IMG/VR virus record: IMGVR_UViG_3300033061_001070
Coordinates: 3,622 to 67,621 of that record
Length of the DNA: 64,000 nucleotides
Reading direction: 5' to 3' (one strand)
Source: a virus
Taxonomy: Duplodnaviria > Caudoviricetes
Translations under genes and position numbers: made by a program
Part shown: positions 1-64,000 of the stretch, piece after piece
How positions within the stretch are numbered: the first letter of the stretch is position 1
Layout of the letters: the number at the start of each line of letters is the position of its first letter
Notes under the pieces: generated by a model
Databases searched by the model: none
What the model was told of the DNA's origin: nothing
What the model saw: the letters and a program-made list of their open reading frames with translations, nothing else

Positions 1-62
1 GTCCAAGCTACTCATTGGATGCCTTTACCAGAACCGCCACAGGAATGACACGGTGTCAATAA

Positions 63-290
63 ATGACTAAACAACAGGCAACGACCAAACATGGTGGACA
101 ACGTAAGTACGGCAGAAATAAGGAAAAATGTACGGCATATAAGAATGCCCATACAAGAGAGAGAAATAAGGCAAAGAGAGTATTGCAGAGTAGTGGCACA
201 AAAGCCTGCGAAAAATATTGTAAACTTACTGGAGTAAAGTTACCAGCAAGATATTGGATGTTAGCGCAAAAGGAGCATAAGCATGGATAG
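63..290 (+). CDS. Hypothetical basic protein
   Basis: 75-aa ORF, Lys/Arg-rich, overlaps the next ORF start. Confidence 0.5.
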   Translation: MTKQQATTKHGGQRKYGRNKEKCTAYKNAHTRERNKAKRVLQSSGTKACEKYCKLTGVKLPARYWMLAQKEHKHG

Positions 291-444
291 AACCTATCCT
301 TATGAGCCAGATGCATATTGTGATGATTGTGGATGTTTAGGTGCATTTGATGTCATGGGTGATTATTACTGTTCGAAGTGCCTAGAACTTAATTTGCGTA
401 ATGATGATACAGATGATATGGATAATTGGAATGAAGAAGATTGA
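283..444 (+). CDS. Small Cys-rich (CxxC...CxxC) acidic protein
   Basis: Translated manually: MDRTYPYEPDAYCDDCGCLGAFDVMGDYYCSKCLELN...; SD AGGAG upstream; stop codon lies within palindrome site 442. Confidence 0.55.
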   Translation: MDRTYPYEPDAYCDDCGCLGAFDVMGDYYCSKCLELNLRNDDTDDMDNWNEED

Positions 445-456
445 CACGGTGTCTAA

Positions 457-654
457 GTGAAACTATTCAAGATAAGTAAATTTTACAGTCTCACGACCAA
501 GCGGCAGGAATGGCAAGTAATCTTTGAACAAACTATCCATGAGGATATAGGCGGGAACGGAGTAACCTATACAGACCTACGATGTTATTATTCCCCAAGG
601 TTACTATTTGCGCTCCTAAAGGGGATATGGAGTGAATTATGGAAATCCAAATGA
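457..654 (+). CDS. Hypothetical protein
   Basis: 65-aa ORF (GTG start) in a tightly packed + strand run. Confidence 0.45.
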   Translation: MKLFKISKFYSLTTKRQEWQVIFEQTIHEDIGGNGVTYTDLRCYYSPRLLFALLKGIWSELWKSK

Positions 655-833
655 CTAATATATGGATAGATTTTTCCAATTATGCGCCAGGGTTGCCACG
701 AGAGAAAGTAGTTGAATGGGCAATACTTCCTTCTGGACGTATTGTAGCAATGACTAATCAAGAATCATTCTGGTTTGAGGCAGATGGAACATCGCCAAAG
801 GGCAGTTATCTAGTTAATTGGTCTCCCAAATGA
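639..833 (+). CDS. Hypothetical protein
   Basis: 64-aa ORF overlapping its neighbours. Confidence 0.5.
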   Translation: MEIQMTNIWIDFSNYAPGLPREKVVEWAILPSGRIVAMTNQESFWFEADGTSPKGSYLVNWSPK

Positions 834-1123
834 CTAAATTGCATGAGAAATGGGCAATAGACTGACCAAATATGTACTTTGTACTACGATAATTAGCAAA
901 TAACCAATTAAAGGAGATAAGAATATATGGAAGAAAAGAATGCATAGAATTAGCGATGAACCATCATATAGATATGATGTTCCATTTTTTCTGCTTAAAG
1001 GGATATATGGTTGGATTGGATGCAATCGCCAAAGGATTAAAGTTATCTGGAAAGTTAGAGGGAGTGCATGGAGATTTAGCCCCGCAGATGTGGCGCAATT
1101 CTGAAGCAGATCGCAGATGAGTA

Positions 1124-1357
1124 ATGGAATATGTAACCCAGGATGCAATTACAACAATGGAAATCTACAAAGCGTCCTCCATAAATAAATCTGTAACTTG
1201 GACATCCTTAAAGGGTAGATTGCAATATGTACCAATAGGGGAATGGCTTCCGATAACGGAGTGTCTAAAAATGCCCCTTCCTGACCAATCATGGATGAAT
1301 AAGCCAACAAGTCGAGGAAGTTTTACGGAATGGATAGATGCAGGGGAGATAATATAG
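1124..1357 (+). CDS. Hypothetical protein
   Basis: 77-aa ORF, last before the non-coding gap. Confidence 0.4.
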   Translation: MEYVTQDAITTMEIYKASSINKSVTWTSLKGRLQYVPIGEWLPITECLKMPLPDQSWMNKPTSRGSFTEWIDAGEII

Positions 1358-1750
1358 ATTGCAACCAGATAACATAATCTAAATATAGCACTGTGTCATT
1401 AATAATTCAGCAAAAATTGAATAAAATATAGATGTAGTACGGCGCGTAGCGTTCTTCGGGCGCAGGCGTTCCCTACCGATTGTGCCATAATGCACAACCA
1501 AGTTTATCTTATTCATATTGTATATCTTAATAGTATATGTTATCGCATCATGCCATAATCATCCAGTATGATAGTACAAGCTAATCAAATGATGATCCAT
1601 AGTTCATGCTATGGATCTATCACGCATCTGGACAATATGCGCGCAATGAATAACATATTGATATATTTATATCTGTCTATATGATGCGCCATGCCGCGCG
1701 GCCCCCCCTATGCTTGCATATATGCATAGTCTAAAATTGGTGGTATGAAT
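1358..1750. other. Non-coding region with hairpins, palindromes and a GC island; candidate genome terminus/packaging site or origin
   Basis: No ORF; GATCCATAG/CTATGGATC hairpin 1594-1617; GC island GCGCCATGCCGCGCGGCCCCCCC 1686-1708; palindrome TGCATATATGCA 1715-1726. Confidence 0.4.
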
Positions 1751-1753
1751 CGC

Positions 1754-1782
1754 TTGACATTGGTATAGTTATCTGATATATT
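1754..1782 (+). promoter_or_regulatory. Sigma70-type early promoter
   Basis: TTGACA (1754-1759), 17 bp spacer, TATATT (1777-1782) with TGn extension. Confidence 0.75.
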
Positions 1783-1817
1783 ATATGAGCATCTAATCAA
1801 TCGAATGGGAGAACAAA

Positions 1818-2069
1818 ATGACTAAACAAGTTGAATTACCAAAATGGTTAAATGATACCCAACCATACTACGCTGATATATTCGGAAACTCAATGAGTGT
1901 ACGGGATATGTTGTATACTGCGCATGGCGCTAACCTAACCCTAGATGGTTGGATGCAGCAGCAGTATAAACAATTATCTGCTGATAATCCCGTTGAGTAT
2001 CCTATTGAAAATTATATGGGATATGACTGGTTAATTATCGCCCGCATAGCGTTAAAAGAAGTAGGATAA
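1818..2069 (+). CDS. Hypothetical early protein
   Basis: 83 aa, GGGAG SD, first gene after the promoter. Confidence 0.65.
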   Translation: MTKQVELPKWLNDTQPYYADIFGNSMSVRDMLYTAHGANLTLDGWMQQQYKQLSADNPVEYPIENYMGYDWLIIARIALKEVG

Positions 2070-2289
2070 ATAAAATGTTCAACAATCATAAATTCCATAG
2101 TAAGTATAACTTATGCCACCTAAGACCGGCGCACTATACCAGTAATGCACTATGCTGGACACTAGTAATATGGTGTATCATCAGTATTTTGGTATTAGTG
2201 ATTTTACACTGTGTAATTTAGGGCTATCTCGATACCCTAATATTATTATATTCACATATTCATATATACATATATAAGGATAAAAGAAA

Positions 2290-2775
2290 ATGAACGCCAA
2301 TATTCAAACAATTCACCTAGGCAATGATACATACCGCGACATCGGCATTAATATCCTAACAGGCGAAGCTTGCGCGCTGTCAATGCGTCTTTTGTGCGAA
2401 TTGACTAAAGATGCTATGGATCTATACCTTGAATATACTGGTATCCAAATCAATATTGACGCGGTATCAACCAGTCAATGGAATAACCATACAAAATATT
2501 CGGTTTTCCTAACATGGCCAATAATGCAAGACTTAACGATTATGCATTATGCCAAATTAGGATATTCCATTGCACTAATGAAAAGTAAATCGGAATATAA
2601 AGATGATTTTGTATCTTTAGGTTTTCTGCTAGTCTCTAAAGATAGCAAAGAACTGCGCGAGTATGTTAATTCCCATTCTGATTATCATGCATGTAAACGA
2701 TACTATGAAATTTACGAACAACAACCACATAGGGGATTAAGCAATATCCATGCATTCTCCGGTATCAGCCAATAA
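2290..2775 (+). CDS. Hypothetical early protein
   Basis: 161-aa ORF with AAGGA SD. Confidence 0.7.
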   Translation: MNANIQTIHLGNDTYRDIGINILTGEACALSMRLLCELTKDAMDLYLEYTGIQINIDAVSTSQWNNHTKYSVFLTWPIMQDLTIMHYAKLGYSIALMKSKSEYKDDFVSLGFLLVSKDSKELREYVNSHSDYHACKRYYEIYEQQPHRGLSNIHAFSGISQ

Positions 2776-2811
2776 CATAATTCATACCTAATATCGAAAG
2801 GAAATAATAAA

Positions 2812-3093
2812 ATGGCTGCTCATGTAATAACCGCATTAAAAGACATAAAAGATCATGGTAGTAGTTGGGATAATTTACAATGCGCGCTAAACTTCTCATG
2901 CTGGACTGAGTTATTAGAGATAGACGACTATGCAGAATTACAGCGTATTGTAAATTTGAAGTCACGGGAAGCTTTAAATACCTTTATTACTTTACTTCTC
3001 CCAAAGTATACGAACAAATGGTATTTATTGAATTGTCCAGGCACTATGGAAGCTTGGATTAATAATGAGTATGCGATGGTAGTAAATGCTTAA
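2812..3093 (+). CDS. Hypothetical early protein
   Basis: 93 aa, preceded by ATATCGAAAGGA leader. Confidence 0.65.
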   Translation: MAAHVITALKDIKDHGSSWDNLQCALNFSCWTELLEIDDYAELQRIVNLKSREALNTFITLLLPKYTNKWYLLNCPGTMEAWINNEYAMVVNA

Positions 3094-3126
3094 TCAGATC
3101 CATATAAACGAAAGGAAAGGTATAAA

Positions 3127-3324
3127 ATGATGGGAGCAAGGTATCCAACAAAAAAGGCACTAAAGGCAAGCATAGGCCAACCATTGCATTATGTAGAAAC
3201 ATCCTTGTTTGGTGAAGAATATAAACCAGATGGGAAATTTTGCGTAGTTGGCCCGAGTCCGTATGTACGCAAGTGGTACGCTGAAGTGACCATGAGGGAT
3301 GGTAAAATTTTCAAGGTATCCTAA
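3127..3324 (+). CDS. Hypothetical early protein
   Basis: 65 aa, preceded by CGAAAGGAAAGG leader. Confidence 0.65.
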   Translation: MMGARYPTKKALKASIGQPLHYVETSLFGEEYKPDGKFCVVGPSPYVRKWYAEVTMRDGKIFKVS

Positions 3325-3355
3325 TAAACATGATTTATAACTAAACAAAATGATA

Positions 3356-3394
3356 ACAAGCTGCAAGCTGAATTAATCCTTGCAGCTTGTTTTA
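3356..3394 (+). terminator. Rho-independent terminator
   Basis: ACAAGCTGCAAG/CTTGCAGCTTGT 12-bp stem followed by a T tract. Confidence 0.7.
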
Positions 3395-3708
3395 TGTTAG
3401 GATATCATTCATGCTATCATACACCATTATAATGAAACAACACCACGCTCAAAATTACATTATATTGCATACTTTGGCGCCTTCCAGCAAGATCCGCTGG
3501 ATTATGGATATATTCTATCTATATTATCAAGTTATAACTGGACATATTCTATCTGAATTGCCGAAATATACTAGACCGTCCACGCCTGGAATATATCTAC
3601 CCACCTATGTTTATATAGACTGCAATGGTGCAATGGATTTAATTAAACTGCAACCATAATTTTATATAGACTGCAATCAGGCAATTTTATTTTCTAATCT
3701 AAAATCTA

Positions 3709-3736
3709 TTGACACGGTGTTATATTCTGGTAAAAT
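3709..3736 (+). promoter_or_regulatory. Sigma70-type promoter overlapped by the 13-bp palindrome
   Basis: TTGACA 3709-3714, 16 bp, TG-G-TAAAAT (-10 at 3731-3736); palindrome TGACACGGTGTTA 3710-3722 covers the -35. Confidence 0.75.
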
Positions 3737-3763
3737 CTAATCATATATTGAAAGGAGTCTAAA

Positions 3764-3943
3764 ATGACTGAAAAATTAGGATATTATAAAACGCGTTGCG
3801 GGTGGGGAAAATGGCATACTGTCCATGCTTTTTTATGTCCGCATTGCAATAAACTTCTTAAATCTGTAATAAATTGGCATGGTGAAACGCCACGCGGCGG
3901 GTTTCTATGTCCATATTGCAATAAGGTTGTACCTATTCAGTAA
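3764..3943 (+). CDS. Small zinc-ribbon protein (CPHC...CPYC)
   Basis: Translated manually, 59 aa; AAAGGAG SD. Confidence 0.65.
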   Translation: MTEKLGYYKTRCGWGKWHTVHAFLCPHCNKLLKSVINWHGETPRGGFLCPYCNKVVPIQ

Positions 3944-3973
3944 TAAAATCAATATATCGGAAAGGAGTCTTAT

Positions 3974-4381
3974 ATGTTTACCGCTACACAATTTTCAACT
4001 ATAGAGGATAAAGAAAAGTTTGCTAATCATTTTAAGAAGTTTGTTTTATCGGACTTTGAAAGAAGCAAATTTCCAAAATGGTTTTACAACCGTCTTAGCA
4101 TAACATTTGGAATGATCGCGCATTATAATCAGGAGGGATTCTACGATACTTTTTTTGATTGCAATGGTAGAAAGGTTCACTTCTTAAAACGTATTTTGGA
4201 TTATCCTTGTTATGGTGATTCTGATTATACTTTTTCGGATGTAGAAAAGTATCTTCAGGAATGGGTAAGGGATAATGAAATACTTAATAAGTATATTGAA
4301 GTGGTAAAACAGGAAATTAATCTTTCAGAACATGCTGAATATGAAAGATTAAGATTGAAATTTGAGGGAAATAATCAATAA
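3974..4381 (+). CDS. Hypothetical early phage protein
   Basis: 135 aa, strong SD GAAAGGAG. Confidence 0.75.
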   Translation: MFTATQFSTIEDKEKFANHFKKFVLSDFERSKFPKWFYNRLSITFGMIAHYNQEGFYDTFFDCNGRKVHFLKRILDYPCYGDSDYTFSDVEKYLQEWVRDNEILNKYIEVVKQEINLSEHAEYERLRLKFEGNNQ

Positions 4382-4416
4382 AATCAATTCATATATAAAC
4401 GAAAGGATGGCATAAA

Positions 4417-4596
4417 ATGAAAATTCTTAAATCGCCTGAATATATTTATAATTGTCCCGAATGTGCAAAAAAAGTAATTATTGAATGGGGATATGAAGAA
4501 CCCGAAATTGGTGAGGAATATATCGAATCTTGTCCTCATTGCAATGGTAAGATTAAAGTTGCTATACCATCAGAACTTACTATAACAGGAGTTTAA
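4417..4596 (+). CDS. Small zinc-ribbon protein (CPEC...CPHC)
   Basis: Translated manually, 59 aa; CGAAAGGA leader. Confidence 0.65.
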   Translation: MKILKSPEYIYNCPECAKKVIIEWGYEEPEIGEEYIESCPHCNGKIKVAIPSELTITGV

Positions 4597-4617
4597 TATC
4601 GAAAGGAAAGGTACAAA

Positions 4618-5022
4618 ATGACTAAAAAACAGGAAAAGGAATTAAGACAACAAGAATGTATTGAAGCATTGCAGAAGTATCTTAAGCCAGGAGATACTGT
4701 ATATACTAAACTTAACCATGTTTCACGCTCAGGAATGTACCGCGTAATTGATTTATACACGATAAAAGATAATCAGTTAATTCGATTATCTGGTTACGCG
4801 GCTGATTTGTTAGAGGGATATGATAAACGGCATGAGGGCTGCAAAGCAACTGGTTGTGGTATGGATATGGGCTTTCACCTTGTATATAATTTATCATCTG
4901 TTTTATTCCTTGAATATAAACATTTGATTAATCATTGTCCCTCCAATTTTCATAGTAACTATTGGGATAAAGAAGAAGCAATCCATAATGATGGATACGC
5001 GCTAAAACAGGAGTGGATATAA
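4618..5022 (+). CDS. Hypothetical early phage protein
   Basis: 134 aa; CGAAAGGAAAGG leader; LKPGDTVYT..HVSRSGM..GCGMDMGFHLVY motif pattern. Confidence 0.75.
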   Translation: MTKKQEKELRQQECIEALQKYLKPGDTVYTKLNHVSRSGMYRVIDLYTIKDNQLIRLSGYAADLLEGYDKRHEGCKATGCGMDMGFHLVYNLSSVLFLEYKHLINHCPSNFHSNYWDKEEAIHNDGYALKQEWI

Positions 5023-5024
5023 TC

Positions 5025-5089
5025 TTATACTCTAATAATAGCAGATCATAACTGGATAATCCTTATGGTCTGCTTATATTAGAGTATAA
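5025..5089. terminator. Long intergenic hairpin (terminator or processing site)
   Basis: TTATACTCTAATA/TATTAGAGTATAA outer stem plus GCAGATCATAA/TTATGGTCTGC inner stem. Confidence 0.6.
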
Positions 5090-5108
5090 ATATAGAAAAG
5101 AGGACATA

Positions 5109-5453
5109 ATGGCTAAATTTGTTAATTCTGTTATATTAATAGATGATGAAAATTGCCAAAGTCAATTGGATTATGATATAAGTGTCCTATCTGCTGCCAT
5201 TGTTTATATGGCAGATTATTATAAACGGATTTTCAATGGTTTAGATGAAGTGATTAAGGCAATTAATAAATTGCAATCAGAAAAGGATAAAATTATTATG
5301 AAATATAAATATAAAAGAGTAAAGATAGATAGTAGACAGGCTAAGATATTGCAATCGCGGGGATATAAAGTTATTCATTCTGAACCATTTCAGGGATATG
5401 TAACATTTGAAATCCCTATGGAAAAGAAAATATCGAAAATTGCAATCATATAA
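5109..5453 (+). CDS. Hypothetical protein
   Basis: 114 aa, AGAGGA SD. Confidence 0.6.
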   Translation: MAKFVNSVILIDDENCQSQLDYDISVLSAAIVYMADYYKRIFNGLDEVIKAINKLQSEKDKIIMKYKYKRVKIDSRQAKILQSRGYKVIHSEPFQGYVTFEIPMEKKISKIAII

Positions 5454-5684
5454 ACTGCAACCAAAGGAAAAATAATACGATGTCAAAAGATATAGATCAA
5501 TTATATGAAGAACTAAAATCCGAAGAGGATAATATCAAGCCAATAGAAAGCGGTTTCACTCTGGCACGAGTGGTTGCCCATGCCTTAATTGCAATCGCGG
5601 ATAGATTAGATAAGATTGCAACCACCTTAGATGCAATCGAACTAGAAGGATATAGAAATTGCAACCATAATTAAAACTGCAATC
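5272..5684 (+). repeat. Cluster of nine same-strand TGCAA(C/T)C heptamers
   Basis: Copies at 5272, 5350, 5441, 5456, 5590, 5617, 5632, 5660 and 5678. Confidence 0.8.
5480..5674 (+). CDS. Hypothetical coiled-coil protein
   Basis: 64-aa ORF. Confidence 0.5.
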   Translation: MSKDIDQLYEELKSEEDNIKPIESGFTLARVVAHALIAIADRLDKIATTLDAIELEGYRNCNHN

Positions 5685-5739
5685 ACGATTTCTAATCTAA
5701 TCTTAATCTAGTTTGCAAATATTTATGATAAGATAAATT

Positions 5740-5913
5740 TGGTAGGCGGTGTGGACATGAACACACAGAGACTTGAAGGTGCGCGCGATAAAAGAATCAG
5801 AACCTGGCTAATGGATGAACATTATCAACTTATCCAGGATGGTCTCGCAAGCGATTAGGGCAACTTTGTACAAAGACCTTTAGGCAATCGGGTGCAAACT
5901 CCCGACCTACCAA
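5740..5913 (+). ncRNA. Candidate tRNA-like (mini-tmRNA-like) RNA enclosing a 33-codon ORF
   Basis: Acceptor-like stem TGGTAGG (5740-46)/CCTACCA (5906-12) contiguous with T-arm TCGGG-TGCAAACT-CCCGA (5888-5905); upstream extended -10 TG-A-TAAGAT (5726-34); internal ORF 5757-5858. Confidence 0.55.
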
Positions 5914-5945
5914 CTAGAGATAAAATTTGAAAAGGAGAGATAAAA

Positions 5946-6320
5946 ATGACGACCAGAAATTTCAGGATTGATGATTACGGAGATGTAGATTTGTTGAGAG
6001 ACCCTAAAGATACGGAGGATGCTATCCTTCTTGCCATAAAGAAATAGCAATTTGGGGTGAGGCACATGGCTAAGATTTGTAATATGGGGGGCATGTATAG
6101 TTGTGCTTTGTGCCTCATGAATAAGGAGTATGGCTGTTATCATTGCCCAATTTATCAATACACAGGGGAGATAAATTGTCGTGGCACACCAAATCATGAA
6201 TTTGAGCAGACTGACTACGATGACCCAATCGCAAAACGTAAACGTATTGCTCAGGAAGAAGTAAAATTCCTAAAAGAAGTATATAAACATTGGAAGGAGA
6301 ATCAAGATGTTGAAAGTTGA
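5946..6320 (+). pseudogene. Cys-rich hypothetical protein interrupted by an in-frame TAG (6045-6047)
   Basis: ATG 5946 with strong SD is in frame with ORF 6057-6320; reads ..AILLAIKK*QFGVRH..CALC..CYHCPI..TGEINCRGTP. Confidence 0.5.
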
Positions 6321-6600
6321 AATTGATGGGAAACCCTGTAAGATTAGTTTTGAGCATTTTCCGTATCGGGAATTTTGGCTAGATTGCAAACCTATTCCTG
6401 CCAAAACCTTTTGCATTATTGAGGATGAAAATAGTGAATTGGTCAGCGAAGGACATGCAACTTGTTCCTTCAAAGATAATTTCAATCGGAATACAGGAAG
6501 GAAAATAGCTCTAATGCGAGCTTTGCAAAATTGCTTGCCAAAAGAAAAGCGTAAGCCTGTGTGGGATGCCTATTTTGCACTCCGACATGGGAAATATTAG
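6307..6600 (+). CDS. Hypothetical phage protein, possibly N4 gp49/Sf6 gp66-like
   Basis: GHATCSFKDNFNRNTGRKIALMRA motif. Confidence 0.5.
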   Translation: MLKVEIDGKPCKISFEHFPYREFWLDCKPIPAKTFCIIEDENSELVSEGHATCSFKDNFNRNTGRKIALMRALQNCLPKEKRKPVWDAYFALRHGKY

Positions 6601-6614
6601 ATAAAGGAGAGAAT

Positions 6615-6803
6615 ATGATAAATATCTTTGTTAGTTGGGGTAAGGAAACAATCGAATATGATAAAAGCCTCAAACGTAATGATGGCATATATCCTGACAC
6701 CGTGTTATGGGGTATATCAATTAATGGATTGCTTAATCCTACTCTAAAATCATTCCTAGATGAAATTGCAAATGCTATTAATCAATTAGAAAAGGAGAAA
6801 TAA
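6615..6803 (+). CDS. Hypothetical protein
   Basis: ATG 6615 after AAGGAG SD; contains palindrome site 6695. Confidence 0.55.
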   Translation: MINIFVSWGKETIEYDKSLKRNDGIYPDTVLWGISINGLLNPTLKSFLDEIANAINQLEKEK

Positions 6804-6805
6804 GA

Positions 6806-7081
6806 ATGATAGAAAAGAAATATAGAAAAGTGCAACCACGCGGAAAATTATATACTCAGGGACAAGAATATTACCTGCTTAAATCTATTTCTTTTATTAG
6901 GGAGGAGTGGGAAAGAGGAGATACATATAGGTTTTTGGTTGTACCTCATTGTCCTATTGCTGTTGAGGGAGGATGTAGATATTATTCTTTTGCTAGGCAT
7001 ATTGTAACAACCTCTTTCACAATAGATTATATGCCCACAATTGCCCCTATTCTAATTTGGGATATAGATGAGGAAGGTTAA
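6806..7081 (+). CDS. Hypothetical protein
   Basis: 91 aa, AGGAG SD. Confidence 0.55.
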   Translation: MIEKKYRKVQPRGKLYTQGQEYYLLKSISFIREEWERGDTYRFLVVPHCPIAVEGGCRYYSFARHIVTTSFTIDYMPTIAPILIWDIDEEG

Positions 7082-7511
7082 GATGGATAACAAACCGACA
7101 ATTAAACTATTATTTCAATGGGAGGATGTAGAATTGGGGGCTGAACCATATAAACCCTCAAAATCATTTTTTGTACCTTATGTGGAGAATGCGACTGTGC
7201 AGATAGAAATCCCTCTTACGTCAGGGAATATCGCCAATTGTCAGGGTATTCTAGCAATGCAATTGTCTGGTGGGACTGTGCCTGATACAATCCTAACCGA
7301 GAAGGGATGGGCGGCGGCATGTAAGAAATTGCAATCTGCAATAAATGGCGCACCTGAGGCAGCGGTTGAGGATTTCAAGGTTGATGAGGAAGAATGGAAA
7401 GATAATCCTATTCCCGCCGCTGAAAAAGAGGATTGGGAGAAAATAGATGAAACCCCCGAAGTAATTCCTGATGAGAAATGGGATAATGATGACAGAATAT
7501 TTAATGAATAA
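7068..7511 (+). CDS. Hypothetical protein with acidic C-terminus
   Basis: 147 aa, D/E-rich tail. Confidence 0.65.
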   Translation: MRKVKMDNKPTIKLLFQWEDVELGAEPYKPSKSFFVPYVENATVQIEIPLTSGNIANCQGILAMQLSGGTVPDTILTEKGWAAACKKLQSAINGAPEAAVEDFKVDEEEWKDNPIPAAEKEDWEKIDETPEVIPDEKWDNDDRIFNE

Positions 7512-7524
7512 AGGAGAAAATAAA

Positions 7525-7758
7525 ATGCTTAAAATACTTATTAGAGATGAAAAATTGAAGGAAGATACAACTCATTATGAGATGAAATTATATCTTCAGA
7601 AATTTGAAGATCTAGTTAAATTGCGGGGAATAGATGAGCAAGGAAATGATTGGATTATATTGCATATTACGGAGGGAGGAATATGCCGAATATCTTCTTT
7701 GCCTGAATATTATCCTACGGATGAGCAAGGAAGAATAATGATTGTGGAGGATAATTAA
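7525..7758 (+). CDS. Hypothetical protein
   Basis: ATG 7525 after AAGGAG SD. Confidence 0.6.
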   Translation: MLKILIRDEKLKEDTTHYEMKLYLQKFEDLVKLRGIDEQGNDWIILHITEGGICRISSLPEYYPTDEQGRIMIVEDN

Positions 7759-7759
7759 A

Positions 7760-8515
7760 ATGGGATACAAACCACCTAAAGTAACATCAGATCGTCCTCG
7801 TGGACTGGCTACAATCCAATCTAACGAGAAGAAAACCAAATTCCGTGTGGATTTTGGAGATATTGAACCTGTTGTACTATTGGCAGATGATTGCCCTTCT
7901 TGCATTATGGCGGGAAATTATTATGTCACTTTGTCATCTGATAAGACAAAGATGCTTAATATGCATCCTGCTGATGGGCAATATATTGGAAAAGTAAAAT
8001 CCTTGATAGCCAAGAAAAATCAACCTCCTGCTCCTATGATATATAAAGGAGAGAATTGGTCATATCCTTACTTTCTGGCATTGATAGAATTGACAAGAGG
8101 CAAAGAGGCAGGTATGCAGGCTACATACTTCCTTCATTATCAATTCGTAGAAGCAATAGATGAGGATGGCAGTAAAGTAGCGGGGATTGGACATCTCAAA
8201 AGCAAATATACTCCAACCCTAGAGGAATTTTGTGATGTAACTGGAGTATGGAAATTCGGCCCAATTCCATATCAAGATAATATCCTTCCTAAATTGGAAA
8301 AGCGCATCTTACGGAATGATAATGAATTTAATGTCTTATTTAAGGAAGGCTGGATTGATAAAATCTGGTCACTTCAAGAGGCAAAAGTTGAGAATTTACC
8401 AGAGGAAGATTTTGGTGAACCAACAGCAGAACCAGATCCTGATCCTGATGATTTGCCTTGGGAAGATGTGGAAGTTCGTACAGCCCTGATTAAGGAAGAT
8501 AATCTACCTTTTTAG
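7760..8515 (+). CDS. Putative single-stranded DNA-binding protein
   Basis: Acidic tail ending EDNLPF (resembles the SSB C-terminal DDIPF motif); precedes the replication genes. Confidence 0.5.
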   Translation: MGYKPPKVTSDRPRGLATIQSNEKKTKFRVDFGDIEPVVLLADDCPSCIMAGNYYVTLSSDKTKMLNMHPADGQYIGKVKSLIAKKNQPPAPMIYKGENWSYPYFLALIELTRGKEAGMQATYFLHYQFVEAIDEDGSKVAGIGHLKSKYTPTLEEFCDVTGVWKFGPIPYQDNILPKLEKRILRNDNEFNVLFKEGWIDKIWSLQEAKVENLPEEDFGEPTAEPDPDPDDLPWEDVEVRTALIKEDNLPF

Positions 8516-8529
8516 TGGGGAGTGAGTGA

Positions 8530-8588
8530 CCTCCTTTCGATAGGGGCAGGATACTGACCTGTCCTGCCCCATTAGGCTAAACTAGGAG
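8530..8588 (+). promoter_or_regulatory. Anti-SD plus GC hairpin plus SD element
   Basis: CCTCCTTT 8530-37, GGGGCAGGA/TCCTGCCCC stem 8543-8570, AGGAG 8584-88. Confidence 0.45.
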
Positions 8589-8594
8589 TTTACA

Positions 8595-8822
8595 ATGGAA
8601 ATGATAATGTTAGAACATGCCCATAATAAAAGTGAAACATATAAATATTGGTTTATTAATAATAAGAAGGCACAAGAAATACTTGATTTGCATGATTTAG
8701 GAAAAATGCGTCCTTCCGAGTTATTAAGTATGATTTTTGAATTGAGGGGGTGTACTGATTCAATAGATATTATTAAATCTATTATGATTGGAAGTGAATT
8801 GAAATTTGGAGGTATAACCTAG
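8595..8822 (+). CDS. Hypothetical protein
   Basis: 75 aa, AGGAG SD. Confidence 0.55.
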   Translation: MEMIMLEHAHNKSETYKYWFINNKKAQEILDLHDLGKMRPSELLSMIFELRGCTDSIDIIKSIMIGSELKFGGIT

Positions 8823-9011
8823 GTGAACAACAGTTATCGTACACTTAAATTTTGTTGTTGCTGTGGTGCAGTAGCTGAGAAGTGCTGTGCTTATTGTGGT
8901 GAACCAATGTGCATTGGTTGTTACCATGAAAGTAAAATGTGTTGTGATTGTGAGTATCAACGACAAAAAGAGGAACGGGATTATGCCAACGAGCCAAACT
9001 ATAGACCATGA
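8823..9011 (+). CDS. Small Cys-rich zinc-finger protein
   Basis: 62 aa with multiple CxxC pairs. Confidence 0.5.
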   Translation: MNNSYRTLKFCCCCGAVAEKCCAYCGEPMCIGCYHESKMCCDCEYQRQKEERDYANEPNYRP

Positions 9012-9387
9012 AATTATTGAATTTGTAGATACTTCTGCTGGCAGGATAAAGCGAAGGGGATATAGAATTGGAGATTATCTAATTGTCTCCTATGCCTCCA
9101 CAGATGATAAATCCGTATATCGGATTTTCCGAAAAGATACCGGCAAAGAATTTTTATCTTTACGCTTTGGTAATCTTGAAGATACGGTAAATTTTGCAGA
9201 ATGGATAGATAATCTATATGCTCCTTATTTCCCCATTTGGTTAGATTATCCTCAAGCTGATATTGTGGGATTAGCCCGCTGGTCAATTAAGAATGGTCGG
9301 AATATATTTGATCTAATACAGAAGATGAGGAAAGAGAAACAGAAAATATCCTTGGGGGCATGGTTGAAGAATGTCTTTGTTAGATGA
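8983..9387 (+). CDS. Hypothetical protein
   Basis: Likely ATG 8983 after GAGGA SD. Confidence 0.6.
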   Translation: MPTSQTIDHEIIEFVDTSAGRIKRRGYRIGDYLIVSYASTDDKSVYRIFRKDTGKEFLSLRFGNLEDTVNFAEWIDNLYAPYFPIWLDYPQADIVGLARWSIKNGRNIFDLIQKMRKEKQKISLGAWLKNVFVR

Positions 9388-9410
9388 GATAGAGGAGCGA
9401 TTGGATGAGA

Positions 9411-9438
9411 TTGACAAAACTTCCGCTAGAGGTATAAT
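9411..9438 (+). promoter_or_regulatory. Sigma70-type promoter, probably leaderless transcript
   Basis: TTGACA 9411-16, 16 bp, TATAAT 9433-38; ATG at 9448 near the expected +1. Confidence 0.7.
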
Positions 9439-9447
9439 ATGGATATT

Positions 9448-9660
9448 ATGACCCAAAAGATTATCACAACTTCAATTGCGGCATCCCTATTAAAAATAAG
9501 TCCTAGACGAATTAGACAACTTATTGGCAAAGGGAAGATTAAGGCATGGAAAATTGGGCGCGATTGGGTTATAGATAATATATCTTTAGCAGAGGTAAAA
9601 GTTTATGGAAAACGTGGTAGACCTAAAAGTAGCCAGAAGGTTTTGGCAAAAAGTAGATAA
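9448..9660 (+). CDS. Excisionase/MerR-like HTH DNA-binding protein (HTH_17-type)
   Basis: TTSIAASLLKISPRRIRQLIGKGKIKAWKIGRDWVI pattern. Confidence 0.8.
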   Translation: MTQKIITTSIAASLLKISPRRIRQLIGKGKIKAWKIGRDWVIDNISLAEVKVYGKRGRPKSSQKVLAKSR

Positions 9661-10087
9661 ACAAGGAGAAAATGAATGTTGGAATTGGATAGGTGCAAAA
9701 AGCGGATATAGATATGGAAGTTTTTCTATTCATTCCTATACTCAGATAAAAGCACATAGACTTTCTTGGTTAATTCATTTTGGAGACATTCCAAAAGGGA
9801 TGTTAGTTTGCCATAAATGTGATAATTCGCTTTGTGTGAATCCTAAACATTTATTCTTAGGAACTACAACAGATAATATGAGAGATATGACTAGAAAGGG
9901 GAGACATGCAAATATGGCAGGAGAACATAATCCTAGAGCAAAATTATGTAATGAGGATATTATTGAAATAAAAGAAAAATATGAATCGGGGAAATTCAAA
10001 CAGAAAGAATTGGCAAATTTGTATGGGATTGTTCAAACAGGAATTTCTTGTATTATTTTAGGAAAGACTTGGAAGAATGTCAAATAA
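9605..10087 (+). CDS. HNH homing endonuclease
   Basis: RFWQKVDK..ECWNWIG..AHRLSW..VCHKCDNSLCVNPKHLFLGTTTDNMRD; C-terminal HTH ending GKTWKNV. Confidence 0.9.
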   Translation: MENVVDLKVARRFWQKVDKQGENECWNWIGAKSGYRYGSFSIHSYTQIKAHRLSWLIHFGDIPKGMLVCHKCDNSLCVNPKHLFLGTTTDNMRDMTRKGRHANMAGEHNPRAKLCNEDIIEIKEKYESGKFKQKELANLYGIVQTGISCIILGKTWKNVK

Positions 10088-10931
10088 TATATTAGACGAA
10101 ATAGAGGAACGACTTCCAAATGCTCATAGATATGAAAATTATTTAAGTGGACTTTGTGTTTGGCATGAGGATACTCGAAATTCTCTGTTGGTTTATGAGG
10201 ATACTTACAACTGCCTAGCATGTAGGAAATATGGCAAGACTAGAGATTTGCTAAAGAAATTATCTGGTTTTGCTTTTGTTCCTCGACAATCTGACTTTCA
10301 TAATCCTTTTACTAAATGGTTGCAGGATTATGGAAGTTTGGCTAAAGTTTTGAAATTGGCATGGGAAAATAATAAGCGCAATCCTTCCATCTATCTTAGA
10401 GATGTAAGGAAAATTCCTGTAAATATTCAGATAGAATTAGGGATTGGGCAGATGGAAAATTGGATTACATTTCCCATTCGGGATAAAGATGGTAAAATAG
10501 AGGGAGCAGTCGCAAGAGCGGGGGAGGGCAATCCTTCCCCCTCAAAATATATTGTCCCTAGTGGACAAGACCCAAACCTTATATATGTACCAGATTGGAA
10601 AAGGTTAAATGCGCAAGACCCAATTTATTGTACCTTTGGAATAACTGATATAGTGACCCTGCATATTTGCGGGGTCGCTGGTTTTTCTACCACAAATGGT
10701 AAAAGATTGTCCGATTTGTCCAGATTAGATAGTATTCGTAAAAGGATTATATTTATACCAGATAGAAACGAGGAGATAGATGCAATGAAAATAGCAAAGG
10801 GATTAGGATGGCGAGGAACAGTTGCCAAATGTCGCTATCCTGATGATTGCAAAGACATATCAGACATTTTTATGAAACATCCAGAGGTTTTATTATCTGC
10901 CTTGAGGAGAGATGATGATTTATCCAAATGA
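10077..10931 (+). CDS. DNA primase (Zn-finger plus TOPRIM)
   Basis: CVWHED..YNCLAC zinc finger, ITFPIRD, FIPDRNE TOPRIM motif. Confidence 0.8.
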   Translation: MSNNILDEIEERLPNAHRYENYLSGLCVWHEDTRNSLLVYEDTYNCLACRKYGKTRDLLKKLSGFAFVPRQSDFHNPFTKWLQDYGSLAKVLKLAWENNKRNPSIYLRDVRKIPVNIQIELGIGQMENWITFPIRDKDGKIEGAVARAGEGNPSPSKYIVPSGQDPNLIYVPDWKRLNAQDPIYCTFGITDIVTLHICGVAGFSTTNGKRLSDLSRLDSIRKRIIFIPDRNEEIDAMKIAKGLGWRGTVAKCRYPDDCKDISDIFMKHPEVLLSALRRDDDLSK

Positions 10932-11553
10932 TTTTATTAATAAAATAATATATGGAGATTTCAAAAATGTACAACAATATATCCCCGATAATTCTATTGA
11001 TTTAGTATTCACCGATCCTCCATATTTGAAGGAGTTCCTTTATACTTATGAGTATTTAGCGGATTATTGTCCTCGGATGATGAGGCATGGAGCATCTTTG
11101 ATATGTATTGCCGCCCATTATGCAATTCCTAATATAATAAAATATTTTGACGAGAAATTGAAATATCGTTGGATATTGAATATGAACCAAGAAGATGGCT
11201 CTCATCCTCGTATGCTTATGGGGATTGAGGTAATGTGGAAACCTATGTTATGGTATGTGAAAGGCTCATATCCATCTGGTAGGGGATTTCTTAGAGATGC
11301 AGTAAAAATTAATGGTAAATCTGGTCAAGAAAAGAAGTTACATAAATGGGAACAAGATGAGGATTGGGCAGAATATTATATTAAACGATTAACTAAAGAA
11401 GGCGATACCGTGTTAGACCCTTATATTGGCTCTGGAACTGTTGCTATAGTTTGTAAAAAATTAAATCGTAATTTTATTGGCATAGACATTTCTCAAGAAT
11501 ATTGTGATATTGCAAATAAGAGGATACAAGATGCCCTCAACTTGGTTAGATAA
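10912..11553 (+). CDS. DNA N6-adenine/N4-cytosine methyltransferase
   Basis: DLVFTDPPY catalytic motif and VLDPYIGSGT SAM-binding motif. Confidence 0.9.
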   Translation: MMIYPNDFINKIIYGDFKNVQQYIPDNSIDLVFTDPPYLKEFLYTYEYLADYCPRMMRHGASLICIAAHYAIPNIIKYFDEKLKYRWILNMNQEDGSHPRMLMGIEVMWKPMLWYVKGSYPSGRGFLRDAVKINGKSGQEKKLHKWEQDEDWAEYYIKRLTKEGDTVLDPYIGSGTVAIVCKKLNRNFIGIDISQEYCDIANKRIQDALNLVR

Positions 11554-12697
11554 CTCTGAAATTACAACTGGTTTGGTATTAAATGGAAAGATTAGTCCCA
11601 ATTTAGTGCGTCCTGATATGTTTCATCCCCCTTATGATGAAGTAGTCAAACATTGGAAAGATGGACAATCACCAGAGACAATCATTCAGAAGGTAGGACT
11701 AATGCCTATCCAAGCCGCACATGAAGCGGTAAGAAACATGAATGGGGTTGGCGAATTAAATTGGGTAGAGATATTGGAGCAATCAGCAGTTATGTACAGC
11801 GCGGGGCAACGATTAGAGAAATTGAGCAAGAAACTCAATCGAGGCGAAGAAATAGAATGGGCGCAATTAACTGCAATAGCCAGAACTTCCCAAGCAGGAA
11901 TAGTAGGTAGTTTTGTGCCTTTATCCGAAATAAAAGCAATGGAGATGCCTTTTATCCCTTCTGGTTGGAAACCTTGGGATGAGCATTTGGTAGGTTATCC
12001 CGAAGTTGGATTAGTAATTGTTGGTGGGAATCCTGGTGTGGGTAAGACGAGTATCCTATGTAAGATGGCACAGAAGTTTATCCAACAATATCCTCAAAAG
12101 AATGTAGCCTTTTTCTCAATTGAAATGATATTATCTGAAATTGCAATGCGCCTCCGAGAAATAGAGACATTGAGCAAAGATGATGAACAACGTCTCCATG
12201 TATGTGAACAACCTGTAACCCCTGAAGAGGTAATAAGCAAGGCGGCAACGATTGATAATTTAGGATTAGTAGTAGTAGATTATATAGATCAAATGGTTCG
12301 TGGGGATAGTAGCACGAGCGCAATGGAGCATATTTATCTAACTCTTATGCTTGGGGCTAAACAACTTCATTGCCCAATTATTGCTGCCGCACAATTGAAT
12401 AGTTATGAAAGTGGATTACCTAAGCCTACAAACCTGCGTTGGACGAGATTAGCGGAAGCACAAGCATGGATGATAGTAATGCCCTATGACCCTGCAAAAG
12501 ATTGGCATAGCAAAGATGATGTTAATGGCTATTTCCTCCCTACGGTAGATAATACCGCTTATCTTCTAGTTTGGAAAATCAGAGGAGGCTTTAGACTTCA
12601 TCTTGAAGATTGTCCAGGTGCAATCCAAATTGCCTTTCGTGGAGAGCATGGTTGGGGCAATACTAGAAGTAGATGGTTTAGTTTGAAGAAATTCTAA
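11531..12697 (+). CDS. dnaB: DnaB-like replicative helicase
   Basis: Walker A GGNPGVGKTS, FFSIEM, VVVDYID, AAAQLN motifs. Confidence 0.85.
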   Translation: MPSTWLDNSEITTGLVLNGKISPNLVRPDMFHPPYDEVVKHWKDGQSPETIIQKVGLMPIQAAHEAVRNMNGVGELNWVEILEQSAVMYSAGQRLEKLSKKLNRGEEIEWAQLTAIARTSQAGIVGSFVPLSEIKAMEMPFIPSGWKPWDEHLVGYPEVGLVIVGGNPGVGKTSILCKMAQKFIQQYPQKNVAFFSIEMILSEIAMRLREIETLSKDDEQRLHVCEQPVTPEEVISKAATIDNLGLVVVDYIDQMVRGDSSTSAMEHIYLTLMLGAKQLHCPIIAAAQLNSYESGLPKPTNLRWTRLAEAQAWMIVMPYDPAKDWHSKDDVNGYFLPTVDNTAYLLVWKIRGGFRLHLEDCPGAIQIAFRGEHGWGNTRSRWFSLKKF

Positions 12698-12728
12698 TGA
12701 AACTCTAATGTTTGAAGTATTGACACAG

Positions 12729-12737
12729 TGTTATAAT
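12729..12737 (+). promoter_or_regulatory. Extended -10 promoter overlapped by the 13-bp palindrome
   Basis: TG-T-TATAAT 12729-37 overlapping TGACACAGTGTTA 12721-33, upstream of the polymerase operon. Confidence 0.6.
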
Positions 12738-12767
12738 AGTTTAGCGAAAATGGCTATGTTATAAAAA

Positions 12768-13073
12768 TTGGAAATGAAAAGGAGAATAAAAATGCCTGAT
12801 CTAGAGAAATATTTAGATTTTGATGAGAGCAAAGAGGAATATCCAGAATTTGAATGGCAACCTTGGAAAGATTATGCCCCAATGGGGAAAAAGATTTTTC
12901 GCGGAGATTTGGAGGAAGAAATAAAAGAACCTCCATGTAAATATTGTACTTATTGGCATCCTCATAGACATCATAATGATGAGGGCGATTTTGTTGGAGT
13001 TCATTGTTGTACTGCACATGATATGGAAAATGATTTTTCTTGTTATATAAAAAATGGATTAATGCCCAAATAA
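12768..13073 (+). CDS. Cys/His-rich hypothetical protein
   Basis: 101 aa, PCKYCTYWHPH..HCC..CY. Confidence 0.55.
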   Translation: MEMKRRIKMPDLEKYLDFDESKEEYPEFEWQPWKDYAPMGKKIFRGDLEEEIKEPPCKYCTYWHPHRHHNDEGDFVGVHCCTAHDMENDFSCYIKNGLMPK

Positions 13074-13075
13074 AG

Positions 13076-14758
13076 ATGCAGATAATTCAAGACCTTCCTC
13101 CCATATTCCCTAGAAATACTTATGTTGCTATAGATGTAGAGTTATTTGGCATGAATAAGAAGATCTTACATCGCCCAACAACAGGAAGGTTTGCTTGTCT
13201 CACTATCTGCGCTGATCCTGATATAGTTTATATCTTTGATAAAACTTCTGATATACAACCAATATTAAATCAATTATGGGATTGTATTTGGGTGGCACAG
13301 GAAGCCAAGTTTGATTTGACCCAACTTCGCAGGTGGGCAACTATAAATCCTCGCAGAAAACTATGGGATACATTGCTCATTGAGCGCATAATGTTTGGTG
13401 GACTTTATGATATGTTTGCCCTTCAACATCTTGCAAGGCGACATTTGAATATTTATGTAGATAAATCTCTACAGAAGGCATGGGAGAAAGCAAATGAACT
13501 TACACCAGAACTTATCCAATATGCCTGCACAGATGCAAGCATTACATTACAAATCTGCCAAGAGCAACGAAAAATTATCTCCAAGGCGGAAATGTGGTGC
13601 TGGATGGAGATTGAGCAACCGGCGTTGTGGGCAATCCTAGATTTTCAAGGCTTCGCATTGGATGTAGAAGCATGGACAGCATTGGCAGAGAAGAATAGGC
13701 AGAGGACAGAAGAGATCAATAAGCAATTTACTTTCAATCCTCGTTCCCCCGCCCAAGTAAAGAAGATATTATGGGAGAATGGATTTATTAATCTCAAGGA
13801 TACGCAAGAGAAAACATTATCTAAGATGATTGCTAGGAAATCGCATACTGAAGCGGCTAAGATTGCTAGACAAGTCTTAGATAGTCGCATGTATGCAAAG
13901 AGAGCATCTACCTATGGCTTAGGTTGGATAGAAAACTATCTTGAAGATGAGGAGGGAATAAAGGTAATCCATGCAGATTTTGGAGTAATTGGAGCAGAAA
14001 CTTCAAGAATGAATTGTACCAGTCCTAATCTCCAAAATGTGCCTTTACGGGATACTAATGAATTTAGAGAATGCTTTATTTCTCGCCCCAATCATGTCCT
14101 CATTGTTGCAGATTATTCTGCCCAAGAACCAAGGATAACTGCACACCTTTCCCAAGATAAAAGATTATTAGAGATATTCCATTCAGGAGATGATGTATAT
14201 TGTGAGACCTATCGCCTGATGTATGGAAAGAAATTGGGAAGGGACAATCCAATCCGCAATAGAATGAAAACAGTATTTTTAGGTATGAGTTATGGATTGT
14301 CTGAATATGGATTATCTATGCAGGAAGGAATAGATAAAGATGAGGCGGCAGAGATGATTGCTGGTATCTTCCGTGTCTTTACTGGCTTTGCAGAATGGGC
14401 AGAGCGACAACGACATAATAAGAATTTTGTGAGGACGGTGACAGGACGCAAAGTTTGGTTAAATCCCTATAATTCACAATGTGAGAACAACACATTGAAT
14501 GCGCCAATCCAGGGGACGGCGGCAGAGATTACCAAGAGAGCATTAGGATTGATGCATAAGAATTGGAAGTTTGATTTCCCATTTGGTGTGGTTGCTGTAA
14601 TCCATGATGAGATTGTGCTGGACGTACCTGAGCGGGTGGGAGATGGAGTATCAAGATTTGTGAAGAAACACATGATAGAGGCGGCGCAGGAACTTTGTCC
14701 AACTGTGCTATTCAAAGTAGATATTCATATAGGTCATACATGGGCTTGTAAAGGATAA
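13076..14758 (+). CDS. polA: Family A DNA polymerase (3'-5' exonuclease plus polymerase, no 5' nuclease)
   Basis: AIDVE ExoI, SPNLQNVP, ADYSAQEPRI motif A, KTVFLGMSYG motif B, NAPIQGTAA, IHDEIV motif C. Confidence 0.93.
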   Translation: MQIIQDLPPIFPRNTYVAIDVELFGMNKKILHRPTTGRFACLTICADPDIVYIFDKTSDIQPILNQLWDCIWVAQEAKFDLTQLRRWATINPRRKLWDTLLIERIMFGGLYDMFALQHLARRHLNIYVDKSLQKAWEKANELTPELIQYACTDASITLQICQEQRKIISKAEMWCWMEIEQPALWAILDFQGFALDVEAWTALAEKNRQRTEEINKQFTFNPRSPAQVKKILWENGFINLKDTQEKTLSKMIARKSHTEAAKIARQVLDSRMYAKRASTYGLGWIENYLEDEEGIKVIHADFGVIGAETSRMNCTSPNLQNVPLRDTNEFRECFISRPNHVLIVADYSAQEPRITAHLSQDKRLLEIFHSGDDVYCETYRLMYGKKLGRDNPIRNRMKTVFLGMSYGLSEYGLSMQEGIDKDEAAEMIAGIFRVFTGFAEWAERQRHNKNFVRTVTGRKVWLNPYNSQCENNTLNAPIQGTAAEITKRALGLMHKNWKFDFPFGVVAVIHDEIVLDVPERVGDGVSRFVKKHMIEAAQELCPTVLFKVDIHIGHTWACKG

Positions 14759-14769
14759 AGGAGATAAAA

Positions 14770-14919
14770 ATGACAGGAATATTCATGGGTTTTGTACTTG
14801 TTGCGTATGCAATAAATTATCCGTTATTACACAATGCACCTTTAAATCTTATTGCTTGTGCCATTATTGGAATGACTTGGTGTATTGCCTTCGATATAAA
14901 ACATTTCATGGGTAAATAA
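14770..14919 (+). CDS. Small membrane protein
   Basis: Translated manually, 49 aa, two hydrophobic segments; AGGAG SD. Confidence 0.5.
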   Translation: MTGIFMGFVLVAYAINYPLLHNAPLNLIACAIIGMTWCIAFDIKHFMGK

Positions 14920-14920
14920 T

Positions 14921-15430
14921 ATGTCTTGGGAAGATGAATATAATCTCTATACTTGTCCTCATTGTAAGACAGAGGATTTAGTCTTACCTGTGGGCAATCC
15001 TGTATCTCCAATTCTAATCATTGGTGAATTTCCAGGAAAAGATGAAATCAAACAGGGTCGTCCATTGGTAGGTGCAATAGGAGCAATTGTCCATCAAGAG
15101 TTTCTCTATCTTGGCTGCGATATACGACAATGGCGCATCACAAATCTCTGGTTGCATAAGCCAAATGATGATAAGTATTGTTTTGAATTTTGCGCCCAGA
15201 AAGCAATAGCAGAAGCCAAAGATAGGAAAGCCATTCTCCTGTTGGGGTCAAGTAGTGTAGATTATTTCTGTGATATGAAGGTAAGTGAGGTAGCAGGATT
15301 AAAAGTAAAGTCACCTTATTTATCTTGTCCATTAATAATGGCATGTTCGCATCCCTCATTTGCATCAGGGATCGGAGAGTTTCGACTTTCTGCTAAAAAA
15401 TTTGTGAAGGAGATTGAAGGATTATTATGA
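14921..15430 (+). CDS. Uracil-DNA glycosylase family 4-like protein
   Basis: [27 protein letters not shown] and HPS motifs. Confidence 0.85.
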
Positions 15431-16098
15431 AAGATGATGAACTAATATTACTTGGTGGATTAGACCAGCCTATTCCTACAGATAATGATTGGGCATTGAA
15501 GCGTATAGATGCCATCATTCAGGAGAGCATCGAGAAAAAGAATGCTTATATCGCTCTCAATGCCTGTAAAGAATTGGTTGGAGTAATGAAGATTGGTGGA
15601 CTATCCCTAGCCAAAGGTCTCTATCTTATCCAAGAGAATTGGGATATTTATGGATTGAATGATGCATTTGCGGATGTTGCCTATGCTTATATTGGCTTGC
15701 ATGAGTACACAGTATCTCGCTATTGCAATGTATGGAAGATGTTTGCCAAAGAGATCGTCCCTGCCGAAATGATGGAAGAATTACAACAGCGTAATATCAA
15801 GGAACTTATCCCCGTGGCTACTGCAATCTCCCAAGGATATGAACTTGGCAAATCTGATTGGCAAGAAATCTCGGAAGCCCCCGACTTTAGCACCGTGTCA
15901 CGATTGATGAGAGACATCAAGGGGCAACCCCCCCGCAAAGGTAGTTTACAATTAATGATAGATAGGTCTGGCAGTCTATGGGCATTCCAAAATAATGACC
16001 GCTTCTTTGTGGGTTCATTAGAACTCAACAGCGATGAAGAAGTTATCCAGAAGGCAGTCCAAAGAATTATTAGTAATGCAGGAGTAATGAAACAATGA
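15427..16098 (+). CDS. Hypothetical protein, possible HTH
   Basis: 223 aa; IGLHEYTVSRYCNVW segment is HTH-like. Confidence 0.6.
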   Translation: MKDDELILLGGLDQPIPTDNDWALKRIDAIIQESIEKKNAYIALNACKELVGVMKIGGLSLAKGLYLIQENWDIYGLNDAFADVAYAYIGLHEYTVSRYCNVWKMFAKEIVPAEMMEELQQRNIKELIPVATAISQGYELGKSDWQEISEAPDFSTVSRLMRDIKGQPPRKGSLQLMIDRSGSLWAFQNNDRFFVGSLELNSDEEVIQKAVQRIISNAGVMKQ

Positions 16099-16465
16099 CA
16101 ATAGAAATATAATCTTTCGCTTGAGGGTTCGATAAAGCAGATGCAAACTTTAGCGAAGAAGTTTCCTAAAGAATGGGCGATTGTGAAGGTATTCAATCCA
16201 GAGATTAGAAGTCATGTGCTTGTGCTGAGGAAGATTTAGCATGGTTGCAATATATGTCTGGTTTCCTTACGCCTTAATATTTATAGTCTTATTGTTTTAT
16301 CGTTCTTTGAACGGATAAGGAGAATTGTTATGGAAGTAAAAATGGCGATTGAGATTGTGCGGTCATTACTACACTTATGGATTGGCACTATAGCCATATT
16401 CCCTGTAGGAATATTGGGGTTTTATTTGCTAGTGAAGCTGATGTATTGGATAGATGGAGCGTAAA

Positions 16466-16591
16466 ATGGCTAAGAAAGTGGAATTTCACAACACGATATA
16501 TACTCCAGATGAATTGCGAACTGATATGTATGGAGTTAGTAGGGCATGCATTGAGAAAGTTGTACACAGAGAGACTTGGAGGCATATATGA
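16466..16591 (+). pseudogene. Relic of an HNH endonuclease C-terminal HTH (41 aa)
   Basis: YGVSRACIEKVVHRETWRHI resembles the C-terminus of HNH 9605-10087 (YGIVQTGISCIILGKTWKNV); stop overlaps the recA ATG. Confidence 0.45.
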
Positions 16592-17577
16592 GCATAGAAT
16601 TTACAGGCGGAGCAACCACAATAGAAAGAAAGATTACTGGTCTATATAGTTTGGATAGAGCCTTCATAGGCATAGAGAATGAAATTGGAGTGCCTCTTGG
16701 TTCTGCCTATGAAATTTTTGGTGTAAGTTCTACAGGTAAATCTACTTTTTGTTATGGATTTGCGGGATTGTTGGCTCCTCCAGTAGGTATTGTTTTATGT
16801 GATTTTGAGGGATATGTCCTTAAACATATTGAAAGTGTTTTATCCGCTATAGGATTTTCGGGACGTTTTCATATTCTTCAAGAGAAAGAGGATGAGGATC
16901 AACTTAATGAGACCATTTCATTTCTATATAAGGATGAGTTCTCTACAGGAATTGTAGATAGTTTGGGTGCAATTTCTCCAATAGCAGAACAAGAAGGGGA
17001 TATTGGAGAGGCTAATATGGGCAGGCGCGCATTCATTGTTGCCCAATTCAATCGTAAAGCACTAAAATTGTTTAGATATCATCCCCAAAAGGTTATCCTA
17101 GAAATTAATCATTATTATCCTAGGATTGGTACACGAGGATATATGTCCCCCGCCGGAGAAGTAAAGAAATATTTGGCGGCAATACGAATTAAACTAAAAA
17201 GAAATAAAGAATATCCTGATGGTTCATATATATTGGAGGGCGAGGTTGTGAAGAACCGACATGGATATATAGGTCGAAAGTTTTATGTGTTTATGCTGGC
17301 AGGCAAGGGTATCCATATAGGACTAACTGCTATGTGGGATGCTATCCAATTGGGATTAGTGGAATATAAAAAGACAATCAAGATTGGAGATACCCAATTT
17401 GGCTATATGAAGGATATAGTAATGAAAGCCCATGCTGGAGAGGATGAATTTTTCCAACCTTTTGTAGAGATTTTGAAAGGAGCAGATAATGGAAGTAGAG
17501 ATATTGAAATCGGAGACAATGACGAGGAACGGAGCGGAAATACAGAAGTTGAAGATAATTCTACCGAGGGAGATTGA
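16588..17577 (+). CDS. recA: RecA-like recombinase
   Basis: EIFGVSSTGKST Walker A, GIVDSLGAISP..EQEGDIGEANMGRRA, VVKNR. Confidence 0.85.
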   Translation: MSIEFTGGATTIERKITGLYSLDRAFIGIENEIGVPLGSAYEIFGVSSTGKSTFCYGFAGLLAPPVGIVLCDFEGYVLKHIESVLSAIGFSGRFHILQEKEDEDQLNETISFLYKDEFSTGIVDSLGAISPIAEQEGDIGEANMGRRAFIVAQFNRKALKLFRYHPQKVILEINHYYPRIGTRGYMSPAGEVKKYLAAIRIKLKRNKEYPDGSYILEGEVVKNRHGYIGRKFYVFMLAGKGIHIGLTAMWDAIQLGLVEYKKTIKIGDTQFGYMKDIVMKAHAGEDEFFQPFVEILKGADNGSRDIEIGDNDEERSGNTEVEDNSTEGD

Positions 17578-18007
17578 TATATCTACGATGTGTCTAGGAT
17601 TTGACCCAGGTACTACTAATCTAGGTATCGCTGTGATTGAGCCAGAAGTAAATTCTCATGCTACATTATTTCAAATCAAGCTGGTTCGCCGTAAGGATGC
17701 TATAGAAAGAATGAGAGGAATACAGTATCTTATGTGGGATTGTATAAATTGGCTTTCTTATAAATATAAGGCAGTTATTGAGGGGGCAAGTTTTGGTAAT
17801 CCTTATCGTCAGGTAGAACTAGCAGAAGTTAGAGCAACCATCGCATTGTGGTGTTTAGATAGAGGCGAATCTATGATAATTCCTCCTAATACTATTCGTA
17901 AGGCAGTATTTGGAAATGGAAAGATCAAAGCACATGAAGTATGGGAGAACCTACCTCCCGATGCGGCGGCGGCTTTATCCTGTGCTTATTATGCGGTGGA
18001 GAATTAA
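17489..18007 (+). CDS. ruvC: RuvC-like Holliday junction resolvase
   Basis: LGFDPGTTNLG, VIEG, IPPNTIRKAVFGNGK, DAAAAL motifs. Confidence 0.85.
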   Translation: MEVEILKSETMTRNGAEIQKLKIILPREIDISTMCLGFDPGTTNLGIAVIEPEVNSHATLFQIKLVRRKDAIERMRGIQYLMWDCINWLSYKYKAVIEGASFGNPYRQVELAEVRATIALWCLDRGESMIIPPNTIRKAVFGNGKIKAHEVWENLPPDAAAALSCAYYAVEN

Positions 18008-18008
18008 T

Positions 18009-18638
18009 ATGTCAGTCTTAATATCAGATATAGATTATAAAGAATTTAGGATATTACAAGACAACTCTATTTTTCAGCGGAAACTAAACTCTGTTCGAGG
18101 AATGAATAAATTGGAATATGATATAGATATTCCAATGAAATGTCTTATTGCTATGTTTACTCTATTAGGTTGTGAAACTAGGTGGTGCTGTTGCGGTTTT
18201 GATTATGAAAGTCAACCTATGCATAAGACACATGAATATGGGAATGTGTTTATAATATTTCATTCTACAAAAAGAATAAAAGAAATTATAAATGCCCTAA
18301 TAATAAAGGAGATAGTAGTAAATAGAGGCAGTAAAACGGACAAATGGGAATATTGGGAAATGGGAGATGCTATTTATCTGCGTTCCGATTTTGATTATTA
18401 CCATGAAGAAAGTAAATATCCTTGGTCAATAAAATCATGTATTCACTACCCTGAATTATCTTTAATCAAGATAGATGAATTGGAAAAAGCATTAGTTATT
18501 AATTTCAAAGGTGAGTTTGCTGATGAGGCTACATTATCAGATGCCAATAAGATAAGTAAATCCATAATGAAAAATTGGCAATATCCAATACTTGAAGATT
18601 GGATAATTAAAAAGTCAGACATATTTAATAAGGAATAG
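18009..18638 (+). CDS. Hypothetical protein
   Basis: ORF with likely ATG 18009; ETRWCCCG motif. Confidence 0.6.
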   Translation: MSVLISDIDYKEFRILQDNSIFQRKLNSVRGMNKLEYDIDIPMKCLIAMFTLLGCETRWCCCGFDYESQPMHKTHEYGNVFIIFHSTKRIKEIINALIIKEIVVNRGSKTDKWEYWEMGDAIYLRSDFDYYHEESKYPWSIKSCIHYPELSLIKIDELEKALVINFKGEFADEATLSDANKISKSIMKNWQYPILEDWIIKKSDIFNKE

Positions 18639-18640
18639 AA

Positions 18641-19165
18641 ATGATAACTAATCCCAGATTATTTGGAATACCTATAGCCCAAAGATGGGATCAATTGGCT
18701 GTCTTATTTGAGGATATTGAAACTTATAAGGTCAATGTAGTTGTTGAGATTGGTCTATTCTGTGGTGGATTAGCCGATTTATTCCTAATTCGTCAGCAAC
18801 TTGTCCCCGACTTTCATTACTTTGGAGTAGAATTTGATCCATCATTCCTTGCTCCTAGATTGCGAGGGCGACCAGAAATAATGATTAGGGATGCCTTCGA
18901 TAGTAACACCGTGTCAATGGTACAGTCCAAAATTGCACAGTATAAAACTGCGCTTATCTACTGTGATGATGGAAACAAACCCAAAGAGATGAATACATAT
19001 GCCCTAATTCTACGGGTAGGGGATTTACTTATGGTACATGATGTTACTACAGAGGTTACATTTGATGATTTAGATAACTTTGGTAGGGATTTTTCATCCC
19101 TAGAAGAATTAGAACCAAATGACCATCGAGGAGTTTGCATGTCTTTATGGAGGAGATTTTATTAA
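18641..19165 (+). CDS. Class I SAM-dependent methyltransferase (CmcI/sugar O-methyltransferase-like)
   Basis: VVVEIGLFCGG, VEFD, IYCDDGNK, LRVGDLLMVHD. Confidence 0.7.
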   Translation: MITNPRLFGIPIAQRWDQLAVLFEDIETYKVNVVVEIGLFCGGLADLFLIRQQLVPDFHYFGVEFDPSFLAPRLRGRPEIMIRDAFDSNTVSMVQSKIAQYKTALIYCDDGNKPKEMNTYALILRVGDLLMVHDVTTEVTFDDLDNFGRDFSSLEELEPNDHRGVCMSLWRRFY

Positions 19166-19783
19166 ATGGACAACTGGAATAGAAACAAATACGAATATTT
19201 CAAGGACTATGTTAAACCTACCAAACTACCCAAGGAACATTTTGATGATTGGGTGAAATATTATAAGGCATGGGATGGGGCAGGTATAGCCCAACTCCCT
19301 GAGCAGGTTAGGTTATTGCTTAAGATAGTTGAAGATTTTGAGATACAAACTGTCATTGAGTTAGGAATTATGGGTGGCGGTATGTCCTTGATGATGCTAG
19401 ACAGGAAGGCGGCATATCCTGGATTTGAATATTATGGAGTAGAGATAGAGACAACCTATATCCATGAGAAAGTTAGACACAGACCAGAGATTATTATTGG
19501 GGACGTGTTTGATGCAAATATTTGGTGGCGAATAAATAATATAATTCAGGATGCTTCTGGAACTGTCTTAGTATTCTGTGATAATGGAAATAAACCTGAA
19601 GAATTACATAAATATGCGCCCCTGATACGAGTTGGAGATTATATTATGGCACATGATTATCCTGGCGAAGTAAATGATGAGTTTCTAAGTACTTTTTATA
19701 ATACAAGCCCCCTAAGTTTATATGAAGTTGATCGCCAACTTTATAGAGATTATGGATATGTTTTATTTAGGAGGATGATATGA
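19166..19783 (+). CDS. Class I SAM-dependent methyltransferase, paralog of the upstream gene
   Basis: TVIELGIMGGG, GVEI, VFCDNGNKP, IRVGDYIMAHD. Confidence 0.7.
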   Translation: MDNWNRNKYEYFKDYVKPTKLPKEHFDDWVKYYKAWDGAGIAQLPEQVRLLLKIVEDFEIQTVIELGIMGGGMSLMMLDRKAAYPGFEYYGVEIETTYIHEKVRHRPEIIIGDVFDANIWWRINNIIQDASGTVLVFCDNGNKPEELHKYAPLIRVGDYIMAHDYPGEVNDEFLSTFYNTSPLSLYEVDRQLYRDYGYVLFRRMI

Positions 19784-20526
19784 GAATAATTGTATGTGTT
19801 AGAACATTAAATGAAGCAGAACGGATTGAGAAGTTCTGTCATAGTTATCCATTCGCTGACAAAATCTTGATCGCTGATGGAGGTTCGGAGGATAGGACTG
19901 TAGAGATTGCATGGAAGCAACCAAGGACATTTGTTAGGGATTATCTTCTCAAGGTGGAGTGTAAGAATGGAATATGGAGAAATCCTGATGGACTTCACCT
20001 TCAATTCCTTTTCGATTGGGCAGTAGATGAAGGCGCAGATTGGATTATTTCCCAAGATTGTGACCAGCGACCCAATAAAATTCTGAAGAATGTCATCCGA
20101 GATGTTCTATCCAAAACAGATATGGATTTCATCACGGCAACTCAAGTATTTCGATGGGGTAAAGACCAATATTTTCCAGCTTTCTCTACCAAAAATGGGA
20201 ATATGTACCTAGAAGATGCCAATAAAGAGAAATGGTATCAAGGAATGTGGGCATGGAGAGCAAATATAGGATTGAAAGTAGTAGATGCTATGCCCCATTA
20301 TTTCTTCAACTTCGATGGAAGTAAGAATATGTTAGACATTGATAAGACAGGCAGATGTTTTAGGATATATCCTCCTGCCTGCTTTATGCATTATGGATGG
20401 ATAACACCAGAGATGACAGAGGCACACATGGAATATTATCGCAAGTCTGGTCTCATTCCTGGTCAGTTACATCCATTACAAATGTGCGGTGCGCCTGCGC
20501 CATTACTTGATTGGATGGTAGAATGA
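19780..20526 (+). CDS. Glycosyltransferase family 2
   Basis: IIVCVRTLNEAERI..ILIADGGSED..DWIISQDCDQ. Confidence 0.8.
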   Translation: MRIIVCVRTLNEAERIEKFCHSYPFADKILIADGGSEDRTVEIAWKQPRTFVRDYLLKVECKNGIWRNPDGLHLQFLFDWAVDEGADWIISQDCDQRPNKILKNVIRDVLSKTDMDFITATQVFRWGKDQYFPAFSTKNGNMYLEDANKEKWYQGMWAWRANIGLKVVDAMPHYFFNFDGSKNMLDIDKTGRCFRIYPPACFMHYGWITPEMTEAHMEYYRKSGLIPGQLHPLQMCGAPAPLLDWMVE

Positions 20527-21248
20527 AATATAATTGTAGATTTAACCCCACCATTTCAGGTAATCTTCATTGTGGTCATTTATATACTGCCCTTGTCAAT
20601 GCTAGAGAGGCGCATAAATCCAATGGAGAATTTATCCTACGCATTGATGATACCCAAGAATATTGGAATAAGCAATTAGGCAGTACACTTGTCAAACAAC
20701 TTGGGAATGATTACATAGATGAACTTAGCCAGTTTATGTTCATTGATAAGATTGAATGGCAGAGTGAACTTCCTTGTTTTGCTTATACCAATGAAGTACA
20801 AGGATTAAATGGATGGGTACATCATCCATCATTTATACATGATGATGTCCCTGAATGGATACCCGATCCTAACACAATATTGTATCCCTTTACTGCTTGG
20901 TACACATTTGAGAAGGTATTATGGGATTATGTAGATAAAGTCAATTGGCTAATTCGTGGGGAGGATTTGATTACGGAGTTCTCATTGTATGAATTTTTCA
21001 GGGATGCTTTACACCTGCCTCGTGTAAGACATACTTATCTTCCGAGGTTACGAACTGAGGAACAGAAGGAATTGGCAGGAGTATCTAAAACATTTGGCTC
21101 ATATAAATTATGTGACCAATTGAAATTATTTGGGGTTGATGGTACACTAGATTATCTTAGGCAATCATGTCTTATTAATGTAGATGGAGATTTTGAGGTA
21201 GCGAATATAAAATGTCGCCCTACTATCGTTGGCTTCGTGCCTCACTAG
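20523..21248 (+). CDS. Minimal glutamyl-tRNA synthetase-like protein (catalytic domain only; GluQ-RS-like)
   Basis: RFNPTISGNLHCGH (HIGH), FILRIDDT, NWLIRGEDL, YLPRL..GVSKT (KMSKS-like); no anticodon-binding domain. Confidence 0.8.
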   Translation: MKYNCRFNPTISGNLHCGHLYTALVNAREAHKSNGEFILRIDDTQEYWNKQLGSTLVKQLGNDYIDELSQFMFIDKIEWQSELPCFAYTNEVQGLNGWVHHPSFIHDDVPEWIPDPNTILYPFTAWYTFEKVLWDYVDKVNWLIRGEDLITEFSLYEFFRDALHLPRVRHTYLPRLRTEEQKELAGVSKTFGSYKLCDQLKLFGVDGTLDYLRQSCLINVDGDFEVANIKCRPTIVGFVPH

Positions 21249-22186
21249 GTAAGAGGGAGACAGGAATTATAATTTCAATTATTATACTTGTGAGTATATT
21301 CTCGATAGTTAATCCTGCCTTCCTCAAAATAGATAATCTAACTGCTATCCTCAGAGCTTGTGCCTTTATTGGTATAACCTCTGTAGGTATGGCTTTCCTA
21401 TTAATCTCTGGCATGATAGATTTATCTGTAGGAAGCACAGCGGGATTGGCGGCGATTGTAACAAGTTATCTGATAGTCAAATCTGGCTTCCCTATTCTGC
21501 CTAGTTATGTGGTAGGATTAATGGTTGGTGGAATAATTGGATGGATAAATTATACAATCATATTCAAAATGAAAATACCCGCGTTCCTCGCAACCATCGG
21601 GACAATGTATGCAGTTCGTGGAATAGCTCAGTTCATCTCCAATGGCTATACAATTTATCCCTTACCAAAAGTGGTAGAGAGTTTGGGTTCGGCACAACCA
21701 TTTGCTTTGTCGTATCATCTACTTATATTTGTGCTATTGGTTATTGGGGCAGAGATAATCCTAAACCAAACAATATGGGGACTATGCGTGAGGGCAACAG
21801 GAAGCGATAGAGAGATTGCTAGAATGACAGAAGTAAACGTAACTGCAATCAACTTATCTACTTTTATTATCGCTGGAATTATGGCAGCATTAGCGGGGTT
21901 ATTATTAATGTCGCGAGTAATTACGGGACACCCTAACATGGGCGCAGGTTATGAATTGCAATCTATAACTGCATGTGCTATTGGGGGTGTATCTTTATCA
22001 GGTTACGAAGGAGGCTTTATCGGAGTATTTCTCGGAGTGTTAGCAATACAGATTATCAACAATGGAATGGTTACATCAGGGGTTTCTGTCTACCTGCAAA
22101 ATGTGGTAGTAGGAATGTTATTAATTATCATCGCCGCCATAGATTTCCAGAGGCGGCAACAACTTAATATAGGAGATAACAGATGA
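21212..22186 (+). CDS. Sugar ABC transporter permease (RbsC/CUT2 family)
   Basis: ISGMIDLSVGS, GTMYAVRGIA, ATGSDRE, GYELQSITACAIGGVSLSG; highly hydrophobic. Confidence 0.9.
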   Translation: MSPYYRWLRASLGKRETGIIISIIILVSIFSIVNPAFLKIDNLTAILRACAFIGITSVGMAFLLISGMIDLSVGSTAGLAAIVTSYLIVKSGFPILPSYVVGLMVGGIIGWINYTIIFKMKIPAFLATIGTMYAVRGIAQFISNGYTIYPLPKVVESLGSAQPFALSYHLLIFVLLVIGAEIILNQTIWGLCVRATGSDREIARMTEVNVTAINLSTFIIAGIMAALAGLLLMSRVITGHPNMGAGYELQSITACAIGGVSLSGYEGGFIGVFLGVLAIQIINNGMVTSGVSVYLQNVVVGMLLIIIAAIDFQRRQQLNIGDNR

Positions 22187-23202
22187 ACACAAAATTTGAG
22201 CATCTTATCTATGTCGCTCTCATTCTTATTTTACTTGCAGGGATTGTCGTGATTTGGCGAGGTGTAGGAACTGCGCCAAAGACTACAGAAAATGTCTTTG
22301 CCAAGGCGCAAAATGGTAAGCCATTCTATATGACTGGTACAAATCGTAGCCATCCAGTAGTCCGAATTATGGAGGCAGGATTTCAAGCCGCCTGTGATGA
22401 TTATGGTCTTACTTGCCAACTGTTGGGCGTAGAAGGTGAGGACATTCCTGGAAAGATTGCTAGAATGGAACAGGGAATTGCTCTTGGTTCAAGCGGCATC
22501 GTAGATACAGTACATGATAAAGCGGAGATTGCTTCTGCACTCAAGGCTGTACAAGCAGATATCCCAATCATCAATGCCCACTTTCCAATCGTACAAGGCG
22601 ACATACCCGGATTGCTGGCATGGGTAGCCCCCAATAATGTTGCTTATGCGGCAAGTGCGGCGGTTGCAATGGCTGATAAACTGCAATGTAAAGGCAAAGT
22701 TAGTGTTACTCAAGGTGGATTGAATGAAGGCGAGAACGCAGTATCCAAATCCTTTATCGAGACCTTGAAAGCGACCTGCCTTGACATTGTTGTTCTTGAT
22801 GTCCAGATTGAGAATTATGATCCTGCACAAGCTGAAGCGGCTACTACTGCAATCATCCAAGCCAATCCAGATTTATCTGGTGCATTCAGCACGACTGGTG
22901 GTGGGGCAAAAGCCTGGGCGAATGGACTTGAAGCATCAGGCAAGAAACCTGGAGAAGTTGTAGTTATGGGTATGGACGCTAGCCGCGAAAATCTTGATTT
23001 ATTGAGGAGTGGCAAGGTCTATATGCTTGTGGGACAACCTTTATATGAGGAATTTTACCTTTCAGTTGTCCTACTTACGCAGAAGGCTATGGGATTTCCT
23101 GTACCGTATGGCAATGAACTTCCAGCACCATTGATTACCAAAGATACAGTAGATAGGTACTATCATATTAATGACCTTGCTGAGGCAGTTGTAATCAAGT
23201 AA
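22183..23202 (+). CDS. Sugar ABC transporter substrate-binding protein (RbsB/CUT2 family)
   Basis: N-terminal TM anchor; HPVVRIMEAGFQAAC, AIIQANPDLSGAF, VVVMGMDA..LDLLRSG..LVGQPLYEEFY. Confidence 0.85.
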   Translation: MNTKFEHLIYVALILILLAGIVVIWRGVGTAPKTTENVFAKAQNGKPFYMTGTNRSHPVVRIMEAGFQAACDDYGLTCQLLGVEGEDIPGKIARMEQGIALGSSGIVDTVHDKAEIASALKAVQADIPIINAHFPIVQGDIPGLLAWVAPNNVAYAASAAVAMADKLQCKGKVSVTQGGLNEGENAVSKSFIETLKATCLDIVVLDVQIENYDPAQAEAATTAIIQANPDLSGAFSTTGGGAKAWANGLEASGKKPGEVVVMGMDASRENLDLLRSGKVYMLVGQPLYEEFYLSVVLLTQKAMGFPVPYGNELPAPLITKDTVDRYYHINDLAEAVVIK

Positions 23203-23213
23203 GGATAATCACT

Positions 23214-23261
23214 ATAACTTACGACTAAGGGGAGAGGAAATAAACTCTCCCCAAAAGTTAT
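23214..23261. terminator. Hairpin terminator after the binding-protein gene
   Basis: GGGGAGAG/CTCTCCCC (23229-52) flanked by ATAACTT/AAGTTAT. Confidence 0.6.
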
Positions 23262-23324
23262 GTTAGATGTATAAAATAGTTTCAAAGGTGTATTTTTTGG
23301 TGCATAGAACCTAAAGGATAAAAT

Positions 23325-23516
23325 ATGAAAATTCAAATAGATAATGCTTATGTAATAGAATATGGTGAGGCTAATTTATATCAATCTTATTTTCTTGAGT
23401 TTGATCTTATGGATGATATGATTTCTAATGTGGAAGAATGGAATAACTTCTTCAAATCTCTTAAAAATGGAAAGTCAGTTACATTAACTATTGAACAAAA
23501 AGATGAAGAACTGTGA
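23325..23516 (+). CDS. Hypothetical protein
   Basis: 63 aa, AAGGA SD. Confidence 0.5.
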   Translation: MKIQIDNAYVIEYGEANLYQSYFLEFDLMDDMISNVEEWNNFFKSLKNGKSVTLTIEQKDEEL

Positions 23517-24541
23517 CCTTTCTGAATAGTGCCGACTTTCTTATCTTAATGAACCCCAACCCACGGGCTGAGGCGGCAGGGAGTTCTTTCATATATGTCC
23601 CTACCTTAGAGGATAGAATTAGATATAGAGAGGCAGGTATCCAGACTGCAATAGAATATCCACAATGGTACGCATTAGAGCCATCTAAAGGTCAATATGA
23701 TTTCTCTCATGTCGAAGAAATTCTGAGATTGAATCGGGAAGCAGGGATGAAAACTATCTTTGCCATCCCTGGCTTTGTCAATCCAGAATGGATGCCCGAT
23801 GAATGGTTTATCAAGAGTATAGAAGGAAAAATTGATAGGCGGGTTCTATCTTTTTGGAATATAGATGCACAAGCATATTTGATACATTATTGTGTCTCAC
23901 TTATCAAGAAATATGGTGCAGAAGATGTTTTGTTTATCTTTAGTGAGAGTGAGAATGGTGAGAATAACTTACCAACTACACCAAGTTTCTATGATGACCA
24001 TGCATTAGCAGAGTATAGAAGCATATATGGCTCGCTGGCGTACCCTGATATTAATAATATAACTTCATATCCACAGACAAAAGAATGGTTGCGGAAATCT
24101 GCACTTGCTCATCACATGGAATTACAGGGGGTTTTCTACCCGCAGAAGAAAGAAATCTGGAACATGATGCAATGGCTATATGACCAATGGTCGAAGGCTA
24201 CGTTGAACTTTGTCCAACTAGAATTAATGCAGTTATATAAACAAGTATGGAGAGATGTTGAAATTGTCCTGCTTCAATATACATTTTTTGATGATGCGCA
24301 TACAGATGAGAATGCAGAATATGTGGATAGATTAATGAAAAAGACACCGTGTCAAGTAATTGTTGAAGCACATTTCGCTAGTGGACTAAAGATAACAACT
24401 CCTCAAGCAATTGCTAAGGGGTTTAGGGGACAGATAATCTGCCCTACCCATCCACAATCGGGGAAGAATAAACTAGAACAATGGATGCTAGAGGAGATTA
24501 AGAAGTCTAATGAACTATGGCTTCAATCTACGGGGCAATAA
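23513..24541 (+). CDS. Glycoside hydrolase, TIM-barrel (GH42/GH14-like)
   Basis: QWYALEPSKGQYDFS..EAGMKTIF..PEWMPDEW, SFWN motifs. Confidence 0.65.
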   Translation: MTFLNSADFLILMNPNPRAEAAGSSFIYVPTLEDRIRYREAGIQTAIEYPQWYALEPSKGQYDFSHVEEILRLNREAGMKTIFAIPGFVNPEWMPDEWFIKSIEGKIDRRVLSFWNIDAQAYLIHYCVSLIKKYGAEDVLFIFSESENGENNLPTTPSFYDDHALAEYRSIYGSLAYPDINNITSYPQTKEWLRKSALAHHMELQGVFYPQKKEIWNMMQWLYDQWSKATLNFVQLELMQLYKQVWRDVEIVLLQYTFFDDAHTDENAEYVDRLMKKTPCQVIVEAHFASGLKITTPQAIAKGFRGQIICPTHPQSGKNKLEQWMLEEIKKSNELWLQSTGQ

Positions 24542-24753
24542 ATCTTTACTCGATTTTTCCCATATCGAAAAATAAGTTTACCTTCCCTCACTAGGCGATT
24601 GAGGAATTTTTTAGTTATAGTATAAGATATATCCCGTTCTTTCATAACCATGCGGATAGTTTTCTCTCCTAATTGAATTTCTTCTGCATTCAAATCTGCA
24701 TAGATTTCTTCCCAAATTTTGTTTTTTCTTTCCTCATCTAATTCTAATGTCAT
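24523..24753 (-). CDS. Small winged-helix-like protein
   Basis: KERDISYTITKKFLNRLVREGKL pattern. Confidence 0.5.
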   Translation of the reverse strand: MTLELDEERKNKIWEEIYADLNAEEIQLGEKTIRMVMKERDISYTITKKFLNRLVREGKLIFRYGKNRVKIYCPVD

Positions 24754-25622
24754 AGTAAGGTTTCCTTCGTTCTAATATCTATTGTCTGAATAAATGGATG
24801 AGTATCATAGATTTTCCCATTTATTATCTCAAATGCAACCAAGCCCGTTGTTTGTTTGAACTCACTTCTTCCTGCGCTACGAGTATAATCATCTTTGAAA
24901 GTAAAGCCAGGAAGCAGGACAATCCAACTTTCATATCCTTTCCCATTGGCTCTAATCTCTATCCATTCTCGTCTATATGTATGGTAATGTCCACGCAAGA
25001 ATAGGTCAGCAGGAGAATTTCCACTCATTATTTCTCTCATCATAATAGAGCGCAAATAGTAACGTAACTCATTTCCTTCTAGCCATGTTCTACCGCCTAT
25101 ATTCGGGCCGCGATGGGCATAATCTACATTAGTCCCTCTAATGGATGCCAACCCATGATGGATAACCCCAATATCTATCTTGGGATATTTGGCTCTTAGG
25201 GTCTCAGCAATTATAGTAGATGCTGAACCTTCCCCTAATTCATGAATGGATGTCCCCACAGTAAATCGCAGAGATTTTACATTCTTATGCTTCAATACCG
25301 TCTCAAGATTAGCTATTGCAATCAGAAGTTGATCTGATGTTCGACTACCCATTATCTCAAATCCATTACGAGTTCCTTGTATGGGGTCTCCATTATGGAT
25401 TACTACTATATCATCATTACCTGCCAATTTGATTGTCTCACTTGTTCCCCATTCTAATACTTCATACATATATTTTTGGGTCTCACTAAGTTGGGGATGG
25501 TACTTTGTTATTACTCCATTTTGGTTTTCCTCTAGGACTGTATGAGGAGAACATAGACCAAGTTTATGTCCCGCGTGTGTATCGCTAAGGGCAAGCAAAA
25601 TCGTTCGCTCATATTTTTTCAA
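24750..25622 (-). CDS. Calcineurin-like metallophosphoesterase
   Basis: LSDTHAGH, NGDPIQG, VGTSIH, LRGHYH motifs. Confidence 0.8.
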   Translation of the reverse strand: MKKYERTILLALSDTHAGHKLGLCSPHTVLEENQNGVITKYHPQLSETQKYMYEVLEWGTSETIKLAGNDDIVVIHNGDPIQGTRNGFEIMGSRTSDQLLIAIANLETVLKHKNVKSLRFTVGTSIHELGEGSASTIIAETLRAKYPKIDIGVIHHGLASIRGTNVDYAHRGPNIGGRTWLEGNELRYYLRSIMMREIMSGNSPADLFLRGHYHTYRREWIEIRANGKGYESWIVLLPGFTFKDDYTRSAGRSEFKQTTGLVAFEIINGKIYDTHPFIQTIDIRTKETLL

Positions 25623-25635
25623 TTTTTAGATGCTC

Positions 25636-26421
25636 CTATTTGATTAGATTCCATCCATGAAATTGTGCTTCCCGCCATAAAATTTCGTGTATTTCTTCGT
25701 GTGTATAAATAGGTTGGGGAGGACTTCCGCTTATATGTGTGCTAAATTGTATATCAAATTGCTCTGCCGTGCCTTTATACCAATCTAAATCTATATCTGC
25801 GGATTCTGCCCCATAAATCTTTCCTTGTTTGTTCCCTCCGGCGGATTTTTGCCAGAATGTTTCACCAACTTCTCGCCAATCCTCAGGGATGCGTTCGATT
25901 GGTACATTAGGATAGTTTATATCAAACGGATACCATGCTACCCATAGAGGATAGGTTTTCCATTCACTCCAATGTAAGACATAAGTATCCCACCAAGTTT
26001 GACGAGTGTAATTGAATGGATTGCGCCCATCTCTGTAGGCGGTTTCCTTGAAGCAACTCTGCAAACAAGAAGTAACCTGTTTTGCAGTTAGAAGGTCAGA
26101 TAATTCACAATCCATTGCTAGAGGAATGTCGGATTTCCGACTTCCTAAAGTCGTAAGGAATTTATTTATCTGTGAGGAATAAGAATGAGAGGGCTTCACC
26201 ACATGATAAGGAACAGGGATGAAGCCTTTTTGTTTTGCTGTGTCATAGTTTATTTCAAATGTGGGGTCAGAATAATAATTCCCTACCGTAGCCCGAATAC
26301 CCGCTACGCGTATGCCCATCGCCCATGCTTTATCCCAATCTATTGTATGCCAAGGCTGTCCTAGGTTGGGAGGAATTATCTGATACCTGGAAATATCAAA
26401 TATAAATGGCTGTTTCAGCAT
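25636..26421 (-). CDS. Endolysin, GH25 muramidase
   Basis: FDISRYQ, IDW, IRATVG, YH, PLAMDCE, LWVAWY, FWQ, DIDLD motifs. Confidence 0.88.
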   Translation of the reverse strand: MLKQPFIFDISRYQIIPPNLGQPWHTIDWDKAWAMGIRVAGIRATVGNYYSDPTFEINYDTAKQKGFIPVPYHVVKPSHSYSSQINKFLTTLGSRKSDIPLAMDCELSDLLTAKQVTSCLQSCFKETAYRDGRNPFNYTRQTWWDTYVLHWSEWKTYPLWVAWYPFDINYPNVPIERIPEDWREVGETFWQKSAGGNKQGKIYGAESADIDLDWYKGTAEQFDIQFSTHISGSPPQPIYTHEEIHEILWREAQFHGWNLIK

Positions 26422-26715
26422 TTATTTCTGTATCCAATACGCGAGGTAATCTGAACTACCACTCCCATTTAGGACATACAGATTGTTCAGATTATCAATT
26501 CCAAACCAACCTGTATCAACACTAGCATCAATTTCCCATGTGCAACTGGAAGTTGAATGACCAATAAAGAATGACCCTTTATTAGCCGTATAAGCCACTA
26601 ATCGAGCCAATTCACAAGGAACGTCTGGAAATTGGGCAACACTTGAACCCGTGATAATCCCAAAGACATTATATTCAAAGGGATTAGAAAAGTTTACTCT
26701 AAAACTAGCACCCAT
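26422..26715 (-). CDS. Small beta-rich virion-associated protein
   Basis: 97 aa at the end of the tail module. Confidence 0.55.
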   Translation of the reverse strand: MGASFRVNFSNPFEYNVFGIITGSSVAQFPDVPCELARLVAYTANKGSFFIGHSTSSCTWEIDASVDTGWFGIDNLNNLYVLNGSGSSDYLAYWIQK

Positions 26716-26744
26716 TGTTGTTTTCTCCTATCTCCTATTATACC

Positions 26745-27785
26745 TTACCTTATTAGATGAATACAAACATAGTTTTGGGTAAGATTTGCATTTAGCGCAA
26801 GGTTTCCTCCACTAGCTTGATATTCTTCTATCTGAATATAGTCTCCTGTATTCAATTGAACATCACAACTCCCTTGTACTGCCATTTGTTGAGTTGTTGC
26901 GCCAGAGTTCATATCATCTCTACGACCTATAATCAAATATGCCGCAGCATTCTTATATATCTGTAATCGGGCTACTTCTCCCAATGCCCAAGCCGTAGTA
27001 GTAACATATATTATAGCCGCATCCACATGGTAATACCCCGTAATAGGAGCAGTAAACTTCCATGCTACTCCTACTGTAACTGTGCTATCTGTATCATATA
27101 CCTGATTGGGAAAGTTTACAAATGTACCAGTACCACTTGGATATGTAGATGTTCCCGTAGTCTGATACATAGCGGCAACCGCGCCGCCCCAACGCAACCT
27201 TGTTGCGGTTGATGGATCGGAAATTAATACTGTTCCAGTCGCTCCAACTGCCAGTCTTATTGCGGCATCTGCCCCTGTCCCTACCGCTAAATCTCCCTTG
27301 GCATCCCAAATAACGTCTGTAGCAACATTCCCACCAACTGTCCCTGTCCAGTCTACATAAGCAATTGACCCCGTGACGCGGACTACTAATCCATCCTGAA
27401 AGACTATCGCTGTGCCAGTAACCTTGAACACACTATTATCATAGATTAATAATGTATTTCCTCCCCCTCCTCCAGTACCCGCATCCCAAGTTAATAATCC
27501 TGCTCCATCATTATGAAGATAGCCAAGTGCATTTGCGGGGAATGAAGTGCCTGTCCAATCTATGTAGGCATATGAACCTGTAATATGAACCACCAAACCA
27601 TCTTGGAAAACTAAGGCAGTCCCCGTAACTTTGAATATGCTATCATCAAATACTAAGATTGTGTTCCCACCACCCCCACCTGCCGTACCCGCAATCCAAG
27701 ATATATTACCTGCACCATCATTATGCAAGTATCCTTCAACCCCTTCGTCTTTTACTGCATGAGAACCAATCTTTAGTATGGGCAT
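26745..27785 (-). CDS. Tail fibre/receptor-binding protein with tandem repeat and C1q-like C-terminus
   Basis: Two ~70-aa repeats beginning GYLHNDGAG; FTAPITGYYHV C1q-like segment. Confidence 0.7.
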   Translation of the reverse strand: MPILKIGSHAVKDEGVEGYLHNDGAGNISWIAGTAGGGGGNTILVFDDSIFKVTGTALVFQDGLVVHITGSYAYIDWTGTSFPANALGYLHNDGAGLLTWDAGTGGGGGNTLLIYDNSVFKVTGTAIVFQDGLVVRVTGSIAYVDWTGTVGGNVATDVIWDAKGDLAVGTGADAAIRLAVGATGTVLISDPSTATRLRWGGAVAAMYQTTGTSTYPSGTGTFVNFPNQVYDTDSTVTVGVAWKFTAPITGYYHVDAAIIYVTTTAWALGEVARLQIYKNAAAYLIIGRRDDMNSGATTQQMAVQGSCDVQLNTGDYIQIEEYQASGGNLALNANLTQNYVCIHLIR

Positions 27786-27794
27786 AGTAATACC

Positions 27795-30617
27795 TTAATT
27801 GATCTTATAAATAGAAATCCAATTATAAGATGTTCCTGTGCGTAATGTAAGTGCGCCTCCAGAGGTTTGATATATTGAAATCTGAAGATAATCAGTCGAG
27901 CCATTCAAATATACAGACGGAGTTCCTCCAACCAAATCCATAATCATAGATGTATTAGTATAGTTATCCTTTCTGGCTAATTGTACAAAGGTAGAGCCAT
28001 TTTTCCACAAATACATCCCCGCATACTCCCCCAAAGCCCAAGAGGTCGTGGCTACAAATGCCATTTTTGCTGAGACTGCATAATACCCAGGGGTCGCGGG
28101 TTGGAATTTCCAATCTGCTCCAGTAGCCACATAACTATGAGTATCATATATCAAATAATTGAAATCCAAAATGGTACTCGTAATATTGGGAATGGACATG
28201 CCATCTGTGGATTCATATTCTGCGATGATGACATTTGAAGTGCCTCCGCCGCCTCCTTGAGATGTAGGAACGCCCCAAATGGCAAAGTAAACTGATCCTG
28301 TAGGAGGACTGCCTAATAATTTATATGTACCAGAAGATGCATATTGCTCTTGATAATCTGTATCTTTAATTTGGGAGACCCCATTGATAAAGATAGATAG
28401 ACTTCCTGTGGCATATAATAGACTTGGAACTATCCAATAATCGCCCGTCAAAAGTGATGGGATACCCGCGAGTACATAAGTGGATGTACCTGTTAGGTTT
28501 AGACTAATGCAGGCGATGTCACCAGACATGGCAACATCTAGTCCACCTAAGAAATCCAGACCAGTTATGGCGGCATCTCTTAGTATGCCATCATCATATA
28601 CCGCAATATCACTTCCACCGCCCCCGCAAGTATCAATATCTGAACATCCAGATTGCAATATTAGATCAGTAAATCCTTGAATTACATTCCCACATGCCTT
28701 GACATGATTAATATTGGTTAATGAGATTGCTTCTGCCGCAGGAGAACCTCCATTAGAGCGGAATACGCAATCCCCAATAACCATATAATCTAAATCTCCA
28801 GATGTAGTAGCATTGGCTATTATTGCCCTTCCGCCCGTTGTATTATATAGAGATATTTGCAACCCATTAAGGATGATTTGATTATAGTTAGATGGTGCGG
28901 CGTTGGATTTAATATTAACTCCGGCGGTTGCTATGCCTTCAATGGAACTATTAGAAGCCAAGAGTACCGATGTCTGAACTCCCGTAGTTACATTAACATC
29001 AAGTCCATAAGTAAATCTATTATTTGCGCCACCATTAATTTTTACATTGTTTAACTTTAAGCCGCCACCAGATTCAAATCTAATTGCGGCATCTGCTTGG
29101 TTAGCAGAACCTACTATCATAAAGAATGAATTAACAATGCTTTGATTTCCGCCATTCGGCAAATCTACATGACGCAATTTAAGTCCATACTTAATGGGGT
29201 TATATAACCAGCATCCATTCATCTTCCAAGACCAGCCATCTTGGACATCTAAGTTTATATAAAATCCTTCAATATATACATTATCAAAGTTCATCAGGTC
29301 TCCACCTGATGTAATAGTAATACCCGCTCCAGCGGAAGGAGTTGTTCCTGCCGTATTTACCAGCATTATGTCCTTGAAAGAACTTCCATAGTCAGTTACA
29401 TCAAATAATTTATTGGTTGGAGAAGTACAAGTTACTTGGGATATGGCGGCGGCGGAATTATATTCCGTTGCCATTCCATCCCCCCTAACAGTTATTGGTT
29501 TGGCTAATGTGAAACTTCCAGATGTCTTATAGGTTCCGGCAGGGAAGTATAATACACCACCAATTGCAGGTATCGCCGCGATGGTATTAATGATTGCAAT
29601 TGTGTCATCGGTAGTACCATCACCAACTGCGCCATAATCCCGTACATCATACCAATGAAATCTTTGATAACTACCTGTACCTCCCGCAGTTGGTATATGC
29701 CAAGAAAATGCACCCGCTCCATCATTCTCTAAATAACCTGACCCATTTGGCAAACTTACCAACATCTTTGATGCATCAGCATAGATAACTGTATCGGGGG
29801 TTAGACCATTCAATGTTAAGGTATTAAGAATAGATGTGCCAGATGGATTTTGTCTACCTGAAAATAAAGGACGAATATCATAGAGTTGATCCCAATTGAT
29901 TTCTGCCATTCCTTGTGTAAGCAATACCGCGCCTACGGGGATACCTGCTGAATATGGAGGGATAGATATATAACTCATGTAATCAACTGGAAATGGAAAA
30001 TAGTTGAAGGATGAGCCAGTAATTCCTCTGATACTATTGGTATCTCCATCCAAATATAAGGTCATAAATCGGGCATCCCCAGGGATGGGAGGAAGTCCGC
30101 TTGATAAATCTACATATGATCCCAAGAAATGTTGGATATTTTCATCCCATACATACCAATCATCCTCAACATAAACAGTTGTTCCTGCATATGGATGAAC
30201 GAGCAAAGGCATAAATTGTCGTTTATATACCCAAACAATATCCCCACCGCTACTACCTGTTCCCTGTCCAAAGGAGTGTTGTCCACCATGAGGCCCAAGT
30301 TGAGCATATCCAGAACTTCCTCCCCAAAATTCATAGCGTCTTACATCTCTGCCTATAACTCTGTAATATCTTCCATCATGAACTAGAAGAACTGGTAATC
30401 CATATACCGCGTTTACGGTCTCATTGAAGGCTTTTACTACTTCAGATTGGTTGCCTCGAATGCGCGCATAAACAAATCCAGGGCGATTGGGAACTTTAAC
30501 CCTCTTAGTTCCACCAATATTCGCGCCTAAATTAGCGGGGATATGTTCAGGCTTATCTGCCTTGCCCCCGAAGGTTTCTTTTAGACGCTTCTTCAGGATT
30601 AGTTTATTTTTAGGCAT
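27795..30617 (-). CDS. Tail spike/depolymerase (pectate-lyase-3-like beta helix) with C1q-like C-terminus
   Basis: VRDYGAVGDGTTDDT..AI..GGVLYFPAGTY; FQPATPGYYAV. Confidence 0.8.
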   Translation of the reverse strand: MPKNKLILKKRLKETFGGKADKPEHIPANLGANIGGTKRVKVPNRPGFVYARIRGNQSEVVKAFNETVNAVYGLPVLLVHDGRYYRVIGRDVRRYEFWGGSSGYAQLGPHGGQHSFGQGTGSSGGDIVWVYKRQFMPLLVHPYAGTTVYVEDDWYVWDENIQHFLGSYVDLSSGLPPIPGDARFMTLYLDGDTNSIRGITGSSFNYFPFPVDYMSYISIPPYSAGIPVGAVLLTQGMAEINWDQLYDIRPLFSGRQNPSGTSILNTLTLNGLTPDTVIYADASKMLVSLPNGSGYLENDGAGAFSWHIPTAGGTGSYQRFHWYDVRDYGAVGDGTTDDTIAIINTIAAIPAIGGVLYFPAGTYKTSGSFTLAKPITVRGDGMATEYNSAAAISQVTCTSPTNKLFDVTDYGSSFKDIMLVNTAGTTPSAGAGITITSGGDLMNFDNVYIEGFYINLDVQDGWSWKMNGCWLYNPIKYGLKLRHVDLPNGGNQSIVNSFFMIVGSANQADAAIRFESGGGLKLNNVKINGGANNRFTYGLDVNVTTGVQTSVLLASNSSIEGIATAGVNIKSNAAPSNYNQIILNGLQISLYNTTGGRAIIANATTSGDLDYMVIGDCVFRSNGGSPAAEAISLTNINHVKACGNVIQGFTDLILQSGCSDIDTCGGGGSDIAVYDDGILRDAAITGLDFLGGLDVAMSGDIACISLNLTGTSTYVLAGIPSLLTGDYWIVPSLLYATGSLSIFINGVSQIKDTDYQEQYASSGTYKLLGSPPTGSVYFAIWGVPTSQGGGGGTSNVIIAEYESTDGMSIPNITSTILDFNYLIYDTHSYVATGADWKFQPATPGYYAVSAKMAFVATTSWALGEYAGMYLWKNGSTFVQLARKDNYTNTSMIMDLVGGTPSVYLNGSTDYLQISIYQTSGGALTLRTGTSYNWISIYKIN

Positions 30618-30623
30618 ATATCC

Positions 30624-33600
30624 TCATTTGAAGCATGGGAAAATAAATCCACCTTCATTGGTATTGCAATCATCTGCATATTTATTTGGCCCACAGCCAA
30701 ATATAGTATTCCAATTTCCAGATTTATTTAGCCAAGTAAGTCCTCCATCAATTGATGCTAAAATACTTCCAAGATAAGGGCTTAGACTTGTAGTACCCGC
30801 CATAACAAATAATATTTTCTCATTATAAGGATGCATTACTAATCCTCTTAACATGCAGGAGGTTGTAGCATTTGTCCAATTATATTTATGCGCCCAACTA
30901 TTTCCTCCATCCATCGAAGTAAAGATAGACATATCCCGGTTGTAATTGGAATCTCCTCTATAGGCTAATAGGGCGATTGTATTTGCGCCAGTAACTCCCA
31001 TTGACATTCCACAGGCATGAGCATAGATAGTGTCCTCAATCCCTCCATAAGGATGCCCATTATATGAAGGAGAAACATTTGTGGGAGGGGTAACAAATCC
31101 ATCATCAGAACGAAATACAAAATTGGTGTTATGTGGATAAGTTCCTGTCCATCCTATTACATAAACCATTTGGTCAAGCAGTAAGCCGCATCTAGGTAGA
31201 AATAGGGCATTGTCTGTATAATACCCGCAGGAACTTGACCAAGGAACTGACCAACTTCCTCCATTGCTATAAGATACAGCTAAGTCCCCCATCCCCATAC
31301 ATGCATATATCAAATTAGACCCTATTTCTCCACAAGCAAATCCTACTCCTTTATGGAAACGATTTCCCGCTGTTGCGACTGTTATTTCTGCCCATGTCCA
31401 AGTAGGAGACAATGCGACATTACTTAATAAGAATAACTTATTATCTCCAAAAAATAGAACATAAACAGTAGTCAATGGCGCGGCTCTACTTACTATCATC
31501 CTTAAGAAATAAGATACACTAGGAGAACCAACTAATGCAATTGCTTGGGCTTTACTCAATAGGGGCATAGCTATAACATTAGTTCCCGATGCCGCATTTA
31601 GACCAGAAAGATACCAAATACCATAATCACTCATCCAATATCCAGAGGAATAATTTGCATCCAATGGATTTAGGACAAATTCTATACAACCTGCTCCAGC
31701 ATATCCTCCTACTGTCCCACTCACATTGGAGGGCAACATATTTGTCCAAGTTGGGGAGATGCTGGTAAAGTTGGCAGTCTTTCCTAATGCCCATCCATAA
31801 AGTTCTGGAACAGCCGAGATTAGTTTATTTCCCGCCACAAACACCGTGTCAGGCAGACCAGTATTGATGATGATAGGAGGAGTAATGATAGAACCCGTGA
31901 TAATTGGGATTTTGGGGATGTCTACCGGCTCTGGAGTTTCAGGAGCGACTGGCGGAATGATTATTGTAGTCCCTGGAAACCCTTGAGTAACCTCATGCAG
32001 AACCATAGATGGAGAGAAGAAGGATTTATCAGGTTGATATGTCCAATTCATATCCGTGATATGAAATGCTTTATCTGTCCAGATTAAGTTGCGAGGCGTA
32101 TCTGTATAATCCACATTCAAGAGGAGAAGTTGTTGGGGCGCAATATCAAGGTTGCGATAGTTTCCTGTAATATCCATTGCAACTGTTGGATATTTTGCAT
32201 TCATATATGCATAAAGATTACCACATAGAGCATTCAATTGAACTTGGTCAGATAATGCTAGCCCTTCATGGGCTTCGAGGCTTCCTTCAAAGGATGGCAC
32301 ATCCCCAGGCGCACAGGATAATAATGGAATAGAACCTGATGTGCCACTCATCGCAAATCCGCCGCATTCGAGATAGGAAACTGGAGCAACTGTCCTCTCG
32401 TCTATCGAGATATTATTCATCCAATCCCAACGGTTCATATACATATTTATGGGATATGTGCCAGTAACATTATCTAATCTATCCAACCCAACCTCTAGCC
32501 ATATCTTGCTCTGCCTATCTGCAACAGACTTGCCGAGGTATGCGCCCTCCATGAAGTTATAGATTGCATTATGCAAGGAATCTCTATCGGGACTGAAGTA
32601 TTGTATCTTCTGGTCTGTGCCTACCCATTCTACATCAGAGCAATATAGGACAGTTGAATGCCATTTCCAATAATGATATGCAGAACGTTTACCATCTAAA
32701 TCTACAAGTTCTCCCCAATTGTCGGGACTGGTCTTGCTCTCAACATCTAATCCAACCCCCGACCTGTTCTTCATTATCTCGGTAATACTTCCCACATCAA
32801 AACTAATTGAACCTTCTTGCCAATTGTATTCAATTGAACCGTCCAGAATATAGCCAACAAAGACAATGCTTTCTCGTCCTTGGGAACTACCGCCTATATG
32901 CTGTTGGCTCGCAGAATTTCCATACCAATCATCTGCGAAGATAACTACCAAAGCATTCTCTCGGATTATGCCTTCAGGAACATTCTGGCGGATTTTTATT
33001 GTGGAAGTATAACCTCCTTGGTCACGCGCACCAGATAAATCAGACATCTCCCAATTCAATATTGGATTGTTTGAACCGTCCTCTGGTCTATCATATATAG
33101 ATATATGTCTATATGATGTGTCAAAGATGCTTGTTCCTGTTACGGTAACGATTAAGCAAGTTGTATAGTGACCAGAGACAGAATAACCAACATAGCCAGG
33201 AGTACGATCATAAGACCCTGTTGGGTCTCCGCCCTCGAAGAACCATTCATAGGATATGCCTTGTCCCTTGAGATTATATGTGCCAGAAGCAGAATAATAA
33301 ACTTGTACCTCATTGGGTACTGGAGCAGTAAAGGAGAAGTCATCAATGTGGGATGTCATTGTCCCGACAGCAAGGATGGAATGGGAAACTTCTATCGTGG
33401 CAGTCACCGCCCCTGCTGGAGCAGTTTGGGTCTCTGAGATATGAATCCAGCCACTTGTTGCTTGAGGTATATTGTATGTATCCGAACTAATTAATGCGCT
33501 ACCTATATCATACCAATTAACTTTGGCTTGATAAGTTACACCACCAGTAAGACTGTCATTATAAATCCATAAGGATAATTGATAAGATATTCCAGCAACA

Positions 33601-34295
33601 ACATTTACCGGATCACTAAGTAAAGTTGCCCACTTATCAGCAAATGCATCTCCAAAGGAATACATAAGGACGGAACAACTTCCAGCATGACCAAATGCAG
33701 GGTCTCGTACACATAGACTATCTGCCCCACAAGTAAGCGTCCAGTTAACAGTATCTGTCTCAAAGGATGTATTGAGCAATAATTCTGGTACTGCAACATA
33801 CTCTCTGAACCCTGCATAGTGGCATCCCATATTAATGAAAGAGCCTAAGTCGGAGTTCTGGCTAGTATATGGGACATCATAATCTTTATAGATAATAAGC
33901 GCGGCATTGTCATCTCCAGGCACAGATGCAACTAATGTTGGAAGCATTCCCCAGGGTTCAAAATATTTTACAATGGTAAGATAATCATCATCTTTCCAAT
34001 CTATATGGGTACTCTCAGCCACAATCAATTCATTAGATGCTGTCCCACTTCGTATCCTGATTTTGCCTTTATCTGCCGCGCCTGCGGAAGTCCCTACATA
34101 CATAGTCTCACCATTCCAAATATCCTCGACTGCACCACTTGACACGGTGTCGAATGGAACATGGACTGTATTGGCACTTGAACCTGTAACTCGACAAGCA
34201 AGAACTGTTGGTGGTTGGTATATAGAAAGCCAGAGTTTAGTCGTATGTGGGCGACTATGGAGGGCAGTAAGTTCGGAAGCGGTAGGAATACTCAT
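30624..34295 (-). CDS. Large tail tip/baseplate protein with CBM-like insert and Asp-box propeller
   Basis: 1223 aa; LLLNTSFE CBM4/9-like start; SxDGGxxW repeats in the C-terminus; position after the distal tail gene. Confidence 0.7.
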   Translation of the reverse strand: MSIPTASELTALHSRPHTTKLWLSIYQPPTVLACRVTGSSANTVHVPFDTVSSGAVEDIWNGETMYVGTSAGAADKGKIRIRSGTASNELIVAESTHIDWKDDDYLTIVKYFEPWGMLPTLVASVPGDDNAALIIYKDYDVPYTSQNSDLGSFINMGCHYAGFREYVAVPELLLNTSFETDTVNWTLTCGADSLCVRDPAFGHAGSCSVLMYSFGDAFADKWATLLSDPVNVVAGISYQLSLWIYNDSLTGGVTYQAKVNWYDIGSALISSDTYNIPQATSGWIHISETQTAPAGAVTATIEVSHSILAVGTMTSHIDDFSFTAPVPNEVQVYYSASGTYNLKGQGISYEWFFEGGDPTGSYDRTPGYVGYSVSGHYTTCLIVTVTGTSIFDTSYRHISIYDRPEDGSNNPILNWEMSDLSGARDQGGYTSTIKIRQNVPEGIIRENALVVIFADDWYGNSASQQHIGGSSQGRESIVFVGYILDGSIEYNWQEGSISFDVGSITEIMKNRSGVGLDVESKTSPDNWGELVDLDGKRSAYHYWKWHSTVLYCSDVEWVGTDQKIQYFSPDRDSLHNAIYNFMEGAYLGKSVADRQSKIWLEVGLDRLDNVTGTYPINMYMNRWDWMNNISIDERTVAPVSYLECGGFAMSGTSGSIPLLSCAPGDVPSFEGSLEAHEGLALSDQVQLNALCGNLYAYMNAKYPTVAMDITGNYRNLDIAPQQLLLLNVDYTDTPRNLIWTDKAFHITDMNWTYQPDKSFFSPSMVLHEVTQGFPGTTIIIPPVAPETPEPVDIPKIPIITGSIITPPIIINTGLPDTVFVAGNKLISAVPELYGWALGKTANFTSISPTWTNMLPSNVSGTVGGYAGAGCIEFVLNPLDANYSSGYWMSDYGIWYLSGLNAASGTNVIAMPLLSKAQAIALVGSPSVSYFLRMIVSRAAPLTTVYVLFFGDNKLFLLSNVALSPTWTWAEITVATAGNRFHKGVGFACGEIGSNLIYACMGMGDLAVSYSNGGSWSVPWSSSCGYYTDNALFLPRCGLLLDQMVYVIGWTGTYPHNTNFVFRSDDGFVTPPTNVSPSYNGHPYGGIEDTIYAHACGMSMGVTGANTIALLAYRGDSNYNRDMSIFTSMDGGNSWAHKYNWTNATTSCMLRGLVMHPYNEKILFVMAGTTSLSPYLGSILASIDGGLTWLNKSGNWNTIFGCGPNKYADDCNTNEGGFIFPCFK

Positions 34296-34837
34296 AATCT
34301 ATCATATAGGAACATTAATAAAGATTTTTTATTTTTACTTCCGTTGCATGACCGACATGCAGGAACAATATTTGATATATCATGAAATCCGCCTTGTGAT
34401 AATGGAACAATATGATCTATTTCTAATTTAGTTTTCCTTCCACAATAGACACATCTATTAATATATTCATCACATATTTGTTTCCATTGTATCAAAGTAA
34501 TTCCCTTTCCCAAGGCAGAATATTTTAATGCTTCATGTTTTCTTGTTCTAATACGCGCACTTTCTTTAGCCCTTTCTGGATATTTTGTTCTCCATTTTTC
34601 CCATCGTTTTGGATATTTTTTATTTATTTCTTTTTTATGTTCCGCATAATATGCTCTAGTGGTTGCCTTAATTTGTTCTGCATGTTCTGCATAATGTCTT
34701 TTACGCCAAGATTTAAGATATTCTTTTCGTTCTTCTTTAACTTCTATTGCTTTGATCTTATCAGGGTTCAATGCCCTCCATTTTCTCATATATTCAGTAT
34801 GTTTTCTACGTTTCTCTTTCAATTGAGTCTCATTCAT
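34292..34837 (-). CDS. HNH endonuclease
   Basis: CVYCG..EIDHIVPLSQGG..NIVPACRSCNGSK. Confidence 0.9.
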   Translation of the reverse strand: MNETQLKEKRRKHTEYMRKWRALNPDKIKAIEVKEERKEYLKSWRKRHYAEHAEQIKATTRAYYAEHKKEINKKYPKRWEKWRTKYPERAKESARIRTRKHEALKYSALGKGITLIQWKQICDEYINRCVYCGRKTKLEIDHIVPLSQGGFHDISNIVPACRSCNGSKNKKSLLMFLYDRL

Positions 34838-34852
34838 ATTATTTATTCCTCT

Positions 34853-35215
34853 TTAAGTGCGTATACCTGTAATAAGTAAAGTACAATCTGTATAGTGTTC
34901 TGTAAAATAAGTAGACCATTCTGGTTCTTGCAGAACACAACCAGTATAAGCAAAGAAATGATAAGTATCAGAGGAGTTCAAGGGGAAATGAGGCAAGGTA
35001 ACAACAACTGTACCTGTATTTTGAATAGATAAGAAGAAGTTTTCTAATTGTCCGGCATCACTAGGGTCTTGCAGATTGAATTTCATTTCAAATTCGCGCA
35101 CGGCGGGATAGATAGGATGACCTGCGCCATCTATTCCCAAAGTAGCGCGTGGTATCCATCTTCCTGTAGTTGGTTGCATTGCCAAAAGAGTATTGTTAAT
35201 ATAATATCCGCTCAT
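34853..35215 (-). CDS. Putative distal tail protein
   Basis: 120 aa immediately downstream of the tape measure gene. Confidence 0.55.
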   Translation of the reverse strand: MSGYYINNTLLAMQPTTGRWIPRATLGIDGAGHPIYPAVREFEMKFNLQDPSDAGQLENFFLSIQNTGTVVVTLPHFPLNSSDTYHFFAYTGCVLQEPEWSTYFTEHYTDCTLLITGIRT

Positions 35216-38139
35216 TTTGACCTCTGAATGGAGAGAACCACATCAGCCATTTCGCCTAAAGTATTATCTATAATTCTAGCCTCAAGGTCAGGAGATAAGA
35301 GCATCTCAATCGCTATCCTACCCCCTATTTGTCCTGCTTTATTAGCGGGAGTAAAGGTTGCATATTCCGCTCCACGTTCTCCAAATATAGCCGCAGTCGG
35401 TCTAGTTGCTAATAATGTCCCTCCGCTCGCCATTCCAGGTATCGTATGACCTCCAATAGATTGTGGAACTGTTATGCCTGACCAAGTTGCGGCGGCTTGA
35501 GCAGCTAGAAAATTATAATAATCTGTCCATAATTGTCTCATTACTCCATCACTACCTATAAACCCCTTCAAAATTCCATAAAGCCATGTCAAATCTGTAG
35601 CAAAGATTTTTCCATAGTCTCTCATTCTCCTAGACATTAAATTTATCTGGTCATTCCACCACTTTTGTTCGTCTTTATATGCTCTATCTCGTGCTAACTT
35701 AGCTTGGTCATGTTCTCGTTTTAGCCATAGTTCTCTATCTTCATATTCTCTTTTCCTCCATAAATTTAATGTCTCTAATTCGCGTTGATAATTTAGATTT
35801 ATTTCTGCAAGTTGTTGGTTTAGGGTTCTCTTTAATTCGGCTAATCTAATCTTACGTTGGCGTTCAATATCCGCAAGTTCCCATTGTAATGCTTTTTTAC
35901 GTTCTGCTTCTGCATCTTTAGCATCTTCAATTGTGCGTCCTCGTTGCACATTATAGGAACGAATTAGGCGCATTGCCTGTTTAGCATCCCGTTCACGAAT
36001 TGCATCTTCCAAATTCATCAGCAAATCTTCGCGCAAACGGCGTAACTCTTTGGCTAAATCTTTCTCTGCCTGTAATTGCCCCTCTCGATATTTTCGATTT
36101 GCATCTTCTATATCTTGATTGGCCTTACGATTAACATCTGCTATATCTTGATAATATTTACGCCAAGCATCTTGAATATCCTTTTGTTTATTTATTTCTA
36201 TATCAATCATCCGCTGTGCATATTCTCTCTCAATATCCTCTGCTTTTTGATTATATTGAGTTTGAATATTCAGCATTTCCTCATCATATCGGCTTTGTAT
36301 AGCTAATAATTTCTCATCTCTTTGTGTAGTTATATCCTTCCACATAGTATTAAGTTCATCAGCAAGCGCTAGTAAAGGTTCTCTCCTTGCTTCTATACCT
36401 TTCCATGCTTCAGCAAATGGATCAGCATAAGGTTTGATATTCCCCAATCCCTCATCTACTATCAAACCTATATCCTTCATATATTGTCTTAATTCGGCTA
36501 ATTTTCTCTCTTTTTCCATTGGATCGAGACCTGGAGTTGGAATATATCCTGGAGTTAACTTAAAATACCAAGCAGGTTCTTTTTCTATTAATCCTAATTC
36601 ATAAGCTTTGTTCAAGGCCATTGATCTCAAGATCGTTTCATATATCTTATTTATTTCTTCAAGTACTCCTGCCCACGCCTCTTTTAGAGCTACTACTACA
36701 GGTAAAGATTTCTTTCCTAATGCTGCGGTTTGGTCTATTATTGATGCTGTAGCCTTATCCATACGTCCTGGGAGTGTGGTCTGATAATAGACTAAATCCT
36801 CCGCATATTTAGCGGTCTTTGCAATAATTAGATTATAAGTAGCTAAGGCACGTTGTTGTTCTGTCAGGGACATGTAGTTTCGTCCCCAACCCAACCGTTG
36901 TGCCTCTAAAGCGATAGTGGTTCGGTTGATGGATACGCCTAAACGCTGTAGACCTTCGGTATATCCAGATGAAAGTGCTAGTGCTACAGTTCTCTGTACC
37001 TCATCCATTGCTCGACCATTGACAACTGCAAGGGTAGCAATGGCATCCTGCATACCTAGAATTTGTTTTGAAGTAAGACCAAAATCTCGAATTAAGTTAA
37101 TGAGTGCGGCAGAGCCTTGAATAAGTTCTTTGCGAGAGAATATACCAAACTTCTCTTTTAGTTTATCAATATTCTCATATAAATCTTTGATAGTTATATC
37201 CCCACCTGCACGCTGTAAGGCACGAACACCAATTGAGACTTGAAATATTCCTTTGGCTAATTCATAGGCAGATTGGGAGGCATCTTTGAAGAATTGAAGT
37301 CCTAAGCGAAGAAGTTGGACTATACTATAGACACCAAATAGGGAGGTCATAACTACTTTGGCAATATTTCCAATCTGACCTAAATTTAGACCGAAGAGTT
37401 TGAAACCTTCGGAGGTCTTTTTGGTTTCATCTCCAAGCAACTTCATGGCATTATTAACTGTATTGATTGGAGTTCCCGTCTGAACCATTTGAGTTGCTAC
37501 TTGAGCATAAGATTGTCCTGTCGCTTCGGCAGTAGATTTAATTTGTGTTGCTAAATTTGTAAGGATTGCACCTTGTTGTTTAGCGGCATCCGTCATAACT
37601 ACATTACCATTTTTATATGATGCGAGATATTCCTTTTGTGCCGCCTCTATCCCTTTTATATTGGCAATTTCACTCGCTGATCTTTCTTTTGATGCCTGAG
37701 TTGCGAGGACATTCGTATCTAAAAGAGTTTTTCCTATTTCCCCATAAGCCCGTTTAACTTCTGCTGCATAGGAAGATAAGGCGTCTTTATCATCTTTAAT
37801 ATATTGTTTTCTTAAATCACTTTCCATTTTGGCTTGCTTTGTGCTAACCCCCATCCCAATATCGCCCGCTACATCTTTATATTTTTGACTTGCTTTTAGT
37901 TGTTCTAGAGCAGCATCGAATTTTCCGCCCGCTCCAAATGTAGTGGCTTTAAGTTCTTCTGCTTTAAGATTAATTAATCCTTGTGCTACATCCTTAAAGG
38001 TTATCTTAGCCTGTCGCCCATAATCTAATATCTCCTCGGTCATTTTCTTCGTTGCCTCGCGGACGCGTATCATTTCTTGAATTTCCTGACTAGCATCTGC
38101 AATAAGACGGAAACGAAGTTCTTGGTCTGCTTCACCCAT
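35212..38139 (-). CDS. Tape measure protein
   Basis: 975 aa, helical/coiled-coil, Ala/Lys-rich; position in the tail module. Confidence 0.85.
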   Translation of the reverse strand: MGEADQELRFRLIADASQEIQEMIRVREATKKMTEEILDYGRQAKITFKDVAQGLINLKAEELKATTFGAGGKFDAALEQLKASQKYKDVAGDIGMGVSTKQAKMESDLRKQYIKDDKDALSSYAAEVKRAYGEIGKTLLDTNVLATQASKERSASEIANIKGIEAAQKEYLASYKNGNVVMTDAAKQQGAILTNLATQIKSTAEATGQSYAQVATQMVQTGTPINTVNNAMKLLGDETKKTSEGFKLFGLNLGQIGNIAKVVMTSLFGVYSIVQLLRLGLQFFKDASQSAYELAKGIFQVSIGVRALQRAGGDITIKDLYENIDKLKEKFGIFSRKELIQGSAALINLIRDFGLTSKQILGMQDAIATLAVVNGRAMDEVQRTVALALSSGYTEGLQRLGVSINRTTIALEAQRLGWGRNYMSLTEQQRALATYNLIIAKTAKYAEDLVYYQTTLPGRMDKATASIIDQTAALGKKSLPVVVALKEAWAGVLEEINKIYETILRSMALNKAYELGLIEKEPAWYFKLTPGYIPTPGLDPMEKERKLAELRQYMKDIGLIVDEGLGNIKPYADPFAEAWKGIEARREPLLALADELNTMWKDITTQRDEKLLAIQSRYDEEMLNIQTQYNQKAEDIEREYAQRMIDIEINKQKDIQDAWRKYYQDIADVNRKANQDIEDANRKYREGQLQAEKDLAKELRRLREDLLMNLEDAIRERDAKQAMRLIRSYNVQRGRTIEDAKDAEAERKKALQWELADIERQRKIRLAELKRTLNQQLAEINLNYQRELETLNLWRKREYEDRELWLKREHDQAKLARDRAYKDEQKWWNDQINLMSRRMRDYGKIFATDLTWLYGILKGFIGSDGVMRQLWTDYYNFLAAQAAATWSGITVPQSIGGHTIPGMASGGTLLATRPTAAIFGERGAEYATFTPANKAGQIGGRIAIEMLLSPDLEARIIDNTLGEMADVVLSIQRSK

Positions 38140-38431
38140 TAGAATATCCTATTTTCATACAGAAGTTTCGCAAGCCTAAAATATTATTTCTCATAAGACC
38201 ATCAGCAAAAACTTCTAATAATTCATTAGAAGTCATATCTGTCAATTCAGTTTCTTCACATTGCTCCATTAATGCAATAGACATCAGATAATTGCGATGC
38301 TCATTCTTCTGTATCATGCTATCAATAACTCCACCTATAAAAAGCAGCCCATCATCCTCCACATCTTTAGGAAGATGTTTCCCAACTAAATCATATAACT
38401 TCAATGCCTTATCCAATGGGAGTTGGTTCAT
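38132..38431 (-). CDS. Hypothetical protein, tail assembly region
   Basis: 99 aa between the chaperone and TMP genes. Confidence 0.55.
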   Translation of the reverse strand: MNQLPLDKALKLYDLVGKHLPKDVEDDGLLFIGGVIDSMIQKNEHRNYLMSIALMEQCEETELTDMTSNELLEVFADGLMRNNILGLRNFCMKIGYSNG

Positions 38432-39050
38432 GTGGCTTCGCTCCCTTCATAGGTCTTATTATTCCCATTGGAATTAATCGTTTCGGTATCATTACTTTCC
38501 TCTCTAATGGAGGTTGAACCTCTTTCCTCATCCACATCGGACGAGATAGAGGATTGAAAGTGGATTTCTTGGTCTTATCATCATAGGAATATGCGCCTTC
38601 ATTTATAGACCACCACCATTCCTTGTCCAATTGTTCGCTCACCATCGTTTCCTCAATCAATGCAATTGCATCATCTATATCCATCTTGGCAATATATTCC
38701 AAATCCCATCCATAGGACTTGGCGATGATATGCGCCCATAAATACCAAGTGCGCCCTTCATATTCCCAAGGTATATCTTCATCTTTATCCTTATCTCGTG
38801 GTTTCAAGAGAGGAAAGTCTATGCTAGGTAAATTCTTTGATACTACTTCTACATACGCCTCTGCAACTTCCGACCAAGGCAATGCTTCTAATTCTTCTTT
38901 AGTCATCCCTAGCGCAACAGACAAGTAGAGATAAATCTGTCTAGCAAACTCATCTCTACTTGTTGTTTTTAGAGGTTTTATATCCTCTAACTTAATCCAA
39001 TCTTTTAGTCCTGCGCGGACTGCTGTAAACTCTTTATCTCCGAGTTTCAC
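38409..39050 (-). CDS. Tail assembly chaperone (G-T-like domains in one frame)
   Basis: Follows the major tail gene; IAKSYGWDLEYIAKMDIDDA resembles the T/GpE-like segment. Confidence 0.55.
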   Translation of the reverse strand: MKLGDKEFTAVRAGLKDWIKLEDIKPLKTTSRDEFARQIYLYLSVALGMTKEELEALPWSEVAEAYVEVVSKNLPSIDFPLLKPRDKDKDEDIPWEYEGRTWYLWAHIIAKSYGWDLEYIAKMDIDDAIALIEETMVSEQLDKEWWWSINEGAYSYDDKTKKSTFNPLSRPMWMRKEVQPPLERKVMIPKRLIPMGIIRPMKGAKPHEPTPIG

Positions 39051-39051
39051 A

Positions 39052-39693
39052 TTATGCTAACACACTTGCATCTTCCCGCAAGAACACGCCAAATTTCTGA
39101 GCAGATGGTTTGGTGGTATCCGCGTATGCTCGGAGTTTTATTCCTGTAGCAGTCCAAGAAGTACCCCAAGGCATATTGAGTGTCCAAGCATCAATGAATT
39201 GGGCTTTGTGTAGATGGATAACCACATAGTCTCCATCAGTCTCATTATAGACCCTAGGAGCATACACCATCCAGTATTGGTCATTATTGATGTCGCCAAA
39301 TCCAAACCCTTCTACATCTGCGGCTTCACTAACCGTCCCACCCCTCAGCATATGGGTCAGAATAGACAGCGGGAACAAAGATTGAACCGTAAAGGTGAGT
39401 TCAAGATAGTTACGTTGCTGAACAGTAGACTTTACGCCTACATTATCGCAACGTACCTCATTGATCGTGATATTATCGGCAAGAGAAACATCTAAGGGAC
39501 AACCTATTTCATGCACAGGATAAGTTGCAGACCCCGACAATTGCCAATAGAAGGCACTAGAACCACTACCAGTAGAGGAACGGTACATCGGGAGGGCAGA
39601 GTAATCTTGGAAATAGATTAATGGTGCGCCCGCAATATACAAATCCTCGGCAGTTTCTATTGTGCCGAAGGGATTTCCAGTAACGAGAGTCAT
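39052..39693 (-). CDS. Major tail (tube) protein
   Basis: 213 aa, beta-rich; canonical position. Confidence 0.7.
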   Translation of the reverse strand: MTLVTGNPFGTIETAEDLYIAGAPLIYFQDYSALPMYRSSTGSGSSAFYWQLSGSATYPVHEIGCPLDVSLADNITINEVRCDNVGVKSTVQQRNYLELTFTVQSLFPLSILTHMLRGGTVSEAADVEGFGFGDINNDQYWMVYAPRVYNETDGDYVVIHLHKAQFIDAWTLNMPWGTSWTATGIKLRAYADTTKPSAQKFGVFLREDASVLA

Positions 39694-39697
39694 GTGA

Positions 39698-40054
39698 TTA
39701 CCTCACTATATCAAAATAAGGTTGAAAACCAGGAGAACCAGGACAACACACTCCTCCTGACCATTTCGTCAACATTATATCCACATCTCGTTTATCTACA
39801 TCTTGGGTACTACCAGAGCCATTGAAAACATATAACTTACCTGAAACTTTCCCCCAATATGTTAGATTTACACCTTTTAGTAAGACGAGTTTAATAGTCT
39901 CCGAAGTTTCCTCCACAATGGGTTCAGTTTCAATCTTGCTTTCCAACTCAATCTCTGCGGAACTAGAGATAATTCCATCGTCAATTTGAAGGGTAGTTTC
40001 CTTCGGTTCATCTATCCACTCGCTATGCCTAACATTAACACTTCGCTTCGCCAT
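39698..40054 (-). CDS. Hypothetical protein
   Basis: 118 aa in the neck/tail run. Confidence 0.5.
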   Translation of the reverse strand: MAKRSVNVRHSEWIDEPKETTLQIDDGIISSSAEIELESKIETEPIVEETSETIKLVLLKGVNLTYWGKVSGKLYVFNGSGSTQDVDKRDVDIMLTKWSGGVCCPGSPGFQPYFDIVR

Positions 40055-40419
40055 GTTGTTTTATCCTGCCGGATAGCCGGAACTAAGTTAGTCGTTCTAA
40101 AGAAGAACGAGATACTATTCGATATTATTGATTTTCCATGTAATGCAGTATTTATTATACCAGCAATTCTATCTGCTTCAAGGGAGGACGCATCCTCGCT
40201 GAATACCATAATAGAGAAAGTAACGTTCTGATGTGAGCAACTTGGGTCATCATTGAGAGGATTATTGCTTATCAAACGTATACGAATATTGGGATATGTA
40301 TAATCTTCACCCTGAAATTGATCTTCGCGCATTTCTATAACCGTTACTTCAGCAGTAATAGTTATAACAGTTTTGATATATGCCAATATCGCGGCTTGAA
40401 TTTCATCATTCCTGCGCAT
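40012..40419 (-). CDS. Tail terminator (DUF3168/gp17-like)
   Basis: YPNIRI..FSIMVFS..EADRIAGIINTALHG..TWRSEV. Confidence 0.7.
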   Translation of the reverse strand: MRRNDEIQAAILAYIKTVITITAEVTVIEMREDQFQGEDYTYPNIRIRLISNNPLNDDPSCSHQNVTFSIMVFSEDASSLEADRIAGIINTALHGKSIISNSISFFFRTTNLVPAIRQDKTTWRSEVLMLGIASG

Positions 40420-40949
40420 TATCCTTTTACCTCAATTATCTCTATTGGCTTCTTACCTTCCATTAACATTGCCTTGAAACCTTGTCCTAATATCTTTTTC
40501 ATTTCTTCTTTATTTTCTTCTATGGTAGGATGCACATAGGGTCTGGGAGCGACCCCAGGGTGCATAACATAAGGTAACATAATTCTTCCTGATGTACGAG
40601 AATAAGTTAATCGTGGAGCAGATGGAATTGGAATGTATGGATTAGAAGGCGAAATATTTTTGGCTTCTTCCCATTCAAACGCGAGGGCTGCCCTTTTTGT
40701 GGGTTCAATTATATACTTCTCTCCCTTCTTTCCATGTATACCAGAGCCATATTCAAATGCCATAGCCGCGCCATGCTTTATTACAATATCAATTGAGCAT
40801 CCTTCATTTGTCTCTTGGGCAGGGTCTATGGTTGTATTTTCCCCAATTGCAGTTGGGGCTTTTACTTCTTCAATCTTTCGCTTCATCTGCTCGACAAAGA
40901 AACCTGCAACTTTGGTTAGAGACGCGAGGATATTGTTACTGGTTGGCAT
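40419..40949 (-). CDS. Tail completion protein (HK97 gp10-like)
   Basis: AMAFEYGSG..HPGVAPRPYVHPT. Confidence 0.7.
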   Translation of the reverse strand: MPTSNNILASLTKVAGFFVEQMKRKIEEVKAPTAIGENTTIDPAQETNEGCSIDIVIKHGAAMAFEYGSGIHGKKGEKYIIEPTKRAALAFEWEEAKNISPSNPYIPIPSAPRLTYSRTSGRIMLPYVMHPGVAPRPYVHPTIEENKEEMKKILGQGFKAMLMEGKKPIEIIEVKG

Positions 40950-41310
40950 GGGATTGTACGCTCCTAGTCACGGTGAGCATAGAATAATTCCTAGGATCAC
41001 GAGGATTGAAATCACTATGCCTCATGCTCACTACTCTAAATCTCTTGCTATAGTAAGGATGATCGGTTGGCGCAATTATTTCTATCTCATCTCGCTCTCG
41101 AATATCTTGGCATCCAGGGGAGACGATTAAGGTAAACATCCTTACGGTCTCTAAACCTTGTTGCAACAATAATTGCTCATCGGGACTAGCCTGCATACGC
41201 GCATGATAGTCTGTGGTAGATGTGCCGGATATTCTCGCTCCACCTACCTGGTCGTCTGTTATTTGGGTCATCCTATGCACCCGAATTAGCATATTGAGAC
41301 CAGATACCAT
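40936..41310 (-). CDS. Head closure/stopper protein
   Basis: 124 aa, DIRERDEIEI pattern; canonical position. Confidence 0.65.
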   Translation of the reverse strand: MVSGLNMLIRVHRMTQITDDQVGGARISGTSTTDYHARMQASPDEQLLLQQGLETVRMFTLIVSPGCQDIRERDEIEIIAPTDHPYYSKRFRVVSMRHSDFNPRDPRNYSMLTVTRSVQSHANQ

Positions 41311-41311
41311 A

Positions 41312-41977
41312 TCAAATTCCTACATACCTAGGCTTACGATATTTCTGCAATAGATTAGAGGCGAAATGCGCTCTTGGAGATGAACCAAAACTGGTTCTAA
41401 ATAATCGCACTCTGCTCTCCCTATATTGCTGGTTTTGGAAATCCTGCACTCCAATATCTCCTGGGGCTTCATTGCCATATCCGATAATCTCATTCAAGAT
41501 AATATCCGCATAAGTTGTCAAGGCAAGCAATATATCTGCCCTAAATGAAGTACCACTATGTAGACCACAATTATAGACAATCTGGACTTGGTAAGGATGC
41601 TCACCTGAATTATGACAACCACAATTTCCTGATAGATAATCTATATCTACTATGCCATAAGTATCATCGCGCAGAGCATAATAAACATTAGATGCTCCGC
41701 TTTGTGACCAATATTCTTCTTTATCGAAATCTAAGAAGGTAACTTTGGATAGATAATTGACATAAGCATAATCAGTTAGGATGGTTGGAGAATAGGAGAA
41801 TGTGCCAGTAACCGTTGTAGGAAGTAGGAGTGTACTCAAATCTTCAGTAACTGCCATCTCCGCAATGAGATATGCGGCGGCTTTCTGTGCAGAACTTCCA
41901 ATCGCTCCATGCCCCCCATATGCCATAAAGAGAACATCGGTCAAAACGATTGGATTATTAAAAGGATAGAGGTTCAT
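41312..41977 (-). CDS. Head-tail adaptor/connector
   Basis: 221 aa; VQIVYNCG..LLALT; position. Confidence 0.55.
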   Translation of the reverse strand: MNLYPFNNPIVLTDVLFMAYGGHGAIGSSAQKAAAYLIAEMAVTEDLSTLLLPTTVTGTFSYSPTILTDYAYVNYLSKVTFLDFDKEEYWSQSGASNVYYALRDDTYGIVDIDYLSGNCGCHNSGEHPYQVQIVYNCGLHSGTSFRADILLALTTYADIILNEIIGYGNEAPGDIGVQDFQNQQYRESRVRLFRTSFGSSPRAHFASNLLQKYRKPRYVGI

Positions 41978-42261
41978 ACAAACTCCGAAGGTCTTACAAT
42001 AAACATGGTTTCCTCAGCGGCGAATACTGTTCCTGAACTCTCAAACCTATAATACCAAATCCCATCATTATCCAAAAAGAGACCATAGGAATATGTCCCT
42101 GTAGTAGTATTTGAGAGAGACCCTTGTGGAATTGTAACTTCCAATCCATTTGGATACTGTATCAATAATGAGACAGAAGATGGATTAGTTAGAACTCCAT
42201 TCAAGGAGAAACTGGTTTGGAGAGTTACCTTGTCGCCTTTATTGTAGTAGTTTATGGTCAT
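41974..42261 (-). CDS. Small Ig-like virion protein
   Basis: TNPSSVSL..TGTYSY..GIWYYRFESSG. Confidence 0.55.
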   Translation of the reverse strand: MTINYYNKGDKVTLQTSFSLNGVLTNPSSVSLLIQYPNGLEVTIPQGSLSNTTTGTYSYGLFLDNDGIWYYRFESSGTVFAAEETMFIVRPSEFV

Positions 42262-42353
42262 GGTTAGTTATCCACGTTTTCCATCACGGCACTAATAGTA
42301 TTGACTGTAATTGGTGTCTTTATATCCTCAATTATACGCGGAGTTGCCTTATC

Positions 42354-42623
42354 TTACTCCTTGATGAGTATTTTTGGTTTGGGTACTATGATTTTATCTT
42401 GTTCTTGTTGCAATGCTTGATTTTCTTGCAAATTTAATTGAAATTTGGCTTTGAAATCCAGATATGCCGCAATCTCAAGCATCTGGAAGGGAGTAACATT
42501 CTCCACTCCTAACTTGAAGAAGGATGAACCTGGAGATATAAATTCAATAAAGATTATACTTCTTTCTACTGGTGTATCATTCATAAACAACTCCACTCCG
42601 ACCAGGCAAGTTTGCCTCCCCAT
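42354..42623 (-). CDS. Hypothetical protein
   Basis: 89-aa ORF. Confidence 0.45.
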   Translation of the reverse strand: MGRQTCLVGVELFMNDTPVERSIIFIEFISPGSSFFKLGVENVTPFQMLEIAAYLDFKAKFQLNLQENQALQQEQDKIIVPKPKILIKE

Positions 42624-43438
42624 CGCTGTAGGAAGATTAGACGATTGAAATCCAACGGGAAACCTTCTTTATATTTCTCCGCCGTTGCGCCTGTGTAATG
42701 TATTCCTCTTGCGCTAGGGTTCACAACGATATTATATCCCATTTCTCTAACTTTTAGACAGTAATCGACATCCTCATATGTGCCTTTGCCATAACCCTCA
42801 TAGAATAATCCAGCCTTATTGAACAAGGAACGGCGAGTTATCATTGCCGCCCCCGTCACGGCATAGACATGCCGCATTGCATTCACTTTAGGATGTTCTG
42901 CATCCCATCCTAAGAATACATGAATAAATTCACCACGAATGTTGGTCATAAGACCAATATGTTGCAACATTCCAGCAGGACGATGAATCTTGTCCTGAGG
43001 CAAACCCTCCGCATCATCAGGGAATACCAGCTTCATTCCTATTGCCCCATTCTGAGGATCATCCATATCCCTAACTAAGGTATTGATGCTCCCAGGGTCA
43101 GCCATGACATCTGAATTTAGAAACATTACTAGAGGTGCATAGCCACGCCTGAAGCCCTGATTGCAACCTTTAGGGAAGCCAAAGTTTTCTTTATTCCTGG
43201 TGATGACTACATTATCCATATGCAATGACCCATAAAAAGCATCTGCCTCCGCTTTATCAGGGGAGGCATTATCTACTAAGATTACATTGTATGGAGTATC
43301 TTTCGCCGCTTCTGGCAAGGCTTGAAGGCATTTAGCCAGGAGGTCAAACCTCCCATGCACCAAGATAACTATATTCAGGAGATACCGCTCAATTTTTTGA
43401 GCAGATGGATTTTTCTTCTTGTTGTTGTGTTTTCCCAT
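42581..43438 (-). CDS. Glycosyltransferase family 2
   Basis: VILVDNAS, NFGFPKGCNQG, FLNSD, AVTGAAM, YEDVDYCL. Confidence 0.9.
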   Translation of the reverse strand: MGKHNNKKKNPSAQKIERYLLNIVILVHGRFDLLAKCLQALPEAAKDTPYNVILVDNASPDKAEADAFYGSLHMDNVVITRNKENFGFPKGCNQGFRRGYAPLVMFLNSDVMADPGSINTLVRDMDDPQNGAIGMKLVFPDDAEGLPQDKIHRPAGMLQHIGLMTNIRGEFIHVFLGWDAEHPKVNAMRHVYAVTGAAMITRRSLFNKAGLFYEGYGKGTYEDVDYCLKVREMGYNIVVNPSARGIHYTGATAEKYKEGFPLDFNRLIFLQRWGGKLAWSEWSCL

Positions 43439-43583
43439 AGGTTCTATTCATTCCTTCTAATTCTATCAATGCAAAATGCCAATCATGAAACCTAATTGGG
43501 AGTTCTTTTCCTGTTGCTACATTATAAATAACCCAATAGGTTTCATCTCCATCACGGCGCATTCTGACCTTGAAATACTTCAC
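43389..43583 (-). CDS. Hypothetical protein
   Basis: 64 aa between GT genes. Confidence 0.4.
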   Translation of the reverse strand: MKYFKVRMRRDGDETYWVIYNVATGKELPIRFHDWHFALIELEGMNRTYGKTQQQEEKSICSKN

Positions 43584-44700
43584 TTTTGCTTTCCTTCAGT
43601 TCGGTTAGAGATTTATCTAGTATTGTAACTGCCTTATCCCAAGTACGATTTTCGACATATTTGCGCGCCTTCTCTATTCGAGAAGTCTGGTCGGAAGCGT
43701 AAATAAGATTTAGCTTATTTACAGCATCCTCATGATTAATAAAATAGCGATTGCCATTGCCAAATGGGTCGGTATAGAGAGGCAAATCATATTTCACTAA
43801 CTCTCCACGACCATCTGCCAGCAATTCAGACATGCCTGTACAATTTGTAGCTACACAAGGGACACCAACTGCCATAGCCTCCAATAAGGTCATCCCCAGC
43901 CCTTCACACTTCGAGGGGAGAAAGAAGGCATCTGCCATTGCATAGACATTCCATAGCCCCTTTTGGTTCATGCCGCGCTCAATAAGCATAAACCTATCAT
44001 TTATGCCCTTAAATTGAGCATAATCTCGCAAATTCCAGCCAACCATGTTGAACTCGCGCGTAACCATGACGTAGCGAACTTTTTTGTCCTTAGCAAAATC
44101 AGCAACGATGTCCATGCCCTTAGCTAAGTTCTTGCGCTCTTGATTATCGGCATTGGTAAAAATGACAAACTCATCTGGCTCAATCCCAAACTCAGTCCTA
44201 ATTTTCTGACGTTCCTCTTCGGCTCTCATCCTCCATAACACCGTGTCAATACCAATGGGAATATACTCAGCATTCATTACTCCCGCTTTGTGAGCTTCCT
44301 CTGTACCAAACTCAGAGATTATTAGTGGCTTATTTATCGCCATTAATATCATTGCCCAGCTTAGACATAGTGGGTCAGCCTCGATGGGCATAATTCCTAG
44401 ATATTTGAATGGCGCATTAGGAAATAGATAGTAGACCATCTTCTGAAGTGGGATGTCTAATGCAACAACCAGAACATCCAAACCCCACATATTGACAAGA
44501 TTTATGACCTGGGCTTGAGCTTCCCGTAAATCTCGTGTAGGAATGATGGAGAACTTATTATGATGCTCCTGTCCCGTATAGCCAAGACCAAGAGCCTTTA
44601 TCTCATATCCCTTTTCAGTCAGAGAATTACAAAGTGGAACGCTAATATTGAGGTAACCTGACCCTTGTGGGTCAAAGTCAGAGAGCCATGCTAGATGCAA
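43552..44700 (-). CDS. Glycosyltransferase family 4 (GT-B)
   Basis: ADAFFLPSKCEGLGMTLLEAMAVGVPCVAT. Confidence 0.9.
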   Translation of the reverse strand: MHLAWLSDFDPQGSGYLNISVPLCNSLTEKGYEIKALGLGYTGQEHHNKFSIIPTRDLREAQAQVINLVNMWGLDVLVVALDIPLQKMVYYLFPNAPFKYLGIMPIEADPLCLSWAMILMAINKPLIISEFGTEEAHKAGVMNAEYIPIGIDTVLWRMRAEEERQKIRTEFGIEPDEFVIFTNADNQERKNLAKGMDIVADFAKDKKVRYVMVTREFNMVGWNLRDYAQFKGINDRFMLIERGMNQKGLWNVYAMADAFFLPSKCEGLGMTLLEAMAVGVPCVATNCTGMSELLADGRGELVKYDLPLYTDPFGNGNRYFINHEDAVNKLNLIYASDQTSRIEKARKYVENRTWDKAVTILDKSLTELKESKSEVFQGQNAP

Positions 44701-44702
44701 CT

Positions 44703-45725
44703 TTATCCTCCAAATACTAATTTATCCCATTGAGAAGCGATGCTCAATGGATTAAATCGCTTAATAGACAACTTTTGTACTTTATCCTGTTCAGCCTTAA
44801 GTATATCAGGATTATTCAATAACCATAAGAGTGTTTCTGGTATTGATTTCTCCGTTAGGATATGACCCATGTTAGTTGTGCGTAATGCTCCTTGTCCTGT
44901 TGTTATAGGCAACGCTCCTGCCACCTGCGCCTCAGCACACGCAATGCAGAATAGTTCATCATAGATGCATGGATACACAAATAATTGCGCCTTCAGTTGT
45001 TCGTCAATTAATCTTGCGCGGGTTACTGCTCCAAGATAGAACACGCCTCCACCAATAAAACTTGCCCAACCAGAGCGATGAGGGCCATCGCCAGGGAAAG
45101 GAACTCCCCACAATCTATAATCACTTGTAATTACTAAGCTAGTTTCTGGAACGGCAGAATGGATGGTTTTCCAAATGCTTCTCATCCCCATTAATCCCCT
45201 ATCAGGAACAGAAGTAAATATCATGCGCCCTGGAATTTTCTCAATATGACTATGATTATAGTCATCTAATCTCACGGATAAATCTATAACTATGGTATTC
45301 TCAATATGGAAAGTGTCTTTGAAATATTGCTGATGGAAAGGCGAGATTACCACAATCTTATCCATAAATTGTGCATATTCTCCATATTTGCCTTTAGTAC
45401 CCTGGTCGCAACTCCACCAGACCTTTAGACCTTTGGCTGGGATAGCATTGACATTTGGAGTGCGAAAGACAATCAGAATATCTCTATCTGTATCAGTCTC
45501 AAATTCACTCTTGCGCCGTTGCTCAAATGGAGATGCATTAGGTTCTTTGGGGTCATTGTAGAGTATAACTTCATGACCTAATTGATGCCAAGTCTCACAC
45601 ATCGTCAGAAGCGCGAGTTCTGCCCCACCTACTCCGATATGCCATTGGTCTCCCCATATAGATTTGCTGGAAACTCCTAGTGGAGAACCATCAGTCGTGA
45701 GAATTTCTATTCGCATTTGCATCAT
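44703..45725 (-). CDS. Glycosyltransferase family 4 (GT-B)
   Basis: GGAELAL, FTSVPDRGL, YPCIYDELFCIACAEAQVAG. Confidence 0.85.
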   Translation of the reverse strand: MMQMRIEILTTDGSPLGVSSKSIWGDQWHIGVGGAELALLTMCETWHQLGHEVILYNDPKEPNASPFEQRRKSEFETDTDRDILIVFRTPNVNAIPAKGLKVWWSCDQGTKGKYGEYAQFMDKIVVISPFHQQYFKDTFHIENTIVIDLSVRLDDYNHSHIEKIPGRMIFTSVPDRGLMGMRSIWKTIHSAVPETSLVITSDYRLWGVPFPGDGPHRSGWASFIGGGVFYLGAVTRARLIDEQLKAQLFVYPCIYDELFCIACAEAQVAGALPITTGQGALRTTNMGHILTEKSIPETLLWLLNNPDILKAEQDKVQKLSIKRFNPLSIASQWDKLVFGG

Positions 45726-46359
45726 CCTCTGCTACGCATTGTTGTAACTTAAAGTGCAATAGTTCCCATTCTTCGGGAAAATCTACATCATCGGTGTAAT
45801 CATAAAACTGCACCAGCAGTTCTGGCTTATCAAAGGCATGATAAAGTGTCCACAATTTTGCAGGCAGATTGTGCATAGCCATCATGCGCCATGTCCAATA
45901 GCAAGCATCTGCAACTTCTTTATGCTTCTCTCGATAGATGCTGATGCCAAATATTTCAGATTGGGATTTGCCTGTGACCTTATTCTCTCCTAAGCGACCA
46001 TAGAAGGAGAATGGACGGTCATCTGCAAATATCTTCTTTATGGCATAATTGCTGAAGATGACATCGCCAAGCAGGATAATTACTCTATCATAATCCCATG
46101 AAAGCTCTTTGTAGGTTAGCCAAATCCCATGCAAAATTTCACCTGGGTTTTTGAACGTTTGGTGCATCACATTTATAGGAAAATCTTCTGGAGCAATAAG
46201 AGTATTGTTCTCACCCCAAAGCTGGTATATGGTTCGACCAATGATGGTGGAATATCCAACACCTAATTTCGTGATGGGGAGCAGTTGTTTATATCCCATA
46301 TCGGCACTTTTCCATCTTGCCCCTTTCCCCTGTGCCATAATATAGATTTTTCTATTCAT
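45691..46359 (-). CDS. Sugar-phosphate nucleotidyltransferase-like protein
   Basis: IYIMAQGKGARW..KQLLPI, LLGDVIF, DDVDFPEEW. Confidence 0.7.
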   Translation of the reverse strand: MNRKIYIMAQGKGARWKSADMGYKQLLPITKLGVGYSTIIGRTIYQLWGENNTLIAPEDFPINVMHQTFKNPGEILHGIWLTYKELSWDYDRVIILLGDVIFSNYAIKKIFADDRPFSFYGRLGENKVTGKSQSEIFGISIYREKHKEVADACYWTWRMMAMHNLPAKLWTLYHAFDKPELLVQFYDYTDDVDFPEEWELLHFKLQQCVAEDDANANRNSHD

Positions 46360-46543
46360 CTAATAATCCTTCTAATATCTCAATTGCTTCAAAATAACTT
46401 TTTCGTCTTATGGAGCATCCTTTAGCGTGAGGAGTATCTGCTATACCTGCATCAAATATATTAGCATCAAAGACAACCTCTTTCAACTGATGTCGTAAGG
46501 CTTCAATTGCTAATTTTATTGCTTTCTTCTTATTCATACCCAT
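46352..46543 (-). CDS. Hypothetical protein
   Basis: 63 aa, coupled stop/start. Confidence 0.5.
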   Translation of the reverse strand: MGMNKKKAIKLAIEALRHQLKEVVFDANIFDAGIADTPHAKGCSIRRKSYFEAIEILEGLLDE

Positions 46544-46893
46544 CGTTCTCCTCCTGTGGCATGTTTACCAAATGTAGCATGAACCATGCAAACCATCATC
46601 TTGCCCTGTGGGGACGCATCCAGCAAGTATCCACTTTGCCCCACAATTATGCCTACGCCTCCACAGGAGCAGGCAAAGGATGGCGCATATTTATAATGCT
46701 TAGGCATCTCATATAGGAAGTGGTCATCGTATGGGGCGGCAGGAATAAAGCCGCCATACTCAGGTACAAAGAATTTGTCCTGTCCATATACCCATGTCCC
46801 ATCAGGAAGTTGGGCCTTAGTGGGTGTCCCATAGTGACGAATGATTTGGAAAGATACTCGGTCTATGTTTAATTGCTTTGGTTTTTCTTTCAT
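46534..46893 (-). CDS. Hypothetical protein
   Basis: 119 aa, coupled stop/start. Confidence 0.55.
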   Translation of the reverse strand: MKEKPKQLNIDRVSFQIIRHYGTPTKAQLPDGTWVYGQDKFFVPEYGGFIPAAPYDDHFLYEMPKHYKYAPSFACSCGGVGIIVGQSGYLLDASPQGKMMVCMVHATFGKHATGGERWV

Positions 46894-47798
46894 ATTAATT
46901 TACACGCCTCCAATATTGTCTGCACCCTAGCATCATAAGTATGAGGTTTCACTTTTTCATATCCAGCAGTTGCTAGGCGGTTTCTTCGTTCTTCATGGTC
47001 AAGAAGGCATAAGACTCGCTCCTCCGCTTCCGCTGGAAGATTAAACCCAAGATAATCCTCCTCATCTACAAAAAAGGTGTCTGCATCAGGAACTTGATTA
47101 GCAACCATTGGCATCCCCATCGCCAGCATTTCCCAAAATCTTGCATTCATATCCAACATACTAGACCAATTTAGTCCAATTTTGCTCTTATTGTGAATAG
47201 CACGATATTCATCAAATATGAGACCTAGACCATAGTAAACCTTCAAGCCATGAGAACTCAAACGGCGCACAAGTTCGTCCCTCTGCGGATAATGAAGCCC
47301 AATCAGGCAGGCATCATATTCCTTTGGCAAATCCTCATGGTAATGGATAGTTGGGTCATAGCCATAGGGAAGATAGATTTCATCCTTCTCCATATAGGGG
47401 GTCTGCATACAGAATACCACATCAGAATATTGCTTTGGCTCTACATATGTAGGCTTCAGGACATGCGGGTCAGTCTCCAGCAGAGCCACAACTTTTCCTT
47501 TTGGTCTGTCCCTGAAATGGAAGCCAGCGTCTATCTGCAAGAATAAGTCTGGCTCAAATGGAAGATGTGGAGCAACTACAGCGAATGGAATACTCGGAGG
47601 GACTGGATTTGCTGGTAGAGAGAAGTTAGGAGCTTCAACATATCGCTGAGGCATCTTCATTCCTCCACCCCAGGGGATAGTATCTCCTGAAAATGGGCCA
47701 CAAGTCCATAATTCGACATCCGTTCTGCGCCTGAAGGCGCGAATGAAATATCGCATCATGGTCATTGGATAGAAGATACCAGAGATGACTACTTTCAT
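46890..47798 (-). CDS. Glycosyltransferase (GT-B, CgeB/YkvP-like)
   Basis: SKIGLNWS..DMNARFWEMLAMG..HTYDARV. Confidence 0.8.
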   Translation of the reverse strand: MKVVISGIFYPMTMMRYFIRAFRRRTDVELWTCGPFSGDTIPWGGGMKMPQRYVEAPNFSLPANPVPPSIPFAVVAPHLPFEPDLFLQIDAGFHFRDRPKGKVVALLETDPHVLKPTYVEPKQYSDVVFCMQTPYMEKDEIYLPYGYDPTIHYHEDLPKEYDACLIGLHYPQRDELVRRLSSHGLKVYYGLGLIFDEYRAIHNKSKIGLNWSSMLDMNARFWEMLAMGMPMVANQVPDADTFFVDEEDYLGFNLPAEAEERVLCLLDHEERRNRLATAGYEKVKPHTYDARVQTILEACKLI

Positions 47799-49081
47799 AA
47801 TTTCTCCATAAATTCATATATTTTTTCTATAACATAGTCCAAATGTGCCAAGGTCAATCCAGGATGGCAACCAATCCAGAATGTGCGTTCCATCACATAA
47901 TCCGCCCCACTCAGGTCTCCATGTATCTCATACTTCACATTCTCCATCATGGGTTGGCGAGTAATATTGCCAGCGAACAAAGGACGGGTTCGGATTAGAT
48001 TTTCCTCCAGAAAGTCCACCAAGTCTTTTCTGGTAAACGCATCTGAGATAACCGTCATTGGGAAGCCAAATGGAGACGGAAGAGAATGAGAGCATTGCTG
48101 AACAAACATCAAATGTTCCCCAAATTGCTCCAGGTTTTCCCGCAAATATTGGTAATGTCGTCTCCTAATTTCCACGAATTTTGGGAGTTGGATCAATTGA
48201 GATAACCCCAATGCTCCTTGTAGTTCTGTCATCTTCAGATTGTAACCTAGACGGGTAAAGGTGTATTTGTGGTCATATCCATAGGGGAGATGTTTCCAAT
48301 TCAGGCTAAATCGCTTACCACAAGTATTATCTTGCCCAGGCAGACATTTGCAATCTCGTCCCCAATCTCGGAAACTATTTAACTCATGATAGAGATATTC
48401 ACTACTGGTAAATACTGCACCACCCTCACCAGTTGTAATATGATGAGCGGGAAAGAAACTTGCAATCGAACAACTCCCCAACTGACCAACCCCACGACCA
48501 CTTACTTCTGCACCAAGAGCATCGGCAATATCCTCGACTAAGAAACAATCTAACTCATCTGCAATAGTCTTGACAGCAGATACATCAAATGGGAAACCTA
48601 ATGTATGTGCCAAAACTATTCCAGCCGTCCAGCCCATAGTATCTATCGCCTCTAACACGGTGTCGGCATCAACATTTAGTGTTTCAGGGTTTATATCAAT
48701 AAACTTCGGGATAAGATTATTCTGGATAATCGGAGTAATAGTTGTCGGAAATCCAACTGCACAAGTTACTACTTTCTTTCCAAGCCTTCCGACATTAGTT
48801 TTCAAGGCAGTAAGAGCCAATAGACTGGCAGATGAACCAGAATTACATAGGACAGCATATCGTGTCCCTACAAATTTGCATAACTCTTTGGAGAATTGTC
48901 TACAGAGTGCGCCTTCGGTAAACCACCCATCTAATGTTGCAGATACTACGGAGACTAAATCATCTGGCGATATAACTGCGCCAGAGACAGGTACTATATC
49001 TATTCCTGCCCTAAATTCTTTTGGTTCTAAGTTCTCATCTGCATATTTTCTTATTTCATCCAGTATCTTCTGCTTGTTCAT
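47795..49081 (-). CDS. rfbH: CDP-4-keto-6-deoxyglucose 3-dehydratase (E1; RfbH/DdhC, DegT family)
   Basis: SFFPAHHITTGEGG (His in place of the usual Lys), RDCKC..DNTCGKRF Fe-S motif, YDHKY, GYNLK, RPLFAGN. Confidence 0.9.
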   Translation of the reverse strand: MNKQKILDEIRKYADENLEPKEFRAGIDIVPVSGAVISPDDLVSVVSATLDGWFTEGALCRQFSKELCKFVGTRYAVLCNSGSSASLLALTALKTNVGRLGKKVVTCAVGFPTTITPIIQNNLIPKFIDINPETLNVDADTVLEAIDTMGWTAGIVLAHTLGFPFDVSAVKTIADELDCFLVEDIADALGAEVSGRGVGQLGSCSIASFFPAHHITTGEGGAVFTSSEYLYHELNSFRDWGRDCKCLPGQDNTCGKRFSLNWKHLPYGYDHKYTFTRLGYNLKMTELQGALGLSQLIQLPKFVEIRRRHYQYLRENLEQFGEHLMFVQQCSHSLPSPFGFPMTVISDAFTRKDLVDFLEENLIRTRPLFAGNITRQPMMENVKYEIHGDLSGADYVMERTFWIGCHPGLTLAHLDYVIEKIYEFMEKL

Positions 49082-49445
49082 CTATATTTATTTTCCTTGG
49101 TCTCCATACAGGTTCTTCACCCAAATCACAAATCTGGCTAATTAACTTATTAATCCCCTTTGCCCACTCATCCATCTGTCTTTCTAACTCAGTTACTTTT
49201 CTTTCCAGTTTGTCTATGTTCTTCATAAGCCTAGTTTCTCTGTCAGCAGATTGGGATGCAATATCTGAATATTGTTTCGCAGTTTGCGATTTGGCTTCCT
49301 CAGCCTCACATTCAAGTTTCTTTGCAGTTGATTTTGCTACCTTCTGGTCACTTGGTGTCATTCTTGCTATCTTTATCCACATGAATATCATACCAATAAG
49401 TGCAGTTATTCCAGGGAGGGCATCACACCAATCATGTAAGGTCAT
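49056..49445 (-). CDS. Membrane-anchored coiled-coil protein (possible lysis accessory)
   Basis: N-terminal TM segment followed by heptad repeats. Confidence 0.5.
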   Translation of the reverse strand: MTLHDWCDALPGITALIGMIFMWIKIARMTPSDQKVAKSTAKKLECEAEEAKSQTAKQYSDIASQSADRETRLMKNIDKLERKVTELERQMDEWAKGINKLISQICDLGEEPVWRPRKINIDEQAEDTG

Positions 49446-50155
49446 TTCTTAATCTCCAGATGCTCGATTATTTCTTTGAAGTATGGTTGCCATTTGTTCA
49501 AATACTTTTGTCTATTTTCCTCTGTGTTCTTTGCTCTATCAGGATTGACCTTAGCGATAGTTGCCCCGCCAATATGTTTCAAATTAGGATTATTCAGGGC
49601 GACTATATTATATCCCAAAAGTGTTGCCTTTGTGCTTAAATCTATATCCTCGTAATCGTAAAATCCATAGATAGGGTCGAACCCTCCAATCTTCCTCCAT
49701 ACCTCTGTAGTACAGGCGACAAGCCAACCATTCGCATAGGGGAGGATATATTTCTTTCCTTCATATTCAAAGGTATTCCATCCACTATCCCAATAGATCA
49801 ATTCCCCGCCAATCAAGACATCATTAGATAATTTCTTCTCAATTTGAGATAGGAAATCTCCGATAATAATGACATCATTGGATAAGAAGATAAGTGCCTC
49901 TGCGCCATGATGCATTGCGATTTTCGCTCCAATATTCATTGATCCCCCAAATCCTATATTTTCAAGGTTCTTATAATATTTAATATTAGGACGGATAGAT
50001 TGCCACCATGCTACACCTTTCTCACAATCCTCCTGTGTACTGGCATCATTGACTAACACGATGTCAACATCTCGTGCATACCTATGTAAATTCATCAGAC
50101 AAGAATGAGTTAGAGACCACATATTATAGAAGGGAACGATAATAAATATTTTCAT
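49442..50155 (-). CDS. Glycosyltransferase family 2
   Basis: IIVPFYN, VNDAS, NIGFGGSMNIG, LSND, YEDIDLS. Confidence 0.88.
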   Translation of the reverse strand: MKIFIIVPFYNMWSLTHSCLMNLHRYARDVDIVLVNDASTQEDCEKGVAWWQSIRPNIKYYKNLENIGFGGSMNIGAKIAMHHGAEALIFLSNDVIIIGDFLSQIEKKLSNDVLIGGELIYWDSGWNTFEYEGKKYILPYANGWLVACTTEVWRKIGGFDPIYGFYDYEDIDLSTKATLLGYNIVALNNPNLKHIGGATIAKVNPDRAKNTEENRQKYLNKWQPYFKEIIEHLEIKK

Positions 50156-50343
50156 TTTGTAATTTCCGCCATCAGTCCTAAAAATAAGGAGAAAGTAAGA
50201 ACAACCAAAAGAAGAATAGGAAAAGCAAAGTAATTCATTGAATGGGAAGTAAAATATATTAATAAAATAGAACCTACAAACATACATCCTCCTATCCCTA
50301 CTAACAAAGACAATCCTCTAACCAATATTTTAAGGGTATTCAT
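50152..50343 (-). CDS. Small membrane protein
   Basis: 63 aa, two TM segments. Confidence 0.45.
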   Translation of the reverse strand: MNTLKILVRGLSLLVGIGGCMFVGSILLIYFTSHSMNYFAFPILLLVVLTFSLFLGLMAEITK

Positions 50344-50401
50344 CTCATCTCCTGAATTAATAATGCTCTAGGCGCACCACATTGGGTACATGATTTATCT
50401 T

Positions 50402-50896
50402 TCATTTCAATTCTTTGCTATCCAATTTTATCAATTTTTCTTGTAATCTAGAAATATCATCTATACCTAATTGGTCATTTACTTTATTCAATATTTGTGC
50501 AATCTCCGTGAATGGCTTACTTGTATAATCATTCTTCCAGAAAGCAATTCCTGAAGGAGTAATTTGTAAATATCTTGCATATGATGGTGCATATACGTCA
50601 ACAGCGAGAGCTTTATGTTCTTTACAGGGAAAAATTAACCATGCCCCTACTGATTGTAAACTCTCATAACTGCTTATATGAAAATCATTACAGTCATTTG
50701 CGTGACAATGCCAGCAAGTATCTATTCCTCGTTGCTGTCGGGGGGAAACCCAAAATTCCTTTAATTTGCCATGAAGCATCTTAAGACAAACTAGAAATTC
50801 TGCCCTACCTAAGTTTTGCCCGCCGGGTGTATCATCCAGCCATTTGAAAGGCATAAATACATTTTCTTCTATTTCTACTTGTTTTAATTTGTACAT
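50402..50896 (-). CDS. Hypothetical protein
   Basis: 164 aa, CWHCH motif. Confidence 0.55.
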   Translation of the reverse strand: MYKLKQVEIEENVFMPFKWLDDTPGGQNLGRAEFLVCLKMLHGKLKEFWVSPRQQRGIDTCWHCHANDCNDFHISSYESLQSVGAWLIFPCKEHKALAVDVYAPSYARYLQITPSGIAFWKNDYTSKPFTEIAQILNKVNDQLGIDDISRLQEKLIKLDSKELK

Positions 50897-50898
50897 TT

Positions 50899-51708
50899 TT
50901 ATTTCTCTATTCTAATTTTCATTGCTTCAAGACCCTCAGCAACAGTATAAATAGGCAACTTTAGTTTCTTTGCTAAATTAGTTTTCAATCCTGCATGGCG
51001 AGGACGAAATGCCATCCCAGGTACATCATTTGAAGGTTTAATTAATTCTGAATTGTAGCCAAAGATATTCGCAATCATTACTGCAAACTCATATCTACTC
51101 AGTACATTATCCCCTGCAATATTTACAATTCTAGGCGATGTAGGCAATTCACACAATTTCAATAATGCTTCTGCTAAATGGGGTACATAAGTTGGCGATC
51201 CTCTAAGTTTAGTAGTTACCCAAAATGGTACACTAAGTTCAAGACTATCTAGTATCTTAGTTACAAAATCTGGCTTCCATCCTCCATATAGAATAGTAGT
51301 ACGCACAACTACATCCCTAGAATTTTTATGGGCAAGGATAATTTCTTCACCTAATAGTTTTGTGTATCCATATTGACAGATTGGATTAGGTCTAGAATTT
51401 TCACTATATGCGCCATTTAATCCATTGAAAACATAATCTGTACTCATGTACACGATTTGCCCATCGAACAGAGAACGTAAGATAAATGTCCCTATCTTAT
51501 TGACGCGCTCTGCCTCTTTGTATCTTTTGTTTTCTGAACCATCTACATCTGTAATAGAAGCACAATGGATAATAACATCTGGCTTCTCCAAATCCAATAT
51601 TGCCTTGACTTGGGGAGTTTCTGTGACATCGCAGATTAATGGAATACATCCGCGATTGCATAATTCATTTCCTAATCGCCCTTTATATCCGGTTACTCCA
51701 ATTTTCAT
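50899..51708 (-). CDS. rfbD: NDP-4-keto sugar reductase (RmlD/RfbD-like)
   Basis: VTGYKGRLG, HCASITDVD, MSTDYVFNG, YGYTKLLGE. Confidence 0.88.
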   Translation of the reverse strand: MKIGVTGYKGRLGNELCNRGCIPLICDVTETPQVKAILDLEKPDVIIHCASITDVDGSENKRYKEAERVNKIGTFILRSLFDGQIVYMSTDYVFNGLNGAYSENSRPNPICQYGYTKLLGEEIILAHKNSRDVVVRTTILYGGWKPDFVTKILDSLELSVPFWVTTKLRGSPTYVPHLAEALLKLCELPTSPRIVNIAGDNVLSRYEFAVMIANIFGYNSELIKPSNDVPGMAFRPRHAGLKTNLAKKLKLPIYTVAEGLEAMKIRIEK

Positions 51709-52535
51709 TTTGCTAATCTCTCCTCATTTGCTAATTTAAGTCCTTCATAAGTAGAATATATTGGTATACCCAAAGACCGCGCTAATTCGCAATTCAGTCC
51801 CGTTCTCATAGGTCGAGGGGACGCTTGTATCTCTCGTGATCTTGGAATTATAAGAGATTCATCCAATCCAAATACTTGAGATGCCATACTCCAAAATTCA
51901 TAATAATTCATTGTCTCATTATTGGATATATTAACAATTGAGGGCGTGTCCTCTATATTATTAGCCAAAAATAATAATCCATCTACAAAATGTCTTACAT
52001 GCAGGAAGGAACGTTTGATAAGAGTAGTATATTCTTTAGGCTTGCCAAGTAATAAATTATTTACATCTTCCTGCATAGTAGACCAACTAAATAATTTACT
52101 AGAACGTACTACTATAGATTTAGCCACTCCATAGGTACTTATCGCCTCCCCTGCCCATTTAGTTAATCCATATACATTTATGGGATGGGGGTCTTGCTTC
52201 TCACTATATGCCCAATATTTCCTTCCATCGAACACATGGTCAGTACTTACATAGATTATCACATCCTGACTTGTCAAATTATCAACTAAGTTGGAAACTC
52301 CTCTAACATTGACATTGAAGGCTTCCATGCGATGTTCTTCGCAATAATCTACATCGGTAAGCGCGGCAAGATGGATAATTATAAGAGATGTATCAGGATG
52401 ACCCGCCAATTCAAGAGCATCTCCTATTTCAAGCGGTTTTAGAATGTCACATTTTAGGGGTTCTATTCCTCTGCGGAGTAACTCTTGACCAACATACCCC
52501 TCACTCCCCGTCATTACTATTTTCATCTTCTTCAT
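51705..52535 (-). CDS. rfbD: Second NDP-4-keto sugar reductase (RmlD/RfbD-like)
   Basis: MTGSEGYVG, HLAALTDVDYCE, VSTDHVFDG, YGLTKWAGE. Confidence 0.88.
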   Translation of the reverse strand: MKKMKIVMTGSEGYVGQELLRRGIEPLKCDILKPLEIGDALELAGHPDTSLIIIHLAALTDVDYCEEHRMEAFNVNVRGVSNLVDNLTSQDVIIYVSTDHVFDGRKYWAYSEKQDPHPINVYGLTKWAGEAISTYGVAKSIVVRSSKLFSWSTMQEDVNNLLLGKPKEYTTLIKRSFLHVRHFVDGLLFLANNIEDTPSIVNISNNETMNYYEFWSMASQVFGLDESLIIPRSREIQASPRPMRTGLNCELARSLGIPIYSTYEGLKLANEERLAK

Positions 52536-52815
52536 CCTTTACATCTTCAATCTTTATAGTTATATAATGATCTCCATCTTCCATCTGATCTAAACTCATA
52601 TCTAGGCGAAATCTCCCTCTCGTCCTTGCCAAATGAGTTTCATAAATTTCCTTAGGAATTTTTATCTTTCCTCCATATATTTCATAGATATAGCGAATGA
52701 GATTAGAATTAAGTTGATTTATCCCCATCAGTTTATCGCACATAATTCCGGTATCCACAAGGAAATCTGTAAGATGGCTTGAATAGTTCTCCATCGTCTC
52801 TTTCATAGGTTTCAT
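52501..52815 (-). CDS. Hypothetical protein
   Basis: 104 aa, AGGAG SD. Confidence 0.55.
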   Translation of the reverse strand: MKPMKETMENYSSHLTDFLVDTGIMCDKLMGINQLNSNLIRYIYEIYGGKIKIPKEIYETHLARTRGRFRLDMSLDQMEDGDHYITIKIEDVKDEEDENSNDGE

Positions 52816-52839
52816 TTTTATTTTCTCCTTTTCTAATTA

Positions 52840-52890
52840 AATCTGCATAGCCAATTCAGGTTCTAGCCAGAATATAAGGCTATGCAGATT
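52840..52890. terminator. Inverted repeat after the holin gene
   Basis: AATCTGCATAGCC (52840-52)/GGCTATGCAGATT (52878-90). Confidence 0.5.
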
Positions 52891-52936
52891 ATACACTAGA
52901 TTATATAGTTTGTTTATTAGAATTTCATTAGAAATT

Positions 52937-53206
52937 CTAGTCATTCCGAGTGGCTAACTTGTAATAGCCACTTGCAGTCATACCAAACAGGACACCATAG
53001 ACCGCGATGCTTACCCATTGTGCCATTCCAGGGAACAAGACCTGTAACTGCAAGACCACAGCTAATACTATGCCCAAACCCATCGAGATAGTAGTAACAA
53101 TCTTGCCCTCAAGACTAAATAGTTCCTTGATAAATTGGACAAGCCCAGGAAGCATTGCTAAAATAAGCAGAGGTGTAACAATACCAAATAGTTCAGACAT
53201 TTTCAA
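52937..53206 (-). CDS. Holin
   Basis: 89 aa, three TM segments, C-terminal GMTASGYYK motif. Confidence 0.7.
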   Translation of the reverse strand: MKMSELFGIVTPLLILAMLPGLVQFIKELFSLEGKIVTTISMGLGIVLAVVLQLQVLFPGMAQWVSIAVYGVLFGMTASGYYKLATRND

Positions 53207-53406
53207 CTCCTATTTTGTTCTCGTAATCGTTTTACTCTTGCCGACCTCGGTTCATTAGACACCGTGTCATCTTTAGAAATCGTAGACCAAATTTCATCTA
53301 CTAATTCATCCTTCGTCCATGCTGAGGACGCGCCTTCTATATTATAATACCTCGCTAAGGCAATTAGGTTGCCTTTAACCATTTTCGTAAGTTCTTCTCT
53401 TGTCAT
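53203..53406 (-). CDS. Rho-N/HeH-like small nucleic-acid-binding protein
   Basis: LTKMVKGNLIALARYYNIEG..WTKDELVDEI. Confidence 0.6.
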   Translation of the reverse strand: MTREELTKMVKGNLIALARYYNIEGASSAWTKDELVDEIWSTISKDDTVSNEPRSARVKRLREQNRS

Positions 53407-53675
53407 ATTCTTTTTCCTTCCCAAAGGTCTGTCTCCTGTTGAGTTGCAAGGCGAAAAAGATGTCTCCCACTTTCGCCTCCAGGACATCCACAACCTCTAC
53501 CTTTGCGATTTATAAGTATATCTACATGCTCAGGACGCACATACGCGAGAGAGAAATATCTGCGATATTGAAATTCATATATCTCCTTCTCGATATTGAT
53601 CCTTGTTGAATTTGCTGAGTAATATAGAACCGCTACCCATCCTGCACCATTTGTTATCATATATGGCATTACCAT
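53403..53675 (-). CDS. Hypothetical protein
   Basis: 90 aa, CGCPG motif. Confidence 0.5.
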   Translation of the reverse strand: MVMPYMITNGAGWVAVLYYSANSTRINIEKEIYEFQYRRYFSLAYVRPEHVDILINRKGRGCGCPGGESGRHLFRLATQQETDLWEGKRI

Positions 53676-53677
53676 GA

Positions 53678-53959
53678 TTATTCAGAATGAATTGCCGCCT
53701 TTATACTTCGCAGAGCATCAGGATAAGATGAGGGGAAAAGTAATGTTCTCGCTATATAGCGAGTTTCAATCTCTTCTAAAGTAGGACTTTCAACAAGTGT
53801 TGTAAGTCTGCCTCCTAACATAATATAGATTTGCTGTACACTACCTTGGGTAAAACAAAACTTCTGTCGTTTTGGGTCTGTCTTATCTATCCTGCATAAA
53901 TCCGCCCCATACGCAATTAGGGCGGCGGCTAAATACATATCTCCAACTAATTTTTCCAT
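53678..53959 (-). CDS. DUF5659-like protein
   Basis: DMYLAAALIAYGADL..ID..KFCF. Confidence 0.6.
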   Translation of the reverse strand: MEKLVGDMYLAAALIAYGADLCRIDKTDPKRQKFCFTQGSVQQIYIMLGGRLTTLVESPTLEEIETRYIARTLLFPSSYPDALRSIKAAIHSE

Positions 53960-53965
53960 TTATAT

Positions 53966-54029
53966 TTCCTTTCTCCTATGGCAGAGAGCGAGAAAGGAGT
54001 AAAAGTCGCTCTCTGCATACTAGGAGGAG
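53966..54029 (-). promoter_or_regulatory. Anti-SD plus GC hairpin plus SD element
   Basis: 11-bp stem GCAGAGAGCGA/TCGCTCTCTGC (53981-54016); anti-SD upstream and in the loop; AGGAGAAAGG SD downstream on the - strand. Confidence 0.5.
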
Positions 54030-54037
54030 AACCATGA

Positions 54038-54679
54038 TTATGTAACGGCAGCTTTACCAATCCGCTGAACAACTATAGATGCAGACCTTGGCTTGAACCA
54101 TGTTGATGCCAAAGTAGGCAGAACATAGAGAGAAACCGTAACCGCAGTTCCAGAGACATACTCAATGGCTTCGCCAGATACATTGATTGCAGTACCACTT
54201 GAGGATGGTCTAGCCCTAGCAACCGCCTCAGGCAAACCAATTCCGGCTACATAAGGCTCAATGGCATATTCAGAGTTCGGGTCGCCTTCAAAGGAGACCG
54301 ACCAATGAACAAGATAGTTGCCAACATCATTAATGTATATTCTATCTTGAGAAGGTGTTGCGGTGATTCCTGTGGTGACATATACCGAGGCATTCTGGAA
54401 TGTTCCAGTAATCTTGGTATAAACGGTGGCTGAGAGAGTAGTCATGACGGCTGTGCCAGTCCATGCCCAAATTCCGCCATACTTTATAGCAAAAACGGTA
54501 TCTAGGAACTCGTCCTCAAGTCCACCAAGAGAGCCTTCCAAGAGTTGAGTGATGCGCGATAAGGAATCATCCCAAGCCATGCGACCCAAGGTCTCAGGGA
54601 CATCGGAAGGATTTATGCCCTTCAAGATGTTATATATTCGTTCTAAAGATTCATTAGCTGAATAGTCATAAACTGTCAT
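54038..54679 (-). CDS. Putative capsid decoration/head fibre protein
   Basis: Downstream of MCP; Ser/Thr-rich beta-sandwich (C1q/BclA-like) C-terminus. Confidence 0.5.
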   Translation of the reverse strand: MTVYDYSANESLERIYNILKGINPSDVPETLGRMAWDDSLSRITQLLEGSLGGLEDEFLDTVFAIKYGGIWAWTGTAVMTTLSATVYTKITGTFQNASVYVTTGITATPSQDRIYINDVGNYLVHWSVSFEGDPNSEYAIEPYVAGIGLPEAVARARPSSSGTAINVSGEAIEYVSGTAVTVSLYVLPTLASTWFKPRSASIVVQRIGKAAVT

Positions 54680-54730
54680 TTCTTTCCTCCTCAATACAAA
54701 GTTCAAAACTAGTTTCAAACCATCTTGCAA

Positions 54731-54739
54731 ATTATATCA
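54731..54739 (-). promoter_or_regulatory. Extended -10 promoter TGATATAAT
   Basis: Exact motif just downstream of the HNH stop codon. Confidence 0.55.
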
Positions 54740-54744
54740 CGAAA

Positions 54745-55491
54745 TCATTTTAACTTGGAACGGAAAGCAAGTATTTCTAGATATATTTGCTTCTTGGAAT
54801 GAATAAGAGAATGACAAGAATTACACAAAAGGATCAAATTGTCAATATTTGGGTTGTTCTTATCTCCATCTATATGATGGATGCGAGATTGATTAGAGTT
54901 ATGTAAATCCACTTTACATAGTCTGCATATATAATTATCTCGCTCTTTAACCTGTATCTTCAATTTCTTAGACCATTTAGTATATTTACTTTCTCCTACA
55001 AATCCATTCCAATAAGTTTTTCCTGTGTGAGCAAGAGAAATTTTCTTTCTAGTATCCTCTGAAATAATACGCCCCATTAACCGTTTACTAATACGATTTC
55101 CAAATTCATCGGAGGAGATAAGAATGATATTATTAGGATTAATATTTCTAGGATTTCCATCTCTATAGGATACTCTACATCCATTAAGGATTTCCCCTCT
55201 ATTCGTCTCCCACCACCAACGCGCGTAACACATATTAATACGTTTACCCGTAATTTCATCCTTCCAAAATGCTATATATGCCCCCCTTCGCTTATCCCAA
55301 GATTTACCAGCATTCTTTTTTCCTAACCTATTAATCCTTCTAGTAGGAGTACTTGGACTTCCAGCCAATATATAACAGGATCGAGAACAATATTTGCTTT
55401 GTCCTTTATCCACTCTCTCCTTTCTACCCTTAAATTCTATCCCACAATATACACAAACTACCTTAACCATTTCATGTCTATCAGATTTCAT
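54745..55491 (-). CDS. HNH homing endonuclease (NUMOD3-like plus HNH)
   Basis: DGNPRNINPNN, SEDTRKKISLAHTG, CRLC..IHHIDGDKNNPNIDNLILLCNSCH. Confidence 0.88.
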   Translation of the reverse strand: MKSDRHEMVKVVCVYCGIEFKGRKERVDKGQSKYCSRSCYILAGSPSTPTRRINRLGKKNAGKSWDKRRGAYIAFWKDEITGKRINMCYARWWWETNRGEILNGCRVSYRDGNPRNINPNNIILISSDEFGNRISKRLMGRIISEDTRKKISLAHTGKTYWNGFVGESKYTKWSKKLKIQVKERDNYICRLCKVDLHNSNQSRIHHIDGDKNNPNIDNLILLCNSCHSLIHSKKQIYLEILAFRSKLK

Positions 55492-55508
55492 TTTGTCCTC
55501 CTCAATAT

Positions 55509-55568
55509 AAAAAATAAGACGACCAAACCGATCGTCTTATTTATACACTAAAGAGACTACATTGTCAA
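55509..55568 (-). terminator. MCP terminator overlapped by the HNH promoter
   Basis: 11-bp stem 55512-55542 plus T6; TTGACA (55563-68), 17 bp, TATAAA (55540-45) on the - strand. Confidence 0.7.
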
Positions 55569-55578
55569 GGGCAATATA

Positions 55579-56796
55579 CTAAGCAATTACCGTGCATGTG
55601 GTCGTGACCCTCCCTGAAAATTGGCTGGTGTACTGACCTTGAGCGCAGCACATCTTGATAACTAAGGCGGTAGCCGCCCAAATCTCAAAGGAAACCGCAG
55701 TACAACCAGGAGCTAAATCTTGATAAGCTAATGGAATTTGGGTAATCTTGTAGACCAATGGTTCACCATTGTGGGTCATGCGCAATGCCCAAATATCTGC
55801 CTGGAACTGTGTAGTGCTTCCACCAGGAGTACCACGATTGAAGTTATTATCTGCAATAACCATCAAGCGACCAACAGCAGTAGTGACGAAGGATGCGAAG
55901 TTAAACCCAGGAACAATCCGATTTCCGTCTTGGAAGTTGATAAGTTGAGAGCCTTGGAAACCAAGTTGGAAATATGCACTCATTACTTCCTGAATTGCCG
56001 CAGGATGCCCAAGCAATGCTGTAGGAATAGCACAACCTTCACCTAGCCAGCGATCAAAGGAGATTGCAGAGAATGTGCCTGAAGCAGTATTGCTATTGGT
56101 ATGGAAGGAACAAGACTGCGCACTCTGCCAGTTCTCGATACCATTAAACTCCAAGGAACGAGTAGAGGTACTACCATTCACCAACATATTGTCCCAACCA
56201 TTCAGGACAAGGGTCATGCCCAAGCGAACTTCTTTTGCCTTTACATCCCGAATATTCTCACGTTGGAAAGTCCCCATATCATACGCGCCAGGAAGTCCTT
56301 CACCCGCAACAGTTCCACCAAGTAATGCACCGATGCCTCCTCTACCAGCGATTGCGGCAGAGTTCATAATGTCACGGACGGACAAAGATTTCTTCACACC
56401 AATATTCTTAAGAGTAACATAGAAGTTGTCACCCTCATGGTAATATTGTTCGGGGCAATAACCATCTTGGAATGCCAACCAATAATTAATATTAGAAGAT
56501 GTACCAGAGGTTAGCCGTAATACATCCATTTCCTGCCAAGTATAAGTACTCAGTTGAGTACGTTCCTCCGGCAGGGCTTTCCACAATGAAATTTCCTCGC
56601 ACATAGCAAGGATTTCAAGTGGATCAAGAGGGTTAGGATATTGTGCAGTATAATCCGTAGGTTGAGCATAAACTGGATGCATCAAGGGATCAGTATCCCG
56701 CTGAACCAATGGTGCTTGCTCTGCTACAAATGCCACTTTTTGTTCTTTATCTTCCCCTAGATTTGCAACTAATTCACCCGCTAAAGGGTTAGTCAT
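55579..56796 (-). CDS. Major capsid protein
   Basis: 405 aa after protease/scaffold; own promoter, strong SD and downstream terminator. Confidence 0.8.
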   Translation of the reverse strand: MTNPLAGELVANLGEDKEQKVAFVAEQAPLVQRDTDPLMHPVYAQPTDYTAQYPNPLDPLEILAMCEEISLWKALPEERTQLSTYTWQEMDVLRLTSGTSSNINYWLAFQDGYCPEQYYHEGDNFYVTLKNIGVKKSLSVRDIMNSAAIAGRGGIGALLGGTVAGEGLPGAYDMGTFQRENIRDVKAKEVRLGMTLVLNGWDNMLVNGSTSTRSLEFNGIENWQSAQSCSFHTNSNTASGTFSAISFDRWLGEGCAIPTALLGHPAAIQEVMSAYFQLGFQGSQLINFQDGNRIVPGFNFASFVTTAVGRLMVIADNNFNRGTPGGSTTQFQADIWALRMTHNGEPLVYKITQIPLAYQDLAPGCTAVSFEIWAATALVIKMCCAQGQYTSQFSGRVTTTCTVIA

Positions 56797-56872
56797 TTCA
56801 GACCTCCAAAAGTATAGTTAGATTTATTTGGCTGTCTGACGCTGATAACAGCTTAACCAGAGTTTCGCCGTT

Positions 56873-56881
56873 ATTATATCA
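56873..56881 (-). promoter_or_regulatory. Extended -10 promoter TGATATAAT for MCP
   Basis: Exact motif in the 98-bp gap upstream of MCP. Confidence 0.6.
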
Positions 56882-56894
56882 CAATATTTATTGC

Positions 56895-58733
56895 TTATTG
56901 TGTAGTTCTTTCAACAATCTCGCGCACACTAAACAACTTAGGCGTGGCAGATTTCTTTACCTTGTCAAGATAGTCCTGCATCTGTATAGTTGGCGGAATA
57001 CTGCGCCTTACAGGAACAGGAGGAGCAGTAGCCACAGGAGGTTTATAGTTGCTCATTTGTGCATTGAGCAAATCTAATCGTTGAGCAATTGGCTTCATTA
57101 CCTCAGTTAAAGCCTCAACCAAACCGGTCTCTTTCTTCTGTTCCTCAGAAATAGGCAGCGCCTGGACAATCTCAGCGATAGTATTGCCAACCTTGGCATA
57201 ACTACCCTGAATAAGTTGAAGTTTCTCATCGGCAGAACCCTCAGACCTCAAGACCTCATCAAAGTTTGCTCGTAGTTCTGCAAACACTATGTCAAGTGGA
57301 TGAGGTTCAACTTCCGACTTCTGCATCTCTGCAAGGGCTTCCTGAATTAATACTTTCCATTCTGCATCCGACTTCGGAGTTGGGATACCCTCACTAGAAT
57401 ACATCTTTGTAAGTTTGGAGAGTGCAGCACCACTATTCGGCCCCTCGTACTTATTTCCACGATAACCTCCATGCAAAGCCGCCCAAGCCCCACCCATCAA
57501 ACCATGATCGGGATTACCTTGGCAGTCTTTCACCCGCAGATGCCATGTAGAAGGTTGTGCAGCATCCTCTACCACAAGATAATGTGAAGAAGGATGAGAA
57601 CAATCGCCCTCTTTCTTTGTAGTGGCTTCCTCGACTATAACTTTAGCCTTTTCTTCCTCTATCTCGGACTTCTGAGGTGGGATACCTAGTTTCTTCGCTA
57701 CACAATCAGGATCAACCTCTCCAGTTTTCGCATCTGTGCAGGCAAGTTCGGCTTCCGCCTCAGTCATTTTCGTGGTCGTTTTTTCTTCCTCATCTGCTTT
57801 GATAACCAACATTGCCTCACTCTTGCCGACAAGTTTGGCTTCTTTCTCTAGTTCCTCCGCCAGTTCATCACCAACGATACTAGCAGCATCTTGTTTCCGT
57901 GTAGTCATTGATTTATCTACCTCCATACTTGTGCGCTTGTTCGCGGGTACGCGAGTAAGTGCTAAGTGTATTAGATGACCTTTCATAAATTCTTTACCTT
58001 GTACTTCTTCGCCTTGAGCCGCAGTAATCCAATCTGCTAAACAATCAAGGCAAAATGGAGTCTCCTCCGACCTCATAAACACATTACTATTACTCTTGTG
58101 CTTATGCCCATAATCTAAGAATGCAATAGAAATCCGCACTTTATCCGTAGCAGTTTTCCGCTCATCCTTGTATAAATCTTCACATACCGCCCTAAATGCG
58201 GCTTCGCCTACTGGACTTTCTGCAAATCTTCCCTTTGCCTTCAGGAATGAACCATCAATATAGACAGCATCCGATGTACCTGCAATACCTTTACCTTCTA
58301 GGTCAGGATAATGAGATACAGATAGGTATGGATTTCCACCACCCCATGCTATACTTCTAAAATCTTCGGGAGGCGGTTCATCTGCTTCAATCCTAGAGAT
58401 GAAATCTTGGAATAGTTCATGGGTCATATTATCACCCATGCTATCCTCATAGACATCAGATGCAGAAGCAAGCCATCGTTTCTCACCGGATGGTTTATCA
58501 TAACTGGCTTTAGTAATAGTCAGGGAGAACTCAGTTAGTTGGGCTTTCTTGCTCCAGTTACCATTGGCGTCTTCGTGCCAGCCAGCCCCCTTAATAGCAG
58601 ACCAAGCAGTAGCAGCGGCACAGGCCTCAATTGCTTTTTGATCGCCTTTCTTTTTACATGAACCATTCTTTGCTTCTGTATGTATTCTCTCCCAAAGTGC
58701 TTTCCCTTCGGCAGGCAATTTTCCTGTAGGCAT
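56895..58733 (-). CDS. ChaB-domain prohead protease/scaffold fusion
   Basis: N-terminal ChaB-like LPAEGKALW..AAATAWSAIK..W..NGNW; protease-like HLALTRVPAN; acidic helical scaffold. Confidence 0.7.
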   Translation of the reverse strand: MPTGKLPAEGKALWERIHTEAKNGSCKKKGDQKAIEACAAATAWSAIKGAGWHEDANGNWSKKAQLTEFSLTITKASYDKPSGEKRWLASASDVYEDSMGDNMTHELFQDFISRIEADEPPPEDFRSIAWGGGNPYLSVSHYPDLEGKGIAGTSDAVYIDGSFLKAKGRFAESPVGEAAFRAVCEDLYKDERKTATDKVRISIAFLDYGHKHKSNSNVFMRSEETPFCLDCLADWITAAQGEEVQGKEFMKGHLIHLALTRVPANKRTSMEVDKSMTTRKQDAASIVGDELAEELEKEAKLVGKSEAMLVIKADEEEKTTTKMTEAEAELACTDAKTGEVDPDCVAKKLGIPPQKSEIEEEKAKVIVEEATTKKEGDCSHPSSHYLVVEDAAQPSTWHLRVKDCQGNPDHGLMGGAWAALHGGYRGNKYEGPNSGAALSKLTKMYSSEGIPTPKSDAEWKVLIQEALAEMQKSEVEPHPLDIVFAELRANFDEVLRSEGSADEKLQLIQGSYAKVGNTIAEIVQALPISEEQKKETGLVEALTEVMKPIAQRLDLLNAQMSNYKPPVATAPPVPVRRSIPPTIQMQDYLDKVKKSATPKLFSVREIVERTTQ

Positions 58734-58847
58734 TTCTTTACTCCATTAGGATAGTACCAAATTTGTCCTTCCAACCAATCGAGAATATATGCACAACGAA
58801 AGATGCAAATATCCCCGTGAAAAATTCAAATATTATTGATATATATC

Positions 58848-59414
58848 CTAATTGTTATCTTTAGTATGTAAGTTAGTAACTAAGTCAAAAGCCCAAGACC
58901 TAAATTCATCATAAGATAAATTTCTCTTTGCATAATTACATATAGAACAACAAGGAACAATATTATCTTCAATATATCCAAGACTATTATTTATTCTATC
59001 TATTCCATTGTAAATAATTCCACCATTTCCATTTTGAAGTTTAAAATATCTAGATGGAGGATGATTACAATAGAAACAATTTAATTTTATCATTCCAATA
59101 AACTTTTCTTTAGATATACCAAATTCAAGTCCTCTTCTATATGCATTTCTTTTATATACATAATAAAGTTTATTTATTGATGCCGTCCCAATCGGCAATC
59201 TTACTATATCTCTATTATAACATCCACAACTTGTTGTATTTTGATTTAATAACTGACTTCCAATCACAATAACTTTACTTCCACAAACACATTTACATTC
59301 CCATAATGCTTTGCGATTTTGATTAATTCCAACATAAGAAATTATCTCTAATCGTCCAAAGATCATGCCCGACAAATCATTAACTTTAGGAGGAGGAGTC
59401 TTCATGATTTCCAA
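58848..59414 (-). CDS. HNH/His-Cys-type homing endonuclease-like protein
   Basis: DLSGMIFGRL..WECKCVCG..SCGC; CFYC..NGIDRINNSLGY..NIVPCCSICNYAK. Confidence 0.8.
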   Translation of the reverse strand: MEIMKTPPPKVNDLSGMIFGRLEIISYVGINQNRKALWECKCVCGSKVIVIGSQLLNQNTTSCGCYNRDIVRLPIGTASINKLYYVYKRNAYRRGLEFGISKEKFIGMIKLNCFYCNHPPSRYFKLQNGNGGIIYNGIDRINNSLGYIEDNIVPCCSICNYAKRNLSYDEFRSWAFDLVTNLHTKDNN

Positions 59415-59730
59415 TTACTATTACTCCAAACTTTGCATTTAATCCAATCATAAATATATGCAATACAAAAGAAGAAGCCATACCAGTCAAGACCTCACTA
59501 ACAAATGGGACATACGAAAATCCTAAACTTGTTAATATATCTACATGCAGAAAATAAGCAAGTCCACTCAATAGATAAATTCCAAGACACAAATCGCAAG
59601 ACCACAACTTACCCAAAAACCTATCTGGTTTCATTAACTTATCAAAAAAGATAAGTTCCTGAAATGGAAAGGCTTGAGCAATATAGATGATGAGTTTCCC
59701 TAACGCTAAATAAGCAAGAAACTTAAGCAT
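59386..59730 (-). CDS. DUF1360-like membrane protein
   Basis: KLWSCDLCLGIY within a hydrophobic protein. Confidence 0.6.
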   Translation of the reverse strand: MLKFLAYLALGKLIIYIAQAFPFQELIFFDKLMKPDRFLGKLWSCDLCLGIYLLSGLAYFLHVDILTSLGFSYVPFVSEVLTGMASSFVLHIFMIGLNAKFGVIVIGNHEDSSS

Positions 59731-59983
59731 CGCGTAATTTTAGAAGGTACAGGAAACCCTGACTTTCATGTTCGGGGTTTCGACCCATATGGGTCACACT
59801 AACTACTTCATATCCAGCGTATTCGGTATTCAATATCTGAACTGCATCCTTCAATGCTAGAATACCCATTTCGAGGTTAGCCATATTATTTCCAGCCACC
59901 CAAGTCATAAACATACGATAGTATGGCTTCTGATTAGTCATACCATCTGTCATACCAATAGTAGTCTTATTTCCAATTGCCAT
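59723..59983 (-). CDS. Hypothetical protein
   Basis: 86 aa, AAGGA SD. Confidence 0.55.
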   Translation of the reverse strand: MAIGNKTTIGMTDGMTNQKPYYRMFMTWVAGNNMANLEMGILALKDAVQILNTEYAGYEVVSVTHMGRNPEHESQGFLYLLKLRDA

Positions 59984-59984
59984 T

Positions 59985-61991
59985 TTATTTTTCCTTTACT
60001 AAATCATAGATAGTGTCATTTACAAATTGTGCAAACTCAACAATGATGCGATTATGCAGAGCCAAAAGTTCTGCTCGCACACACTCCAAGACATTATTAT
60101 CATTCATTATTGCATCTACGTCAAGTTCCTCATTTAGTATTGATAGAGATAGATAACGGCGTACACCGGCAATAATGGCTCTCTTTACTTTGTCGGAGAT
60201 GGTTTCTGATATTTCCTGCCAAGATTTAGCAATTCTAATCTTGAATTTGCGTTCCGCAGATATATCATTGGGAATAGTATCAGGTAGTGATACTATATCT
60301 CCCTTTTCATATTTCAACTTGTTACGTTCCTGTAGAATACTTGTCCGACTTTCCCTAAAGGTTGTGTGCAATTCCTTAGCAATTTCCGAAGGTTCTGCAC
60401 ACATCCACCAAGGAGATAACACAGTGTCTAATGAAGATAAGGCAGAGGAGATAGATACGTTTGTCAATTCAGGAATTTCCTCTTTCAGATTTCCCCATAG
60501 AACCTCATCATGCCAATCATTCCATGTCTGCATCCCATCATCTTCAAGGATATTCTTGACATTGCTCACTTCAACATAGATAGGAGTAATTGTCGGATAG
60601 ATTGCTCTAAGTAAGATTGTATCATCCACATCTATGATACTAGCCAAACTATTGCGGATTTCGCCTGTACCGCCTGCGGAGGGAGCAACAGGTCGTCCCA
60701 ATATACTAGGACGTTCAGCAGGGTTTTTAGAAGGCGCACCAAATGGGGTTGGAGGTTGTGGAGGGACTATATCACTCTTAGGAAGTTTCTCTGGCACGGA
60801 AATCGTAATTAATCCATCTGCGACAGTCTGCGTCCGCATTTCTTCGGCAGTAAATACTTGGTCTTTGATGAGCATAGATATTGCAGTTGCATTTGCTAAA
60901 CGGGCGCGACTAATTGCTACTGATTGCTCATCGTCAAGATCAATATACAATAATTGTAACCAATCAGGAAGCATACGATTAAAGAATGCCTCAATTTTCT
61001 TTTTTGCTCTAGCAAATCCTGTCCTACGAGTTCTGCGCTCCTGACGAATAGAACCAGACAATGTTTCTCCACCCGATGAAGATGTCGATTCTCCAATATC
61101 GGATAGAGATAATCCATATCCCGCCGCGCAGATAGAGGCATACTTTCCAATTGCTTTATCAAACATTATCTCGCCTGGAGGTCGCGTAAATGGAATAAAT
61201 GAGATAGGTTTCTCATGTTGATATAGGACGGGGATTTTGAATGGATCAATTCCTTTCAATAAAGTTTGCCAAGATTGTATCCATGCTTCAGCAGATGTTT
61301 TCTCCATATCCGCTAAATCCAAAATCCCTACTTGGGGAGTATCCAAAAGGAGGTTCGCATAGTAACGATCTCCCCTAGAAAGTAAAGAAATAGCCAAAAA
61401 GATTTTTTCGGGAGGAGGCATCCCCCATCCCTTACGCCTTATCTCTGTCCTAGGGCTATAATATACTCGATTGATTGCATAGTCAGGGAAGTAGACAGGA
61501 TTGAGAGGATCTTCCTTTAGTCGTTGCTCGACTGGCCAGTCTTTATTTAATGTTGGAGAGCAAGTCCCACCATCCAATAATTCAATCCATTGTAACTTCT
61601 CATTTGGCGCATTTCTACCAAGTTCTGCCACACCACCAAAAGGAATATCTAATAAATCCTTCCCAACCCACTCAATAATATCTACATAGTCATAATCGCC
61701 GGTGTATTGGAAGAATTTGGTGTAGTAATCAATATCGCTCTTATATTCATCCCGCTTTGTGCTATCTCTTGGTTCTATTTTCCAATCCAATGCAAGGATA
61801 TAGGAAATCAAAGTTTCTCGACAGATTACAGCGGTAGGTTGGTTGGCTACAAATGCACGCCATATATCAGCCTCTAACCATTCAGGAGTACGCCATGTTG
61901 GAATATTACGATCAAGATACGCGGGAAGGGTTAAACTGCGTTGACCTTTTTCTCTAGTTGGTTGTGGTAAACTTGTTTTGACTTTCGGCAT
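59985..61991 (-). CDS. Portal protein
   Basis: 668 aa after terminase; DLLDIPFGG, IELLDGGT, GWGMPPPE, YGLSLSDIG. Confidence 0.8.
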   Translation of the reverse strand: MPKVKTSLPQPTREKGQRSLTLPAYLDRNIPTWRTPEWLEADIWRAFVANQPTAVICRETLISYILALDWKIEPRDSTKRDEYKSDIDYYTKFFQYTGDYDYVDIIEWVGKDLLDIPFGGVAELGRNAPNEKLQWIELLDGGTCSPTLNKDWPVEQRLKEDPLNPVYFPDYAINRVYYSPRTEIRRKGWGMPPPEKIFLAISLLSRGDRYYANLLLDTPQVGILDLADMEKTSAEAWIQSWQTLLKGIDPFKIPVLYQHEKPISFIPFTRPPGEIMFDKAIGKYASICAAGYGLSLSDIGESTSSSGGETLSGSIRQERRTRRTGFARAKKKIEAFFNRMLPDWLQLLYIDLDDEQSVAISRARLANATAISMLIKDQVFTAEEMRTQTVADGLITISVPEKLPKSDIVPPQPPTPFGAPSKNPAERPSILGRPVAPSAGGTGEIRNSLASIIDVDDTILLRAIYPTITPIYVEVSNVKNILEDDGMQTWNDWHDEVLWGNLKEEIPELTNVSISSALSSLDTVLSPWWMCAEPSEIAKELHTTFRESRTSILQERNKLKYEKGDIVSLPDTIPNDISAERKFKIRIAKSWQEISETISDKVKRAIIAGVRRYLSLSILNEELDVDAIMNDNNVLECVRAELLALHNRIIVEFAQFVNDTIYDLVKEK

Positions 61992-62048
61992 TAATTTTGC
62001 ACCATAGTTGAATTATACCAAATAATTTGCAATTATAAGGGCAAGGAA

Positions 62049-62172
62049 TGGCGGGGTAAGATGTCTCCGATATTAGGATGAAGCGCGTAATAGGAGCGAC
62101 CTACTATATGCGTCGGAACGACGGCAGACCGTCTTACGAGGCGTCCCTACTCTGTGGATTACACACCCGCCA
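62049..62172. ncRNA. Candidate structured RNA between terminase and portal
   Basis: GC-rich; closing stem TGGCGGG/CCCGCCA, GTAAGAT-GTCT/AGAC-GTCTTAC stem, several hairpins; - strand TGATATAAT promoter at 62210-62218. Confidence 0.5.
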
Positions 62173-62225
62173 GTCTATGGAAACCGACTCTGTCTTATAA
62201 ACAATCCATATTATATCATCTCTAT

Positions 62226-63710
62226 CTACAAACTCAAAAAATCTATTTTTGCCCATTTTTTAATCGGGGCGATAGAATATCTAGCCCCACTTACACTATC
62301 TATTTTATCATCATGTCGGCATAAATTGAAACAATTTAGTTGGTTGAAAAATGGTTGTACCCATATCCCATTCACGATAAATATCTTGCCCATCTTCGCC
62401 TCAGCAAACCATGTATTTGCCCTCATCACTTTATCCCCTTCAGGACGGTATCCTTCGAGTGAAGAATGTCCAGGTAGTTTATCTCGAAGATAATTGGTTA
62501 GTTCAGCTACTTGGTTCTTGCCTCCAGCAGCAGGTTCTTGCTCTACAACTTGCTTTACAAGTTCACCATCAATCCTTGCAGTATCCAAGATATTCTTCTT
62601 CAAGTCATCCCAAGCCCAAAAGCCACAGACTTGATCTTCGATATAGAAGGTTTCCTTACCATCCCAAGACATTAATGTTCCTACAGTCTCATCGGGGTCA
62701 TTTACTTTCTTACCTGTAATCTTCTTCTCTGTGGCGGCTAAATCCCAATACCTGACACGGTGTCTCATACCTTCTGGCGGAGCAGGAATAAGTTTTCCAT
62801 CAAACCATGAACTATCACCTAATGCACCTTCTTTCTTGACAACTTCACCATAGATTTCCTGTTGTCGTAACCAGCCAGAAGGATATGCTGCAAGCATAGA
62901 AGCCATAAATTCTGGAGCTATATTAGCTTGATTATCAAAGATTGTGCCATGAAATGCCTCAATTAATGGACGATTGCCTGCCAACTTCTCAAATAATTCC
63001 TTGGCGTCCTCCGGTATATCCATATCTATAAAGAAGGAAGTCGTCCAGTGATCCGCGCCATTAGGAGTAAAGGTTGCCCATGCTTGAGGTTCTTCACCTA
63101 TCCGCACAGATGCTACGGCAATTTTCCATGATGCTCCATCTGTATCTCTCTGTGCTTCATCATACCAAAGCCAATTTACATTTGGGCCGCGTGCGCTATC
63201 AGGGTCTTTCACGCCTTTTACAATTACTTTTACGCCATTTATAAATGACATATTAAAAGGTTGGTTAGGTTGCCATTCTATATTTCTACGATATTTTTGG
63301 GATGGAACAACCATATCCCAAGGTATCCATTCTCGAAACTCTGGCCAAGTAGAGATTTTTAAGTTTTCAAAGTCAGGATTGATTACTGTACCATTCTGAC
63401 CACTCATGATCTTATGGAGAGCTTTTTGTGATCCTCCACAACTTTTTCCGCAGGTTCTTGACCCCCAAAAAGAACTAAAAACTGCCCTAGATAACACAAA
63501 TCCCTCTTGGTTTTCTGAGGGAATGTATTGTTTTCCATCTAATTTGACAAAGTAGCCTCGACTATCTACAGGCCACTTTTTGTCCATAAATGCGAGTTGC
63601 GTAGGCAACCTCATCCCGCGCGAGCGCATCTCCTGTACCATAATGAATAATTTCTTACGTTCCCATGCAGACATTCCCTTATAGACAGATGGGGTCTTTA
63701 CTAAAGGCAT
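62226..63710 (-). CDS. terL: Terminase large subunit
   Basis: GSRTCGKS Walker A variant, RGPN..WLWYDEA Walker B, RYWDLA and HDDKID nuclease motifs. Confidence 0.92.
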   Translation of the reverse strand: MPLVKTPSVYKGMSAWERKKLFIMVQEMRSRGMRLPTQLAFMDKKWPVDSRGYFVKLDGKQYIPSENQEGFVLSRAVFSSFWGSRTCGKSCGGSQKALHKIMSGQNGTVINPDFENLKISTWPEFREWIPWDMVVPSQKYRRNIEWQPNQPFNMSFINGVKVIVKGVKDPDSARGPNVNWLWYDEAQRDTDGASWKIAVASVRIGEEPQAWATFTPNGADHWTTSFFIDMDIPEDAKELFEKLAGNRPLIEAFHGTIFDNQANIAPEFMASMLAAYPSGWLRQQEIYGEVVKKEGALGDSSWFDGKLIPAPPEGMRHRVRYWDLAATEKKITGKKVNDPDETVGTLMSWDGKETFYIEDQVCGFWAWDDLKKNILDTARIDGELVKQVVEQEPAAGGKNQVAELTNYLRDKLPGHSSLEGYRPEGDKVMRANTWFAEAKMGKIFIVNGIWVQPFFNQLNCFNLCRHDDKIDSVSGARYSIAPIKKWAKIDFLSL

Positions 63711-63904
63711 TATGGAGTATCCTCTATATCGAGGCTAAGGCATCTAGGGCAAATTCCTGCACAATCACTAAATACATACTTTTCACATTCCTCACATTTA
63801 GTAACCATCCAGCATTGATGCTTTCGGCATACCAATTCGGATTTCTCCACCAATTCATATTCACCGAGACAGATAGGACATTTTGTTCTACTCATTAGCT
63901 TCAA
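63710..63904 (-). CDS. Small zinc-finger protein
   Basis: 64 aa, four CxxC-like pairs. Confidence 0.55.
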   Translation of the reverse strand: MKLMSRTKCPICLGEYELVEKSELVCRKHQCWMVTKCEECEKYVFSDCAGICPRCLSLDIEDTP

Positions 63905-64000
63905 ATTTTACAGTATTATCCACTCCAGACAATAATTGTAAAACCTCCTCTTGTAATTGTTCATCACTCATATTCAACATCTTCTCAAGGGCAGAAGATA

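Follow-up and report, generated by a model that had tools for sequence, protein, structure and literature searches.

Positions 20523 to 21248 of the window (the whole 64,000-nucleotide stretch of viral DNA that was analyzed) encode a protein of 241 amino acids that, judged from its sequence and predicted structure, is an intact, conserved, and minimal GluRS-type catalytic core. At a probability of roughly one half, we propose that it activates a glutamate-like amino acid independently of tRNA and ligates it, as an ester, to a sugar or glycan; as part of this best explanation, the gene would descend from the catalytic domain of GluRS/GluQRS. The gene and the neighbors that bear on the proposal are as follows.

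18641..19165, + strand: second CmcI-like methyltransferase (weak Pfam match, below cut-off)
19166..19783, + strand: CmcI/rhamnosyl O-methyltransferase-like protein, which recurs beside the barrel in loci L003 and L004
19780..20526, + strand: GT2-like glycosyltransferase, translationally coupled (ATGA) to the GluRS-like gene
20523..21248, + strand: GluRS/GluQRS-like minimal catalytic core, 241 aa, with HCGH and VSKT ATP motifs
21212..22186, + strand: CUT2-type sugar ABC permease (BPD_transp_2; AraH/RbsC-like)
22183..23202, + strand: Peripla_BP_4 sugar-binding protein with an N-terminal hydrophobic anchor
23513..24541, + strand: compact glycosidase-like (beta/alpha)8 barrel, 342 aa, with E150 invariant, E214 near-invariant, and a Glu at 285 or 287
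42581..52535, - strand: late-operon glycan cluster (two GT2, two GT4, Glyco_trans_1_2, RfbH 3-dehydrase, and two RmlD-like reductases)

Sequence, fold, and predicted active site

The reading frame is free of stops. Its ATG at 20523 overlaps the stop codon of the GT2 gene, and its own end (stop codon 21246-21248) overlaps the permease ORF (start 21212) by 37 nt; both overlaps had been described in the first-pass annotation and were confirmed. The motifs read H16-C-G-H19, L39-R-I-D-D-T44, I144-R-G-E-D-L149, and G185-V-S-K-T189, and translation together with Pfam upheld the earlier description of a class I core lacking an anticodon domain: the PF00749 match is confined to residues 5-48 (E 5e-15), and no anticodon-binding domain was found by Pfam, neither Anticodon_2 nor PF19269. 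The protein falls below the equivalog level for GluRS (TIGR00464, 38.5 bits; cut-off 289.95), and the best scores with the GluQRS models TIGR03838 and NF004313-5 were 50.3, 44.1, and 43.9 bits (cut-offs 250, 256, and 276.7), over residues 2-46 only. In PHROGs, the sole match was of the N-terminus to an unnamed family, and PADLOC found no defense or anti-defense match among eight cassette proteins.

The AlphaFold model is compact (pLDDT 91.7), and its best Foldseek matches are GluRS and GluQRS, the two enzymes with which the first-pass annotation had suggested that it be compared. In VIA, the model aligned with bacterial GluRS at Z 19.4-17 (~210 residues, 20-23% identity), with GluQRS (4..294) at Z 18.1 (206 residues, 2.8 A), with GlnRS at Z 15, and with CysRS at Z 13.6 and 10% identity. 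The residues that hold glutamate in T. thermophilus GluRS have counterparts in the phage protein (R6 for R5, D42 for E41, and R145 for R205), and R6 and R145 are invariant in an alignment of 27 sequences. The ATP-site residues are also conserved. The protein most probably forms an aminoacyl-adenylate, much as the first-pass annotation had supposed. The pocket differs from that of GluRS in that N191 is replaced by K/R131 and Y187 is not conserved, and because these positions are changed, the activated acid may differ from glutamate.

The acceptor-binding/zinc domain is strongly reduced. Profile alignment to T. thermophilus GluRS matches query residues 3-46 to chain residues 2-45 and query residues 125-199 to chain residues 185-256, leaving 78 residues between the blocks where GluRS has 139. 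The replacement of the domain itself spans 40-62 aa across the family (median 43), against ~90 residues in GluRS; it is poor in Lys and Arg (7% K+R) and has neither a Cys-x-Cys motif nor a conserved Cys, so that the zinc cluster of GluQRS is not matched. The usual acceptor/Zn insertion, earlier thought to be missing, has lost its zinc motif but is shortened rather than wholly gone.

Family and gene neighborhoods

The GluRS-like family is real, well beyond any chance resemblance, and under constraint. The protein has 40 close homologues (33-57% identity), and a profile search at E<=1e-30 brought in at least 158 clusters of relatives at 50% identity, nearly all of 230-260 aa. HxGH is present in 153 of 173 family members and SK[T..] in 148 of 173; R6, P9, T10, G18, R40, D135, R145, G146, and K189 are invariant, C216 is the only near-invariant Cys, and the proteins are acidic (median pI 5.7, 94% of members). 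The family is large and undescribed, no account of it having been found in the literature, and it is apparently phage-only, having been seen so far on viral contigs alone. Searches of 50,697 isolate phage records, by megablast with the cassette and by tblastn with the GluRS-like protein and the barrel, gave nothing or a 42-residue N-terminal match only, and two patterns of low sensitivity run against 185,579 GTDB genomes gave only N-terminal matches to ordinary GluRS. At E<=1e-20 no fused forms above 480 aa were found, which is weak evidence; one GT17-GluRS-like fusion (P0042) was seen, on a lone short contig, and misassembly or a frameshift could account for it.

Neighborhoods were counted over 22 dereplicated loci. 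The most constant partner, near the GluRS-like gene in 20 of them, is a TIM barrel resembling beta-amylase, GH42, and GH35 enzymes, and 13 of the 22 carry sugar ABC importer parts of two unrelated types. A CUT2 permease occurs in 12/22 loci, with the binding protein also present wherever the locus extends far enough; instead of CUT2 parts, L018 encodes a CUT1 binding protein together with two permeases and a GH36 melibiase. A glycosyltransferase lies directly upstream in eight loci (nine with the window) and belongs to the GT2, GT17, GT4, or TOD1-like family. The pair of GluRS-like gene and barrel also occurs without any glycosyltransferase or transporter, for example in L025 and L007. The cassette first described as a GT2 and two methyltransferases keeps its ATGA-coupled GT2 here, but the conserved partners are the barrel and the importer parts, CmcI-like methyltransferases recurring in only a few close relatives. 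Likewise, its place beside replication genes holds for this phage, where it follows genes for DNA polymerase, helicase, a RecA-like protein, and RuvC at the end of the + strand replication block and faces the - strand virion genes, but this position is peculiar to the lineage; elsewhere the pair belongs to the head/tail module or immediately follows a cluster of nucleotide-sugar and glycosyltransferase genes.

The partner barrel matches beta-amylase 3voc at Z 25.1 (311 residues, 3.0 A) and GH42/GH35 enzymes, a GH35 transglycosylase among them, at Z about 23, and by fold it is tied between GH14, GH35, and GH42. PF02449 (GH42) matches it at 31.5 bits (cut-off 21), over N-terminal residues 37-97 only, and no family assignment was obtained at a curated cut-off over the full length. 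In common with GH14, GH42, and GH35 enzymes, it has a G-E motif after strand 4 and a Glu close to the end of a late strand; where clan GH-A has its Asn-Glu acid/base motif, it reads G149-E150, and at 342 aa it is without accessory domains.

The closest solved relatives of the Peripla_BP_4 protein are CbpA and the T. maritima/arabinose sugar-binding proteins. Permease and binding protein are the only importer parts here, no ABC_tran (ATPase) gene being found in the complete 67.6-kb genome; a full importer, including a single-NBD ATPase, occurs in L026 and L029. The idea that the GluRS-like enzyme energizes the permease in place of the missing ATPase was rejected because the pair stands without a permease in 9/22 loci and a normal ATPase is encoded in two. 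The gene set of the late-operon glycan cluster lies directly upstream of the GluRS-like gene in relatives. Its DegT-like protein is an RfbH 3-dehydrase (515 bits; cut-off 423), and no RfbF-type nucleotidyltransferase for the RfbH pathway was identified among the scanned window genes.

Proposed activity and competing explanations

In the proposed reaction, the protein would bind ATP through HxGH and xSK(T) and an acidic alpha-amino acid, most likely L-glutamate, in the R6/D42/R145 pocket, giving an aminoacyl-AMP from which the aminoacyl group would pass to a carbohydrate hydroxyl. GluRS-type enzymes normally require tRNA to activate glutamate, GluQRS being the sole known exception (PMC9437257). 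The first-pass annotation had offered several acceptors, and a sugar or glycan is the best supported of them from gene context: it is probably a sugar rather than tRNA because the barrel, importer parts, and glycosyltransferases nearly always adjoin, although neighboring genes cannot by themselves name the acceptor. It could be a sugar that the co-encoded binding-protein-dependent importer takes up, that the barrel releases or rearranges, or both; it could also be a glycan under construction by the adjacent glycosyltransferases. An ester is favored over an amide because RfbH is a dehydrase and no amino-sugar step is visible. We infer that expression of the cassette precedes that of the late genes. 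In that case the cassette would supply or decorate the O-methylated, 3,6-dideoxyhexose-containing glycan of the late-operon cluster, perhaps on the virion or the cell surface. A hydrolase-like barrel with an importer fits catabolism as well as it fits glycan building. The general statement, that these phages use an enzyme derived from a synthetase, coupled to a phage-borne importer and a glycosidase or transglycosidase, to form aminoacyl (glutamyl) esters of sugars or glycans, is held more tentatively than the proposal for this one protein.

The other readings keep the enzyme at work on nucleic acid, give it different chemistry, or deny it a function. It is unlikely, in our view, that it modifies RNA in the manner of GluQRS, adding glutamate to a modified nucleoside of a host tRNA (queuosine or some other base with a diol), for example as protection from an anticodon nuclease, the base perhaps also being glycosylated by the neighboring glycosyltransferase. 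GluQRS is tied with GluRS as a structural match (Z 18.1 vs 19.4) and is the top NCBIfam match for the N-terminus; it activates glutamate free of tRNA, and no other GluRS paralogue is known to have a non-canonical role (PMC9437257). Yet GluQRS equivalog scores are 24-50 bits overall against cut-offs of 250-453, most of the zinc/acceptor insertion present in GluQRS is missing here and the remainder has few basic residues, and the nearly constant company of the barrel and sugar importers would be left unexplained. With no anticodon domain, a short insertion, an acidic family, and no associated tRNA genes, the predicted features are not those of an RNA binder. No tRNA gene was found by ARAGORN in the window, nor in 21 of the 22 loci, and the genome has no TGT/queuosine gene. 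The tRNA-like RNA at 5740, put forward earlier as an acceptor, did not hold up, no tRNA (ARAGORN) or Rfam family being found anywhere in the window, the 5740 region included. A genuine minimal GluRS, charging tRNA (Glu or Gln) for translation or tetrapyrrole synthesis, would account for the intact catalytic motifs and Glu-pocket arginines, but it is highly improbable for an enzyme that lacks the anticodon-binding domain and most of the acceptor-arm domain, scores 38.5 bits with TIGR00464 (cut-off 290), and has no tRNA gene association. That the gene is a functionless, decaying fragment of a captured host gltX, as its length of only about half that of GluRS might suggest and as the first-pass annotation had named as its refuting case, is refuted by the conservation data and has virtually no probability: the diverged clusters share one length, catalytic residues and neighbors (the barrel in 20/22 loci) are conserved, and a compact fold is predicted with high confidence.

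Different chemistry is conceivable because the HxGH/KMSKS fold is common to cytidylyl- and adenylyl-transferases. The enzyme might adenylylate a sugar acid or sugar phosphate instead of an amino acid, yielding an activated sugar for the adjacent glycosyltransferases; the departures from the GluRS pocket at N191 and Y187 and the RfbF-type gene not identified among the scanned genes speak for this. It is nonetheless distinctly unlikely, as the holder of the alpha-amino group (D42, equivalent to E41) and both arginines for the Glu side chain are retained, and in structure GluRS and GluQRS are clearly closer to it than nucleotidyltransferases are. A modified DNA base, another of the acceptors first suggested, was not borne out. 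Aminoacylation of a glycosylated base in the phage DNA would suit a cassette that follows the replication genes, and DNA-hypermodifying phage glycosyltransferases are known (bioRxiv 10.1101/2023.12.21.572611), although that source mentions no synthetase-like enzyme. We nevertheless regard it as very unlikely: ThyA-like, C5-methyltransferase, and TGT/DpdA genes were not found in the complete 67.6-kb genome (TET/JBP gave no match there either, but the control for that search also matched nowhere, which makes it uninformative), no hydroxymethyl-pyrimidine or 7-deazaguanine route was seen in the 22 loci, the pair sits among head and tail genes in other phages, the protein is acidic, and a periplasm-facing binding protein and permease would have no place.

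Significance and comparison with known systems

Among GluRS paralogues, GluQRS alone is known to work outside translation (PMC9437257); the GluRS-like family would be the second to do so. It is smaller than any described GluRS-type core and, if the proposed ligase activity is correct, may be the smallest natural class I synthetase core, carrying out glycan or small-molecule chemistry not known in viruses. Should the product be a free glutamyl-sugar, it would represent a new class of metabolite and possibly a trap for the imported sugar; attached to the virion glycan, it would give the first phage glycan known to bear an amino acid. The barrel, two unrelated kinds of importer, and four glycosyltransferase families together provide a concrete, testable lead: phages may use sugars modified with amino acids, in virion or cell-surface glycans or in sugar salvage. 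The family also offers a natural minimal scaffold on which to study tRNA-free glutamate activation by class I synthetases.

Bacterial GltX (1j09, 2ja2, 8i9i) is the best structural match. Its R5, E41, D195, R205, and the second Lys of KMSKS have counterparts in the phage protein, whereas N191 is replaced by K/R, Y187 and W209 are lost, domain 2 is cut from ~90 to ~43 residues, and nothing corresponds to domains 3-5, which contact the stem and bind the anticodon. GluQRS (YadB; 4a91, 1nzj) is alike in being a stand-alone GluRS catalytic domain of common fold without an anticodon-binding domain, and its HIGH and KMSKS-type motifs and Glu-binding arginines are retained in the phage protein. GluQRS esterifies a diol other than the tRNA 3' end, glutamylating queuosine-34 of tRNA-Asp. 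The phage protein is ~50-60 residues shorter, with the zinc-binding acceptor insertion mostly gone, and its family is acidic, so far viral, and set among carbohydrate genes, whereas GluQRS is found beside dksA-type loci.

A working functional parallel is MshC, the Cys:GlcN-Ins ligase of mycothiol synthesis and a paralogue of CysRS, which is a class I core without tRNA-binding parts and joins an activated amino acid to a sugar from a glycosyltransferase pathway (PMC9437257). The likeness is one of analogy, not homology, as CysRS belongs to another synthetase subclass (Z 13.6). MshC makes an amide on an amino sugar, whereas the phage genes, in which RfbH is a dehydrase, show no amino-sugar-forming enzyme; and MshC is cellular, whereas the GluRS-like family is viral.

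Fold, pocket, and reduced insertion of the GluRS-like protein

Genes of the window (all on the + strand) around the GluRS-like gene:
19780..20526 (+), GT2-type glycosyltransferase
20523..21248 (+), GluRS-like protein, 241 aa
21212..22186 (+), permease, BPD_transp_2
22183..23202 (+), binding protein, Peripla_BP_4
23513..24541 (+), glycosidase-like TIM barrel, 342 aa

The aaRS-like ORF proposed in the first-pass annotation was borne out, its 241 residues including HCGH, LRIDDT, IRGEDL, and GVSKT, as were both overlaps claimed for it: its ATG shares ATGA with the GT2 stop, and its final 37 nt lie inside the permease ORF. Pfam PF00749 and the NCBIfam GluQRS (Glu-Q-RS/YadB) and GluRS models covered only the first ~45 residues, with scores far under the equivalog cut-offs. 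A word-indexed search yielded 40 homologues of 213-274 aa (identity 33-57%), and when 1.84 billion representatives were searched with a profile, at least 158 family clusters scored E<=1e-30, nearly all of 230-260 aa. Invariant in a 27-sequence alignment were R6, P9, T10, G18, G35, R40, W48, P122, T128, D135, R145, G146, E152, Y156, P174, and K189; HxGH was found in 153 of 173 family members and SK[T/S..] in 148 of 173. The nearest Atlas clusters were 100% viral (Uroviricota) among those with a known taxon. The family is a new branch of GluRS paralogues, apparently confined to phages, whose architecture and conserved gene context are both new.

An AlphaFold2 model made from the alignment (pLDDT 91.7, pTM 0.90) had bacterial GluRS and E. 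coli GluQRS as its best Foldseek matches. By VIA-align, bacterial GluRS superposed with Z 19.4-17 over ~210 residues at ~3 A and 20-23% identity, and GluQRS 4a91 with Z 18.1; the values for other class I synthetases were 15.9 (MetRS), ~15 (GlnRS), 14.3 (class I LysRS), and 13.6 (CysRS). In GluRS, the glutamate side-chain carboxylate is held by R5 and R205 and the alpha-amino group by E41, and it is Arg at position 205 that tells GluRS from GlnRS. Profile alignment with T. thermophilus GluRS equated R6 with R5, D42 with E41, D135 with D195, and R145 with R205, and placed K189 at the second Lys of KMSKS. Because R6, D42, and R145 match the glutamate-holding residues, the substrate is likely an acidic alpha-amino acid, which we infer to be, most simply, L-Glu. 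The pocket differs from that of T. thermophilus GluRS at two positions, N191 being replaced by K/R131 and Y187 not being conserved.

In the same alignment, residues 47-124 (78 aa) replace T. thermophilus GluRS 46-184 (139 aa). Domain 2 of GluRS is described, in a passage of PMC4381286, as the acceptor-arm, putative zinc-binding domain; its replacement in the family, downstream of the conserved Q80-S81, is 40-62 aa long (median 43), predicted largely as coil (pLDDT 71-86), and contains 7% K+R vs 11% in the whole protein. The family alignment revealed a conserved [YH]-D-x-[VI]-P-[ED]-W-x-P-D ... Y-P-[YF] stretch in this piece and no Cys cluster. The family is acidic, with a median pI of 5.7, a median net charge of -6, and a pI <7 in 94% of members. 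The reduced insertion, low K+R content, and acidity argue against direct binding of tRNA or DNA.

Conserved neighborhood and genome setting

Related loci were gathered by exact protein look-up and an IMG/VR scan, their ORFs were searched with the proteins of the window, and neighbors were clustered; dereplication at 85% identity left n=22. A barrel homologue, detected with a profile of the window protein, lay within 6 kb of the GluRS-like gene in 20 of the 22 loci, and one of the two barrel-less contigs ends 590 nt past that gene. Several loci have two barrel paralogues flanking the GluRS-like gene. The BPD_transp_2 permease was present in 12 of 22 loci, and the Peripla_BP_4 binding protein in every one extending far enough. 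In L018, which belongs to another phage, one whose capsid is of the HK97 type, the order is TOD1/MUCI70-like glycosyltransferase, GluRS-like, barrel, SBP_bac_1, two BPD_transp_1 permeases, and GH36 melibiase, and this importer is a non-orthologous replacement of the usual permease and binding protein. Its CUT1 binding protein, two permeases, and 645-aa melibiase (L018:11733-16906) directly follow the GluRS-like/barrel pair, without an ATPase. A single-NBD ABC ATPase separates pair and permease in L026 and L029; none was found in the window's genome. In L025, the pair stands by itself between head-tail connector and tail genes; the portal protein there (L025:4585-6621) has a C-terminal 2'-5' RNA ligase/LigT-like phosphoesterase domain. 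The 340-kb viral contig IMGVR_UViG_3300035208_008180 (L020 and L031) carries two diverged GluRS-like copies ~100 kb apart, one with a barrel paralogue on each side.

The barrel model (pLDDT 92.1) matched beta-amylase with Z 25.1 over 311 residues at 3.0 A, and GH42 and GH35 enzymes, one a GH35 transglycosylase, with Z ~23. E150 (G-E motif) is invariant and E214 nearly so, and a Glu occupies either 285 or 287, one position compensating for the other. The barrel is predicted to be a hydrolase or transglycosidase, with a fold common to several GH families. The binding protein has a hydrophobic anchor at its N-terminus, and the solved structures closest to it are those of CbpA and of glucose- and arabinose-binding proteins from thermophiles.

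Genes upstream of the GluRS-like gene
GT2-type, directly upstream: window, L016, L029 (L029 match weak)
GT17, directly upstream: L002, L033
GT4, directly upstream: L003, L006
TOD1-like, directly upstream: L018
NDP-sugar 4,6-dehydratase, upstream: L024, L032
Barrel paralogue, upstream: L008, L019, L020, L026

In the 475-aa homologue P0042, GT17 is fused to the GluRS-like domain and the permease gene is next, but because it comes from a single 3-kb contig, the fusion is taken as weak support. Among 147 further neighbors, glycosyltransferases were the most frequent Pfam families, followed by capsid and portal genes. The L003 cluster runs two RmlD-like reductases, GT2, DegT-like, Glyco_trans_1_2, GT4s, GluRS-like, permease, binding protein, and barrel; a 72-kb contig has the same order but shows one RmlD-like reductase. 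In the window, this glycan gene set is split off into a late operon (42581-52535), which holds an RfbH equivalog (CDP-6-deoxy-4-hexulose 3-dehydrase) and two RmlD-like reductases. As the DegT-like protein (47795-49081, -) passed the RfbH equivalog cut-off (515.6 vs 423 bits), it is assigned from sequence as the 3-dehydrase of the 3,6-dideoxyhexose route and not an aminotransferase; the upstream CDP-glucose enzymes and E3 reductase were not found among the window genes scanned. Glycan clusters elsewhere contain a GT4 gene split by an intein that includes a LAGLIDADG homing endonuclease (L002:551-2821; Pfam Intein_splicing, LAGLIDADG_3) and a GIY-YIG/NUMOD3 homing endonuclease gene just 5' of the GT2 gene lying before the GluRS-like gene (L016:8041-8997).

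The source record, from IMG/VR, is 67,621 bp with direct terminal repeats and is 100% complete by CheckV estimate; the window covers its positions 3622-67621. The + strand at 1-24.5 kb encodes a primase, N6/N4 DNA methylase, DnaB-like helicase, family A DNA polymerase, UDG-family protein (14921-15430, immediately 3' of the polymerase gene), RecA/UvsX-like protein, and RuvC; virion genes and the glycan cluster occupy the - strand. No close isolate phage was found, the best DNA polymerase match being only 29% identical. Between RuvC and the first methyltransferase genes lies a Cys-rich protein of ~208-242 aa (18012-18638; ORF from 17910) that matched nothing in Pfam, PHROG, NCBIfam, or PADLOC and lacks a counterpart in the related loci. 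The binding-protein and barrel genes are separated by 310 nt (23203-23512), where a 63-aa ORF (23325..23516) lies, vs 12-15 nt in close relatives.

Proposed function and alternatives

Sequence, fold, and context together suggest, as the reading with most support and with a probability of about one half, that the GluRS-like protein is a tRNA-independent ligase. It would form an aminoacyl-adenylate without tRNA, probably Glu-AMP, and pass the activated amino acid to a carbohydrate hydroxyl, an acceptor type read from gene context alone. The product may be a decorated virion or cell-surface glycan, or a modified imported sugar.

A GluQRS-like RNA modifier, in keeping with the structural match to GluQRS, is doubtful given the argument against tRNA binding; no tRNA or tmRNA gene or Rfam family was found in the window, and 21 of the 22 loci had no tRNA gene. 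That the protein activates a sugar phosphate or the acid of a sugar is slightly less probable again. A role in DNA hypermodification is improbable: although the gene follows a replication region, the complete genome had no thymidylate-synthase-like, TGT/DpdA, or C5-methylase genes; a TET/JBP search was negative, its control being silent too, and a preprint on phage DNA glycosyltransferases does not mention a synthetase-like enzyme (bioRxiv 10.1101/2023.12.21.572611). In a separate check for defense functions, PADLOC matched none of the eight cassette proteins. A true minimal GluRS, which would share the fold and pocket and have the reduced insertion to contend with, is very improbable. A degraded gltX fragment is refuted by the many clusters of the same length and by the invariant and conserved residues, so the chance of a decayed remnant is negligible.

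The family would surprise specialists in both synthetases and phage glycans, and the proposal is directly testable. In a 2022 review of synthetase paralogues (PMC9437257), YadB is the sole GluRS entry, and MshC is the CysRS-derived Cys:GlcN-Ins ligase. The GluRS-like protein did not qualify as a GluQRS, a GluRS, or an MshC when tested for membership, but its proposed mode of action resembles that of MshC or GluQRS, and transfer to a carbohydrate hydroxyl would be chemically the same as aminoacylation of the A76 ribose or the queuosine diol.
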